Below are positions 1-64,000 of a stretch of 64,000 bases of DNA, one piece after another (positions within the stretch are counted from its first letter, which is position 1; every line of letters begins with the position of its first letter). The stretch covers positions 35,712,001 to 35,776,000 of the forward strand of contig CP086569.2 in the NCBI GenBank assembly GCA_009914755.4, read 5' to 3'. Source of the DNA: the human T2T-CHM13v2.0 reference genome, Homo sapiens. The notes under the pieces were generated by a model. That model was not told the origin of the DNA. It ran no database searches and saw only the letters and a list, made by a program, of their open reading frames with translations. The translations under genes and the position numbers were made by a program.

Positions 1-1495
1 ATATAATATATATAACCTATGTATAATATTGTTTTACATCCTGCATCTTATGTTATATATATTGTATAAAATATAATAATTGATAATATATAAGTTTTAT
101 AATTATACAATATGACATATGGTATATATTATAATTTATGACATATATAATATATGTTATATATCATATGTAGAATATATTATACGGTTAATATACGTAT
201 TAAATATAAATTATACATTATATATATTATATATAATATATCTGTTATATATAATACCCATTATGCATAATATATATATTATGTCTATGTTATATATAGT
301 ATAAAACAACATATAATAATATATAATTGTATATATAAAATGCGACATATAATATATATTATATTTTATAACATATGTAATTTATATTATATATTATATA
401 TAATACGTTGTATGTATAATACCTATATTAAATATATATTATATGACTATGTTATTAATTACATGTCACATGTGTTATATATTATATATTTTACATAGAA
501 TATACCGGTTACATACAATATATACTATGTTACCTATAATGTGTAATTTATTACCTGTAAAATAAAGAATGCAATATATTATGTATAATTTATAATATAC
601 AATATGTGGAATGTGATATATATAACATATAATATATGATACATGATATACAGTATATGATATATAACATACAATATATGATTCCTAATATATATGGTAT
701 ACAATATATATTTTATGATATGTATTCTATATGTTTTATATTCTGTTATATATAACTATTTGAAATTATATATAACTGTATAATATTTTATGTAAATATG
801 TAATATAATATATATAACTATATAATATATTATATATAACTATATATTTTGTTATATATACTTTTATAACATAATTTACATAAAATATCATAATATAATA
901 TATATTATATTATTTCATATTACATAATATATATTACATATCACCCAATATAACTAACATACATAATATTATAATATAGATTATATTATGTTATATTAAA
1001 TATCATATATATCATGTATCATATATTCTATAATATATATTACACTTTATATAATATGGATGTTGTCTATTATGTGATATATATAACTATATATATAATT
1101 ATATTTTTATACATATAACTAGATAAACATGTAATTCTACATATTTTCATTTATAATATGTAGAATTATATAATCATATATAATTATTTATATTCTATAA
1201 AAAATTTTATCATTATATAAATTATAATATATAAAAATTATAATATGTACTACAAATATATATATTATATATCATATATGATATAGTACCTTTGTTATAT
1301 ATCATAATACATGTAAATGTGTATTATGTTATCTATAATTATATAATTTCATATATAAGATATATAATATGTATCATATATTATATATGTTATGTAATAT
1401 ATATAGTATATATAAGATGACACAGGATAAATATTATATACTATGACATATAAAATATATGAGGTTATATGTTACATATAAGGCATAGCACATAA

Positions 1496-1815
<320 letters not shown>

Positions 1816-2395
1816 CATATTTTTTAAATGAAAAAAAATTTCAAAGGTACTCTGCTTGGTACAATAATCAAATGTATAAACTGAGGAATAAAACATAACC
1901 ATGAAACCTACTTATAACTGCATATGGAAAATACAGAGGATAATTTTTTAAATAACATATTTTGAAAGCCTTAACTAGTAATTTGAAGAGTTGGCATTTG
2001 AAAGGCCAGTATGAATGTACCTTCAAAGCAGCAACACAGGTTCCCCATGAGAAAAAGCAAACACAGGGAAAATAAAAACACAAAGGTTCAATCTCTTCTG
2101 ACCTTTGAAAGACACAGCACAGACAGTGGTCCTTAGGACGAAGAGCAGGAGACCCCTAATTCCGTCACCATGGCGATAGGGCATAAACATTGCTGGGTGA
2201 GGGCACAATCCACATTGTGAGGTCCAACTGCTGCCAGGAAGACAGGAGTGCTTTTACATAGACCGAAAGGTCATTGAAGGCTCAGAGTTTTGTTTCAAGA
2301 ACTGAATCCCAAGCCCACACGTTATTAGGCTGCGCTTCTTAAAACAAGTTATGAGATGGGAAAAAGGGCACCCACAAACATACGTATACATTATG
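1816..2395. other. Non-AT-rich (~45% GC) segment of the DYZ2 unit between the Alu and the AT-rich part. Representative copy; others at about 4235-4815, 6655-7235, 9075-9655, 12773-13355 and 15163-15745
   Basis: The base composition changes abruptly compared with the flanking AT-rich sequence. The segment produces the recurring 71-aa and 61-aa minus-strand ORFs, which are repeat artefacts. No recognisable gene, RNA or transposable-element signature is visible by eye. Confidence 0.7.
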
Positions 2396-2419
2396 TATAA
2401 TAATATACAGTATCATATA

Positions 2420-4837
2420 TATAATATATATAAACTATGTATAATATTGTTTTACATCCTGCATCTTATGTTATATATATTGTATAAAATATAATAATTG
2501 ATAATATATAAGTTTTATATTTATACAATATGACATATAGTATATATTATAATTTATGACATTTATAATATATGTTATATATCATATATAGAATATATTA
2601 TACGGTTAATATACGTATTAAATATAAATTATACATTATATATATTATATATAATATATCTGTTATATATAATACCCATTATGCATAATATATATATTAT
2701 GTCTATGTTATATATAGTATAAAACAACATATAATAATATATAATTGTATATATAAAATGCGACATATAATATATATTATATTTTATAACATACGTAATA
2801 TATATTATATATTATATATAATACGTTGTATGTATAATACCTATATTAAATATATATTATATGACTATGTTATTAATTACATGTCACATGTGTTATATAT
2901 TATATATTTTACATAGAATATACCGGTTACATACAATATATACTATGTTACCTATAATGTATAATTTATTACATGTAAAATAAAGAATGCAATATATTAT
3001 GTATAATTTATAATATACAATATGTGGAATGTGATATATATAACATATAATATATGATATATGATATACAGTATATGATATATAACATACAATATATGAT
3101 TCCTAATATATATGGTATACAATAAATATTTTATGATATGTATTCTATATGTTTTATATTCTGTTATATATAACTATTTGAAATTATATATAACTGTATA
3201 ATATTTTATGTAAATATGTAATATAATATATATAACTATATAATATATTATATATAACTATATATTATGTTATATATACTTTTATAACATAATGTACATA
3301 AAATATCATAATATAATATATACTATATTATTTCATATTACATATTATATATTACATATCACCCAATATAACTAACATACATAATATTATAATATAGATT
3401 ATATTATGTTATATTAAATATCATATATATCATGTATCATATATTCTATAATATATATTACACATTATATAATATGTATGTTATCTATTATGTGATATAT
3501 ATAACTATATATATAATTATATTTTTATACATCTAACTAGATAAACATGTAATTCTACATATTTTCATTTATAATATGTAGAATTATATAATCATATATA
3601 ATTATTTATATTCTATAAAAAATTTTATCATTATATAAATTATAATATATAAAAATTATAATATGTACTACAAATATATATATTATATATCATATATGAT
3701 ATAGTACCTTTGTTATATATCATAATACATATAAATGTGTATTATGTTATCTATAATTATATAATTTCATATATAAGTTGTATAATATGCATCATATATT
3801 ATATATGTTATGTAATATATATAGTATATATAAGATGACAGGATAAATATTATATACTATGACATATAAAATATATCAGGTTATATGTTACATATAAGGC
3901 ATAGCACATAACATGTAATATATATCATATATAATTTTTTTTTAGACAGAATCTTGTCCTGTTGCACAGGGTCGGGTACAATGGCGCCATGTTTGCTCAC
4001 TGCAACTTCTGCCTCACGGGTCCAAGCGATTGTCCTCCCTCAGCCTCCCAGGTAGCTGGGACTACACCACACTGGGACTACACCAGCTGCCACCATGCCT
4101 AGCTAATTTTTTGTATTTTTAGTAGTGACAGCGTTTCACTGTATTGGCCAGGATGGTCTTGATCTCTTCACCTTGTGATCCCCTTGCCTTGGCCTCCAAA
4201 TTTGCTGGGATTACAGGCCTGAGCCAAGATCCATATTTTTTAAATGAAAAAAAATTTCAAAGGTACTCTGCTTGGTACAATAATCAAATGTATAAACTGA
4301 GGAATAAAACATAACCATGAAACCTACTTATCACTGCATATGGAAAATACAGAGGATAATTTTTTAAATAACATATTTTGAAAGCCTTAACTAGTAATTT
4401 GAAGAGCTGGCATTTGAAAGGCCAGTATGAATATACCTTCAAAGCAGCAACACAGGTTCCCCATGAGAAAAAGCAAACACAGGGAAAATAAAAACACAAA
4501 GGTTCAATCTCTTCTGACCTTTGAAAGACACAGCACAGACAGTGGTCCTTAGGACGAAGAGCAGGAGACCCCTAATTCCGTCACCATGGCGATAGGGCAT
4601 AAACATTGCTGGGTGAGGGCACAATCCACATTGTGAGGTCCAACTGCTGCCAGGAAGACAGGAGTGCTTTTACATAGACCGAAAGGTCATTGAAGGCTCA
4701 GAGTTTTGTTTCAAGAACTGAATCCGAAGCCCACACGTTATTAGGCTGCGCTTCTTAAAACAAGTTATGAGATGGGAAAAAGGGCACCCACAAACATACG
4801 TATACATTATGTATATAATAATATACAGTATCATATA
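2420..4837. repeat. DYZ2 unit 2 (about 2,418 bp)
   Basis: Anchor spacing. Alu at about 3945-4234. Repeated spurious ORFs at 4284..4499 and 4439..4624 are identical to the unit-1 ORFs. Confidence 0.85.
3945..4234 (-). mobile_element. Alu element (antisense), DYZ2 unit 2 copy
   Basis: Same sequence as the unit-1 Alu at the same phase. Confidence 0.9.
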
Positions 4838-7256
4838 TATAATATATATAACCTATGTATAATATTGTTTTACATCCTGCATCTTATGTTATATATATTG
4901 TATAAAATATAATAATTGATAATATATAAGTTTTATAATTATACAATATGACATATAGTATATATTATAATTTATGACATATATAATATATGTTATATGT
5001 CATATATAGAATATATTATACGGTTAATATACGTATTAAATATAAATTATACATTATATATATTATATATAATATATCTGTTATATATAATACCCATTAT
5101 GCATAATATATATATTATGTCTATGTTATATATAGTATAAAACAACATATAATAATATATAATTGTATATATAAAATGCGACATAGAATATATATTATAT
5201 TTTATAACATATGTAATATATATTATATATTATATATAATACGTTGTATGTATAATACCTATATTAAATATATATTATATGACTATGTTATTAATTACAT
5301 GTCACATGTGTTATATATTATATATTTTACATAGAATATACCGGTTACATACAATATATACTATGTTACCTATAATGTATAATTTATTACATGTAAAATA
5401 AAGAATGCAATATATTATGTATAATTTATAATATACCATATATGGAATGTGATATATATAACATATAATATATGATATATGATATACAGTATATGATATA
5501 TAACATACAATATATGATTCCTAATATATATGGTATACAATATATATTTTATGATATGTATTCTATATGTTTTATATTCTGTTATATATAACTATTTGAA
5601 ATTATATATAACTCTATAATATTTTATGTAAATATGTAATATAATATATATAACCATATCATATATTATATATAACTATATATTATGTTATATATACTTT
5701 TATAACATAATTTACATAAAATATCATAATATAACATATATTATATTATTTCATATTACATAATATATATTACATATCACCCAATATAACTAACATACAT
5801 AATATTATAATATAGATTATATTGTGTTATATTAAATATCATATATATCATGTATCATATATTCTATAATATATATTACACATTATATAATATGTATATT
5901 GTCTATTATGTGATATATATAACTATATATATAATTATATTTTTATACATATAACTAGATAAACATGTAATTCTACATATTTTCATTTATAATATGTAGA
6001 ATTATATAATCATATATAATTATTTATATTCTATAAAAAATTATATCATTATATAAATTATAATATATAAAAATTATAATATGTACTACAAATATATATA
6101 TTATATATCATATATGATATAGTACCTTTGTTATATATCATAATACATATAAATGTGTATTATGTTATCTATAATTATATAATTTCATATATAAGATGTA
6201 TAATATGTATCATATATTATATATGTTATGTAATATATATAGTATATATAAGATGACACAGGATAAATATTATATACTATGACATATAAAATATATGAGG
6301 TTATATGTTACATATAAGGCATAGCACATAACATGTAATATATATCATACATAATTTTTTTCCAGACAGAATCTTGTCCTGTTGTACAGGGTGGGGTACA
6401 ATGGCGCCATCTTTGCTCACTGCAACTTCTGCCTCACGGGTCCAAGCGATTGTCCTCCCTCAGCCTCCCAGGTAGCTGGGACTACACCACACTGGGACTA
6501 CACCAGCTGCCACCATGCCTAGCTAATTTTTTGTATTTTTAGTAGTGACAGCGTTTCACTGTATTGGCCAGGATGGTCTTGATCTCTTCACCTTGTGATC
6601 CGCTTGCCTTGGCCTCCAAATTTGCTGGGATTACAGGCCTGAGCCAAGATCCATATTTTTTAAATGAAAAAAAATTTCAAAGGTACTCTGCTTGGTACAA
6701 TAATCAAATGTATAAACTGAGGAATAAAACATAACCATGAAACCTACTTATAACTGCATATGGAAAATACAGAGGATAATTTTTTAAATAACATATTTTG
6801 AAAGCCTTAACTAGTAATTTGAAGAGTTGGCATTTGAAAGGCCAGTATGAATATACCTTCAAAGCAGCAACACAGGTTCCCCATGAGAAAAAGCAAACAC
6901 AGGGAAAACAAAAACACAAAGGTTCAATCTCTTCTGACCTTTGAAAGACACAGCACAGACAGTGGTCCTTAGGACGAAGAGCAGGAGACCCCTAATTCTG
7001 TCACCATGGCGATAGGGCATAAACATTGCTGGGTGAGGGCACAATCCACATTGTGAGGTCCAACTGCTGCCAGGAAGACAGGAGTGCTTTTACATAGACC
7101 GAAAGGTCATTGAAGGCTCAGAGTTTTGTTTCAAGAACTGAATCCCAAGCCCACACGTTATTAGGCTGCGCTTCTTAAAACAAGTTATGAGATGGGAAAA
7201 AGGGCACCCACAAACATACGTATACATTATGTATATAATAATATACAGTATCATAT
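4838..7256. repeat. DYZ2 unit 3 (about 2,419 bp)
   Basis: Anchor spacing. Alu at about 6354-6654. Confidence 0.85.
6354..6654 (-). mobile_element. Alu element (antisense), DYZ2 unit 3 copy
   Basis: Same sequence at the same phase. The T-run is slightly altered (ttttttttccagacag). Confidence 0.9.
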
Positions 7257-9676
<2,420 letters not shown>

Positions 9677-10959
9677 TATAATATATATAACCTGTATATA
9701 ATATTGTTTTACATCCTGCATCTTATATATATTGTGTAAAATATAATAATTGATAATATATAAGTTTTATATTTATACAATATGACATATAGTATATATT
9801 ATAATTTATGACATATATAATATATGTTATATATAATATATAGAATATATTATACGGTTAATATACGTATTAAATATAAATTATACATTATATATATTAT
9901 ATATAATATATCTGTTATATATAATACCCATTATAGATAATATATATATTATGTCTATGTTTTATATAGTATAAACCAACATATAATAATATATAATTGT
10001 ATATATAAAATGTGACATATAATATATATTATATTTTATGACATTTGTAACATGTATTATATATTATATATATTACGTTGTATGTATAATACCTATATTA
10101 AATATATATTATATGACGATGTTATTAATTACATGTCACATATGTTATATATTATATATTTTACATGGAATATACCGGTTACATATAATATATACTATGT
10201 TACCTATAATGTATAATTTATTACATGTAATATAATGAATGTCATATATTATATATAATTTATAATATACAATATGTGGAATGTGATATATATAACATAT
10301 ATGATATATGATATAAAGTATATGATATATAACATACAATATATGATACGTAATATATATGGTATACAATATATATTTTATGATATGTATTCTATATGTT
10401 TTATATTCTGTTATATATAACTATTTGAAATTATATATAACTGTATAATATTTTATGTAAATATGTAATATAATATATATAACTATATAATATATTATAT
10501 ATAATTATATTTTATGTTATATATACTTTTATAACATAATTTACATAAAATATAATAATATAAAATATATTATATTATTTCATATTACATAATATATATT
10601 CAATATCACCCAATATAAGTAACATACATACTATTAAAATATAGATTATATTATGTTATATTAAATATCATATATATCATGTATCCTATATTCTATAATA
10701 TATATTATGCATTATATAATATGCATGTTGTCTATTATGTGATATATATAACTATATATATAATTGTATTATTATACATATAACTATATAAACATGTAAT
10801 TCTATATATTTTCATTTATAATATATAGAATTATATAATCATAATTATTTATATTCTATAAAAAATTATATCATTATATAAATTATAATGAGATGGGAAA
10901 TAGGGCACACACAAACATACGTATACATTATGTATATAATAATATACAGTATCATATAT
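9677..10959. repeat. DYZ2 unit 5, internally deleted (about 1,283 bp; lacks the Alu and most of the non-AT segment)
   Basis: AT-rich sequence ending ...atcattatataaattataat at about 10889 runs directly into gagatgggaaatagggcacac. In the other units that word lies about 1,136 bp further on. There is no poly-T/Alu between 9677 and 10959. Confidence 0.8.
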
Positions 10960-15764
<4,805 letters not shown>

Positions 15765-16627
15765 TATAATATATGTAACATATATATATAATACTGTTTT
15801 ACATCCTGCAGTTATATTATATATATTATATGTATTATAATAACTGGTAATGTATAAGTATTATATTTATACACTGTGACATATAATAATTATATTTTAT
15901 GCCGTATATAATATATATTATATATCATATACCAAATATATTATATGGTTAATATACGTATTAAATATATAATATACATTATAAATATTATATCTACGTT
16001 ATATATAACATTCACTATAGTTAATATATATATTATATCTAGCTTATATATAATATAAAATAACATATAATAATATATAACTGTATATATAAAATATGAC
16101 ATATAATATATATTATATTTTATGACATATATATGATATGTATTATATATTATATATAATATGTTGTAAGTATAATACATGTATTAAATATATATTATAT
16201 GTCTATGTTATTAATTATATGTAATATATGTTATATATTACATATTTGATATGGAATACACATGTTACATAGAATATATTCTATGTTACATATAACGTAG
16301 AATTTATTATGTGTAATATAATGTATGGCATATATTATAAATTCCTTATAATATACAATATGTGGAATGTGATATATATAACTTGTAATATATGATATAT
16401 GATATACAATATATGTTATATAACATACAATATATGATACATAATATATATGGTATAGAATATATATTTTATGTTATATATTATATATGTTTTATATTTT
16501 ATTATATATAAATATTTAAAATTATATATAACTGTATAATGTTATACGTAAATATATAATATACTACATATAACCATATATTATGTTATATAAAATTTTA
16601 TTACATACTTTCCATAATATATCATAT
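15765..16627. repeat. DYZ2 unit 8, partial (about 863 bp of AT-rich sequence), truncated at the DYZ1 junction
   Basis: The unit follows the diverged AT-rich pattern up to ...ccataatatatcatatgg. DYZ1 sequence begins immediately after. Confidence 0.8.
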
Positions 16628-16635
16628 GGACTCCT
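16620..16635. other. DYZ2-to-DYZ1 satellite block junction
   Basis: AT-rich ...ccataatatatcatatg is followed at 16628 by ggactcctttggaatggtctagtatgcaatgcaatcgactggcagggaat. That word recurs once per DYZ1 unit (for example at 22951 and 30044). Possible microhomology atgg at the join. Confidence 0.85.
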
Positions 16636-19406
16636 TTGGAATGGTCTAGTATGCAATGCAATCGACTGGCAGGGAATTAAAAGGAATGCAATCGAATGGA
16701 TTGCACAGGAATGCAATGGACTCGAATAGATTGGAAACAGAATGCAAAGGAATGGAATGGAATAGTATGGAATGGAATGGAAAGGAATGGAGTGGAATAG
16801 ACTAGAGTAGAATGGAATTTACTCGAAAGCAATGGACTGGAATAGAACTTTCTTGAATGGGCTGGAATCAAACGGAATGGAATGCTGTGCAATCAAATAG
16901 AATGAAAGAGAATCAAATCCAATCGAATGGATTGGAAAGGAATTGACTGAAATGGAATGGACTAGAATGGAAGGCAAAGGAATGGAATCTATAGGAATGG
17001 ACTGTAATGGAATGGAATGGAAGGGATTGGAATGGAATCGAATGGAATGGACTGCAATAGAAAGGATTCGAATGGAATGAAAAAGAATTGAATGGAATAG
17101 AACAGAATGGAATCAAATCGAATGAAATGGAATGAAATAGAAAGGATTCGAATGGAATGCAATCGAACGGAATGGAATCGAACGGAATGGAATAAAATGG
17201 AAGAAAACTGGCAAGAAATGGAATCGAAATGAATGGAGTGTTATGGAACGGACTCAAAAGGAATTGAATGTAATAGAATGGAGTGGAGTGGACTCGAATA
17301 TAATGGACTGGAATGGAATGAAATCACATGGAATGGGAACGAATGGAATGGAATGGAAAGGAATGGAATCGAATGGAAAGGAATCGAATGGAAGGGAATG
17401 AAATTGAATCAACAGGAATGGAAGGGAATAGAATAGACGGTAATGGAATGGACTCGAATAGAATGGACACGAATGCTCAAATTGAATGGACTCGAATGGA
17501 ATGGAAACGAAAGGAATGTCATCGAATGTAATTGAATCGATTGGAATGAAATCGCATAGAATGGAGTGGAATCAAATGGAATTGAGTCGAAAGGAAAGGA
17601 AGCGAATGGACTGAAATGAAATGGAATGGAATTGAATGGAAAGTAATGCAATGGAATAGAATGGAACGAAATTTCACGGAATGGAATCAAACTGAATGGA
17701 ATCAAATCAATGGAATCAAATCAAATGGAATGGAAAGGAATTGAATGGAGTAGATGGGATTGGATGGGATTGGAATGAAATGTACTGGAAAGAACTCGAA
17801 TTTCATGAAACGGAATGGAATGAATTGGAACGGAATGGACTCGAATGGAATGGAATGTCATGGAATGGCATCAAATGGAATGGCATCAAATGGAATGGAA
17901 TCGAATGCAATGGAATGCTATGGAATGGAATGGAATGCATTGGAATGGAATGTCCTCTAATGGAATGGATTCGAGTGGAATGGAATCGAATATAATGGAG
18001 TCGAATGAAATGGAATTGAAAGGAATGGGACCGAATACAATGGAATATACTGGAATGTAATGTAATGAACTCGAATGTAATTGACTGCAATGGAATGTAC
18101 ATGAATGGAATGTAATCGAATGGAAAGTAATCCAATGGAATAGAATCTAATGCAATAAAATCGACTCAAATAGAATAGAATGTAATGGAATGGAGTGCAG
18201 TGCAATGGAATGGAATGGAATGGAATGCAGTGGAATGGAATGGAATGGAATGCAATGGAATGGAATGTATTAGAATGTAATGAACATTAATGGAATGTAC
18301 TCGAATGGATTCGACTGGAATGGAATGTTCTGGAAGTTTATGGACTCCAATGGAATAGATTCGAAAGGAATGGAATCGAACGGAATGGAATCTAATGGAA
18401 TGGAATTAAATGGAAATGAATCAAATTGAATAGCACGGAATTGAATTGAATGGAATAGAATGCAATGTAATCTAATGAAACAGAAAGGAAAGGAATGGAA
18501 TGGAATGGAATGGGCTGGAATGGAATGGAATCGAAACGAATGGAATGGAATCGAACTAAAGAGACTGGAATGGAATGCACTGGAATGGAAGGGAGTGTAA
18601 TGGAAGGTTCTCGAAAAAAATGGAATCGAATGGAATGGAATTGAATGGAACGGAATAGAGTCGAATGGAATTGAATGGAATGGAATGGACTAGAGTGAAA
18701 TGGAATCGAACCACAAGGAATGGACAGGAATAGAATGGTCTCGAATTGAATGGAATCGTATGGAATGGCATCAAACGGAATGGAATGGACAGCCACGGAA
18801 TGGAATGCACTCGAATGCAATGGAGTCGAAACTAATGGACTGGAATAGAATGGACTCGACTGGTACGGACTCCAATGGAATGGAATCGAATGGAAGGGAA
18901 TCGAACAGAATGGACTCGAAGGGAAAAGACTGCAATGGAAAGGTCTCGAATGGAATGGAAATTAATGGAATGGAATGGAATCGAATGAAGTGGAGTCAAA
19001 AGGAATGGAATCGAATGGCAAGAAATCGAATGTAATGGAATCGCAAGGAATTGATGTGAACGGAACGGAATGGAATGGAATCCAAAGGAATGGAATAGAA
19101 TGGAATGGAATCAAATGGAAAGGACTCGAATGGAAATCACTCGAATAGAATGCAATTTCATAAAATAGGATCAAATGTAATGCAATGGAATGGAAAGGAA
19201 TCGAAACGAAAGGAATGGAGACAGATGGAATGGAATGTAACAGAGAGCAATGGTATAGAATGGAATGGAATCATCTGGAATGGAATTGAATGGAATGCAA
19301 TAACATGAAATGGAATGGAATGGAATGGAATGCCCTTGAATTAAATGGACTGGAATGGAATGGACTCGAACAGAGTGTAATGGAAAGTGTTGAAATAGAA
19401 TGGAAT
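16628..19406. repeat. DYZ1 unit 1, shortened (2,779 bp)
   Basis: Anchor-to-anchor distance is 2,779 against about 3,544 for the next unit. Internal anchors place a deletion of about 680 bp between 17951 and 18607, and one of about 85 bp between 16628 and 17951. Confidence 0.75.
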
Positions 19407-22400
19407 GGACTCGTTTGGAATGGTCTAGTATGCAATGCAATCGACTGGCAGGGAATCAAAAGGAATGTAATCGAATGGATTGGACTGGAATGCAATGGAC
19501 TCGAATAGATTGGAAACGGAATGCAAAGGAATGGAATGGAATAGTATGGAATGGAATGGAAAGGAATGGAGTGGAATAGACTAGAGTGGAATGGAATGGA
19601 CTCAAAAGCAATGGACTGGAATGGAACTTTCTTGAATGGACTGGAATCAAACGGAATGGAATGCAATGCAATCAAATGGCATGGAATAAAATAGAATGAA
19701 AGAGAATCAAATGGAATTGAATGGAATGGAATCGAATGGATTGGAAAGGAATAGAATGGAATGGAATGGAATTGACTCAAATGGAATGGACTAGAATGGA
19801 ATGGATTCGAATGGAAGGCAAAGGAATGGAATCTATTGGAATGGACTGTAATGGAATGGAATGGAAGGGATTGGAATGGACTCGAATGGAATGGACTGCA
19901 ATAGAAAGGATTCGAATGGAATGAAAAAGAATTGAATGGAATAGAACAGAATGGAATCAAATCGAATGAAATGGAATGGAATAGAAAGGAATGGAATGAA
20001 ATGGAATGGAAAGGATTCGAATGGAATGCAATCGAATGGAATGGAATCGAACGGAATGGAATAAAATGGAAGAAAACTGGCAAGAAATGGAATCGAAATG
20101 AATGGAGTGTTATGGAACGGACTCAAAAGGAATTGAATGTAATAGAATTGAGTGAAGTGGACTCGAATATAATGGACTGGAATGGAATGAAATCACATGG
20201 AATGGGAACGAATGGAATGGAATGGAAAGGAATGGAATCGAATGGAAAGGAATGGAATGGAAGGGAATGAAACTGAATCAACAGGAATGGAAGGGAGTAG
20301 AATAGACGGTAATGGAATGGACTCGAATAGAATGGACACGAATGCACAAATTGAATGGACTCGAATGGAATGGAAACGAAAGGAATGTCATCGAATGGAA
20401 TTGAATCGATTGGAATGAAATCGCATAGAATGGAGTGGAATCAAATGGAATTGAATCGAAAGGAAAGGAAGCGAATGGACTGAAATGGAATGGAATGGAA
20501 TGGAAAGTAATGCAATGGAATAGAATGGAACGAAATTTCACGGAATGGAATCAAACTGAATAGAATCAAATCAATGGAATATAATCAAATGGAATGGAAA
20601 GGAATTGAATGGAGTAGATTGGATTGGATGGGATTGGAATGAAATGGAATGGAAAGGACTCGAATTTCATGAAACGGAATGGAATGAATTGGAACGGAAT
20701 GGACTCGAATGGAATGGAATGTCATGGAATTGCATCAAATGGAATGGCATCAAAGGGAATGGAATCGAATGCAATGGAATGCTATGGAATGGAATGGAAT
20801 GCATTGGAATGGAATGTCCTCTAATGGAATGGATTCGAGTGGAATGGAATCGAATATAATGGAGTCGAATGAAATGGAATTGAAAGGAATGGGATCGAAT
20901 ACAATGGAATATACTGGAATGTAACGTAATGAACTCGAATGTAATTGACTGGAATGGAATGTACACGAATGGAATGTAATCGAATGGAAAGTAATCCAAT
21001 GGAATAGAATCTAATGCAATAAAATCGACTCAAATAGAATAGAATGCAATGGAATGGAGTGCAGTGCAATGGAATGGAATGGAATGGAATGCAATGGAAT
21101 GGAATGGAATGGAATGGAATGCAATGGGATGGAATGGTATGGAATGGATAGTAATGGACTGGAGTGAAATGGACTGGAAAGGAATGGACTCAAATTGAAA
21201 GGTCTCGAAAGGAATGGAGTCAAATGGAATGGTCTGGAATGGAATGAACACGAATGTAATGCAATCCAATAGAATGGAATCGAATGGCATGGAATATAAA
21301 GAAATGGAATCGAAGAGAATGGAAACAAATGGAATGGAATTGAATGGAATGGAATTGAATGGAATGGGAACGAATGGAGTGAAATTGTATGCAGTAGAAG
21401 AGAATAGAATGGAATGCAAGCGAAAGGAAAGGAATGGATTGGAATGGAATGGAATTCATTGGAATGGAAGGGAATGTAGTGTAATGGACAGGCCTGGAAT
21501 AAAGTGGAATGCTACGGTCTCGAATGGAATAAAAATGTATGGAATGGAATGCAATGAAACGGAATCGAATGTCATAGAATGTAATGGAATGCAAAAAAAT
21601 GGAATCCAAAATCATTGACTGGAAAGGCTGGGTGTCGAAAGGAATTGACTCCAATGGAATGGAATCGAATGGAATGGAAGTGAATAGAATCGAACTAAAT
21701 CGAATGGAATGGAATTGATAGGAACGGAATGGAAAGGAATGCAATGATTTGGCATGGAATGGAATCGAATGGCATCGAATGGAATGGAATGGAATGCAAT
21801 GGAATGGAATATATTAGAATGTAATGAACTTTAATGGAATGTACTCGAATGGATTCGACTGGAATGGAATGTTCTGGAAGTGAATGGACTCCAATGGAAT
21901 GGATTCGAAAGGAATAGAATCGTACGGAATGGAATCTAATGGAATGGAATTAAATGGAAATGAATCAAATTGAATAGCACGGAATTGAATTGAATGGAAT
22001 GGAATGCAATGGAATCTAATGAAACGGAAAGGAAAGGAATGGAATGGAATGGAATGGGCTGGAATGGAAAGGAATCGAAACGAATGGAATGGAATCGAAC
22101 TGAAGAGACTGGAATGGAATGCACTGGAATGGAAGGGAGTGTAATGGAAGGTTCTCGAAAAAAATGGAATCGAATGGAATGGAATTGAATGGAACGGAAT
22201 AGAGTCGAATGGAATTGAATGGAATGGAATGGACTAGAGTGAAATGGAATCGAACCACAAGGAATGGACAGGAATAGAATGGTCTCGAATTGAATGGAAT
22301 CGTATGGAATGGCATCAAACGGAATGGAATGGACAGCCACGGAATGGAATGCACTCGAATGCAATGGAGTCGAAACTAATGGACTGGAATAGAATGGACT

Positions 22401-22950
22401 CGACTGGTACGGACTCCAATGGAATGGAATCGAATGCAAGGGAATCGAACGGAATGGACTCGAAGGGAAAAGACTGCAATGGAAAGGTCTCGAATGGAAT
22501 GGAAATTAATGGAATGGATTGGAATCGAATGAAATGGAGTCAAAAGGAATGGAATCGAATGGCAAGAAATCAAATGTAATGGAATCGCAAGGAATTGATG
22601 TGAACGGAACGGAATGGAATGGAATCCAAAGGAATGGAATAGAATGGAATGGAATCGAATGGAAAGGACTCGAATGGAAATCACTCGAATAGAATGCAAT
22701 TTAATAAAATAGGATCAAATGTAATGGAATGGAATGGAAAGGAATCGAAACGAAAGGAATGGAGACAGATGGAATGGAATGGAACAGAGAGCAATGGTAT
22801 AGAATGGAATGGAATCATCTGGAATGGAATTGAATGGAATGGAATAACATGAAATGGAATGGAATGGAATGGAATGCCCTTGAATTAAATGGACTGGAAT
22901 GGAATGGACTCGAACAGAGTGGAATGGAAAGTGTTGAAATATAATGGAAT
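19407..22950. repeat. DYZ1 unit 2 (3,544 bp), variant A
   Basis: Anchor spacing. Near-identical to unit 4 at a 7,093-bp offset: the ORF-track entries at 20605, 20667, 21214 and 21936 recur at 27698, 27760, 28307 and 29029 with identical translations. Confidence 0.85.
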
Positions 22951-25900
22951 GGACTCCTTTGGAATGGTCTAGTGTGCAATGCAATCGACTGGCAGGGAAT
23001 CAAAAGGAATGTAATCGAATGGATTGGACTGGAATGCAATGGATTCGAATAGATTGGAAACGGAATGCAAAGGAATGGAATGGAATAGTATGGAATGGAA
23101 TGGAAAGTAATGGAGTGGAATAGACTAGAGTGGAATGGAATGGACTGGAAAGCAATGGACTGGAATGGAACTTTCTTGAATGGAGTGGAATCAAACGGAA
23201 TGGAATGCACTGCAATCAAATGGCATGGAATAAAATAGAATGAAAGAGAATCAAACGGAATTGAATCGAATGGAATCGAATGGATTGGAAAGGAATAGAA
23301 TGGAATGGAATGGAATTGACTCAAATGGAATGGACTAGAATGGAATGGATTCGAATGGAAGGCAAAGGAATGGAATCTATTGGAATGGACTGTAATGGAA
23401 TGGAATGGAAGGGATTGGAATGGACTCGAATGGAATGGACTGCAATAGAAAGGATTCGAATGGAATGAAAAAGAATTGAATGGAATAGAACAGAATGGAA
23501 TCAAATCGAATGAAATTGAATGGAATAGTAAGGAATGGAATGAAATGGAATGGAAAGGATTCGAATGGAATGCAATCGAATGGAATGCAATCGAATGGAA
23601 TGGAATCGAACGGAATGGAATAAAATGGAAGAAAACTGGCAAGAAATGGAATCGAAATGAATGGAGTGTTATGGAACGGACTCAAAAGGAATTGAATGTA
23701 ATAGAATGGAGTGGAGTGGACTCGAATATAATGGACTGGAATGGAATGAAATCACATGGAATGGGAACGAATGGAATGGAATGGAAAGGAATGGAATCGA
23801 ATGGAAAGGAATCGAATGGAAGGGAATGAAATTGAATCAACAGGAATGGAAGGGAATAGAATAGACGGTAATGGAATGGACTCGAATAGAATGGACACGA
23901 ATGCTCACATTGAATGGACTCGAGTGGAATGGAAACGAAACGAATGTCATCGAATGGAATTGAATCGATTGGAATGAAATCGCATAGAATGGACTGGAAT
24001 CAAATGGAATTGAGTCGAAAGGAAAGGAAGCGAATGGACTGAAATGAAATGGAATGGAATTGAATGGAAAGTAATGCAATGGAATAGAATGGAACGAAAT
24101 TTCACGGAATGGAATCAAACTGAATGGAATCAAATCAATGGAATATAATCAAATGGAATGGAAAGGAATTGAATGGAGTAGATGGGACTGGATGGGATTG
24201 GAATGAAATGTACTGGAAAGGACTCGAATTTCATGAAACGGAATGGAATGAATTGGAACGGAATGGACTCGATTGGAATGGAATGTCATGGAATGGCATC
24301 AAATGGAATGGAATCGAATGCAATGGAATGCTATGGAATGGAATGGAATGCATTGGAATGGAATGTCCTCTAATGGAATGGATTCGAGTGGAATGGAATC
24401 GAATATAATGGAGTCGAATGAAATGGAATTGAAAGGAATGGGATCGAATACAATGGAATATACTGGAATGTAACGTAATGAACTCGAATGTAATTGACTG
24501 GAATGGAATGTACATGAATGGAATGTAATCGAATGGAAAGTAATCCAATGGAATAGAATCTAATGCAATAAAATCGACTCAAATAGAATAGAATGCAATG
24601 GAATGGAGTGCAGTGCAATGGAATGGAAGGGAATGGAATGCAATGGAATGGAATGTAATGGAATGGAATGGAATGGGATGGAATGGTATGGAATGGATAG
24701 TAATGGACTGGAGTGAAATGGACTGGAAAGGAATGGACTCAAATTGAAAGGGCTCGAAAGGAATGCAGTCAAATGGAATGATCTGGAATGGAATGAACAC
24801 GAATGTAATGCAATCCAATAGAATGGAATCGAATGGCATGGAATATAAAGAAATGGAATCGAAGAGAATGGAAACAAATGGAATGGAATTGAATGGAATG
24901 GAATTGAATGGAATGAGAATGAATGGAGTGAAATTGTATGCAGTAGAAGAGAATAGAATGGAATGCAAGCGAAAGGAAAGGAATGGATTGGAATGGAATG
25001 GAATTCATTGGAATGGAAGGGAATGTAGTGTAATGGACAGGCCTGGAATAAAGTGGAATGCTACGGTCTCGAATGGAATAAAAATGTATGGAATGGAATG
25101 CAATGAAACGGAATCGAATGTCATAGAATGTAATGGAATGCAAAAAAATGGAATCCAAAATCATTGACTGGAAAGGCTGGGTGTCGAAAGGAATTGACTC
25201 CAATGGAATGGAATCGAATGGAATGGAAGTGAATAGAATCGAACTAAATCGAATGGAATGGAATTGATAGGAACGGAATGGAAAGGAATGCAATGATTTG
25301 GCATGGAATGGAATCGAATGGCATCGAATGGAATGGAATGGAATGCAATGGAATGGAATGTATTAGAATGTAATGAACTTTAATGGAATGTACTCGAATG
25401 GATTCGACTGGAATGGAATGTTCTGGAAGTGAATGGACTCCAATGGAATGGATTCGAAAGGAATGGAATCGTACGGAATGGAATCTAATGGAATGGAATT
25501 AAATGGAAATGAATCAAATTGAATAGCACGGAACTGAATTGAATGGAATCGAATGCAATGGAATCTAATGAAACGGAAAGGAAAGGAATGGAATGGAATG
25601 GAATGGGCTGGAATGGAATGGAATCGAAACAAATGGAATGGAATCGAACTGAAGAGACTGGAATGGAATGCACTGGAATGGAAGGGAGTGTAATGGAAGG
25701 TTCTCGAAAAAAATGGAATCGAATGGAATGGAATTGAATGGAACGGAATAGAGTCGAATGGAATTGAATGGAATGGAATGGACTAGAGTGAAATGGAATC
25801 GAACCACAAGGAATGGACAGGAATAGAATGGTCTCGAATTGAATGGAATCGTATGGAATGGCATCAAACGGAATGGAATGGACAGCCACGGAATGGAATG

Positions 25901-26499
25901 CACTCGAATGCAATGGAGTCGAAACTAATGGACTGGAATAGAATGGACTCGACTGGTACGGACTCCAATGGAATGGAATCGAATGGAAGGGAATCGAACG
26001 GAATGGACTCGAAGGCAAAAGACTGCAATGGAAAGGTGTCGAATGGAATGGAAATTAATGGAATGGAATGGAATCGAATGAAATGGAGTCAAAAGGAATG
26101 GAATCGAATGGCAAGAAATCGAATGTAATGGAATCGCAAGGAATTGATGTGAACGGAACGGAATGGAATGGAATCCAAAGGAATGGAATAGAATGGAATG
26201 GAATCGAATGGAAAGGACTCGAATGGAAATCACTCGAATAGAATGCAATTTAATAAAATAGGATCAAATGTAATGGAATGGAATGGAAAGGAATCGAAAC
26301 GAAAGGAATGGAGACAGATGGAATGGAATGGAACAGAGAGCAATGGTATAGAATGGAATGGAATCATCTGGAATGGAATTGAATGGAATGGAATAACATG
26401 AAATGGAATGGAATGGAATGGAATGCCTTTGAATTAAATGGACTGGAATGGAATGGTCTCGAACAGAGTGGAATGGAAAGTATTGGAATAGAATGGAAT
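22951..26499. repeat. DYZ1 unit 3 (3,549 bp), variant B
   Basis: Near-identical to unit 5 at a 7,093-bp offset (the 275-aa ORF at 22815..23642 recurs as 29908..30735; 24124 recurs as 31217). Confidence 0.85.
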
Positions 26500-29400
26500 G
26501 GACTCGTTTGGAATGGTGTAGTATGCAATGCAATCGACTGGCAGGGAATCAAAAGGAATGTAATCGAATGGATTGGACTGGAATGCAATGGACTCGAATA
26601 GATTGGAAACGGAATGCAAAGGAATGGAATGGAATAGTATGGAATGGAATGGAAAGGAATGGAGTGGAATAGACTAGAGTGGAATGGAATGGACTGGAAA
26701 GCAATGGACTGGAATGGAACTTTCTTGAATGGACTGGAATCAAACGGAATGGAATGCAATGCAATCAAATGGCATGGAATAAAATAGAATGAAAGAGAAT
26801 CAAATGGAATTGAATCGAATGGAATCGAATGGATTGGAAAGGAATAGAATGGAATGGAATGGAATTGACTCAAATGGAATGGACTAGAATGGAATGGATT
26901 CGAATGGAAGGCAAAGGAATGGAATCTATTGGAATGGACTGTAATGGAATGGAATGGAAGGGATTGGAATGGACTCGAATGGAATGGACTGCAATAGAAA
27001 GGATTCGAATGGAATGAAAAAGAATTGAATGGAATAGAACAGAATGGAATCAAATCGAATGAAATGGAATGGAATAGAAAGGAATGGAATGAAATGGAAT
27101 GGAAAGGATTTGAATGGAATGCAATCGAATGGAATGGAATCGAACGGAAAGGAATAAAATGGAAGAAAACTGGCAAGAAATGGAATCGAAATGAATGGAG
27201 TGTTATGGAACGGACTCAAAAGGAATTGAATGTAATAGAATTGAGTGAAGTGGACTCGAATATAATGGACTGGAATGGAATGAAATCACATGGAATGGGA
27301 ACGAATGGAATGGAATGGAAAGGAATGGAATCGAATGGAAAGGAATGGAATGGAAGGGAATGAAACTGAATCAACAGGAATGGAAGGGAGTAGAATAGAC
27401 GGTAATGGAATGGACTCGAATAGAATGGACACGAATGCACAAATTGAATGGACTCGAATGGAATGGAAACGAAAGGAATGTCATCGAATGGAATTGAATC
27501 GATTGGAATGAAATCGCATAGAATGGAGTGGAATCAAATGGAATTGAATCGAAAGGAAAGGAAGCGAATGGACTGAAATGGAATGGAATGGAATGGAAAG
27601 TAATGCAATGGAATAGAATGGAACGAAATTTCACGGAATGGAATCAAACTGAATAGAATCAAATCAATGGAATATAATCAAATGGAATGGAAAGGAATTG
27701 AATGGAGTAGATTGGATTGGATGGGATTGGAATGAAATGGAATGGAAAGGACTCGAATTTCATGAAACGGAATGGAATGAATTGGAACGGAATGGACTCG
27801 AATGGAATGGAATGTCATGGAATTGCATCAAATGGAATGGCATCAAAGGGAATGGAATCGAATGCAATGGAATGCTATGGAATGGAATGGAATGCATTGG
27901 AATGGAATGTCCTCTAATGGAATGGATTCGAGTGGAATGGAATCGAATATAATGGAGTCGAATGAAATGGAATTGAAAGGAATGGGATCGAATACAATGG
28001 AATATACTGGAATGTAACGTAATGAACTCGAATGTAATTGACTGGAATGGAATGTACACGAATGGAATGTAATCGAATGGAAAGTAATCCAATGGAATAG
28101 AATCTAATGCAATAAAATCGACTCAAATAGAATAGAATGCAATGGAATGGAGTGCAGTGCAATGGAATGGAATGGAATGGAATGCAATGGAATGGAATGG
28201 AATGGAATGGAATGCAATGGGATGGAATGGTATGGAATGGATAGTAATGGACTGGAGTGAAATGGACTGGAAAGGAATGGACTCAAATTGAAAGGTCTCG
28301 AAAGGAATGGAGTCAAATGGAATGGTCTGGAATGGAATGAACACGAATGTAATGCAATCCAATAGAATGGAATCGAATGGCATGGAATATAAAGAAATGG
28401 AATCGAAGAGAATGGAAACAAATGGAATGGAATTGAATGGAATGGAATTGAATGGAATGGGAACGAATGGAGTGAAATTGTATGCAGTAGAAGAGAATAG
28501 AATGGAATGCAAGCGAAAGGAAAGGAATGGATTGGAATGGAATGGAATTCATTGGAATGGAAGGGAATGTAGTGTAATGGACAGGCCTGGAATAAAGTGG
28601 AATGCTACGGTCTCGAATGGAATAAAAATGTATGGAATGGAATGCAATGAAACGGAATCGAATGTCATAGAATGTAATGGAATGCAAAAAAATGGAATCC
28701 AAAATCATTGACTGGAAAGGCTGGGTGTCGAAAGGAATTGACTCCAATGGAATGGAATCGAATGGAATGGAAGTGAATAGAATCGAACTAAATCGAATGG
28801 AATGGAATTGATAGGAACGGAATGGAAAGGAATGCAATGATTTGGCATGGAATGGAATCGAATGGCATCGAATGGAATGGAATGGAATGCAATGGAATGG
28901 AATATATTAGAATGTAATGAACTTTAATGGAATGTACTCGAATGGATTCGACTGGAATGGAATGTTCTGGAAGTGAATGGACTCCAATGGAATGGATTCG
29001 AAAGGAATAGAATCGTACGGAATGGAATCTAATGGAATGGAATTAAATGGAAATGAATCAAATTGAATAGCACGGAATTGAATTGAATGGAATGGAATGC
29101 AATGGAATCTAATGAAACGGAAAGGAAAGGAATGGAATGGAATGGAATGGGCTGGAATGGAAAGGAATCGAAACGAATGGAATGGAATCGAACTGAAGAG
29201 ACTGGAATGGAATGCACTGGAATGGAAGGGAGTGTAATGGAAGGTTCTCGAAAAAAATGGAATCGAATGGAATGGAATTGAATGGAACGGAATAGAGTCG
29301 AATGGAATTGAATGGAATGGAATGGACTAGAGTGAAATGGAATCGAACCACAAGGAATGGACAGGAATAGAATGGTCTCGAATTGAATGGAATCGTATGG

Positions 29401-30043
29401 AATGGCATCAAACGGAATGGAATGGACAGCCACGGAATGGAATGCACTCGAATGCAATGGAGTCGAAACTAATGGACTGGAATAGAATGGACTCGACTGG
29501 TACGGACTCCAATGGAATGGAATCGAATGCAAGGGAATCGAACGGAATGGACTCGAAGGGAAAAGACTGCAATGGAAAGGTCTCGAATGGAATGGAAATT
29601 AATGGAATGGATTGGAATCGAATGAAATGGAGTCAAAAGGAATGGAATCGAATGGCAAGAAATCAAATGTAATGGAATCGCAAGGAATTGATGTGAACGG
29701 AACGGAATGGAATGGAATCCAAAGGAATGGAATAGAATGGAATGGAATCGAATGGAAAGGACTCGAATGGAAATCACTCGAATAGAATGCAATTTAATAA
29801 AATAGGATCAAATGTAATGGAATGGAATGGAAAGGAATCGAAATGAAAGGAATGGAGACAGATGGAATGGAATGGAACAGAGAGCAATGGTATAGAATGG
29901 AATGGAATCATCTGGAATGGAATTGAATGGAATGGAATAACATGAAATGGAATGGAATGGAATGGAATGCCCTTGAATTAAATGGACTGGAATGGAATGG
30001 ACTCGAACAGAGTGGAATGGAAAGTGTTGAAATATAATGGAAT
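26500..30043. repeat. DYZ1 unit 4 (3,544 bp), variant A
   Basis: See unit 2. Confidence 0.85.
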
Positions 30044-33000
30044 GGACTCCTTTGGAATGGTCTAGTATGCAATGCAATCGACTGGCAGGGAATCAAAAGG
30101 AATGTAATCGAATGGATTGGACTGGAATGCAATGGATTCGAATAGATTGGAAACGGAATGCAAAGGAATGGAATGGAATAGTATGGAATGGAATGGAAAG
30201 TAATGGAGTGGAATAGACTAGAGTGGAATGGAATGGACTGGAAAGCAATGGACTGGAATGGAACTTTCTTGAATGGAGTGGAATCAAACGGAATGGAATG
30301 CACTGCAATCAAATGGCATGGAATAAAATAGAATGAAAGAGAATCAAACGGAATTGAATCGAATGGAATCGAATGGATTGGAAAGGAATAGAATGGAATG
30401 GAATGGAATTGACTCAAATGGAATGGACTAGAATGGAATGGATTCGAATGGAAGGCAAAGGAATGGAATCTATTGGAATGGACTGTAATGGAATGGAATG
30501 GAAGGGATTGGAATGGACTCGAATGGAATGGACTGCAATAGAAAGGATTCGAATGGAATGAAAAAGAATTGAATGGAATAGAACAGAATGGAATCAAATC
30601 GAATGAAATTGAATGGAATAGTAAGGAATGGAATGAAATGGAATGGAAAGGATTCGAATGGAATGCAATCGAATGGAATGCAATCGAATGGAATGGAATC
30701 GAACGGAATGGAATAAAATGGAAGAAAACTGGCAAGAAATGGAATCGAAATGAATGGAGTGTTATGGAACGGACTCAAAAGGAATTGAATGTAATAGAAT
30801 GGAGTGGAGTGGACTCGAATATAATGGACTGGAATGGAATGAAATCACATGGAATGGGAACGAATGGAATGGAATGGAAAGGAATGGAATCGAATGGAAA
30901 GGAATCGAATGGAAGGGAATGAAATTGAATCAACAGGAATGGAAGGGAATAGAATAGACGGTAATGGAATGGACTCGAATAGAATGGACACGAATGCTCA
31001 CATTGAATGGACTCGAGTGGAATGGAAACGAAACGAATGTCATCGAATGGAATTGAATCGATTGGAATGAAATCGCATAGAATGGACTGGAATCAAATGG
31101 AATTGAGTCGAAAGGAAAGGAAGCGAATGGACTGAAATGAAATGGAATGGAATTGAATGGAAAGTAATGCAATGGAATAGAATGGAACGAAATTTCACGG
31201 AATGGAATCAAACTGAATGGAATCAAATCAATGGAATATAATCAAATGGAATGGAAAGGAATTGAATGGAGTAGATGGGACTGGATGGGATTGGAATGAA
31301 ATGTACTGGAAAGGACTCGAATTTCATGAAACGGAATGGAATGAATTGGAACGGAATGGACTCGATTGGAATGGAATGTCATGGAATGGCATCAAATGGA
31401 ATGGAATCGAATGCAATGGAATGCTATGGAATGGAATGGAATGCATTGGAATGGAATGTCCTCTAATGGAATGGATTCGAGTGGAATGGAATCGAATATA
31501 ATGGAGTCGAATGAAATGGAATTGAAAGGAATGGGATCGAATACAATGGAATATACTGGAATGTAACGTAATGAACTCGAATGTAATTGACTGGAATGGA
31601 ATGTACATGAATGGAATGTAATCGAATGGAAAGTAATCCAATGGAATAGAATCTAATGCAATAAAATCGACTCAAATAGAATAGAATGGAATGGAATGGA
31701 GTGCAGTGCAATGGAATGGAAGGGAATGGAATGCAATGGAATGGAATGTAATGGAATGGAATGGAATGGGATGGAATGGTATGGAATGGATAGTAATGGA
31801 CTGGAGTGAAATGGACTGGAAAGGAATGGACTCAAATTGAAAGGGCTCGAAAGGAATGCAGTCAAATGGAATGATCTGGAATGGAATGAACACGAATGTA
31901 ATGCAATCCAATAGAATGGAATCGAATGGCATGGAATATAAAGAAATGGAATCGAAGAGAATGGAAACAAATGGAATGGAATTGAATGGAATGGAATTGA
32001 ATGGAATGAGAATGAATGGAGTGAAATTGTATGCAGTAGAAGAGAATAGAATGGAATGCAAGCGAAAGGAAAGGAATGGATTGGAATGGAATGGAATTCA
32101 TTGGAATGGAAGGGAATGTAGTGTAATGGACAGGCCTGGAATAAAGTGGAATGCTACGGTCTCGAATGGAATAAAAATGTATGGAATGGAATGCAATGAA
32201 ACGGAATCGAATGTCATAGAATGTAATGGAATGCAAAAAAATGGAATCCAAAATCATTGACTGGAAAGGCTGGGTGTCGAAAGGAATTGACTCCAATGGA
32301 ATGGAATCGAATGGAATGGAAGTGAATAGAATCGAACTAAATCGAATGGAATGGAATTGATAGGAACGGAATGGAAAGGAATGCAATGATTTGGCATGGA
32401 ATGGAATCGAATGGCATCGAATGGAATGGAATGGAATGCAATGGAATGGAATGTATTAGAATGTAATGAACTTTAATGGAATGTACTCGAATGGATTCGA
32501 CTGGAATGGAATGTTCTGGAAGTGAATGGACTCCAATGGAATGGATTCGAAAGGAATGGAATCGTACGGAATGGAATCTAATGGAATGGAATTAAATGGA
32601 AATGAATCAAATTGAATAGCACGGAACTGAATTGAATGGAATCGAATGCAATGGAATCTAATGAAACGGAAAGGAAAGGAATGGAATGGAATGGAATGGG
32701 CTGGAATGGAATGGAATCGAACTGAAGAGACTGGAATGGAATGCACTGGAATGGAAGGGAGTGTAATGGAAGGTTCTCGAAAAAAATGGAATCGAATGGA
32801 ATGGAATTGAATGGAACGGAATAGAGTCGAATGGAATTGAATGGAATGGAATGGACTAGAGTGAAATGGAATCGAACCACAAGGAATGGACAGGAATAGA
32901 ATGGTCTCGAATTGAATGGAATCGTATGGAATGGCATCAAACGGAATGGAATGGACAGCCACGGAATGGAATGCACTCGAATGCAATGGAGTCGAAACTA

Positions 33001-33572
33001 ATGGACTGGAATAGAATGGACTCGACTGGTACGGACTCCAATGGAATGGAATCGAATGGAAGGGAATCGAACGGAATGGACTCGAAGGCAAAAGACTGCA
33101 ATGGAAAGGTGTCGAATGGAATGGAAATTAATGGAATGGAATGGAATCGAATGAAATGGAGTCAAAAGGAATGGAATCGAATGGCAAGAAATCGAATGTA
33201 ATGGAATCGCAAGGAATTGATGTGAACGGAACGGAATGGAATGGAATCCAAAGGAATGGAATAGAATGGAATGGAATCGAATGGAAAGGACTCGAATGGA
33301 AATCACTCGAATAGAATGCAATTTAATAAAATAGGATCAAATGTAATGGAATGGAATGGAAAGGAATCGAAACGAAAGGAATGGAGACAGATGGAATGGA
33401 ATGGAACAGAGAGCAATGGTATAGAATGGAATGGAATCATCTGGAATGGAATTGAATGGAATGGAATAACATGAAATGGAATGGAATGGAATGGAATGCC
33501 TTTGAATTAAATGGACTGGAATGGAATGGTCTCGAACAGAGTGGAATGGAAAGTGTTGGAATAGAATGGAAT
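30044..33572. repeat. DYZ1 unit 5 (3,529 bp), variant B with a ~20-bp deletion relative to unit 3
   Basis: See unit 3. The ORF 25485..26018 (177 aa) recurs as 32456..33091 (211 aa), consistent with a small indel. Confidence 0.8.
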
Positions 33573-36500
33573 GGACTCGTTTGGAATGGTGTAGTATGCA
33601 ATGCAATCGACTGGCAGGGAATCAAAAGGAATGTAATCGAATGGATTGGACTGGAATGCAATGGACTCGAATAGATTGGAAACGGAATGCAAAGGAATGG
33701 AATGGAATAGTATGGAATGGAATGGAAAGGAATGGAGTGGAATAGACTAGAGTGGAATGGAATGGACTGGAAAGCAATGGACTGGAATGGAACTTTCTTG
33801 AATGGACTGGAATCAAACGGAATGGAATGCAATGCAATCAAATGGCATGGAATAAAATAGAATGAAAGAGAATCAAATGGAATTGAATCGAATGGAATCG
33901 AATGGATTGGAAAGGAATAGAATGGAATGGAATGGAATTGACTCAAATGGAATGGACTAGAATGGAATGGATTCGAATGGAAGGCAAAGGAATGGAATCT
34001 ATTGGAATGGACTGTAATGGAATGGAATGGAAGGGATTGGAATGGACTCGAATGGAATGGACTGCAATAGAAAGGATTCGAATGGAATGAAAAAGAATTG
34101 AATGGAATAGAACAGAATGGAATCAAATCGAATGAAATGGAATGGAATAGAAAGGAATGGAATGAAATGGAATGGAAAGGATTCGAATGGAATGCAATCG
34201 AATGGAATGGAATCGAACGGAATGGAATAAAATGGAAGAAAACTGGCAAGAAATGGAATCGAAATGAATGGAGTGTTATGGATCGGACTCAAAAGGAATT
34301 GAATGTAATAGAATGGAGTGGAGTGGACTCGAATATAATGGACTGGAATGGAATGAAATCACATGGAATGGGAACGAATGGAATGGAATGGAAAGGAATG
34401 GAATCGAATGGAAAGGAATCGAATGGAAGGGAATGAAATTGAATCAACAGGAATGGAAGGGAGTAGAATAGACGGTAATGGAATGGACTCGAATAGAATG
34501 GACACGAATGCTCAAATTGAATGGACTCGAATGGAATGGAAACGAAAGGAATGTCATCGAATGGAATTGAATCGGTTGGAATGAAATCGCATAGAATGGA
34601 GTGGAATCAAATGGAATTGAATCGAAAGGAAAGGAAGCGAATGGACTGAAATGAAATGGAATGGAATTGAATGGAATGTAATGCAATGGAATAGAATGGA
34701 ACGAAATTTCACGGAATGGAATCAAACTGAATGGAATCAAATCAATGGAATATAATCAAATGGAATGGAAAGGAATTGAATGGAGTAGATTGGGTTGGAT
34801 GGGATTGGAATGAAATGGAATGGAAAGGACTCGAATTTCATGAAACGGAATGGAATGAATTGGAACGGAATGGACTCGAATGGAATGGAATGACATGGAA
34901 TGGCAAGAAATGGAATGGCATCAAAGGGAATGGAATCGAATGCAATGGAATGCTATGGAATGGAATGGAATGCATTGGAATGGAATGTCCTCTAATGGAA
35001 TGGATTCGAGTGGAATGGAATCTAATATAATGGAGTCGAATGAAATGCAATTGAAAGGAATGGGATCGAATACAATGGAATATACTGGAATGTAATGTAA
35101 AGAACTCGAATGTAATTGAATGGAAAGGAATGTACATGAATGGAATGTAATCGAATGGAAACTAATCCAATGGAATAGTATCTAATGTAATAAAATCGAC
35201 TCAGATAGAGTAGAATGTAATGGAATGGAGTGTAGTGCAATGGAATGGAATGGAATGGAATGCAATGGAATGGAAAGGAATGGAATGGAATGGAATGGAA
35301 TGGGATGGAATGGTATGGAATGGATAGTAATGGACTGGAGTGAAATGGACTGGAAAGGAATGGACTCAAATTGAAAGGTCTCGAAAGGAATGGAGTCAAA
35401 AGGAATGGTCTGGAATGGAATGAACACGAATGTAATGCAATCCAATAGAATGGAGTCGAATGGCATGGAATATAAAGAAATGGAATCGAAGAGAATGGAA
35501 ACAAATGGAATGGAATTGAATGGAATGGAATTGAATGGAATGGGAAGGAATGGAGTGAAATTGTATGCAGTAGAAGAGAATAGAATGGAATGCAAGCAAA
35601 AGGAAAGGAATGGATTGGAATGGAATGGAATTCATTGGAATGGAAGGGAATGTAGTGTAATGGACAGGCCTGGAATAAAGTGGAATGCTACGGTCTCGAA
35701 TGGAATAAAAATGTATGGAATGGAATGCAATGAAACGGAATTGAATGTCATAGAATGTAATGGAATACAAAAAAATGGAATCCAAAATCATTGACTGGAA
35801 AGGCTGGGTGTCGAAAGGAATTGACTCCAATGGAATGGAATCGAATGGAATGGAAGTGAATAGAATCGAACTAAATCGAATGGAATGGAATTGATAGGAA
35901 CGGAATGGAAAGGAATGCAATGATTTGGCATGGAATGGAATCGAATGGCATCGAATGGAATGGAATGGAATGCAATGGAATGGAATGTATTAGAATGTAA
36001 TGAACTTTAATGGAATGTACTCGAATGGATTCGACTGGAATGGAATGTTCTGGAAGTGAATGGACTCCAATGGAATGGATTCAAAAGGAATGGAATCGTA
36101 CGGAATGGAATCTAATGGAATGGAATTAAATGGAAATGAATCAAATTGAATAGCACGGAATTGAATTGAATGGAATCGAATGCAATGGAATCTAATGAAA
36201 CGGAAAGGAAAGGAATGGAATGGAATGGAATGGGCTGGAATGGAAAGGAATCGAAACGAATGGAATGGAATCGAACTGAAGAGACTGGAATGGAATGCAC
36301 TGGAATGGAAGGGAGTGTAATGGAAGGTTGTCGAAAAAAATGGAATCGAATGGAATGGAATTGAATGGAACGGAATAGAGTCGAATGGAATTGAATGGAA
36401 TGGAATGGACTAGAGTGAAATGGAATCGAACCACAAGGAATGGACAGGAATAGAATGGTCTCGAATTGAATGGAATCGTATGGAATGGCATCAAACGGAA

Positions 36501-37141
36501 TGGAATGGACAGCCACGGAATGGAATGCACTCGAATGCAATGGAGTCGAAACTAATGGACTGGAATAGAATGGACTCGACTGGTACGGACTCCAATGGAA
36601 TGGAATCGAATGGAAGGGAATCGAACGGAAGGGAATCGAACGGAATGGACTCGAAGGGAAAAGACTGCAATGGAAAGGTCTCGAATGGAATGGAAATTAA
36701 TGGAATGGAATGGAATCGAATGAAATGGAGTCAAAAGTAATGGAATCGAATGGCAAGAAATCGAATGTAATGGAATCGCAAGGAATTGATGTGAACGGAA
36801 CGGAATGGAATGGAATCCAAAGGAATGGAATAGAATGGAATGGAATCGAATGGAAGGGACTCGAATGGAAATCACTCGAATAGAATGCAATTTAATAAAA
36901 TAGGATCAAATGTAATGGAATGGAATGGAAAGGAATCGAAACGAAAGGAATGGAGACAGATGGAATGGAATGGAACAGAGAGCAATGGTATAGAATGGAA
37001 TGGAATCATCTGGAATGGAATTGAATGGAATGGAATAACATGAAATGGAATGGAATGGAATGGAATGCCTTTGAATTAAATGGACTGGAATGGAATGGTC
37101 TCGAACAGAGTGGAATGGAAAGTGTTGGAATAGAATGGAAT
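33573..37141. repeat. DYZ1 unit 6 (3,569 bp), variant C
   Basis: Near-identical to unit 7 at a 3,569-bp offset (160-aa ORF 35022..35504 recurs as 38591..39073). Contains a 15-bp tandem duplication gaagggaatcgaacg at about 36611-36650. Confidence 0.85.
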
Positions 37142-40100
37142 GGACTCGTTTGGAATGGTGTAGTATGCAATGCAATCGACTGGCAGGGAATCAAAAGGAA
37201 TGTAATCGAATGGATTGGACTGGAATGCAATGGACTCGAATAGATTGGAAACGGAATGCAAAGGAATGGAATGGAATAGTATGGAATGGAATGGTAAGGA
37301 ATGGAGTGGAATAGACTAGAGTGGAATGGAATGGACTGGAAAGCAATGGACTGGAATGGAACTTTCTTGAATGGACTGGAATCAAACGGAATGGAATGCA
37401 ATGCAATCAAATGGCATGGAATAAAATGGAATGAAAGAGAATCAAATGGAATTGAATCGAATGGAATCGAATGGATTGGAAAGGAATAGAATGGAATGGA
37501 ATGGAATTGACTCAAATGGAATGGACTAGAATGGAATGGATTCGAATGGAAGGCAAAGGAATGGAATCTATTGGAATGGACTGTAATGGAATGGAATGGA
37601 AGGGATTGGAATGGACTCGAATGGAATGGACTGCAATAGAAAGGATTCGAATGGAATGAAAAAGAATTGAATGGAATAGAACAGAATGGAATCAAATCGA
37701 ATGAAATGGAATGGAATAGAAAGGAATGGAATGAAATGGAATGGAAAGGATTCGAATGGAATGCAATCGAATGGAATGGAATCGAACGGAATGGAATAAA
37801 ATGGAAGAAAACTGGCAAGAAATGGAATCGAAATGAATGGAGTGTTATGGATCGGACTCAAAAGGAATTGAATGTAATAGAATGGAGTGGAGTGGACTCG
37901 AATATAATGGACTGGAATGGAATGAAATCACATGGAATGGGAACGAATGGAATGGAATGGAAAGGAATGGAATCGAATGGAAAGGAATCGAATGGAAGGG
38001 AATGAAATTGAATCAACAGGAATGGAAGGGAGTAGAATAGACGGTAATGGAATGGACTCGAATAGAATGGACACGAATGCTCAAATTGAATGGACTCGAA
38101 TGGAATGGAAACGAAAGGAATGTCATCGAATGGAATTGAATCGGTTGGAATGAAATCGCATAGAATGGAGTGGAATCAAATGGAATTGAATCGAAAGGAA
38201 AGGAAGCGAATGGACTGAAATGAAATGGAATGGAATTGAATGGAAAGTAATGCAATGGAATAGAATGGAACGAAATTTCACGGAATGGAATCAAACTGAA
38301 TGGAATCAAATCAATGGAATATAATCAAATGGAATGGAAAGGAATTGAATGGAGTAGATTGGGTTGGATGGGATTGGAATTAAATGGAATGGAAAGGACT
38401 CGAATTTCATGAAACGGAATGGAATGAATTGGAACGGAATGGACTCGAATGGAATGGAATGACATGGAATGGCAAGAAATGGAATGGCATCAAAGGGAAT
38501 GGAATCGAATGCAATGGAATGCTATGGAATGGAATGGAATGCATTGGAATGGAATGTCCTCTAATGGAATGGATTCGAGTGGAATGGAATCTAATATAAT
38601 GGAGTCGAATGAAATGGAATTGAAAGGAATGGGATCGAATACAATGGAATATACTGGAATGTAATGTAAAGAACTCGAATGTAATTGAATGGAAAGGAAT
38701 GTACATGAATGGAATGTAATCGAATGGAAAGTAATCCAATGGAATAGTATCTAATGTAATAAAATCGACTCAGATAGAGTAGAATGTAATGGAATGGAGT
38801 GTAGTGCAATGGAATGGAATGGAATGGAATGCAATGGAATGGAAAGGAATGGAATGGAATGGAATGGAATGGGATGGAATGGTATGGAATGGATAGTAAT
38901 GGACTGGAGTGAAATGGACTGGAAAGGAATGGAATCAAATTGAAAGGTCTCGAAAGGAATGGAGTCAAAAGGAATGGTCTGGAATGGAATGAACACGAAT
39001 GTAATGCAATCCAATAGAATGGAGTCGAATGGCATGGAATATAAAGAAATGGAATCGAAGAGAATGGAAACAAATGGAATGGAATTGAATGGAATGGAAT
39101 TGAATGGAATGGGAAGGAATGGAGTGAAATTGTATGCAGTAGAAGAGAATAGAATGGAATGCAAGCAAAAGGAAAGGAATGGATTGGAATGGAATGGAAT
39201 TCATTGGAATGGAAGGGAATGTAGTGTAATGGACAGGCCTGGAATAAAGTGGAATGCTACGGTCTCGAATGGAATAAAAATGTATGGAATGGAATGCAAT
39301 GAAACGGAATCGAATGTCATAGAATGTAATGGAATACAAAAAAATGGAATCCAAAATCATTGACTGGAAAGGCTGGGTGTCGAAAGGAATTGACTCCAAT
39401 GGAATGGAATCGAATGGAATGGAAGTGAATAGAATCGAACTAAATCGAATGGAATGGAATTGATAGGAACGGAATGGAAAGGAATGCAATGATTTGGCAT
39501 GGAATGGAATCGAATGGCATCGAATGGAATGGAATGGAATGCAATGGAATGGAATGTATTAGAATGTAATGAACTTTAATGGAATGTACTCGAATGGATT
39601 CGACTGGAATGGAATGTTCTGGAAGTGAATGGACTCCAATGGAATGGATTCAAAAGGAATGGAATCGTACGGAATGGAATCTAATGGAATGGAATTAAAT
39701 GGAAATGAATCAAATTGAATAGCACGGAATTGAATTGAATGGAATCGAATGCAATGGAATCTAATGAAACGGAAAGGAAAGGAATGGAATGGAATGGAAT
39801 GGGCTGGAATGGAAAGGAATCGAAACGAATGGAATGGAATCGAACTGAAGAGACTGGAATGGAATGCACTGGAATGGAAGGGAGTGTAATGGAAGGTTCT
39901 CGAAAAAAATGGAATCGAATGGAATGGAATTGAATGGAACGGAATAGAGTCGAATGGAATTGAATGGAATGGAATGGACTAGAGTGAAATGGAATCGAAC
40001 CACAAGGAATGGACAGGAATAAAATGGTCTCGAATTGAATGGAATCGTATGGAATGGCATCAAACGGAATGGAATGGACAGCCACGGAATGGAATGCACT

Positions 40101-40710
40101 CGAATGCAATGGAGTCGAAACTAATGGACTGGAATAGAATGGACTCGACTCGTACGGACTCCAATGGAATGGAATCGAATGGAAGGGAATCGAACGGAAG
40201 GGAATCGAACGGAATGGACTCGAAGGGAAAAGACTGCAATGGAAAGGTCTCGAATGGAATGGAAATTAATGGAATGGAATGGAATCGAATGAAATGGAGT
40301 CAAAAGGAATGGAATCGAATGGCAAGAAATCGAATGTAATGGAATCGCAAGGAATTGATGTGAACGGAACGGAATGGAATGGAATCCAAAGGAATGGAAT
40401 AGAATGGAATGGAATCGAATGGAAAGGACTCGAATGGAAATCACTCGAATAGAATGCAATTTAATAAAATAGGATCAAATGTAATGGAATGGAATGGAAA
40501 GGAATCGAAACGAAAGGAATGGAGACAGATGGAATGGAATGGAACAGAGAGCAATGGTATAGAATGGAATGGAATCATCTGGAATGGAATTGAATGGAAT
40601 GGAATAATATGAAATGGAATGGAATGGAATGGAATGTCCTTGAATTAAATGGACTGGAATGGAATGGACTCGAACAGAGTGGAATGGAAAGTGTTGAAAT
40701 AGAATGGAAT
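37142..40710. repeat. DYZ1 unit 7 (3,569 bp), variant C
   Basis: See unit 6. The same 15-bp duplication is present at about 40181-40220. Confidence 0.85.
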
Positions 40711-43700
40711 GGACTCGTTTGGAATGGTGTAGTATGCAATGCAATCGACTGGCAGGGAATCAAAAGGAATGTAATCGAATGGATTGGACTGGAATGCAAT
40801 GGACTCGAATAGATTGGAAGCGGAATGCAAAGGAATGGAATGGAATAGTATGGAATGGAATGGAAAGGAATGGAGTGGAATAGACTAGAGTGGAATGGAA
40901 TGGACTCGAAAGCAATGGTCTGGAATGGAACTTTCTTGAATGGACTGGAATCAAACGGAATGGAATGCAATGCAATCAAATGGCATGGAATAAAATAGAA
41001 TGAAAGAGAATCAAACGGAATTGAATCGAATGGAATCGAATGGATTGGAAAGGAATAGAATGGAATGGAATGGAATTGACTCAAATGGAATGGACTAGAA
41101 TGGAATGGATTCGAATGGAAGGCAAAGGAATGGAATCTATTGGAATGGACTGTAATGGAATGGAATGGAAGGGATTGGAATGGACTCGAATGGAATGGAC
41201 TGCAATAGAAAGGATTCGAATGGAATGAAAAAGAATTGAATGGAATAGAACAGAATGGAATCAAACCTCATGAAATAGAATGGAATAGAAAGGAATGGAA
41301 TGAAATGGAATGGAAAGGATTCGAATGGAATGCAATCGAATGGAATGCAATCGAATGGAATGGAATCGAACGGAATGGAATAAAATGGAAGAAAACTGGC
41401 AAGAAATGGAATCGAAATGAATGGAGTGTTAAGGAACGGACTCAAAAGGAATTGAATGTAATAGAATGGAGTGGAGTGGACTCGAATATAATGGACTGGA
41501 ATGGAATGAAATCACATGGAATGGGAACGAATGGAATGGAATGGAAAGGAATGGAATCGAATGGAAAGGAATCGAATGGAAGGGAATGAAATTGAATCAA
41601 CAGGAATGGAAGGGAATAGAATAGACGGTAATGGAATGGACTCGAATAGAATGGACACGAATGCTCAAATTGAATGGACTCGAATGGAATGGAAATGAAA
41701 GGAATGTCATCGAATGCAATTCAATCGATTGGAATGAAATCGCATAGGATGGAGTGGAATCAAATGGAATTGAATCGAAAGGAAAAGAAGCGAATTGACT
41801 GAAATGAAATGGAATGGAATTGAATGGAAAGTAATGCAACGGAATAGAATGGAATGAAATTTCACGGAATGGAATCAAACTGAATGGAATCAAATCAATG
41901 GAATATAATCAAATGGAATGGAAAGGAATTGAATGGAGTAGATTGTATTGGATGGGATTGGAATGAAATGTACTGGAAAGGACTCGAATTTCATGAAACG
42001 GAATGGAATGTATTAGAACGGAATGGACTCGAATGGAATTGAATGTCACGGAATGGCATCAAATGGAATGGCATCAATTGGAATGGAATCGAATGCAATG
42101 GAATGCTATGGAATGGAATGGAATGCATTGGAATGGAATGTCCTCTAATGGAATGGATTCGAGTGGAATGGAATCGAATATAATGGAGTCTAATGAAATG
42201 TAATTGAAAGGAATGGGATCCAATACAATGGAATATACTGGAATGTAATGTAATGAACTCGAATGTAATTGACTGGAATGGAATGTACATGAGTGGAATG
42301 TAATCGAATGGAAAGTAATCCAATGGAATAGAATCTAATGCAATAAAATCGACTCAAATAGAGTAGAATGTAATGGAATGGAGTGCAGTGCAATGGAATG
42401 GAATGGAATGGGATGGAATGGTATGGAATGGATAGTAATGGACTGGAGTGAAATGGACTGGAAAATAATGGACTCAAATTGAAAGGGCTCGAAAGGAATG
42501 GAGTCAAATGGAATGGTCTGGAATGGAATGAACACGAATGTAATGCAATCCAATAGAATGGAATCGAATGGCATGGAATATAAAGAAATGGAATCGAAGA
42601 GAATGGAAACAAATGGAATGGAATTGAATGGAATGGAATTGAATGGAATGGGAACGAATGGAGTGAAATTGTATGCAGTAGAAGAGAATAGAATGGAATG
42701 CAAGCGAAAGGAAAGGAATGGATTGGAATGGAATGGAATTCATTGGAATGGAAGGGAATGTAGTGTAATGGACAGGCCTGTAATAAAGTGGAATGCTACG
42801 GTCTCGAATGGAATAAAAATGTATGGAATGGAATGCAATGAAACGGAATCGAATGTCATAGAAGTAATGGAATGCAAAAAAATGGACTCCAAAATCATTG
42901 ATTGGAAAGGCTGGGTGTCGAAAGGAATTTACTCCAATGGAATGGAATCGAATGGAATGGAAGTGAATAGAATCGAACTAAATCGAATGGAATGGAATTG
43001 ATAGGAACGGAATGGAAAGGAATGCAATGATTTCGCATGGAATGGAATCGAATGGCATCGAATGGAATGGAATGGAATGCAATGGAATGGAATGTATTAA
43101 AATGTAATGAACTTTAATGGAATGTACTCGAATGGATTCGACTGGAATGGAATGTTCTCGAAGTGAATGGACTCCAATGGAATGGATTCGAAAGGAATGG
43201 AATCTAATGGAATGGAATTAAATGGAAATGAATCAAATTTAATAGAACGGAATTGAATTGAATGGAATCGAATGCAATGGAATCTAATGAAACGGAAAGG
43301 AAAGGAATGGAATGGAATGGAATGGAATGGGCTGGAATGGAATGGAATCGAAACGAATGGAATGGAATCGAACTGAAGAGACTGGAATGGAATACACTGG
43401 AATGGAAGGGAATGTAATGGAAGGTTCTCGAAAAAAATGTAATTGAAAGGAATGGAATTGAGTGGAACGGAATAGAGTCGAATGGAATTCAATGGAATGG
43501 AATGGACTAGAGTGAAATGGAATCGAACCACAAGGAATGGACAGGAATAGAATGGTCTCGAATTGAATGGAATCGTATGGAATGGCATCAAACGGAATGG
43601 AATGGACAGCCACGGAATGGAATGCACTCGAATGCAATGGAGTCGAAACTAATGGACTGGAATAGAATGGACTCGACTGGTACGGACTCCAATGGAATGG

Positions 43701-44223
43701 AATCGAATGGAAGGGAATCGAACGGAATGGACTCGAAGGGAAAAGACTGCAATGGAAAGGTCTCGAATGGAACGGAAATTAATGGAATGGAATGGAATCG
43801 AATGAAATGGAGTCAAAAGGAATGGAATCGAATGGCAAGAAATCGAATGTAATGGAATCGCAAGGAATTGATGTGAACGGAACGGAATGGAATGGAATCC
43901 AAAGGAATGGAATAGAATGGAATGGAATCGAATGGAAAGGACTCGAATGGAAATCACTCGAATAGAATGCAATTTAATAAAATAGGATCAAATGTAATGG
44001 AATGGAATGGAAAGGAATCGAAACGAAAGGAATGGAGACAGATGGAATGGAATGGAACAGAGAGCAATGGTATAGAATGGAATGGAATCATCTGGAATGG
44101 AATTGAATGGAATGGAATAACATGAAATGGAATGGAATGGAATGGAATGCCTTTGAATTAAATGGACTGGAATGGAATGGTCTCGAACAGAGTGGAATGG
44201 AAAGTGTTGGAATAGAATGGAAT
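40711..44223. repeat. DYZ1 unit 8 (3,513 bp), variant D-like
   Basis: Shares the 167-aa-ORF marker (42498..43001) and the 140-aa marker (42190..42612) with units 9 and 13. It differs from them in its distal third (176-aa ORF 43097..43627 against the 179-aa form). Confidence 0.8.
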
Positions 44224-47200
44224 GGACTCGTTTGGAATGGTGTAGTATGCAATGCAATCGACTGGCAGGGAATCAAAAGGAATGTAATCGAATGGATTGG
44301 ACTGGAATGCAATGGACTCGAATAGATTGGAAACGGAATGCAAAGGAATGGAATGGAATAGTATGGAATGGAATGGAAAGGAATGGAGTGGAATAGACTA
44401 GAGTGGAATGGAATGGACTGGAAAGCAATGGACTGGAATGGAACTTTCTTGAATGGACTGGAATCAAACGGAATGGAATGCAATGCAATCAAATGGCATG
44501 GAATAAAATAGAATGAAAGAGAATCAAATGGAATTGAATCGAATGGAATCGAATGGATTGGAAAGGAATAGAATGGAATGGAATGGAATTGACTCAAATG
44601 GAATGGACTAGAATGGAATGGATTCGAATGGAAGGCAAAGGAATGGAATCTATTGGAATGGACTGTAATGGAATGGAATGGAAGGGATTGGAATGGACTC
44701 GAATGGAATGGACTGCAATAGAAAGGATTCGAATGGAATGAAAAAGAATTGAATGGAATAGAACAGAATGGAATCAAACCTCATGAAATAGAATGGAATA
44801 GAAAGGAATGGAATGAAATCGAATGGAAAGGATTCGAATGGAATGCAATCGAATGGAATGCAATCGAATGGAATGGAATCGAACGGAATGGAATAAAATG
44901 GAAGAAAACTGGCAAGAAATGGAATCGAAATGAATGGAGTGTTAAGGAACGGACTCAAAAGGAATTGAATGTAATAGAATGGAGTGGAGTAGACTCGAAT
45001 ATAATGGACTGGAATGGAATGAAATCACATGGAATGGGAACGAATGGAATGGAATGGAAAGGAATGGAATCGAATGGAAAGGAATCGAATGGAAGGGAAT
45101 GAAATTGAATCAACAGGAATGGAAGGGAATAGAATAGACGGTAATGGAATGGAATCGAATAGAATGGACACGAATGCTCAAATTGAATGGACTCGAATGG
45201 AATGGAAATGAAAGGAATGTCATCGAATGCAATTCAATCGATTGGAATGAAATCGCATAGGATGGAGTGGAATCAAATGGAATTGAATCGAAAGGAAAAG
45301 AAGCGAATTGACTGAAATGAAATGGAATGGAATTGAATGGAAAGTAATGCAACGGAATAGAATGGAATGAAATTTCACGGAATGGAATCAAACTGAATGG
45401 AATCAAATCAATGGAATATAATCAAATGGAATGGAAAGGAATTGAATGGAGTAGATTGTATTGGATGGGATTGGAATGAAATGTACTGGAAAGGACTCGA
45501 ATTTCATGAAACGGAATGGAATGTATTAGAACGGAATGGACTCGAATGGAATTGAATGTCACGGAATGGCATCAAATGGAATGGCATCAATTGGAATGGA
45601 ATCGAATGCAATGGAATGCTATGGAATGGAATGGAATGCATTGGAATGGAATGTCCTCTAATGGAATGGATTCGAGTGGAATGGAATCGAATATAATGGA
45701 GTCTAATGAAATGGAATTGAAAGGAATGGGATCCAATACAATGGAATATACTGGAATGTAATGTAATGAACTCGAATGTAATTGACTGGAATGGAATGTA
45801 CATGAGTGGAATGTAATCGAATGGAAAGTAATCCAATGGAATAGAATCTAATGCAATAAAATCGACTCAAATAGAGTAGAATGTAATGGAATGGAGTGCA
45901 GTGCAATGGAATGGAATGGAATGGGATGGAATGGTATGGAATGGATAGTAACGGACTGGAGTGAAATGGACTGGAAAATAATGGACTCAAATTGAAAGGG
46001 CTCGAAAGGAATGGAGTCAAATGGAATGGTCTGGAATGGAATGAACACGAATGTAATGCAATCCAATAGAATGGAATCGAATGGCATGGAATATAAAGAA
46101 ATGGAATCGAAGAGAATGGAAACAAATGGAATGGAATTGAATGGAATGGAATTGAATGGAATGGGAACGAATGGAGTGAAATTGTATGCAGTAGAAGAGA
46201 ATAGAATGGAATGCAAGCGAAAGGAAAGGAATGGATTGGAATGGAATGGAATTCATTGGAATGGAAGGGAATGTAGTGTAATGGACAGGCCTGGAATAAA
46301 GTGGAATGCTACGGTCTCGAATGGAATAAAAATGTATGGAATGGAATGCAATGAAACGGAATCGAATGTCATAGAAGTAATGGAATGCAAAAAAATGGAC
46401 TCCAAAATCATTGACTGGAAAGGCTGGGTGTCGAAAGGAATTTACTCCAATGGAATGGAATCGAATGGAATGGAAGTGAATAGAATCGAACTAAATCGAA
46501 TAGAATGGAATTGATAGGAACGGAATGGAAAGGAATGCAATGATTTCGCATGGAATGGAATCGAATGGCATCGAATGGAATGGAATGGAATGCAATGGAA
46601 TGGAATGTATTAAAATGTAATGAACTTTAATGGAATGTACTCGAATGGATTCGACTGGAATGGAATGTTCTCGAAGTGAATGGACTCCAATGGAATGGAT
46701 TCGAAAGGAATGGAATCTAATGGAATGGAATTAAATGGAAATGAATCAAATTGAATAGAACGGAATTGAATTGAATGGAATCGAATGCAATGGAATCTAA
46801 TGAAACGGAAAGGAAAGGAATGGAATGGAATGGAATGGAATGGGCTGGAATGGAATGGAATCGAAACGAATGGAATGGAATCGAACTGAAGAGACTGGAA
46901 TGGAATACACTGGAATGGAAGGGAATGTAATGGAAGGTTCTCGAAAAAATGTAATTGAAAGGAATGGAATTGAGTGGAACGGAATAGAGTCGAATGGAAT
47001 TCAATGGAATGGAATGGACTAGAGTGAAATGGAATCGAACCACAAGGAATGGACAGGAATAGAATGGTCTCGAATTGAATGGAATCGTATGGAATGGCAT
47101 CAAACGGAATGGAATGGACAGCCACGGAATGGAATGCACTCGAATGCAATGGAGTCGAAACTAATGGACTGGAATAGAATGGACTCGACTGGTACGGACT

Positions 47201-47735
47201 CCAATGGAATGGAATCGAATGGAAGGGAATCGAACGGAATGGACTCGAAGGGAAAAGACTGCAATGGAAAGGTCTCGAATGGAATGGAAATTAATGGAAT
47301 GGAATGGAATCGAATGAAATGGAGTCAAAAGGAATGGAATCGAATGGCAAGAAATCGGATGTAATGGAATCGCAAGGAATTGATGTGAACGGAACGGAAT
47401 GGAATGGAATCCAAAGGAATGGAATAGAATGGAATGGAATCGAATGGAAAGGACTCGAATGGAAATCACTCGAATAGAATGCAATTTAATAAAATAGGAT
47501 CAAATGTAATGGAATGGAATGGAAAGGAATCGAAACGAAAGGAATGGAGACAGATGGAATGGAATGGAACAGAGAGCAATGGTATAGAATGGAATGGAAT
47601 CATCTGGAATGGAATTGAATGGAATGGAATAACATGAAATGGACTGGAATGGAATGGAATGCCCTTGAATTAAATGGACTGGAATGGAATGGACTCGAAC
47701 AGAGTGGAATGGAAAGTGTTGAAATAGAATGGAAT
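44224..47735. repeat. DYZ1 unit 9 (3,512 bp), variant D
   Basis: Near-identical to unit 13 at a 14,063-bp offset (ORFs 45703, 46011 and 46610 recur at 59766, 60074 and 60673). Confidence 0.85.
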
Positions 47736-50700
47736 GGACTCGTTTGGAATGGTCTAGTATGCAATGCAATCGACTGGCAGGGAATCAAAAGGAATGTAAT
47801 CGAATGGATTGGACTGGAATGCAATGGACTCGAATAGATTGGAAACGGAATGCAAAGGAATGGAATGGAATAGTATGGAATGGAATGGAAAGGAATGGAG
47901 TGGAATAGACTAGAGTGGAATGGAATGGACTCGAAAGCAATGGACTGGAATGGAACTTTCTTGAATGGACTGGAATCAAACGGAATGGAATGTAATGCAA
48001 TCAAATGGCATGGAATAAAATAGAATGAAAGAGAATCAAATGGAATTGAATCGAATGGAATCGAATGGATTGGCAAGGAATAGAATGGAATGGAATGGAA
48101 TTGACTCAAATGGAATGGACTAGAATGGAATGGATTCGAATGGAAGGCAAAGGAATGGAATCTATTGGAATGGACTGTAATGGAATGGAATGGAAGGGAT
48201 TGGAATGGACTCGAATGGAATGGACTGCAATAGAAAGGATTCGAATGGAATGAAAAAGAATTGAATGGAATAGAACAGAATGGAATCAAATCGAATGAAA
48301 TGGAATGGAATAGAAAGGAATGGAATGAAATGGAATGGAAAGGATTCGAATGGAATGCAATCGAATGGACTGGAATCGAACGGAATGGAATAAAATGGAA
48401 GAAAACTGGCAAGAAATGGAATCGAAATGAATGGAGTGTTATGGAACGGACTCAAAAGGAATTGAATGTAATAGAATGGAGTGGAGTGGACTCCAATATA
48501 ATAGACTGGAATGGAATGAAATCACATGGAATGGGAACGAATGGAATGGAATGGAAAGGAATGGAATCGAATGGAAAGGAATCGAATGGAAGGGAATGAA
48601 ATTGAATCAACAGGAATGGAAAGGAGTAGAATAGACGGTAATGGAATGGGCTCGAATAGAATGGACACGAATGCTCAAATTAAATGGACTCGAATGGAAT
48701 GGAAACGAAAGGAATGTCATCGAATGGAATTGAATCGATTGGAATGAAATCACATAGAATGGAGTGGAATCAAATGGAATTGAATCGAAAGGAAAGGAAG
48801 CGAATGGACTGAAATGAAATGGAATGGAATTGAATGGAAATTAATGCAATGGAATAGAATGGAAAGAAATTTCACGGAATGGAATCAAACTGAATGGAAT
48901 CAAATCAATGGAATATAATCAAATGGAATGGAAAGGAATTGAATGGAGTAGATTGGATTGGATGGGATTGGAATGAAATGTACTGGAAAGGACTCGAATT
49001 TCATGAAACGGAATGGAATGAATTAGAACGGAATGGACTCGAATGGAATGGAATATCACGGAATGGCATCAAATGGAATGGCATCAATTGGAATGGAATC
49101 GAATGCAATGGAATGCTATGGAATGGAATGGAATGCATTGGAATGGAATGTCCTCTAATGGAATGGATTCGAGTGGAATGGAATCGAATATAATGGAGTC
49201 TAATGAAATGGAATTGAAAGGAATGGGATCCAATACAATGGAATATACTGGAATGTAATGTAATGAACTCGAATGTAATTGACTGGAATGGAATGTACAT
49301 GAATGGAATGTAATCGAATGGAAAGTAATCCAATGGAATAGAATCTAATGCAATAAAATCGACTCAAGTAGAGTAGAATATAATGGAATGGAGTGCAGTG
49401 CAATGGAATGGAATGGAATGGAATGCAATGGAATGGAATGGAATGGAATGGAATGGAATGTGATGGAATGGTATGGAATGGATAGTAATGGACTGGAGTG
49501 AAATGGACTGGAAAGGAATGGACTCAAATTGAAAGGGCTCGAAAGGAATGGAGTCAAATGGAATGGTCTGGAATGGAATGAACACGAATGTAATGCAATC
49601 CAATAGAATGGAATCGAATGGCATGGAATATAAAGAAATGGAATCGAAGAGAATGGAAACAAATGGAATGGAATTGAATGGAATGGAATTGAATGGAATG
49701 GGAACGAATGGAGTGAAATTGTATGCAGTAGAAGAGAATAGAATGGAATGCAAGCGAAAGGAAAGGAATGGATTGGAATGGAATGGAATTCATTGGAATG
49801 GAAGGGAATGTAGTGTAATGGACAGGCCTGGAATAAAGTGGAATGCTACGGTCTCGAATGGAATAAAAATGTATGGAATGGAATGCAATGAAACGGAATC
49901 GAATGTCATAGAATGTAATGGAATGCAAAAAAATGGAATCCAAAATCATTGACTGGAAAGGCTGGGTGTCGAAAGGAATTGACTCCAATGGAATGGAATC
50001 GAATGGCATGGAAGTGAATAGAATGGAACTAAATCGAATGGAATGGAATTGATAGGAACGGAATGGAAAGGAATGCAATGATTTGGCATGGAATGGAATC
50101 GAATGGCATCGAATGGAATGGAATGGAATGCAATGGAATGGAATGTATTAGAATGTAATGAACTTTAATGGAATGTACTCGAATGGATTCAACTGGAATG
50201 GAATGTTCTCGAAGTGAATGGACTCCAATGGAATGGATTCGAAAGGAATGGAATCTAATGGAATGGAATTAAATGGAAATGAATCAAATTGAATAGAACG
50301 GAATTGAATTGAATGGAATCGAATGCAATGGAATCTAAAGAAAAGGAAAGGAAAGGAATGGAATGGATTGGAATGGAATGGGCTGGAATGGAATGGAATC
50401 GAAACGAATGGAATGGAATCGAACTGAAGAGACTGGAATGGAATGCACTGGAATGGAAGGGAATGTAATGGAAGGTTCTCAAGAAAAATGGAATCGAAAG
50501 GAATGGAATTGAATGGAACGGAATAGAGTCGAATGGAATTCAATGGAATGGAATGGACTAGAGTGAAATGGAATCGAACCACAAGGAATGGACAGGAATA
50601 GAATGGTCTCGAATTGAATGGAATCGTATGGAATGGCATCAAACGGAATGGAATGGACAGCCACGGAATGGAATGCACTCGAATGCAATGGAGTCGACAC

Positions 50701-51274
50701 TAACGGAGTGGAATAGAATGGACTCGACTGGTACGGACTCCAATGGAATGGAATCGAATGGAAGGGTATCGAACGGAATGGACTCGAAGGGAAAAGACTG
50801 CAATGGAAAGGTCTCGAATGGAATGGAAATTAATGGAATGGAATGGAATCGAATGAAATGGAGTCAAAAGGAATGGAATCGAATGGCAAGAAATCGAATG
50901 TAATGGAATCGCAAGGAATTGAAGTGAACGGAACGGAATGCAATGGAATCCAAAGGAATGGAATAGAATGGAATGGAATCGAATGGAAAGGACTCGAATG
51001 GAAATCACTCGAATAGAATGCAATTTAATAAAATAGGATCAAATGTAATGGAATGGAATGGAAAGGAATCGAAACGAAAGGAATGGAGACAGATGGAATG
51101 GAATGGAACAGAGAGCAATGGTATAGAATGGAATGGAATCATCTGGAATGGAATTGAATGGAATGGAATAACATGAAATGGACTGGAATGGAATGGAATG
51201 CCCTTGAATTAAATGGACTGGAATGGAATGGACTCGAACAGAGTGGAATGGAAAGTGTTGAAATAGAATGGAAT
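47736..51274. repeat. DYZ1 unit 10 (3,539 bp), variant E
   Basis: Near-identical to partial unit 14 at a 14,063-bp offset (ORFs 47600, 48894, 49200 and 49345 recur at 61663, 62957, 63263 and 63408). Confidence 0.85.
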
Positions 51275-54200
51275 GGACTCGTTTGGAATGGTCTAGTATG
51301 CAATGCAATCGACTGGCAGGGAATCAAAAGGAATGTAATCGAATGGATTGGACTGGAATGCAATGGACTCGAATAGATTGGAAACGGAAAGCAAAGGAAT
51401 GGAATGGAATAGTATGGAATGGAATGGAAAGGAATGGAGTGGAATAGACTAGAGTGGAATGGAATGGACTGGAAAGCAATGGACTGGAATGGAACTTTCT
51501 TGAATGGACTGGAATCAAACGGAATGGAATGCAATGCAATCAAATGGCATGGAATAAAATAGAATGAAAGAGAATCAAATGGAATTGAATCGAATGGAAT
51601 CGAATGGATTGGAAAGGAATAGAATGGAATGGAACGGAATTGACTCAAATGGAATGGACTAGAATGGAATGGATTCGAATGGAAGGCAAACGAATGGAAT
51701 CTATTGGAATGGACTGTAATGGAATGGAATGGAAGGGATTGGAATGGACTCGAATGGAATGGACTGCAATAGAAAGGATTCGAATGGAATGAAAAAGAAT
51801 TGAATGAAATAGAAGAGAATGGAAACAAATCGAATGAAATGGAATGGAAGAGAAAGGAATGGAATGAAATGGAATGGAAAGGATTCGAATGGAATGCAAT
51901 CGAATGGAATGGAATCGAACGGAATGGAATAAAATGGAAGAAAACTGGCAAGAAATGGAATCGAAATGAATGGAGTGTTATGGAACGGACTCAAAAGGAA
52001 TTGAATGTAATAGAATGGAGTGGAGTGGACTCGAATATAATGGACTGGAATGGAATGAAATCACATGGAATGGGAACGAATGGAATGGAATGGAAAGGAA
52101 TGGAATCGAATGGAAAGGAATCGAATGGAAGGGAATGAAATTGAATCAACAGGAATGGAAGGGAGTAGAATAGACGGTAATGGAATGGACTCGAATAGAA
52201 TGGACACGAATGCTCAAATTGAATGGACTCGAATGGAATGGAAACGAAAGGAATGTCATCGAATGGAATTGAATCGATTGGAATGAAATCGCATAGAATG
52301 GAGTGGAATCAAAAGGAATTGAATCGAAAGGAAAGGAAGCGAATGGACTGAAATGAAATGGAATGGAATTGAATGGAAAGTAATGCAATGGAATAGAATG
52401 GAACGAAATTTCACGGAATGGAATCAAACTGAATGGAATCAAATCAATGGAATATAATCAAATGGAATGGAAAGGAATTGAACGGAGTAGATTGGATTGG
52501 ATGGGATTGGAATGAAATGTACTGGAAAGGACTCGAAATTCATGAAACGGAATGGAATGAACTGGAACGGAATGGAATCGAATGGAATGGAATGTCATGT
52601 AATGGCATCAAATGGAATGGAATCGAATGCGATGGAATGCTATGGAATGGAATGGAATGCATAGGAATGGAATGTCCTCTAATGGAATGTATTCGAGTGG
52701 AATGGAATCGAATATAATGGAGTCTAATGAAATGGAATTGAAAGGAATGGGACCGAATACAATGGAATAAACTGGAATGTAATGTAATGAACTCGAATGT
52801 AATTGACTGGAATGGAATGTACATGAATGGAATGTAATCGAATGGAAAGCAATCCAATGGAATAGAATCTAATGCAATAAAATCGACTCAAATAGAGTAG
52901 AATGTAATGGAATGGAGTGCAGTGCAATGGAATGGAATGGAATGCAACGGAATGGAATGGAATGGAATGGAATGGGATGGAATGGTATGGAATGGATAGT
53001 AATGGACTGGAGTGAAATGGACTGGAAAAGAATGGACTCAAATTGAAAGGGCTCGAAAGGAATGGAGTCAAATGGAATGGTCTGGAATGGAATGAACACG
53101 AATGTAATGCAATCCAATAGAATGGAATCGAATGGCATAGAATATAAAGAAATGGAATCGAAGAGAATGGAAACAAATGGAATGGAATTGAATGGAATGG
53201 AATTGAATGGAATGGGAACGAATGGAGTGAAATTGTATGCAGTAGAAGAGAATAGAATGGAATGCAAGCGAAAGGAAAGGAATGGATTGGAATGGAATGG
53301 AATTCATTGGAATGGAAGGGAATGTAGTGTAATGGACAGGCCTGGAATAAAGTGGAATGCTACGGTCTCGAATGGAATAAAAATGTATGGAATGGAATGC
53401 AATGAAATGGAATCGAATGTCATAGAATGTAATGGAATGCAAAAAAATGGAATCCAAAATCATTGACTGGAAAGGCTGGGTGTCGAAAGGAATTGACTCC
53501 AATGGAATGGAATCGAATGGCATGGAAGTGAATAGAATGGAACTAAATCGAATGGAATGGAATTGATAGGAACGGAATGGAAAGGAATGCAATGATTTGG
53601 CATGGAATGGAATCGAATGGCATCGAATGGAATGGAATGGAATGCAATGGAATGGAATGTATTAGAATGTAATGAACTTTAATGGAATGTACTCGAATGG
53701 ATTCGACTGGAATGGAATGTTCTCGAAGTGAATGGACTCCAATGGAATGGATTCGAAAGGAATGGAATCTAATGGAATGGAATTAAATGGAAATGAATCA
53801 AATTGAATAGAACGGAATTGAATTGAATGGAATCGAATGCAATGGAATCTAATGAAAAGGAAAGGAAAGGAATGGAATGGATTGGAATGGAATGGGCTGG
53901 AATGGAATGGAATCGAAACGAATGGAATGGAATCGAACTGAAGAGACTGGAATGGAATGCACTGGAATGGAAGGGAATGTAATGGAAGGTTCTCAAGAAA
54001 AATGGAATCGAAAGGAATGGAATTGAATGGAACGGAATAGAGTCGAATGGAATTCAATGGAATGGAATGGACTAGAGTGAAATGGAATCGAACCACAAGG
54101 AATGGACAGGAATAGAATGGTCTCGAATTGAATGGAATCGTATGGAATGGCATCAAACGGAATGGAATGGACAGCCACGGAATGGAATGCACTCGAATGC

Positions 54201-54788
54201 AATGGAGTCGACACTAACGGAGTGGAATAGAATGGACTCGACTGGTACGGACTCCAATGGAATGGAATCGAATGGAAGGGTATCGAACGGAATGGACTCG
54301 AAGGGAAAAGACTGCAATGGAAAGGTCTCGAATGGAATGGAAATTAATGGAATGGAATGGAATCGAATGAAATGGAGTCAAAAGGAATGGAATCGAATGG
54401 CAAGAAATCGAATGTAATGGAATCGCAAGGAATTGAAGTGAACGGAACGGAATGCAATGGAATCCAAAGGAATGGAATAGAATGGAATGGAATCGAATGG
54501 AAAGGACTCGAATGGAAATCACTCGAATAGAATGCAATTTAATAAAATAGGATCAAATGTAATGGAATGGAATGGAAAGGAATCGAAACGAAAGGAATGG
54601 AGACAGATGGAATGGAATGGAACAGAGAGCAATGGTATAGAATGGAATGGAATCATCTGGAATGGAATTGAATGGAATGGAATAACATGAAATGGACTGG
54701 AATGGAATGGAATGCCCTTGAATTAAATGGACTGGAATGGAATGGACTCGAACAGAGTGGAATGGAAAGTGTTGAAATAGAATGGAAT
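51275..54788. repeat. DYZ1 unit 11 (3,514 bp), variant F
   Basis: Near-identical to unit 12 at a 3,514-bp offset (150-aa ORF 52724..53176 recurs as 56238..56690; 176-aa ORF 50148..50678 recurs as 53662..54192). Confidence 0.85.
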
Positions 54789-57700
54789 GGACTCGTTTGG
54801 AATGGTCTAGTATGCAATGCAATCGACTGGCAGGGAATCAAAAGGAATGTAATCGAATGGATTGGACTGGAATGCAATGGACTCGAATAGATTGGAAACG
54901 GAAAGCAAAGGAATGGAATGGAATAGTATGGAATGGAATGGAAAGGAATGGAGTGGAATAGACTAGAGTGGAATGGAATGGACTGGAAAGCAATGGACTG
55001 GAATGGAACTTTCTTGAATGGACTGGAATCAAACGGAATGGAATGCAATGCAATCAAATGGCATGGAATAAAATAGAATGAAAGAGAATCAAATGGAATT
55101 GAATCGAATGGAATCGAATGGATTGGAAAGGAATAGAATGGAATGGAACGGAATTGACTCAAATGGAATGGACTAGAATGGAATGGATTCGAATGGAAGG
55201 CAAATGAATGGAATCTATTGGAATGGACTGTAATGGAATGGAATGGAAGGGATTGGAATGGACTCGAATGGAATGGACTGCAATAGAAAGGATTCGAATG
55301 GAATGAAAAAGAATTGAATGGAATAGAACAGAATGGAATCAAATCGAATGAAATGGAATGGAAGAGAAAGGAATGGAATGAAATGGAATGGAAAGGATTC
55401 GAATGGAATGCAATCGAATGGAATGGAATCGAACGGAATGGAATAAAATGGAAGAAAACTGGCAAGAAATGGAATCGAAATGAATGGAGTGTTATGGAAC
55501 GGACTCAAAAGGAATTGAATGTAATAGAATGGAGTGGAGTGGACTCGAATATAATGGACTGGAATGGAATGAAATCACATGGAATGGGAACGAATGGAAT
55601 GGAATGGAAAGGAATGGAATCGAATGGAAAGGAATCGAATGGAAGGGAATGAAATTGAATCAACAGGAATGGAAGGGAGTAGAATAGACGGTAATGGAAT
55701 GGACTCGAATAGAATGGACACGAATGCTCAAATTGAATGCACTCGAATGGAATGGAAACGAAAGGAATGTCATCGAATGGAATTGAATCGATTGGAATGA
55801 AATCGCATAGAATGGAGTGGAATCAAATGGAATTGAATCGAAAGGAAAGGAAGCGAATGGACTGAAATGAAATGGAATGGAATTGAATGGAAAGTAATGC
55901 AATGGAATAGAATGGAACGAAATTTCACGGAATGGAATCAAACTGAATGGAATCAAATCAATGGAATATAATCAAATGGAATGGAAAGGAATTGAATGGA
56001 GTAGATTGGATTGGATGGGATTGGAATGAAATGTACTGGAAAGGACTCGAAATTCATGAAACGGAATGGAATGAACTGGAACGGAATGGACTCGAATGGA
56101 ATGGAATGTCATGGAATGGCATCAAATGGAATGGAATCGAATGCGATGGAATGCTATGGAATGGAATGGAATGCATTGGAATGGAATGTCCTCTAATGGA
56201 ATGTATTCGAGTGGAATGGAATCGAATATAATGGAGTCTAATGAAATGGAATTGAAAGGAATGGGACCGAATACAATGGAATAAACTGGTATGTAATGTA
56301 ATGAACTCGAATGTAATTGACTGGAATGGAATGTACATGAATGGAATGTAATCGAATGGAAAGCAATCCAATGGAATAGAATCTAATGCAATAAAATCGA
56401 CTCAAATAGAGTAGAATGTAATGGAATGGAGTGCAGTGCAATGGAATGGAATGGAATGCAACGGAATGGAATGGAATGGAATGGAATGGGATGGAATGGT
56501 ATGGAATGGATAGTAATGGACTGGAGTGAAATGGACTGGAAAAGAATGGACTCAAATTGAAAGGGCTCGAAAGGAATGGAGTCAAATGGAATGGTCTGGA
56601 ATGGAATGAACACGAATGTAATGCAATCCAATAGAATGGAATCGAATGGCATGGAATATAAAGAAATGGAATCGAAGAGAATGGAAACAAATGGAATGGA
56701 ATTGAATGGAATGGAATTGAATGGAATGGGAACGAATGGAGTGAAATTGTATGCAGTAGAAGAGAATAGAATGGAATGCAAGCGAAAGGAAAGGAATGGA
56801 TTGGAATGGAATGGAATTCATTGGAATGGAAGGGAATGTAGTGTAATGGACAGGCCTGGAATAAAGTGGAATGCTACGGTCTCGAATGGAATAAAAATGT
56901 ATGGAATGGAATGCAATGAAACGGAATCGAATGTCATAGAATGTAATGGAATGCAAAAAAATGGACTCCAAAATCATTGACTGGAAAGGCTGGGTGTCGA
57001 AAGGAATTGACTCCAATGGAATGGAATCGAATGGAATGGAAGTGAATAGAATCGAACTAAATCGAATGGAATGGAATTGATAGGAACGGAATGGAAAGGA
57101 ATGCAATGATTTGGCATGGAATGGAATCGAAAGGCATCGAATGGAATGGAATGGAATGCAATGGAATGGAATGTATTAGAATGTAATGAACATTAATGGA
57201 AAGTACTCGAATGGATTCGACTGGAATGGAATGTTCTGGAAGTGAATGGACTCCAATGGAATGGATTCGAAAGGAATGGAATCGAACGGAATGGAATTAA
57301 ACGGAAATGAATCAAATAGAATAGAACGGAATTGAATTGAATGGAATCGAATGCAATGGAATCTAATGAAACGGAAAGGAATGGAATGGAATGGGCTGGA
57401 ATGGAATGGAATCGAAACGAATGGAATGGAATCGAACTGAAGAGACTGGAATGGAATGCACTGGAATGGAAGGGAATGTAATGGAAGGTTCTCGAAAAAA
57501 ATGGAATCGAAAGGAATGGAATTGAATGGAACGGAATAGAGTCGAATGGAATTCAATGGAATGGAATGGACTAGAGTGAAATGGAATCGAACCACAAGGA
57601 ATGGACAGGAATAGAATGGTCTCGAATTGAATGGAATCGTATGGAATGGCATCAAACGGAATGGAATGGACGGCCACGGAATGGAATGCACTCGAATGCA

Positions 57701-58287
57701 ATGGAGTCGAAACTAATGGACTGGAATAGAATGGACTCGACTGGTACGGACTCCAATGGAATGGAATCGAATGGAAGGGAATCGAACGGAATGGACTCGA
57801 AGGGAAAAGACTGCAATGGAAAGGTCTCGAATGGAATGGAAATTAATGGAATGGAATGGAATCGAATGAAATGGAGTCAAAAGGAATGGAATCGAATGGC
57901 AAGAAATCGAATGTAATGGAATCGCAAGGAATTGATGTGAACGGAACGGAATGGAATGGAATCCAAAGGAATGGAATAGAATGGAATGGAATCGAATGGA
58001 AAGGACTCGAATGGAAATCACTCGAATAGAATGCAATTTAATAAAATAGGATCAAATGTAATGGAATGGAATGGAAAGGAATCGAAACGAAAGGAATGGA
58101 GACAGATGGAATGGAATGGAACAGAGAGCAATGGTATAGAATGGAATGGAATCATCTGGAATGGAATTGAATGGAATGGAATAATATGAAATGGAATGGA
58201 ATGGAATGGAATGCCCTTGAATTAAATGGACTGGAATGGAATGGACTCGAACAGAGTGGAATGGAAAGTGTTGAAATAGAATGGAAT
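54789..58287. repeat. DYZ1 unit 12 (3,499 bp), variant F
   Basis: See unit 11. Confidence 0.85.
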
Positions 58288-61200
58288 GGACTCGTTTGGA
58301 ATGGTCTAGTATGCAATGCAATCGACTGGCAGGGAATCAAAAGGAATGTAATCGAATGGATTGGACTGGAATGCAATGGACTCGAATAGATTGGAAACGG
58401 AAAGCAAAGGAATGGAATGGAATAGTATGGAATGGAATGCAAAGGAATGGAGTGGAATAGACTAGAGTGGAATGGAATGGACTCGAAAGCAATGGACTGG
58501 AATGGAACTTTCTTGAATGGACTGGAATCAAACGGAATGGAATGCAATGCAATCAAATGGCATGGAATAAAATAGAATGAAAGAGAATCAAATGGAATTG
58601 AATCGAATGGAATCGAATGGATTGGAAAGGAATAGAATGGAATGGAATGGAATTGACTCAAATGGAATGGACTAGAATGGAATGGATTCGAATGGAAGGC
58701 AAAGGAATGGAATCTATTGGAATGGACTGTAATGGAATGGAATGGAAGGGATTGTAATGGACTCGAATGGAATGGACTGCAGTAGAAAGGATTCGAATGG
58801 AATGAAAAAGAATTGAATGGAATAGAACAGAATGGAATCAAATCGAATGAAATGGAATGGAATAGAAAGGAATGGAATGAAATGGAATGGAAAGGATTCG
58901 AATGGAATGCAATCGAATGGAATGAAATCGAATGGAATGGAATCGAACGGAATGGAATAAAATGGAAGAAAACTGGCAAGAAATGGAATCGAAATGAATG
59001 GAGTGTTACGGAACGGACTCAAAAGGAATTGAATGTAATAGAATGGAGTGGAGTGGACTCGAATATAATGGACTAGAATGGAATGAAATCACATGGAATG
59101 GGAACGAATGGAATGGAATGGAAAGGAATGGAATCGAATGGAAAGGAATCGAATGGAAGGGAATGAAATTGAATCAACAGGAATGGAAGGGAGTAGAATA
59201 GACGGTAATGGAATGGACTCGAATAGAATGGACACGAATGCTCAAATTGAATGGACTCGAATGGAATGGCAACGAAAGGAATGTCATCGAATGGAATTGA
59301 ATCGTTGGAATGAAATCACATAGAATGGAGTGGAATCAAATGGAATTGAATCGAAAGGAAAAGAAGCGAATTGACTGAAATGAAATGGAATGGAATTGAA
59401 TGGAAAGTAATGCAACGGAATAGAATGGAATGAAATTTCACGGAATGGAATCAAACTGAATGGAATCAAATCAATGGAATATAATCAAATGGAATGGAAA
59501 GGAATTGAATGGAGTAGATTGTATTGGATGGGATTGGAATGAAATGTACTGGAAAGGACTCGAATTTCATGAAACGGAATGGAATGTATTAGAACGGAAT
59601 GGACTCGAATGGAATTGAATGTCACGGAATGGCATCAAATGGAATGGCATCAATTGGAATGGAATCGAATGCAATGGAATGCTATGGAATGGAATGGAAT
59701 GCATTGGAATGGAATGTCCTCTAATGGAATGGATTCGAGTGGAATGGAATCGAATATAATGGAGTCTAATGAAATGGAATTGAAAGGAATGGGATCCAAT
59801 ACAATGGAATATACTGGAATGTAATGTAATGAACTCGAATGTAATTGACTGGAATGGAATGTACATGAGTGGAATGTAATCGAATGGAAAGTAATCCAAT
59901 GGAATAGAATCTAATGCAATAAAATCGACTCAAATAGAGTAGAATGTAATGGAATGGAGTGCAGTGCAATGGAATGGAATGGAATGGGATGGAATGGTAT
60001 GGAATGGATAGTAATGGACTGGAGTGAAATGGACTGGAAAATAATGGACTCAAATTGAAAGGGCTCGAAAGGAATGGAGTCAAATGGAATGGTCTGGAAT
60101 GGAATGAACACGAATGTAATGCAATCCAATAGAATGGAATCGAATGGCATGGAATATAAAGAAATGGAATCGAAGAGAATGGAAACAAATGGAATGGAAT
60201 TGAATGGAATGGAATTGAATGGAATGGGAACGAATGGAGTGAAATTGTATGCAGTAGAAGAGAATAGAATGGAATGCAAGCGAAAGGAAAGGAATGGATT
60301 GGAATGGAATGGAATTCATTGGAATGGAAGGGAATGTAGTGTAATGGACAGGCCTGTAATAAAGTGGAATGCTACGGTCTCGAATGGAATAAAAATGTAT
60401 GGAATGGAATGCAATGAAACGGAATCGAATGTCATAGAAGTAATGGAATGCAAAAAAATGGACTCCAAAATCATTGACTGGAAAGGCTGGGTGTCGAAAG
60501 GAATTTACTCCAATGGAATGGAATCGAATGGAATGGAAGTGAATAGAATCGAACTAAATCGAATGGAATGGAATTGATAGGAACGGAATGGAAAGGAATG
60601 CAATGATTTCGCATGGAATGGAATCGAATGGCATCGAATGGAATGGAATGGAATGCAATGGAATGGAATGTATTAAAATGTAATGAACTTTAATGGAATG
60701 TACTCGAATGGATTCGACTGGAATGGAATGTTCTCGAAGTGAATGGACTCCAATGGAATGGATTCGAAAGGAATGGAATCTAATGGAATGGAATTAAATG
60801 GAAATGAATCAAATTGAATAGAACGGAATTGAATTGAATGGAATCGAATGCAATGGAATCTAATGAAACGGAAAGGAAAGGAATGGAATGGAATGGAATG
60901 GAATGGGCTGGAATGGAATGGAATCGAAACGAATGGAATGGAATCGAACTGAAGAGACTGGAATGGAATACACTGGAATGGAAGGGAATGTAATGGAAGG
61001 TTCTCGAAAAAATGTAATTGAAAGGAATGGAATTGAGTGTAACGGAATAGAGTCGAATGGAATTCAATGGAATGGAATGGACTAGAGTGAAATGGAATCG
61101 AACCACAAGGAATGGACAGGAATAGAATGGTCTCGAATTGAATGGAATCGTATGGAATGGCATCAAACGGAATGGAATGGACAGCCACGGAATGGAATGC

Positions 61201-61798
61201 ACTCGAATGCAATGGAGTCGAAACTAATGGACTGGAATAGAATGGACTCGACTGGTACGGACTCCAATGGAATGGAATCGAATGGAAGGGAATCGAACGG
61301 AATGGACTCGAAGGGAAAAGACTGCAATGGAAAGGTCTCGAATGGAATGGAAATTAATGGAATGGAATGGAATCGAATGAAATGGAGTCAAAAGGAATGG
61401 AATCGAATGGCAAGAAATCGGATGTAATGGAATCGCAAGGAATTGATGTGAACGGAACGGAATGGAATGGAATCCAAAGGAATGGAATAGAATGGAATGG
61501 AATCGAATGGAAAGGACTCGAATGGAAATCACTCGAATAGAATGCAATTTAATAAAATAGGATCAAATGTAATGGAATGGAATGGAAAGGAATCGAAACG
61601 AAAGGAATGGAGACAGATGGAATGGAATGGAACAGAGAGCAATGGTATAGAATGGAATGGAATCATCTGGAATGGAATTGAATGGAATGGAATAACATGA
61701 AATGGACTGGAATGGAATGGAATGCCCTTGAATTAAATGGACTGGAATGGAATGGACTCGAACAGAGTGGAATGGAAAGTGTTGAAATAGAATGGAAT
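58288..61798. repeat. DYZ1 unit 13 (3,511 bp), variant D
   Basis: See unit 9. Confidence 0.85.
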
Positions 61799-64000
61799 GG
61801 ACTCGTTTGGAATGGTCTAGTATGCAATGCAATCGACTGGCAGGGAATCAAAAGGAATGTAATCGAATGGATTGGACTGGAATGCAATGGACTCGAATAG
61901 ATTGGAAACGGAATGCAAAGGAATGGAATGGAATAGTATGGAATGGAATGGAAAGGAATGGAGTGGAATAGACTAGAGTGGAATGGAATGGACTCGAAAG
62001 CAATGGACTGGAATGGAACTTTCTTGAATGGACTGGAATCAAACGGAATGGAATGTAATGCAATCAAATGGCATGGAATAAAATAGAATGAAAGAGAATC
62101 AAATGGAATTGAATCGAATGGAATCGAATGGATTGGAAAGGAATAGAATGGAATGGAATGGAATTGACTCAAATGGAATGGACTAGAATGGAATGGATTC
62201 GAATGGAAGGCAAAGGAATGGAATCTATTGGAATGGACTGTAATGGAATGGAATGGAAGGGATTGGAATGGACTCGAATGGAATGGACTGCAATAGAAAG
62301 GATTCGAATGGAATGAAAAAGAATTGAATGGAATAGAACAGAATGGAATCAAATCGAATGAAATGGAATGGAATAGAAAGGAATGGAATGAAATGGAATG
62401 GAAAGGATTCGAATGGAATGCAATCGAATGGACTGGAATCGAACGGAATGGAATAAAATGGAAGAAAACTGGCAAGAAATGGAATCGAAATGAATGGAGT
62501 GTTATGGAACGGACTCAAAAGGAATTGAATGTAATAGAATGGAGTGGAGTGGACTCCAATATAATAGACTGGAATGAAATGAAATCACATGGAATGGGAA
62601 CGAATGGAATGGAATGGAAAGGAATGGAATCGAATGGAAAGGAATCGAATGGAAGGGAATGAAATTGAATCAACAGGAATGGAAAGGAGTAGAATAGACG
62701 GTAATGGAATGGGCTCGAATAGAATGGACACGAATGCTCAAATTAAATGGACTCGAATGGAATGGAAACGAAAGGAATGTCATCGAATGGAATTGAATCG
62801 ATTGGAATGAAATCACATAGAATGGAGTGGAATCAAATGGAATTGAATCGAAAGGAAAGGAAGCGAATGGACTGAAATGAAATGGAATGGAATTGAATGG
62901 AAATTAATGCAATGGAATAGAATGGAAAGAAATTTCACGGAATGGAATCAAACTGAATGGAATCAAATCAATGGAATATAATCAAATGGAATGGAAAGGA
63001 ATTGAATGGAGTAGATTGGATTGGATGGGATTGGAATGAAATGTACTGGAAAGGACTCGAATTTCATGAAACGGAATGGAATGAATTAGAACGGAATGGA
63101 CTCGAATGGAATGGAATATCACGGAATGGCATCAAATGGAATGGCATCAATTGGAATGGAATCGAATGCAATGGAATGCTATGGAATGGAATGGAATGCA
63201 TTGGAATGGAATGTCCTCTAATGGAATGGATTCGAGTGGAATGGAATCGAATATAATGGAGTCTAATGAAATGGAATTGAAAGGAATGGGATCCAATACA
63301 ATGGAATATACTGGAATGTAATGTAATGAACTCGAATGTAATTGACTGGAATGGAATGTACATGAATGGAATGTAATCGAATGGAAAGTAATCCAATGGA
63401 ATAGAATCTAATGCAATAAAATCGACTCAAGTAGAGTAGAATATAATGGAATGGAGTGCAGTGCAATGGAATGGAATGGAATGGAATGCAATGGAATGGA
63501 ATGGAATGGAATGGAATGGATTGTGATGGAATGGTATGGAATGGATAGTAATGGACTGGAGTGAAATGGACTGGAAAGGAATGGACTCAAATTGAAAGGG
63601 CTCGAAAGGAATGGAGTCAAATGGAATGGTCTGGAATGGAATGAACACGAATGTAATGCAATCCAATAGAATGGAATCGAATGGCATGGAATATAAAGAA
63701 ATGGAATCGAAGAGAATGGAAACAAATGGAATGGAATTGAATGGAATGGAATTGAATGGAATGGGAACGAATGGAGTGAAATTGTATGCAGTAGAAGAGA
63801 ATAGAATGGAATGCAAGCGAAAGGAAAGGAATGGATTGGAATGGAATGGAATTCATTGGAATGGAAGGGAATGTAGTGTAATGGACAGGCCTGGAATAAA
63901 GTGGAATGCTACGGTCTCGAATGGAATAAAAATGTATGGAATGGAATGCAATGAAACGGAATCGAATGTCATAGAATGTAATGGAATGCAAAAAAATGGA
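61799..64000. repeat. DYZ1 unit 14, partial (variant E), runs off the window end
   Basis: See unit 10. Confidence 0.85.

What the first reader, a model, noticed from the sequence alone, without database searches (positions are those of the whole stretch)
19407..33572. 7.09-kb dimeric super-repeat (A-B-A-B) built from two diverged 3.5-kb DYZ1 units
Units 2 and 4, and units 3 and 5, are essentially identical at an offset of 7,093 bp. Many ORF-track translations recur letter for letter at +7093, including the 275-aa entry at 22815 and 29908. Adjacent units (2 versus 3) differ at many positions.

The repeat hierarchy here is therefore at least three-tiered: the 5-bp pentamer, the ~3.55-kb unit, and the ~7.09-kb dimer. 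The second dimer carries a ~20-bp deletion (3,529 against 3,549 bp), so the duplication is recent but not an artefact of identical copies.
Basis: seen in the sequence. Interest (0 to 1): 0.55.

Follow-up and report, generated by a model that had tools for sequence, protein, structure and literature searches.

The report
Two-unit tandem duplication inside DYZ1
Two neighbouring 3.5-kb units of the human Y-chromosome satellite DYZ1 were copied once as a 7.09-kb block, an ordinary product of out-of-register exchange in satellite DNA and not a new level of repeat organisation.

Summary
U2 (19407-22950) and U4 differ at 7 bases with no gaps. U3 and U5 differ at 3 bases plus one 20-bp deletion. Adjacent units differ at 54-57 bases plus 3-4 indels.

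The sequence is DYZ1/HSat3A6 beside a DYZ2/HSat1B array. Published DYZ1 primers, a published HSat3A6 24-mer, HaeIII/EcoRI spacing, GC and CpG density all fit.

The "dimeric super-repeat tier" reading is not supported. There are only two copies. Across the array, lag-2 identity (mean 98.46%) is no higher than lag-1 (98.60%). The same window also holds one-unit near-duplicates (U6/U7, U8/U9) and a 14,063-bp four-unit duplication.

A three-way comparison shows U4 is a clean hybrid: U6-like up to 26816 and U2-like from 27210. The near-identical tract is one period long and abuts its copy. This marks a single out-of-register (two-unit) exchange or template switch. It is about 28-fold younger than the divergence between neighbouring units.

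This process is already described for Yq12, so interest is low.

The parts
20018..27110 (.). Copy 1 of the duplicated 7,093-bp block (tail of U2, all of U3, head of U4)
   Evidence: At offset +7,093, x=20058-27110 shows only 4 substitutions and one 20-bp indel. Difference density returns to background on both sides. The block boundary can lie anywhere within the crossover interval. It is drawn here at 27110/27111.
27111..34183 (.). Copy 2 of the duplicated block (tail of U4, all of U5, head of U6); 7,073 bp because of a 20-bp deletion
   Evidence: The head of U6 (33573-34183) is identical to the head of U4 (26500-27110).
19407..22950 (-). DYZ1 unit U2 (type A), 3,544 bp; the canonical TTCCA orientation is the minus strand
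   Evidence: Published DYZ1 primers C, D and F lie at their published coordinates, counted along the minus strand from the HaeIII site; primers E, G and B lie within 10-25 bp of theirs.
22951..26499 (-). DYZ1 unit U3 (type B), 3,549 bp
   Evidence: It differs from U2 by 56 substitutions and 3 indels.
26500..30043 (-). DYZ1 unit U4, a hybrid unit with a U6-type head and a U2-type tail
   Evidence: Three-way comparison. U4 equals U6 at the 4 informative sites 26518-26816. U4 equals U2 at every later informative site but one, across about 50 substitutions and 4 indels from 27210 on. The exception is 29844, which is private to U4.
30044..33572 (-). DYZ1 unit U5 (copy of U3), 3,529 bp
   Evidence: 3 mismatches and one 20-bp gap against U3.
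26817..27209 (.). Crossover or template-switch interval of the duplication; it holds two substitutions private to U4 (27111 C>T at a CpG, 27150 T>A)
   Evidence: Neither private allele is found in any other unit of the window or in 36 external DYZ1 copies.
25612..25631 (.). 20-bp segment present in U3 and in all other complete units (U2-U13) but deleted in U5 (at 32704/32705); one copy of a 20-bp direct repeat that shares 17 bp (AATGGAATGGAATCGAA) with its neighbour
16628..64000 (-). DYZ1 (HSat3A6) array containing the duplication: truncated edge unit U1, complete units U2-U13 and partial unit U14
1..16627 (.). Flanking DYZ2 (HSat1B) array: units of about 2,420 bp, AT-rich, each with an Alu-like piece of about 290 bp

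Best explanation
The window is a DYZ2-to-DYZ1 junction of the human Yq12 heterochromatin. Within the DYZ1 array, a single out-of-register event shifted by two units created a tandem duplication of 7,093 bp. The event was most likely an unequal sister-chromatid exchange. A replication template switch would give the same product.

The ancestral order was U1 - A - B - C. The product is U1 - A - B - (C-head/A-tail hybrid) - B' - C. Since the event, the copies have acquired a few point substitutions. U5 also lost 20 bp by slippage between direct repeats.

What is shown: the duplication, the hybrid junction unit, the crossover interval and the polarity of the later changes. What is inferred: the molecular mechanism (sister-chromatid exchange or template switch), and the age.
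For: Identity as DYZ1:
- Units of 3,499-3,569 bp repeat head to tail.
- There is one HaeIII and one EcoRI site per unit, with fragments of 3,513-3,569 bp. Hallast et al. report 3,569 bp as the commonest HaeIII fragment.
- GC is 38.6% with one CpG per 34.6 bp. The published figures are 38% and one per 35 bp.
- DYZ1 primers C, D and F of PMC3925983 Table 5 hit once per unit, on the minus strand, at the published coordinates (1668, 2564, 1669). Primers E, G and B hit within 10-25 bp of theirs.
- The HSat3A6-specific 24-mer of PMC4022460 occurs 16 times.

The left flank fits DYZ2:
- The period is 2,416-2,420 bp, GC is 22.7% and there is one CpG per 154 bp. The published figures are 24% and one per 150 bp.
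- Each unit holds an Alu-like piece at 77% identity.

Tandem duplication:
- The near-identity tract at +7,093 is 7,053 bp long between its flanking mismatches. That is one period, and it directly abuts its copy.
- U4 is a clean two-parent recombinant.

Plausibility from the literature:
- Rhie et al. describe iterative tandem duplications in Yq12. [quoted passage not shown]
- Hallast et al. report localized expansions and contractions of DYZ1 and DYZ2 units.
- Porubsky et al. saw about one de novo structural variant per Y transmission, each covering whole DYZ2 repeat unit(s) (2,416-4,839 bp).

Age:
- 4 substitutions in 7,053 bp, at the pedigree Yq12 rate of 3.86e-7 per bp per generation, gives about 735 generations (95% Poisson range 200-1,900).
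- This is about 28-fold younger than the U2-U3 divergence.
Against: - Only four informative sites define the U6-like head of U4, and two of them are alleles private to U2. The left bound of the crossover interval therefore rests on few sites.
- Sequence alone cannot separate sister-chromatid exchange from a replication template switch.
- No reads are available to exclude an assembly-made duplication.
- No second Y haplotype lacking the duplication could be examined.
- The age depends on a satellite mutation rate that includes gene-conversion-like events. With a euchromatic Y rate (my own knowledge, about 0.8e-9 per bp per year) it would be several hundred thousand years.
Confidence: 0.85

Rival explanations
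1. Gene conversion without a change in copy number. Four units already stood here, and a tract of about 7 kb from U2-U3-(U4 head) overwrote U4-U5-(U6 head).
For: Conversion-like events are frequent in Yq12. In one pedigree study, 29% of de novo SNVs matched non-orthologous Yq12 sites. In another, 17% of events were consistent with gene conversion.
Against: The donor tract would have to be almost exactly one period long (7,053-7,486 bp allowed by the informative sites). It would also have to end exactly where the acceptor tract begins. That is automatic for a tandem duplication and a coincidence for conversion.
Confidence: 0.06
2. Assembly artefact: a false expansion of a satellite array by the assembler.
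For: Yq12 is among the hardest regions to assemble, and the literature reports flagged errors there. The copies are 99.86% identical.
Against: Several of these are plain derived changes in one copy. The junction unit is a clean hybrid of two real neighbouring types. The window also holds other duplications at lags 1 and 4 with graded divergence.
Confidence: 0.05
3. A true dimeric higher-order repeat (A-B)n, a maintained third level of periodicity in DYZ1.
For: Locally, identity at 7.09 kb (99.86%) far exceeds identity at 3.5 kb (98.4%).
Against: There are only two copies. U1 and U6 onward are not A or B type. Mean lag-2 identity across the array is 98.46%, against 98.60% at lag 1. The other recent duplications in the window have periods of 1 and 4 units.
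Confidence: 0.03

Closest known systems
DYZ1 / HSat3A6 satellite of human Yq12 (3.56-kb HaeIII/EcoRI unit built from TTCCA pentamers)
   Same: Unit length, pentamer make-up, restriction sites, published primer sites at or near their published coordinates, the subfamily-specific 24-mer, GC and CpG density, and adjacency to DYZ2/HSat1B all match.
   Different: Nothing in kind. This stretch is the first 47 kb of one array next to a DYZ2 block, with a deletion-bearing edge unit.
Local expansions and tandem duplications in Yq12 attributed to unequal sister-chromatid exchange, slippage or NAHR (Rhie et al. 2023; Hallast et al. 2023; Porubsky et al. 2025)
   Same: The duplication covers a whole number of units, in head-to-tail orientation, with very high identity between copies. 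It lies inside a non-recombining satellite array.
   Different: The published descriptions work at the scale of arrays or megabases, or report de novo DYZ2 events. Here a single two-unit DYZ1 event is resolved to a 393-bp crossover interval with its hybrid unit.
Higher-order repeats of alpha satellite (for example the DYZ3 34-mer)
   Same: Copies of the multimer are much more alike than the monomers inside it.
   Different: A higher-order repeat is iterated many times and defines the periodicity of the array. This block occurs twice only, and the array shows no general lag-2 signal.

Membership tests
DYZ1 / HSat3A6 | Tandem unit of about 3.5-3.6 kb | tested here: met
   There are 12 complete units of 3,499-3,569 bp.
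DYZ1 / HSat3A6 | Unit built from TTCCA/GGAAT pentamers and their derivatives | tested here: met
   There are 124-139 exact GGAAT per 2 kb on the plus strand from 18 kb on and almost none on the other strand. TRF reports periods of 15, 30 and 45.
DYZ1 / HSat3A6 | One HaeIII site per unit giving fragments of about 3.4-3.57 kb (3,564 or 3,569 bp in the literature) | tested here: met
   HaeIII fragments are 3,513-3,569 bp. One unit has an extra site.
DYZ1 / HSat3A6 | Published DYZ1 primers present at published positions | tested here: met
   Primers C, D and F of PMC3925983 hit once per unit at 1668, 2564 and 1669 from the HaeIII cut. Primers E, G and B hit within 10-25 bp of their published positions. 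Primer A was not found with one mismatch or fewer.
DYZ1 / HSat3A6 | HSat3A6-specific 24-mer TCGTTTCGATTCCTTTCCATTCCA | tested here: met
   There are 16 exact hits, all on the minus strand and all inside the array. Shuffled sequence gives 0.
DYZ1 / HSat3A6 | Alternates with DYZ2/HSat1B arrays (unit of about 2.4 kb with an AT-rich part and an old Alu piece) | tested here: met
   Positions 1-16627 have a period of 2,416-2,420 bp and GC of 22.7%. Each unit holds an Alu-like piece of about 290 bp at 77% identity.
DYZ1 / HSat3A6 | Located on the human Y chromosome (male-specific) | not testable with these tools
   No human genome collection is available. Near-identical fragments appear only as stray contigs in metagenomes and bacterial assemblies.
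Higher-order repeat (dimeric) | Multimer copies far more alike than the monomers within a multimer | tested here: met
   Identity is 99.86% between the two blocks and 98.4% between adjacent units.
Higher-order repeat (dimeric) | Multimer iterated many times so that it sets the periodicity of the array | tested here: not met
   There are two copies only. Mean lag-2 identity is 98.46% against 98.60% at lag 1. Lag-1 and lag-4 duplications occur in the same array.
Tandem duplication by out-of-register exchange | Near-identity tract one period long and abutting its copy | tested here: met
   The tract runs from x=20058 to 27110 at +7,093.
Tandem duplication by out-of-register exchange | Hybrid unit at the junction, made of the two parental unit types | tested here: met
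   U4 equals U6 up to 26816 and equals U2 from 27210.
Tandem duplication by out-of-register exchange | Existence of the unduplicated ancestral arrangement in related chromosomes | not testable with these tools
   This needs other human Y assemblies.

The most novel reading that the evidence does not exclude
The A-B block could be a nascent higher-order unit caught just after its first doubling, and present in more copies elsewhere in Yq12 or in other Y lineages. Separately, the two substitutions private to the hybrid unit sit inside the 393-bp crossover interval (Poisson P of about 0.006). They could be a scar of mutagenic repair such as break-induced replication. That would give sequence-level evidence for how DYZ1 units are gained on a non-recombining chromosome.
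Probability: 0.1. Interest if true: 0.35.

Novelty: already known. Interest (0 to 1): 0.12.

Why it matters
It matters little on its own. The finding is a base-resolution example of how Yq12 satellite arrays grow by whole-unit duplications, with the crossover interval and the later mutations identified. The process has already been described from complete Y assemblies and pedigrees.

It has two modest uses. First, the copy-specific variants are markers for this junction. The clearest are the 20-bp deletion and the 27111/27150 pair. Second, if the event is polymorphic among Y haplogroups, it could be dated on the Y tree and used to calibrate satellite turnover.

Tried and rejected
- Ungapped autocorrelation over 16.6-64 kb was smeared by 5-25-bp indels. 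It showed only short periods and weak 3.5-kb peaks. It was replaced by exact 40-mer offsets and gapped unit alignments.
- Rfam at gathering thresholds found nothing.
- An exact 36-mer from the Alu consensus found nothing. A blastn search with an AluY consensus recalled from memory did find a 77%-identical piece in each DYZ2 unit.
- I tried to document the Y1.1/Y1.2 DYZ1 primers I recalled. They match exactly and give a 154-bp product at 21355-21508. Literal searches of the paper library found no source for them. They therefore count only as recalled evidence. The documented primers of PMC3925983 were used for the membership test.
- Scans of metagenome and bacterial-genome collections returned 35 stretches of DNA carrying 36 DYZ1 copies. 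These gave a background: at most about 98.9% identity to any window unit over more than 900 bp, with the ancestral C/T alleles at 27111/27150 in all 36 copies.
- Those external contigs were too short or too noisy for a lag analysis of their own.
- Coding potential of the recurring ORFs was rejected. The pentamer has no stop codon in any frame, and Pfam hits are far below their cut-offs.
Full report
**What the window is**

Positions 1-16627 are AT-rich: GC is 22.7% with one CpG per 154 bp. They repeat with a period of 2,416-2,420 bp. Each unit holds a GC-richer cluster of HaeIII sites and a piece of about 290 bp that is 77% identical to an AluY consensus I recalled from memory.

From 16628 to the end, the plus strand is a GGAAT-rich array with GC of 38.6% and one CpG per 34.6 bp. 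It is made of units of about 3.5 kb.

These figures match the published descriptions of DYZ2/HSat1B and DYZ1/HSat3A6. For DYZ2 the literature gives units of about 2.4 kb, 24% GC, one CpG per 150 bp, and an AT-rich part fused to an old Alu. For DYZ1 it gives units of about 3.5 kb, 38% GC and one CpG per 35 bp. The two alternate in Yq12.

**Membership in DYZ1**

I tested membership directly and did not rely on resemblance.
- There is one HaeIII and one EcoRI site per unit, with fragments of 3,513-3,569 bp. The commonest HaeIII fragment in complete Y assemblies is 3,569 bp.
- Six of the seven DYZ1 primers listed in Table 5 of PMC3925983 hit once per unit on the expected strand.
  - Primers C, D and F fall at their published distances from the HaeIII cut (1668, 2564 and 1669).
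  - Primers E, G and B fall within 10-25 bp of theirs.
  - Primer A was not found with one mismatch or fewer.
- The HSat3A6-specific 24-mer of PMC4022460 occurs 16 times, all on the minus strand.

The canonical TTCCA orientation is the minus strand of the window.

**The observation**

Offset 7,093 is the commonest offset between identical 40-mers in the whole window, with 6,386 of them.

| Pair | Mismatches | Gaps | Identity |
|---|---|---|---|
| U2-U4 | 7 | none | 99.80% |
| U3-U5 | 3 | one 20-bp gap | 99.91% |
| U2-U3, U3-U4, U4-U5 | 54-57 | 3-4 events | 98.4-98.5% |

The rest of the matrix lies between 97.6% and 99.5%. With a background of about 55 differences per unit, 7 or fewer has a Poisson probability of 4e-16.

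External DYZ1 copies fetched from metagenome and bacterial-assembly contigs are never more than about 98.9% identical to a window unit over more than 900 bp.

The unit lengths (3,549 against 3,529 bp) and the two identical 275-aa ORFs are also as described.

**What the ORFs mean**

They mean nothing biologically. A perfect GGAAT repeat reads GMEWN on one strand and IPFHS on the other, with no stop codon in any of the six frames. Long ORFs are therefore automatic. The 275-aa ORF touches only Extensin_1 and a pentapeptide-repeat model in Pfam, far below their curated cut-offs.

**Anatomy of the duplication**

Differences at offset +7,093 are not spread evenly. They are at background density up to x=20057. 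Between x=20058 and 27110 there are only four substitutions (22751, 22974, 24596, 26482) and one 20-bp indel. From 27111 on they return to background. The near-identical tract is therefore one period long and directly abuts its own copy.

A three-way comparison of U2, U4 and U6 shows a clean recombinant.
- U4 carries the U6 allele at the four informative sites 26518, 26696, 26697 and 26816.
- U4 carries the U2 allele at every later informative site but one, across about 50 substitutions and four indels from 27210 on. The exception is 29844, which is private to U4.

This is the product expected from an exchange between copies misaligned by two units. The ancestral order U1-A-B-C becomes U1-A-B-(C head/A tail)-B'-C. 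The crossover lies within 26817-27209.

The duplicated blocks are about 20018-27110 and 27111-34183.

**Changes since the event**

Polarised against the other units:
- U3 gained two private substitutions.
- U5 gained one private substitution and lost 20 bp.
- U4 gained one, a CpG transition at 29844 that destroys one copy of the HSat3A6 24-mer.

The 20-bp loss removes one of two adjacent 20-bp direct repeats that share AATGGAATGGAATCGAA. This is a standard slippage deletion.

Two further substitutions private to U4 lie inside the crossover interval: 27111 C>T at a CpG, and 27150 T>A. Neither allele occurs in any other unit of the window or in 36 external DYZ1 copies. Given the rate elsewhere in the blocks, two in 393 bp has a probability of about 0.006. 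That is suggestive of repair-associated mutation, but it is a single case.

**Age**

Four substitutions in 7,053 bp is 5.7e-4 per site. That is 28 times less than the U2-U3 divergence of 1.6e-2. At the pedigree-based Yq12 rate of 3.86e-7 per bp per generation (PMC12240836), the estimate is about 735 generations, with a 95% Poisson range of 200-1,900. With a euchromatic Y rate it would be of the order of 10^5 years (my own knowledge of that rate). "Recent" is correct in relative terms. The absolute date is soft.

**Is 7.09 kb a tier of the hierarchy?**

No, for four reasons.
- The block occurs twice only.
- To the left is U1 (16628-19406), a 2,779-bp DYZ1 unit carrying 65-, 25- and 680-bp deletions.
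- To the right are U6 and U7, a different type that are themselves 99.5% alike at lag 1. U8 and U9 are likewise 99.5% alike.
- From x=45262 to the end of the window, the sequence matches x+14,063 with 7 differences in 4.7 kb. This is a four-unit duplication that runs off the window.

Mean identity by lag is 98.60% (lag 1), 98.46% (lag 2), 98.16% (lag 3) and 98.18% (lag 4). The array is a patchwork of one-off duplications of 1, 2 and 4 units, not a dimeric higher-order repeat.

**Rival explanations**

*Gene conversion of four pre-existing units.* This would need a donor tract almost exactly one period long that ends where the acceptor begins. That is automatic for a tandem duplication and a coincidence otherwise.

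*Assembly artefact.* This cannot be excluded without reads. It is made unlikely by the copy-specific indel and substitutions, by the clean hybrid unit, and by the graded divergence of the other duplications.

*Exchange or template switch.* Sequence alone cannot tell these two mechanisms apart.

**Comparison with what is known**

- Rhie et al. describe iterative tandem duplications in Yq12. [quoted passage not shown]
- Hallast et al. report localized expansions and contractions of DYZ1 and DYZ2 units, and divergent units at array edges. The edge pattern is seen here too. The DYZ2 units fall from 98.7% to 96% to 90% identity toward the junction, and U1 is deletion-bearing.
- Porubsky et al. observed about one de novo whole-unit structural variant per Y transmission.

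A two-unit DYZ1 duplication is thus an expected, ordinary outcome of a documented process.

**Verdict**

The identification as DYZ1 is confirmed. The "three-tier hierarchy" reading is not supported. The feature is an already-known kind of event, resolved here at base level. Interest is low.

Noticed in passing
45262-49937 and 59325-64000: A second, larger tandem duplication. The sequence matches itself at +14,063 bp (four units) with 7 differences in 4.7 kb, starting at about 45262 and running off the right end of the window. U10 and the partial U14 share every variant shown in the unit alignment.
   Followed up: partly
33573-40710 and 40711-47735: Two one-unit near-duplicates: U6/U7 (18 mismatches, no gaps) and U8/U9 (19 mismatches, one 1-bp gap). 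Both are 99.5% identical and so older than the 7.09-kb event. U13 belongs to the U8/U9 type (99.1-99.2%).
   Followed up: partly
16628-19406: The first DYZ1 unit at the array edge is only 2,779 bp. It is 94-100% identical to U2 in 150-bp windows but carries 65-, 25- and 680-bp deletions. The largest deletion removes the HaeIII and EcoRI sites and the classic 154-bp PCR target. A first BLAST alignment made it look 82% diverged, but that was only a shift in register.
   Followed up: yes
26817-27209 (sites 27111 and 27150): Two substitutions private to the hybrid unit U4 fall inside the 393-bp crossover interval of the duplication. Both are absent from every other unit and from 36 external DYZ1 copies. 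The chance probability is about 0.006. They may be a scar of mutagenic repair, or a coincidence.
   Followed up: partly
1-16627: A DYZ2/HSat1B array of units of about 2,420 bp, each with an Alu-like piece of about 290 bp on the minus strand. Units are 98.6-98.8% alike far from the junction. They fall to 96% and then 90% identity as the DYZ1 boundary is approached.
   Followed up: partly
8986-12683 (AT-rich stretch about 10244-12364): One DYZ2 unit is 3,698 bp instead of 2,420 bp because its AT-rich simple-repeat part has expanded by about 1.3 kb. GC falls to 13% in 10-12 kb.
   Followed up: no
43485, 46997, 50536, 54050, 57549, 61060 (EcoRI); 57672 (HaeIII): Units U8-U13 carry a second EcoRI site that splits the unit into fragments of about 0.75 and 2.76 kb. 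U2-U7 do not have it, so it marks a subtype of unit. U12 has an extra HaeIII site created by a single A>G change.
   Followed up: no
16628-64000: Ungapped self-identity is higher at offset 15 (0.685) than at 5 (0.639). TRF gives a 15-bp consensus ATGGAATGGAATCGA.
   Followed up: no
L026-L035 (for example BMRF01000076.1 Actinomadura cremea and several Streptomyces JCM assemblies): DYZ1 fragments 93-100% identical to the window units sit as short contigs in bacterial and archaeal genome assemblies. They also occur in 25 stretches from metagenome contigs (L001-L025). This is most simply contamination by human male DNA.
   Followed up: partly

What the first reader, a model, noticed from the sequence alone, without database searches (positions are those of the whole stretch)
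44224..64000. 14,063-bp four-unit periodicity (D-E-F-F) in the distal half of the DYZ1 block
Unit 9 matches unit 13, and unit 10 matches partial unit 14, at an offset of exactly 14,063 bp. Translations recur with 0-1 differences: 45703 with 59766, 46610 with 60673, 47600 with 61663, 48894 with 62957.

Units 11 and 12 form an internal F-F pair. Unit 8 is D-like but differs in its distal third, so it marks the boundary of this super-repeat.

Together with the 7.09-kb dimer upstream, the DYZ1 block is a mosaic of locally amplified multi-unit segments, not a uniform array.
Basis: seen in the sequence. Interest (0 to 1): 0.55.

Follow-up and report, generated by a model that had tools for sequence, protein, structure and literature searches.

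The report
Recent four-unit duplication inside DYZ1 satellite
Within an ordinary stretch of human Y-chromosome satellite DNA (DYZ1), a piece four repeat units long has recently been copied next to itself, which is the expected footprint of unequal exchange in such arrays and not a new kind of structure.

Summary
The window runs from a DYZ2/HSat1B array (1-16,627) into a DYZ1/HSat3 array (16,628-64,000; 14 units of about 3.5 kb).

The 14,063-bp match is real but narrower than claimed. Positions 45,262-49,937 equal 59,325-64,000 with 7 substitutions and no indels (99.85%). In-register DYZ1 comparisons of that length here typically differ at about 95 sites.

The match starts about 1,040 bp inside unit 9, not at 44,224, and is cut by the window end. 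Only about 1.3 periods are visible, so no periodicity is shown. Lag-4 identity upstream is at background level.

Unit 13 is a hybrid. Its first 1,037 bp are non-D, and it switches to D alleles within a 37-bp interval. That fits the junction of a four-unit unequal exchange.

Unit 8 is D over its whole length.

The "mosaic of local amplifications" reading is supported. However, unequal exchange, gene conversion and whole-unit gains and losses in Yq12 are already published. Verdict: ordinary, low interest.

The parts
1..16627 (.). DYZ2 / HSat1B array (context). It has ~2,416-2,420-bp units, each with a >85% AT stretch, an antisense diverged Alu fragment and a GC-richer part. The array ends abruptly at 16,627.
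   Evidence: Offsets of 2,420 and 2,418 are among the top shared-40-mer offsets. Clusters of GGCC sites recur every 2,416-2,420 bp. GC is 22.7% with 1 CpG per 154 bp, and the Alu-like sequence is read directly at 1,600-1,810. These values match the published 24% GC, 1 CpG per 150 bp and 2.4-kb unit.
16628..64000 (+). DYZ1 / HSat3A6 array, GGAAT-rich on the + strand, with 14 units. Unit starts are 16628, 19407, 22951, 26500, 30044, 33573, 37142, 40711, 44224, 47736, 51275, 54789, 58288 and 61799. Unit 1 is truncated and divergent. Unit 14 is cut by the window end.
   Evidence: There are 2,992 TGGAA against 5 TTCCA. Unit anchors are spaced 3,499-3,569 bp apart. Each unit has one HaeIII site. GC is 38.6% with 1 CpG per 34.6 bp. 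Primer sites Y1.1 and Y1.2 match perfectly once per unit and lie 154 bp apart.
45262..49937 (+). Visible part of the left copy of the 14,063-bp duplication. It covers the distal 2,474 bp of unit 9 and the first 2,202 bp of unit 10.
   Evidence: It differs from 59,325-64,000 by 7 substitutions and 0 indels. This is the lowest difference count of any lag-4 window.
59325..64000 (+). Visible part of the right copy. It covers the distal 2,474 bp of unit 13 and all of the partial unit 14, and is cut by the window end.
   Evidence: Searches give the alignment. Six of the 7 differences are private singletons, three in each copy.
59325..59361 (+). Junction (crossover) interval in unit 13. To its left, unit 13 carries non-D alleles at 6 of 6 D-diagnostic substitution sites. 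To its right, it carries D alleles at every diagnostic site. The equivalent interval in unit 9 is 45,262-45,298.
   Evidence: Table of D-diagnostic columns, and the sharp change in difference density at 45,261.
58288..59324 (+). Proximal 1,037 bp of unit 13. It is not D-type by substitutions and has no close relative in the window. It is inferred to be the tail of the left copy, with its twin expected near 72.35-73.39 kb, outside the window.
   Evidence: It is 97.78% identical to the proximal part of u9 and 97.88% to u8, but 98.5-98.9% to u2, u6, u7 and u10-u12. The best tile matches are only 98.0-98.4%.
40711..47735 (+). D-D pair (units 8 and 9) at a lag of 3,513 bp. Both share a 45-bp deletion that defines the D type. 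The distal part of unit 13 carries it too.
   Evidence: u8-u9 are 99.46% identical, with 19 substitutions and 1 indel. The D deletion junction is found only at 42,387, 45,900 and 59,963, and in none of 39 external DYZ1 fragments.
49516..56921 (+). Left coordinates 49,516-53,407 match 53,030-56,921. It is out of phase with the unit boundaries: distal u10 equals distal u11, and proximal u11 is close to proximal u12.
   Evidence: There are 16 differences in 3,892 bp (99.59%). The best part, 49,516-51,690, has 4 differences. Differences are dense on both sides of the run.

Best explanation
This is the edge of a human Yq12 DYZ1 (HSat3A6) array next to a DYZ2 array. The '14,063-bp periodicity' is one recent tandem duplication whose length is four DYZ1 units (3,512 + 3,539 + 3,514 + 3,499 bp, minus a 1-bp indel).

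It most likely arose by unequal homologous exchange between sister chromatids, or within one chromatid, misaligned by four units. The crossover fell in a 37-bp interval about 1,040 bp into a unit. It joined the proximal part of the unit then lying four units downstream (now 58,288-59,324) to the distal part of a D-type unit. This created the hybrid unit 13. Unit 13 is followed by a second copy of unit 10 and, by prediction, of units 11-12 and the hybrid's proximal part, ending near coordinate 73,387.

Since then each copy has gained about three private point mutations.

Shown:
- the near-identity of the two stretches
- the sharp single breakpoint
- the hybrid unit
- the balanced private mutations
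- the integer-unit lag

Inferred:
- the exchange mechanism
- the extent beyond 64,000
- the age

The same process at lags of 1 and 2 units explains the D-D, C-C, 3,514-bp and 7,093-bp patches. The sequence has no coding or RNA signal, so the 'mechanism' is one of array turnover, not of function.
For: Identity as DYZ1/DYZ2:
- Composition, CpG density, unit lengths, one HaeIII site per unit and an Alu-bearing 2.42-kb AT-rich neighbour agree with published values.
- DYZ1 primer sites occur once per unit with a 154-bp product.
- Human-contaminant contigs match at 97.7-99.1%.

The duplication:
- There are 7 substitutions and 0 indels in 4,676 bp, against a median of 95 differences for in-register windows.
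- Non-sister units differ by 3-9 indel events, so zero indels also argues for a recent event.
- Six of the 7 differences are singletons private to one unit of the 14, split 3:3 between the copies.

The junction:
- Unit 13 switches from non-D to D alleles between 59,324 and 59,362.
- Its proximal 1,037 bp are less like u9 (97.78%) than like most other units.

Local origin:
- The D-type 45-bp deletion and the F-type deletions are absent from 39 external DYZ1 fragments.

Mechanism is plausible from the literature:
- T2T-Y reports iterative tandem duplications consistent with unequal exchange, and sister chromatid exchanges in Yq12 in about 15% of Strand-seq libraries.
- A pedigree study reports about one de novo whole-unit DYZ2 structural variant (2,416-4,839 bp) per Y transmission.
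Against: The right end of the duplication lies outside the window. A length of exactly one period, and a copy number of exactly two, are therefore predictions and not observations.

One of the 7 differences (46,294 G / 60,357 T) shares its T with unit 8. It needs a back-mutation or a small conversion in unit 9. Exchange of short tracts has therefore also acted here, and it could blur the history.

The 15-bp segment at alignment columns 610-624 is present in u8, u9 and u13, and also in u3 and u5. The proximal part of unit 13 is therefore D-like in that one structural character, despite non-D substitutions.

No read-level data are available to exclude an assembly error.
Confidence: 0.72

Rival explanations
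1. This is a genuine multi-copy 14.06-kb higher-order period. The four-unit block has been amplified several or many times downstream of the window, and the window catches only its first 1.3 copies. The mechanism would be repeated unequal exchange at the same register.
For: The left edge of the match is in the window and the right edge is not. Other patches in the same block already exceed two copies. The 7,093 diagonal runs for 8.2 kb, about 2.15 periods. The 3,514 diagonal runs for 3.9 kb, more than one period. T2T-Y describes 'iterative' tandem duplications in Yq12.
Against: No lag-4 excess is seen upstream. Nothing in the window requires more than two copies. The other local amplifications seen here reach only 2-3 copies.
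Confidence: 0.18
2. This is long-tract non-reciprocal gene conversion. A tract of at least 4.7 kb from units 9-10 overwrote pre-existing units lying four units away, with no change in copy number.
For: Interlocus gene conversion is documented in Yq12. In one pedigree study, 29% of de novo SNVs had identical donors elsewhere in Yq12. In another, 17% of events were classed as conversion. One of the 7 differences looks conversion-like. A single sharp left boundary is also compatible with the edge of a conversion tract.
Against: The tract would have to be at least 4.7 kb, cross a unit boundary, and transfer every indel character of both the D and E types with no residual patchwork. The conversion events reported in Yq12 were detected as single or clustered SNVs.
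Confidence: 0.06
3. This is an assembly artefact: a false local duplication or a mis-join in a satellite that is hard to assemble.
For: Yq12 is repeatedly described as the hardest region of the Y chromosome to assemble. Near-identical repeats are the typical site of such errors.
Against: The two copies differ at 7 substitution sites, split evenly and each private to one copy. This is what true paralogous copies show. The junction is a clean homologous crossover in register. There are no homopolymer-type differences.
Confidence: 0.04

Closest known systems
Human DYZ1 (HSat3A6) arrays of Yq12, as resolved in T2T-Y (Rhie et al. 2023) and in 43 Y assemblies (Hallast et al. 2023)
   Same: The unit is ~3.5 kb and pentamer-derived, with one HaeIII site. 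Fragments of 3,569 bp are present. GC is 38% with 1 CpG per 35 bp. The array alternates with DYZ2. Units are about 98% alike, the units at the array edge are more divergent, and local tandem duplications are attributed to unequal exchange.
   Different: Nothing differs in kind. The papers I read describe duplications at the scale of blocks (up to 5 Mb) and identity gradients. They do not itemise 1-, 2- and 4-unit patches at an array edge, so this particular 14-kb event is a local detail not singled out there.
Higher-order repeats of alpha satellite (for example the DYZ3 34-mer)
   Same: A multi-unit period in which copies one period apart are much more alike (99.85%) than neighbouring units (~98%).
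   Different: An alpha-satellite HOR is defined by many tandem copies that are homogenised across an array. Here only 1.33 copies are visible, the pattern is absent upstream, and the contrast is between 98% and 99.85% instead of about 70-80% against more than 95%.
De novo whole-unit gains and losses and interlocus gene conversion in Yq12 (Porubsky et al. 2025; 2026 population-scale Y preprint)
   Same: Integer-unit structural changes in register, and a high point-mutation/conversion rate of 3.86e-7 per bp per generation. Together these account for both the duplication and its 7 later differences.
   Different: The structural events observed in pedigrees affected 1-2 DYZ2 units (2,416-4,839 bp). 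This event is 4 DYZ1 units (14,063 bp) and is old enough to have accumulated mutations.

Membership tests
Human DYZ1 / HSat3A6 | Tandem unit of ~3.5-3.6 kb released by HaeIII (one GGCC per unit; 3,569-bp fragments most abundant) | tested here: met
   GGCC sites are spaced 3,549, 3,544, 3,549, 3,534, 3,569, 3,539, 3,513, 3,537, 3,514 and 3,514 bp, then 819 + 2,679 bp (an extra site in unit 12), then 3,537 bp.
Human DYZ1 / HSat3A6 | Built from diverged copies of the pentamer GGAAT/CATTC, with strong strand asymmetry | tested here: met
   2,992 TGGAA against 5 TTCCA, and GC skew of about +0.55 throughout 16.6-64 kb. Indels between units are multiples of 5, mostly 15 bp.
Human DYZ1 / HSat3A6 | GC about 38% and about 1 CpG per 35 bp | tested here: met
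   38.6% GC and 1 CpG per 34.6 bp, against the values.
Human DYZ1 / HSat3A6 | Carries the Y-specific DYZ1 PCR target (primers Y1.1/Y1.2, 154-bp product) | tested here: met
   Both primers match with 0 mismatches in most units (one search lists 0 mismatches for Y1.2 in 9 units, 1-2 in four), and the product 21,355-21,508 is 154 bp. The primer sequences and the expected product size come from my own memory (Kogan et al. 1987). I could not confirm them in the paper library.
Human DYZ1 / HSat3A6 | High identity to the published DYZ1 consensus or to a complete human Y assembly | not testable with these tools
   No human reference is available in the tools. Indirect evidence only: 39 DYZ1-bearing contaminant contigs from metagenomes and bacterial assemblies align at up to 97.7-99.1%. 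This agrees with the contamination described.
Human DYZ2 / HSat1B (flanking array) | Unit of ~2.4 kb made of a >85% AT stretch, an old Alu fragment and a GC-richer part; GC about 24% and 1 CpG per 150 bp | tested here: met
   Period of 2,416-2,420 bp. GC is 22.7% with 1 CpG per 154 bp. The per-200-bp GC profile alternates between 0.10-0.18 and 0.3-0.5. An antisense Alu is read at about 1,600-1,810. No Rfam SRP/Alu hit reached threshold.
Higher-order (multi-unit) periodic repeat | Several tandem copies of the multi-unit period, each far more like its neighbours one period away than like the units within a period | tested here: inconclusive
   One pair is seen at 99.85% against a 98% background, but only 1.33 periods are visible. 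Upstream lag-4 identities are at background, 97.8-98.1%. The downstream sequence is outside the window.
Tandem duplication by unequal homologous exchange | Lag equal to a whole number of units, copies in register, and a single crossover point that creates a hybrid unit at the junction | tested here: met
   The lag is the sum of units 9-12 (14,064 bp, or 14,063 after a 1-bp indel at 45,241). The allele switch falls within 37 bp. The hybrid nature of unit 13 is shown.
Tandem duplication by unequal homologous exchange | Near-identity on the diagonal extends for exactly one period | not testable with these tools
   This would require sequence up to about 73.4 kb. The window ends at 64,000.

The most novel reading that the evidence does not exclude
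The 14.06-kb four-unit block may be the first copy of a locally fixed DYZ1 'super-repeat' that continues for many periods beyond the window. This DYZ1 array would then have its own higher-order period above the 3.5-kb unit, analogous to alpha-satellite HORs. Such a period could serve as an array-specific or haplogroup-specific marker within Yq12.
Probability: 0.15. Interest if true: 0.3.

Novelty: already known. Interest (0 to 1): 0.12.

Why it matters
It matters little beyond bookkeeping. The patch is a clean, base-resolved example of how Yq12 satellite arrays turn over: an in-register exchange at a four-unit offset, with the crossover located to 37 bp and followed by a balanced set of private mutations.

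Such patches are useful as unique anchors for assembling, validating and comparing DYZ1 arrays between Y haplogroups. Combined with the measured Yq12 mutation rate, they allow rough dating of local amplifications. Here that gives about 1,900 generations, which is an inference.

The finding does not change the picture of Yq12 already published from complete Y assemblies.

Tried and rejected
1. A whole-window megablast self-comparison returned only one HSP, the 7.1-kb dimer, and was useless for mapping. I replaced it with 500-bp tiles, a MAFFT alignment of the 14 units and pairwise global alignments.

2. Global ungapped autocorrelation is dominated by pentamer multiples and does not show the long periods. 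Shared 40-mer offsets do show them.

3. I looked for independent long DYZ1 sequence to test whether the D-E-F-F order recurs. One scan each of metagenome and genome contigs gave 39 fragments.
   - Most are 1-7 kb.
   - The three contigs of 52-55 kb are held only as pieces of at most 11.8 kb, with many indels (229 gap positions against the window).
   - They therefore cannot test a 14-kb lag. They served only to confirm the repeat family and to show that the D and F indel types are not widespread.

4. Rfam found nothing at gathering thresholds. An Alu 3'-half consensus search found nothing. The Alu fragment was instead read directly.

5. Literature confirmation of the Y1.1/Y1.2 primer sequences failed, so that point rests on my memory.

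6. Protein-level tools were not used.

7. I rejected the idea that unit 13 is simply another D unit. I also rejected the idea that unit 8 marks the super-repeat boundary.


Full report
**What the window is**

The first 16,627 bases are an extremely AT-rich satellite. It has 22.7% GC and 1 CpG per 154 bp, with a 2,416-2,420-bp period. Each unit holds a long stretch of more than 85% AT, a diverged antisense Alu fragment and a GC-richer part.

From 16,628 to the end, the + strand is GGAAT-rich: 2,992 TGGAA against 5 TTCCA. This part has 38.6% GC and 1 CpG per 34.6 bp. It is organised in 14 units of 3,499-3,569 bp, each with one HaeIII site.

These figures match the published descriptions of DYZ2/HSat1B and DYZ1/HSat3A6 almost to the digit:
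- 24% against 38% GC
- 1 CpG per 150 bp against 1 per 35 bp
- 2.4-kb and 3.5-kb units
- 3,569-bp HaeIII fragments
- alternating arrays

The DYZ1 sexing primers that I recall as Y1.1 and Y1.2 match about once per unit (perfectly in most) and delimit 154 bp. I could not confirm the primer sequences in the paper library, so that point rests on memory.

A 23-mer from the unit recovers 39 human-contaminant contigs from metagenomes and bacterial assemblies. They align to the window at up to 97.7-99.1%. T2T-Y reported this kind of contamination.

The window is the boundary between a DYZ2 array and a DYZ1 array in human Yq12.

**Checking the observation**

Shared 40-mers peak at offsets of 7,093 (6,386 k-mers) and 14,063 (4,637 k-mers), followed by one-unit offsets.

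A global alignment of 40,711-49,937 against 54,775-64,000 lists every difference.
- Differences are dense up to 45,261. The stretch 43,314-45,261 has about 36 in 1.95 kb, at offset 14,064.
- After a 1-bp indel at 45,241 and substitutions at 45,255 and 45,261, only 7 substitutions and no indel occur up to 49,937/64,000.
- The true match is therefore 45,262-49,937 = 59,325-64,000, which is 4,676 bp at 99.85%.

The background matters here, because any two DYZ1 units in this block are already 97.6-98.5% identical. Over all 248,088 in-register windows of 4,676 alignment columns at lags of 1-12 units, the median is 95 differences. Windows with 12 or fewer differences exist only on the 7,093 diagonal and on this one. 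The signal is real and far beyond chance.

Over the whole unit, however, u9 is even closer to u8 (99.46%).

1. *The boundary is 45,262, not 44,224.* The proximal 1,037 bp of units 9 and 13 are 97.78% identical. That is lower than unit 13's identity to most other units, which is 98.5-98.9% against u2, u6, u7 and u10-u12.

2. *Unit 13 is a hybrid.* At the six D-diagnostic substitution sites between alignment columns 721 and 1037 it carries the non-D allele. From column 1075 onward it carries the D allele at every diagnostic site, including the 45-bp deletion. The switch lies between 59,324 and 59,362, equivalent to 45,261-45,299 in unit 9.

3. *Unit 8 is a full-length D unit.* It differs from u9 by 19 substitutions and 1 indel. 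Only its last ~300 columns carry a small excess of four differences. Units 8 and 9 are a D-D pair. Unit 8 does not mark the boundary of the 14-kb repeat.

4. *'F-F' is only partly right.* Units 11 and 12 are 98.97% identical overall. They have 12 differences in the proximal 2,100 columns and 25 in the distal 1,500, which is background. The real feature is a lag-3,514 run from 49,516 to 53,407 with 16 differences (99.59%).

5. *No periodicity is shown.* Lag-4 identity upstream is at background: u5-u9, u6-u10, u7-u11 and u8-u12 are all 97.8-98.1%. The second copy is cut by the window end after 4.7 kb. What is seen is one pair of copies.

**How it most likely arose**

Several features point to a homologous but misaligned exchange:
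- The lag equals the summed lengths of units 9-12.
- The two stretches are in perfect register, with no indel. Non-sister units differ by 3-9 indel events.
- There is a single sharp crossover point inside a unit.
- The unit at the junction is a hybrid.

On the male-specific Y, such an exchange would be between sister chromatids or within one chromatid.

In this model the ancestral order was u8(D) u9(D) u10(E) u11 u12 X. An exchange paired column ~1,040 of X with column ~1,040 of u9. It produced [u9 distal, u10, u11, u12, X proximal] twice in tandem. The window shows the first copy entirely and the first third of the second copy.

The model explains why 57.0-59.3 kb has no close relative in the window. 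Its twin would lie at about 71-73.4 kb.

Of the 7 differences, six are singletons private to one of the 14 units, three in each copy. That is the expectation for independent mutation after a duplication. The seventh (46,294 G / 60,357 T) shares its T with unit 8. It suggests a small conversion or back-mutation in unit 9.

*Age (an inference).* With the pedigree-based Yq12 rate of 3.86e-7 per bp per generation, 7 differences in 4,676 bp correspond to about 1,900 generations. The Poisson range is roughly 800-4,000. With a euchromatic rate the age would be more than tenfold greater.

The process itself is well documented in Yq12:
- iterative tandem duplications attributed to unequal exchange, and frequent sister chromatid exchanges
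- about one whole-unit DYZ2 gain or loss per transmission, and interlocus gene conversion

**The wider block**

The same process at other lags accounts for the rest of the array edge:
- u2 = u4 (99.80%) and u3 = u5 (99.91%) form the 7,093-bp dimer. Its diagonal runs for 8.2 kb, about 2.15 periods.
- u6 = u7 (99.50%).
- u8 = u9 (99.46%).
- The 3,514-bp run described above.

Unit types are distinguished by indels in multiples of 5 bp, mostly 15 bp.

The D-type 45-bp deletion and the F-type deletions are absent from all 39 external fragments, whereas other indel states are common in them. This supports a local origin for these types, with the caveat that the sample is small.

Unit 1, which abuts DYZ2, is the most divergent (96.3-97.3%) and carries a 685-bp deletion. 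This fits the published observation that peripheral units of Yq12 arrays are more divergent than central ones.

**Rival explanations**

- *Multi-copy 14-kb super-repeat continuing downstream.* This cannot be excluded, because the right end is unseen. It would involve the same mechanism, iterated.
- *Long-tract gene conversion.* It could give one sharp boundary. But it would need a tract of at least 4.7 kb that crosses a unit boundary and transfers all indel characters.
- *Assembly artefact.* The balanced private variants and the clean in-register junction argue against it. Only reads can exclude it.

**Comparison with what is known, and verdict**

This is a member of DYZ1 in every feature that could be tested. 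The local structure is what unequal-exchange models and the complete-Y papers lead one to expect.

It resembles an alpha-satellite HOR only in that copies one multi-unit period apart are more alike than neighbouring units. The defining multi-copy periodicity was not shown.

The 'mosaic' interpretation is supported, while the 'D-E-F-F super-repeat from 44,224' is not supported as stated. Novelty is nil at the level of kind, and interest is low.

Noticed in passing
window 16,627/16,628 and unit 1 (16,628-19,406): The DYZ2-to-DYZ1 junction is abrupt. It falls inside the AT-rich part of a DYZ2 unit (...CATAATATATCATAT|GGACTCCTTTGGAATGG...). The first DYZ1 unit is only 2,779 bp and is the most divergent (96.3-97.3% to the others). 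It has a 685-bp deletion that removes the HaeIII and Y1.1 site, plus four smaller deletions of 15-35 bp.
   Followed up: partly
window ~9,600-12,400: One DYZ2 unit has an AT-rich stretch about 1.28 kb longer than its neighbours. The GGCC clusters are spaced 3,698 bp apart here instead of ~2,420 bp, and GC falls to 0.07-0.17 over 2.8 kb. The next unit also lacks one of the four clustered GGCC sites.
   Followed up: no
window 19,394-34,673: A two-unit (7,093-bp) A-B-A-B amplification. u2 = u4 at 99.80% and u3 = u5 at 99.91%. The diagonal runs for 8.2 kb (about 2.15 periods) with 20 differences. The offset changes to 7,073 near 26 kb because of a 20-bp deletion in unit 5.
   Followed up: partly
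window 46,294 / 60,357 / 42,781: The only non-private difference between the two 14-kb copies lies in the Y1.1 primer site. Units 8 and 13 carry T (primer-strand TTACAGG), while unit 9 and all other units carry G. This suggests a D-lineage variant that was later reverted in unit 9 by a short conversion or back-mutation.
   Followed up: partly
window 57,672: Unit 12 has a second HaeIII site (GGCC), created by an A-to-G change relative to 43,608. It splits that unit into fragments of 819 and 2,679 bp.
   Followed up: no
L034-L039 (for example Actinomadura cremea JCM 3308 BMRF01000076.1, Streptomyces kurssanovii JCM 4388 BMTN01000077.1) and L001-L033: Contigs of 1-3.6 kb deposited as bacterial genome sequence are human DYZ1, 97.7-99.1% identical to the window. 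So are 33 stretches of metagenome contig, drawn from 30 contigs of which three are 52-55 kb long. This human-Y contamination of microbial databases was already noted by T2T-Y.
   Followed up: partly
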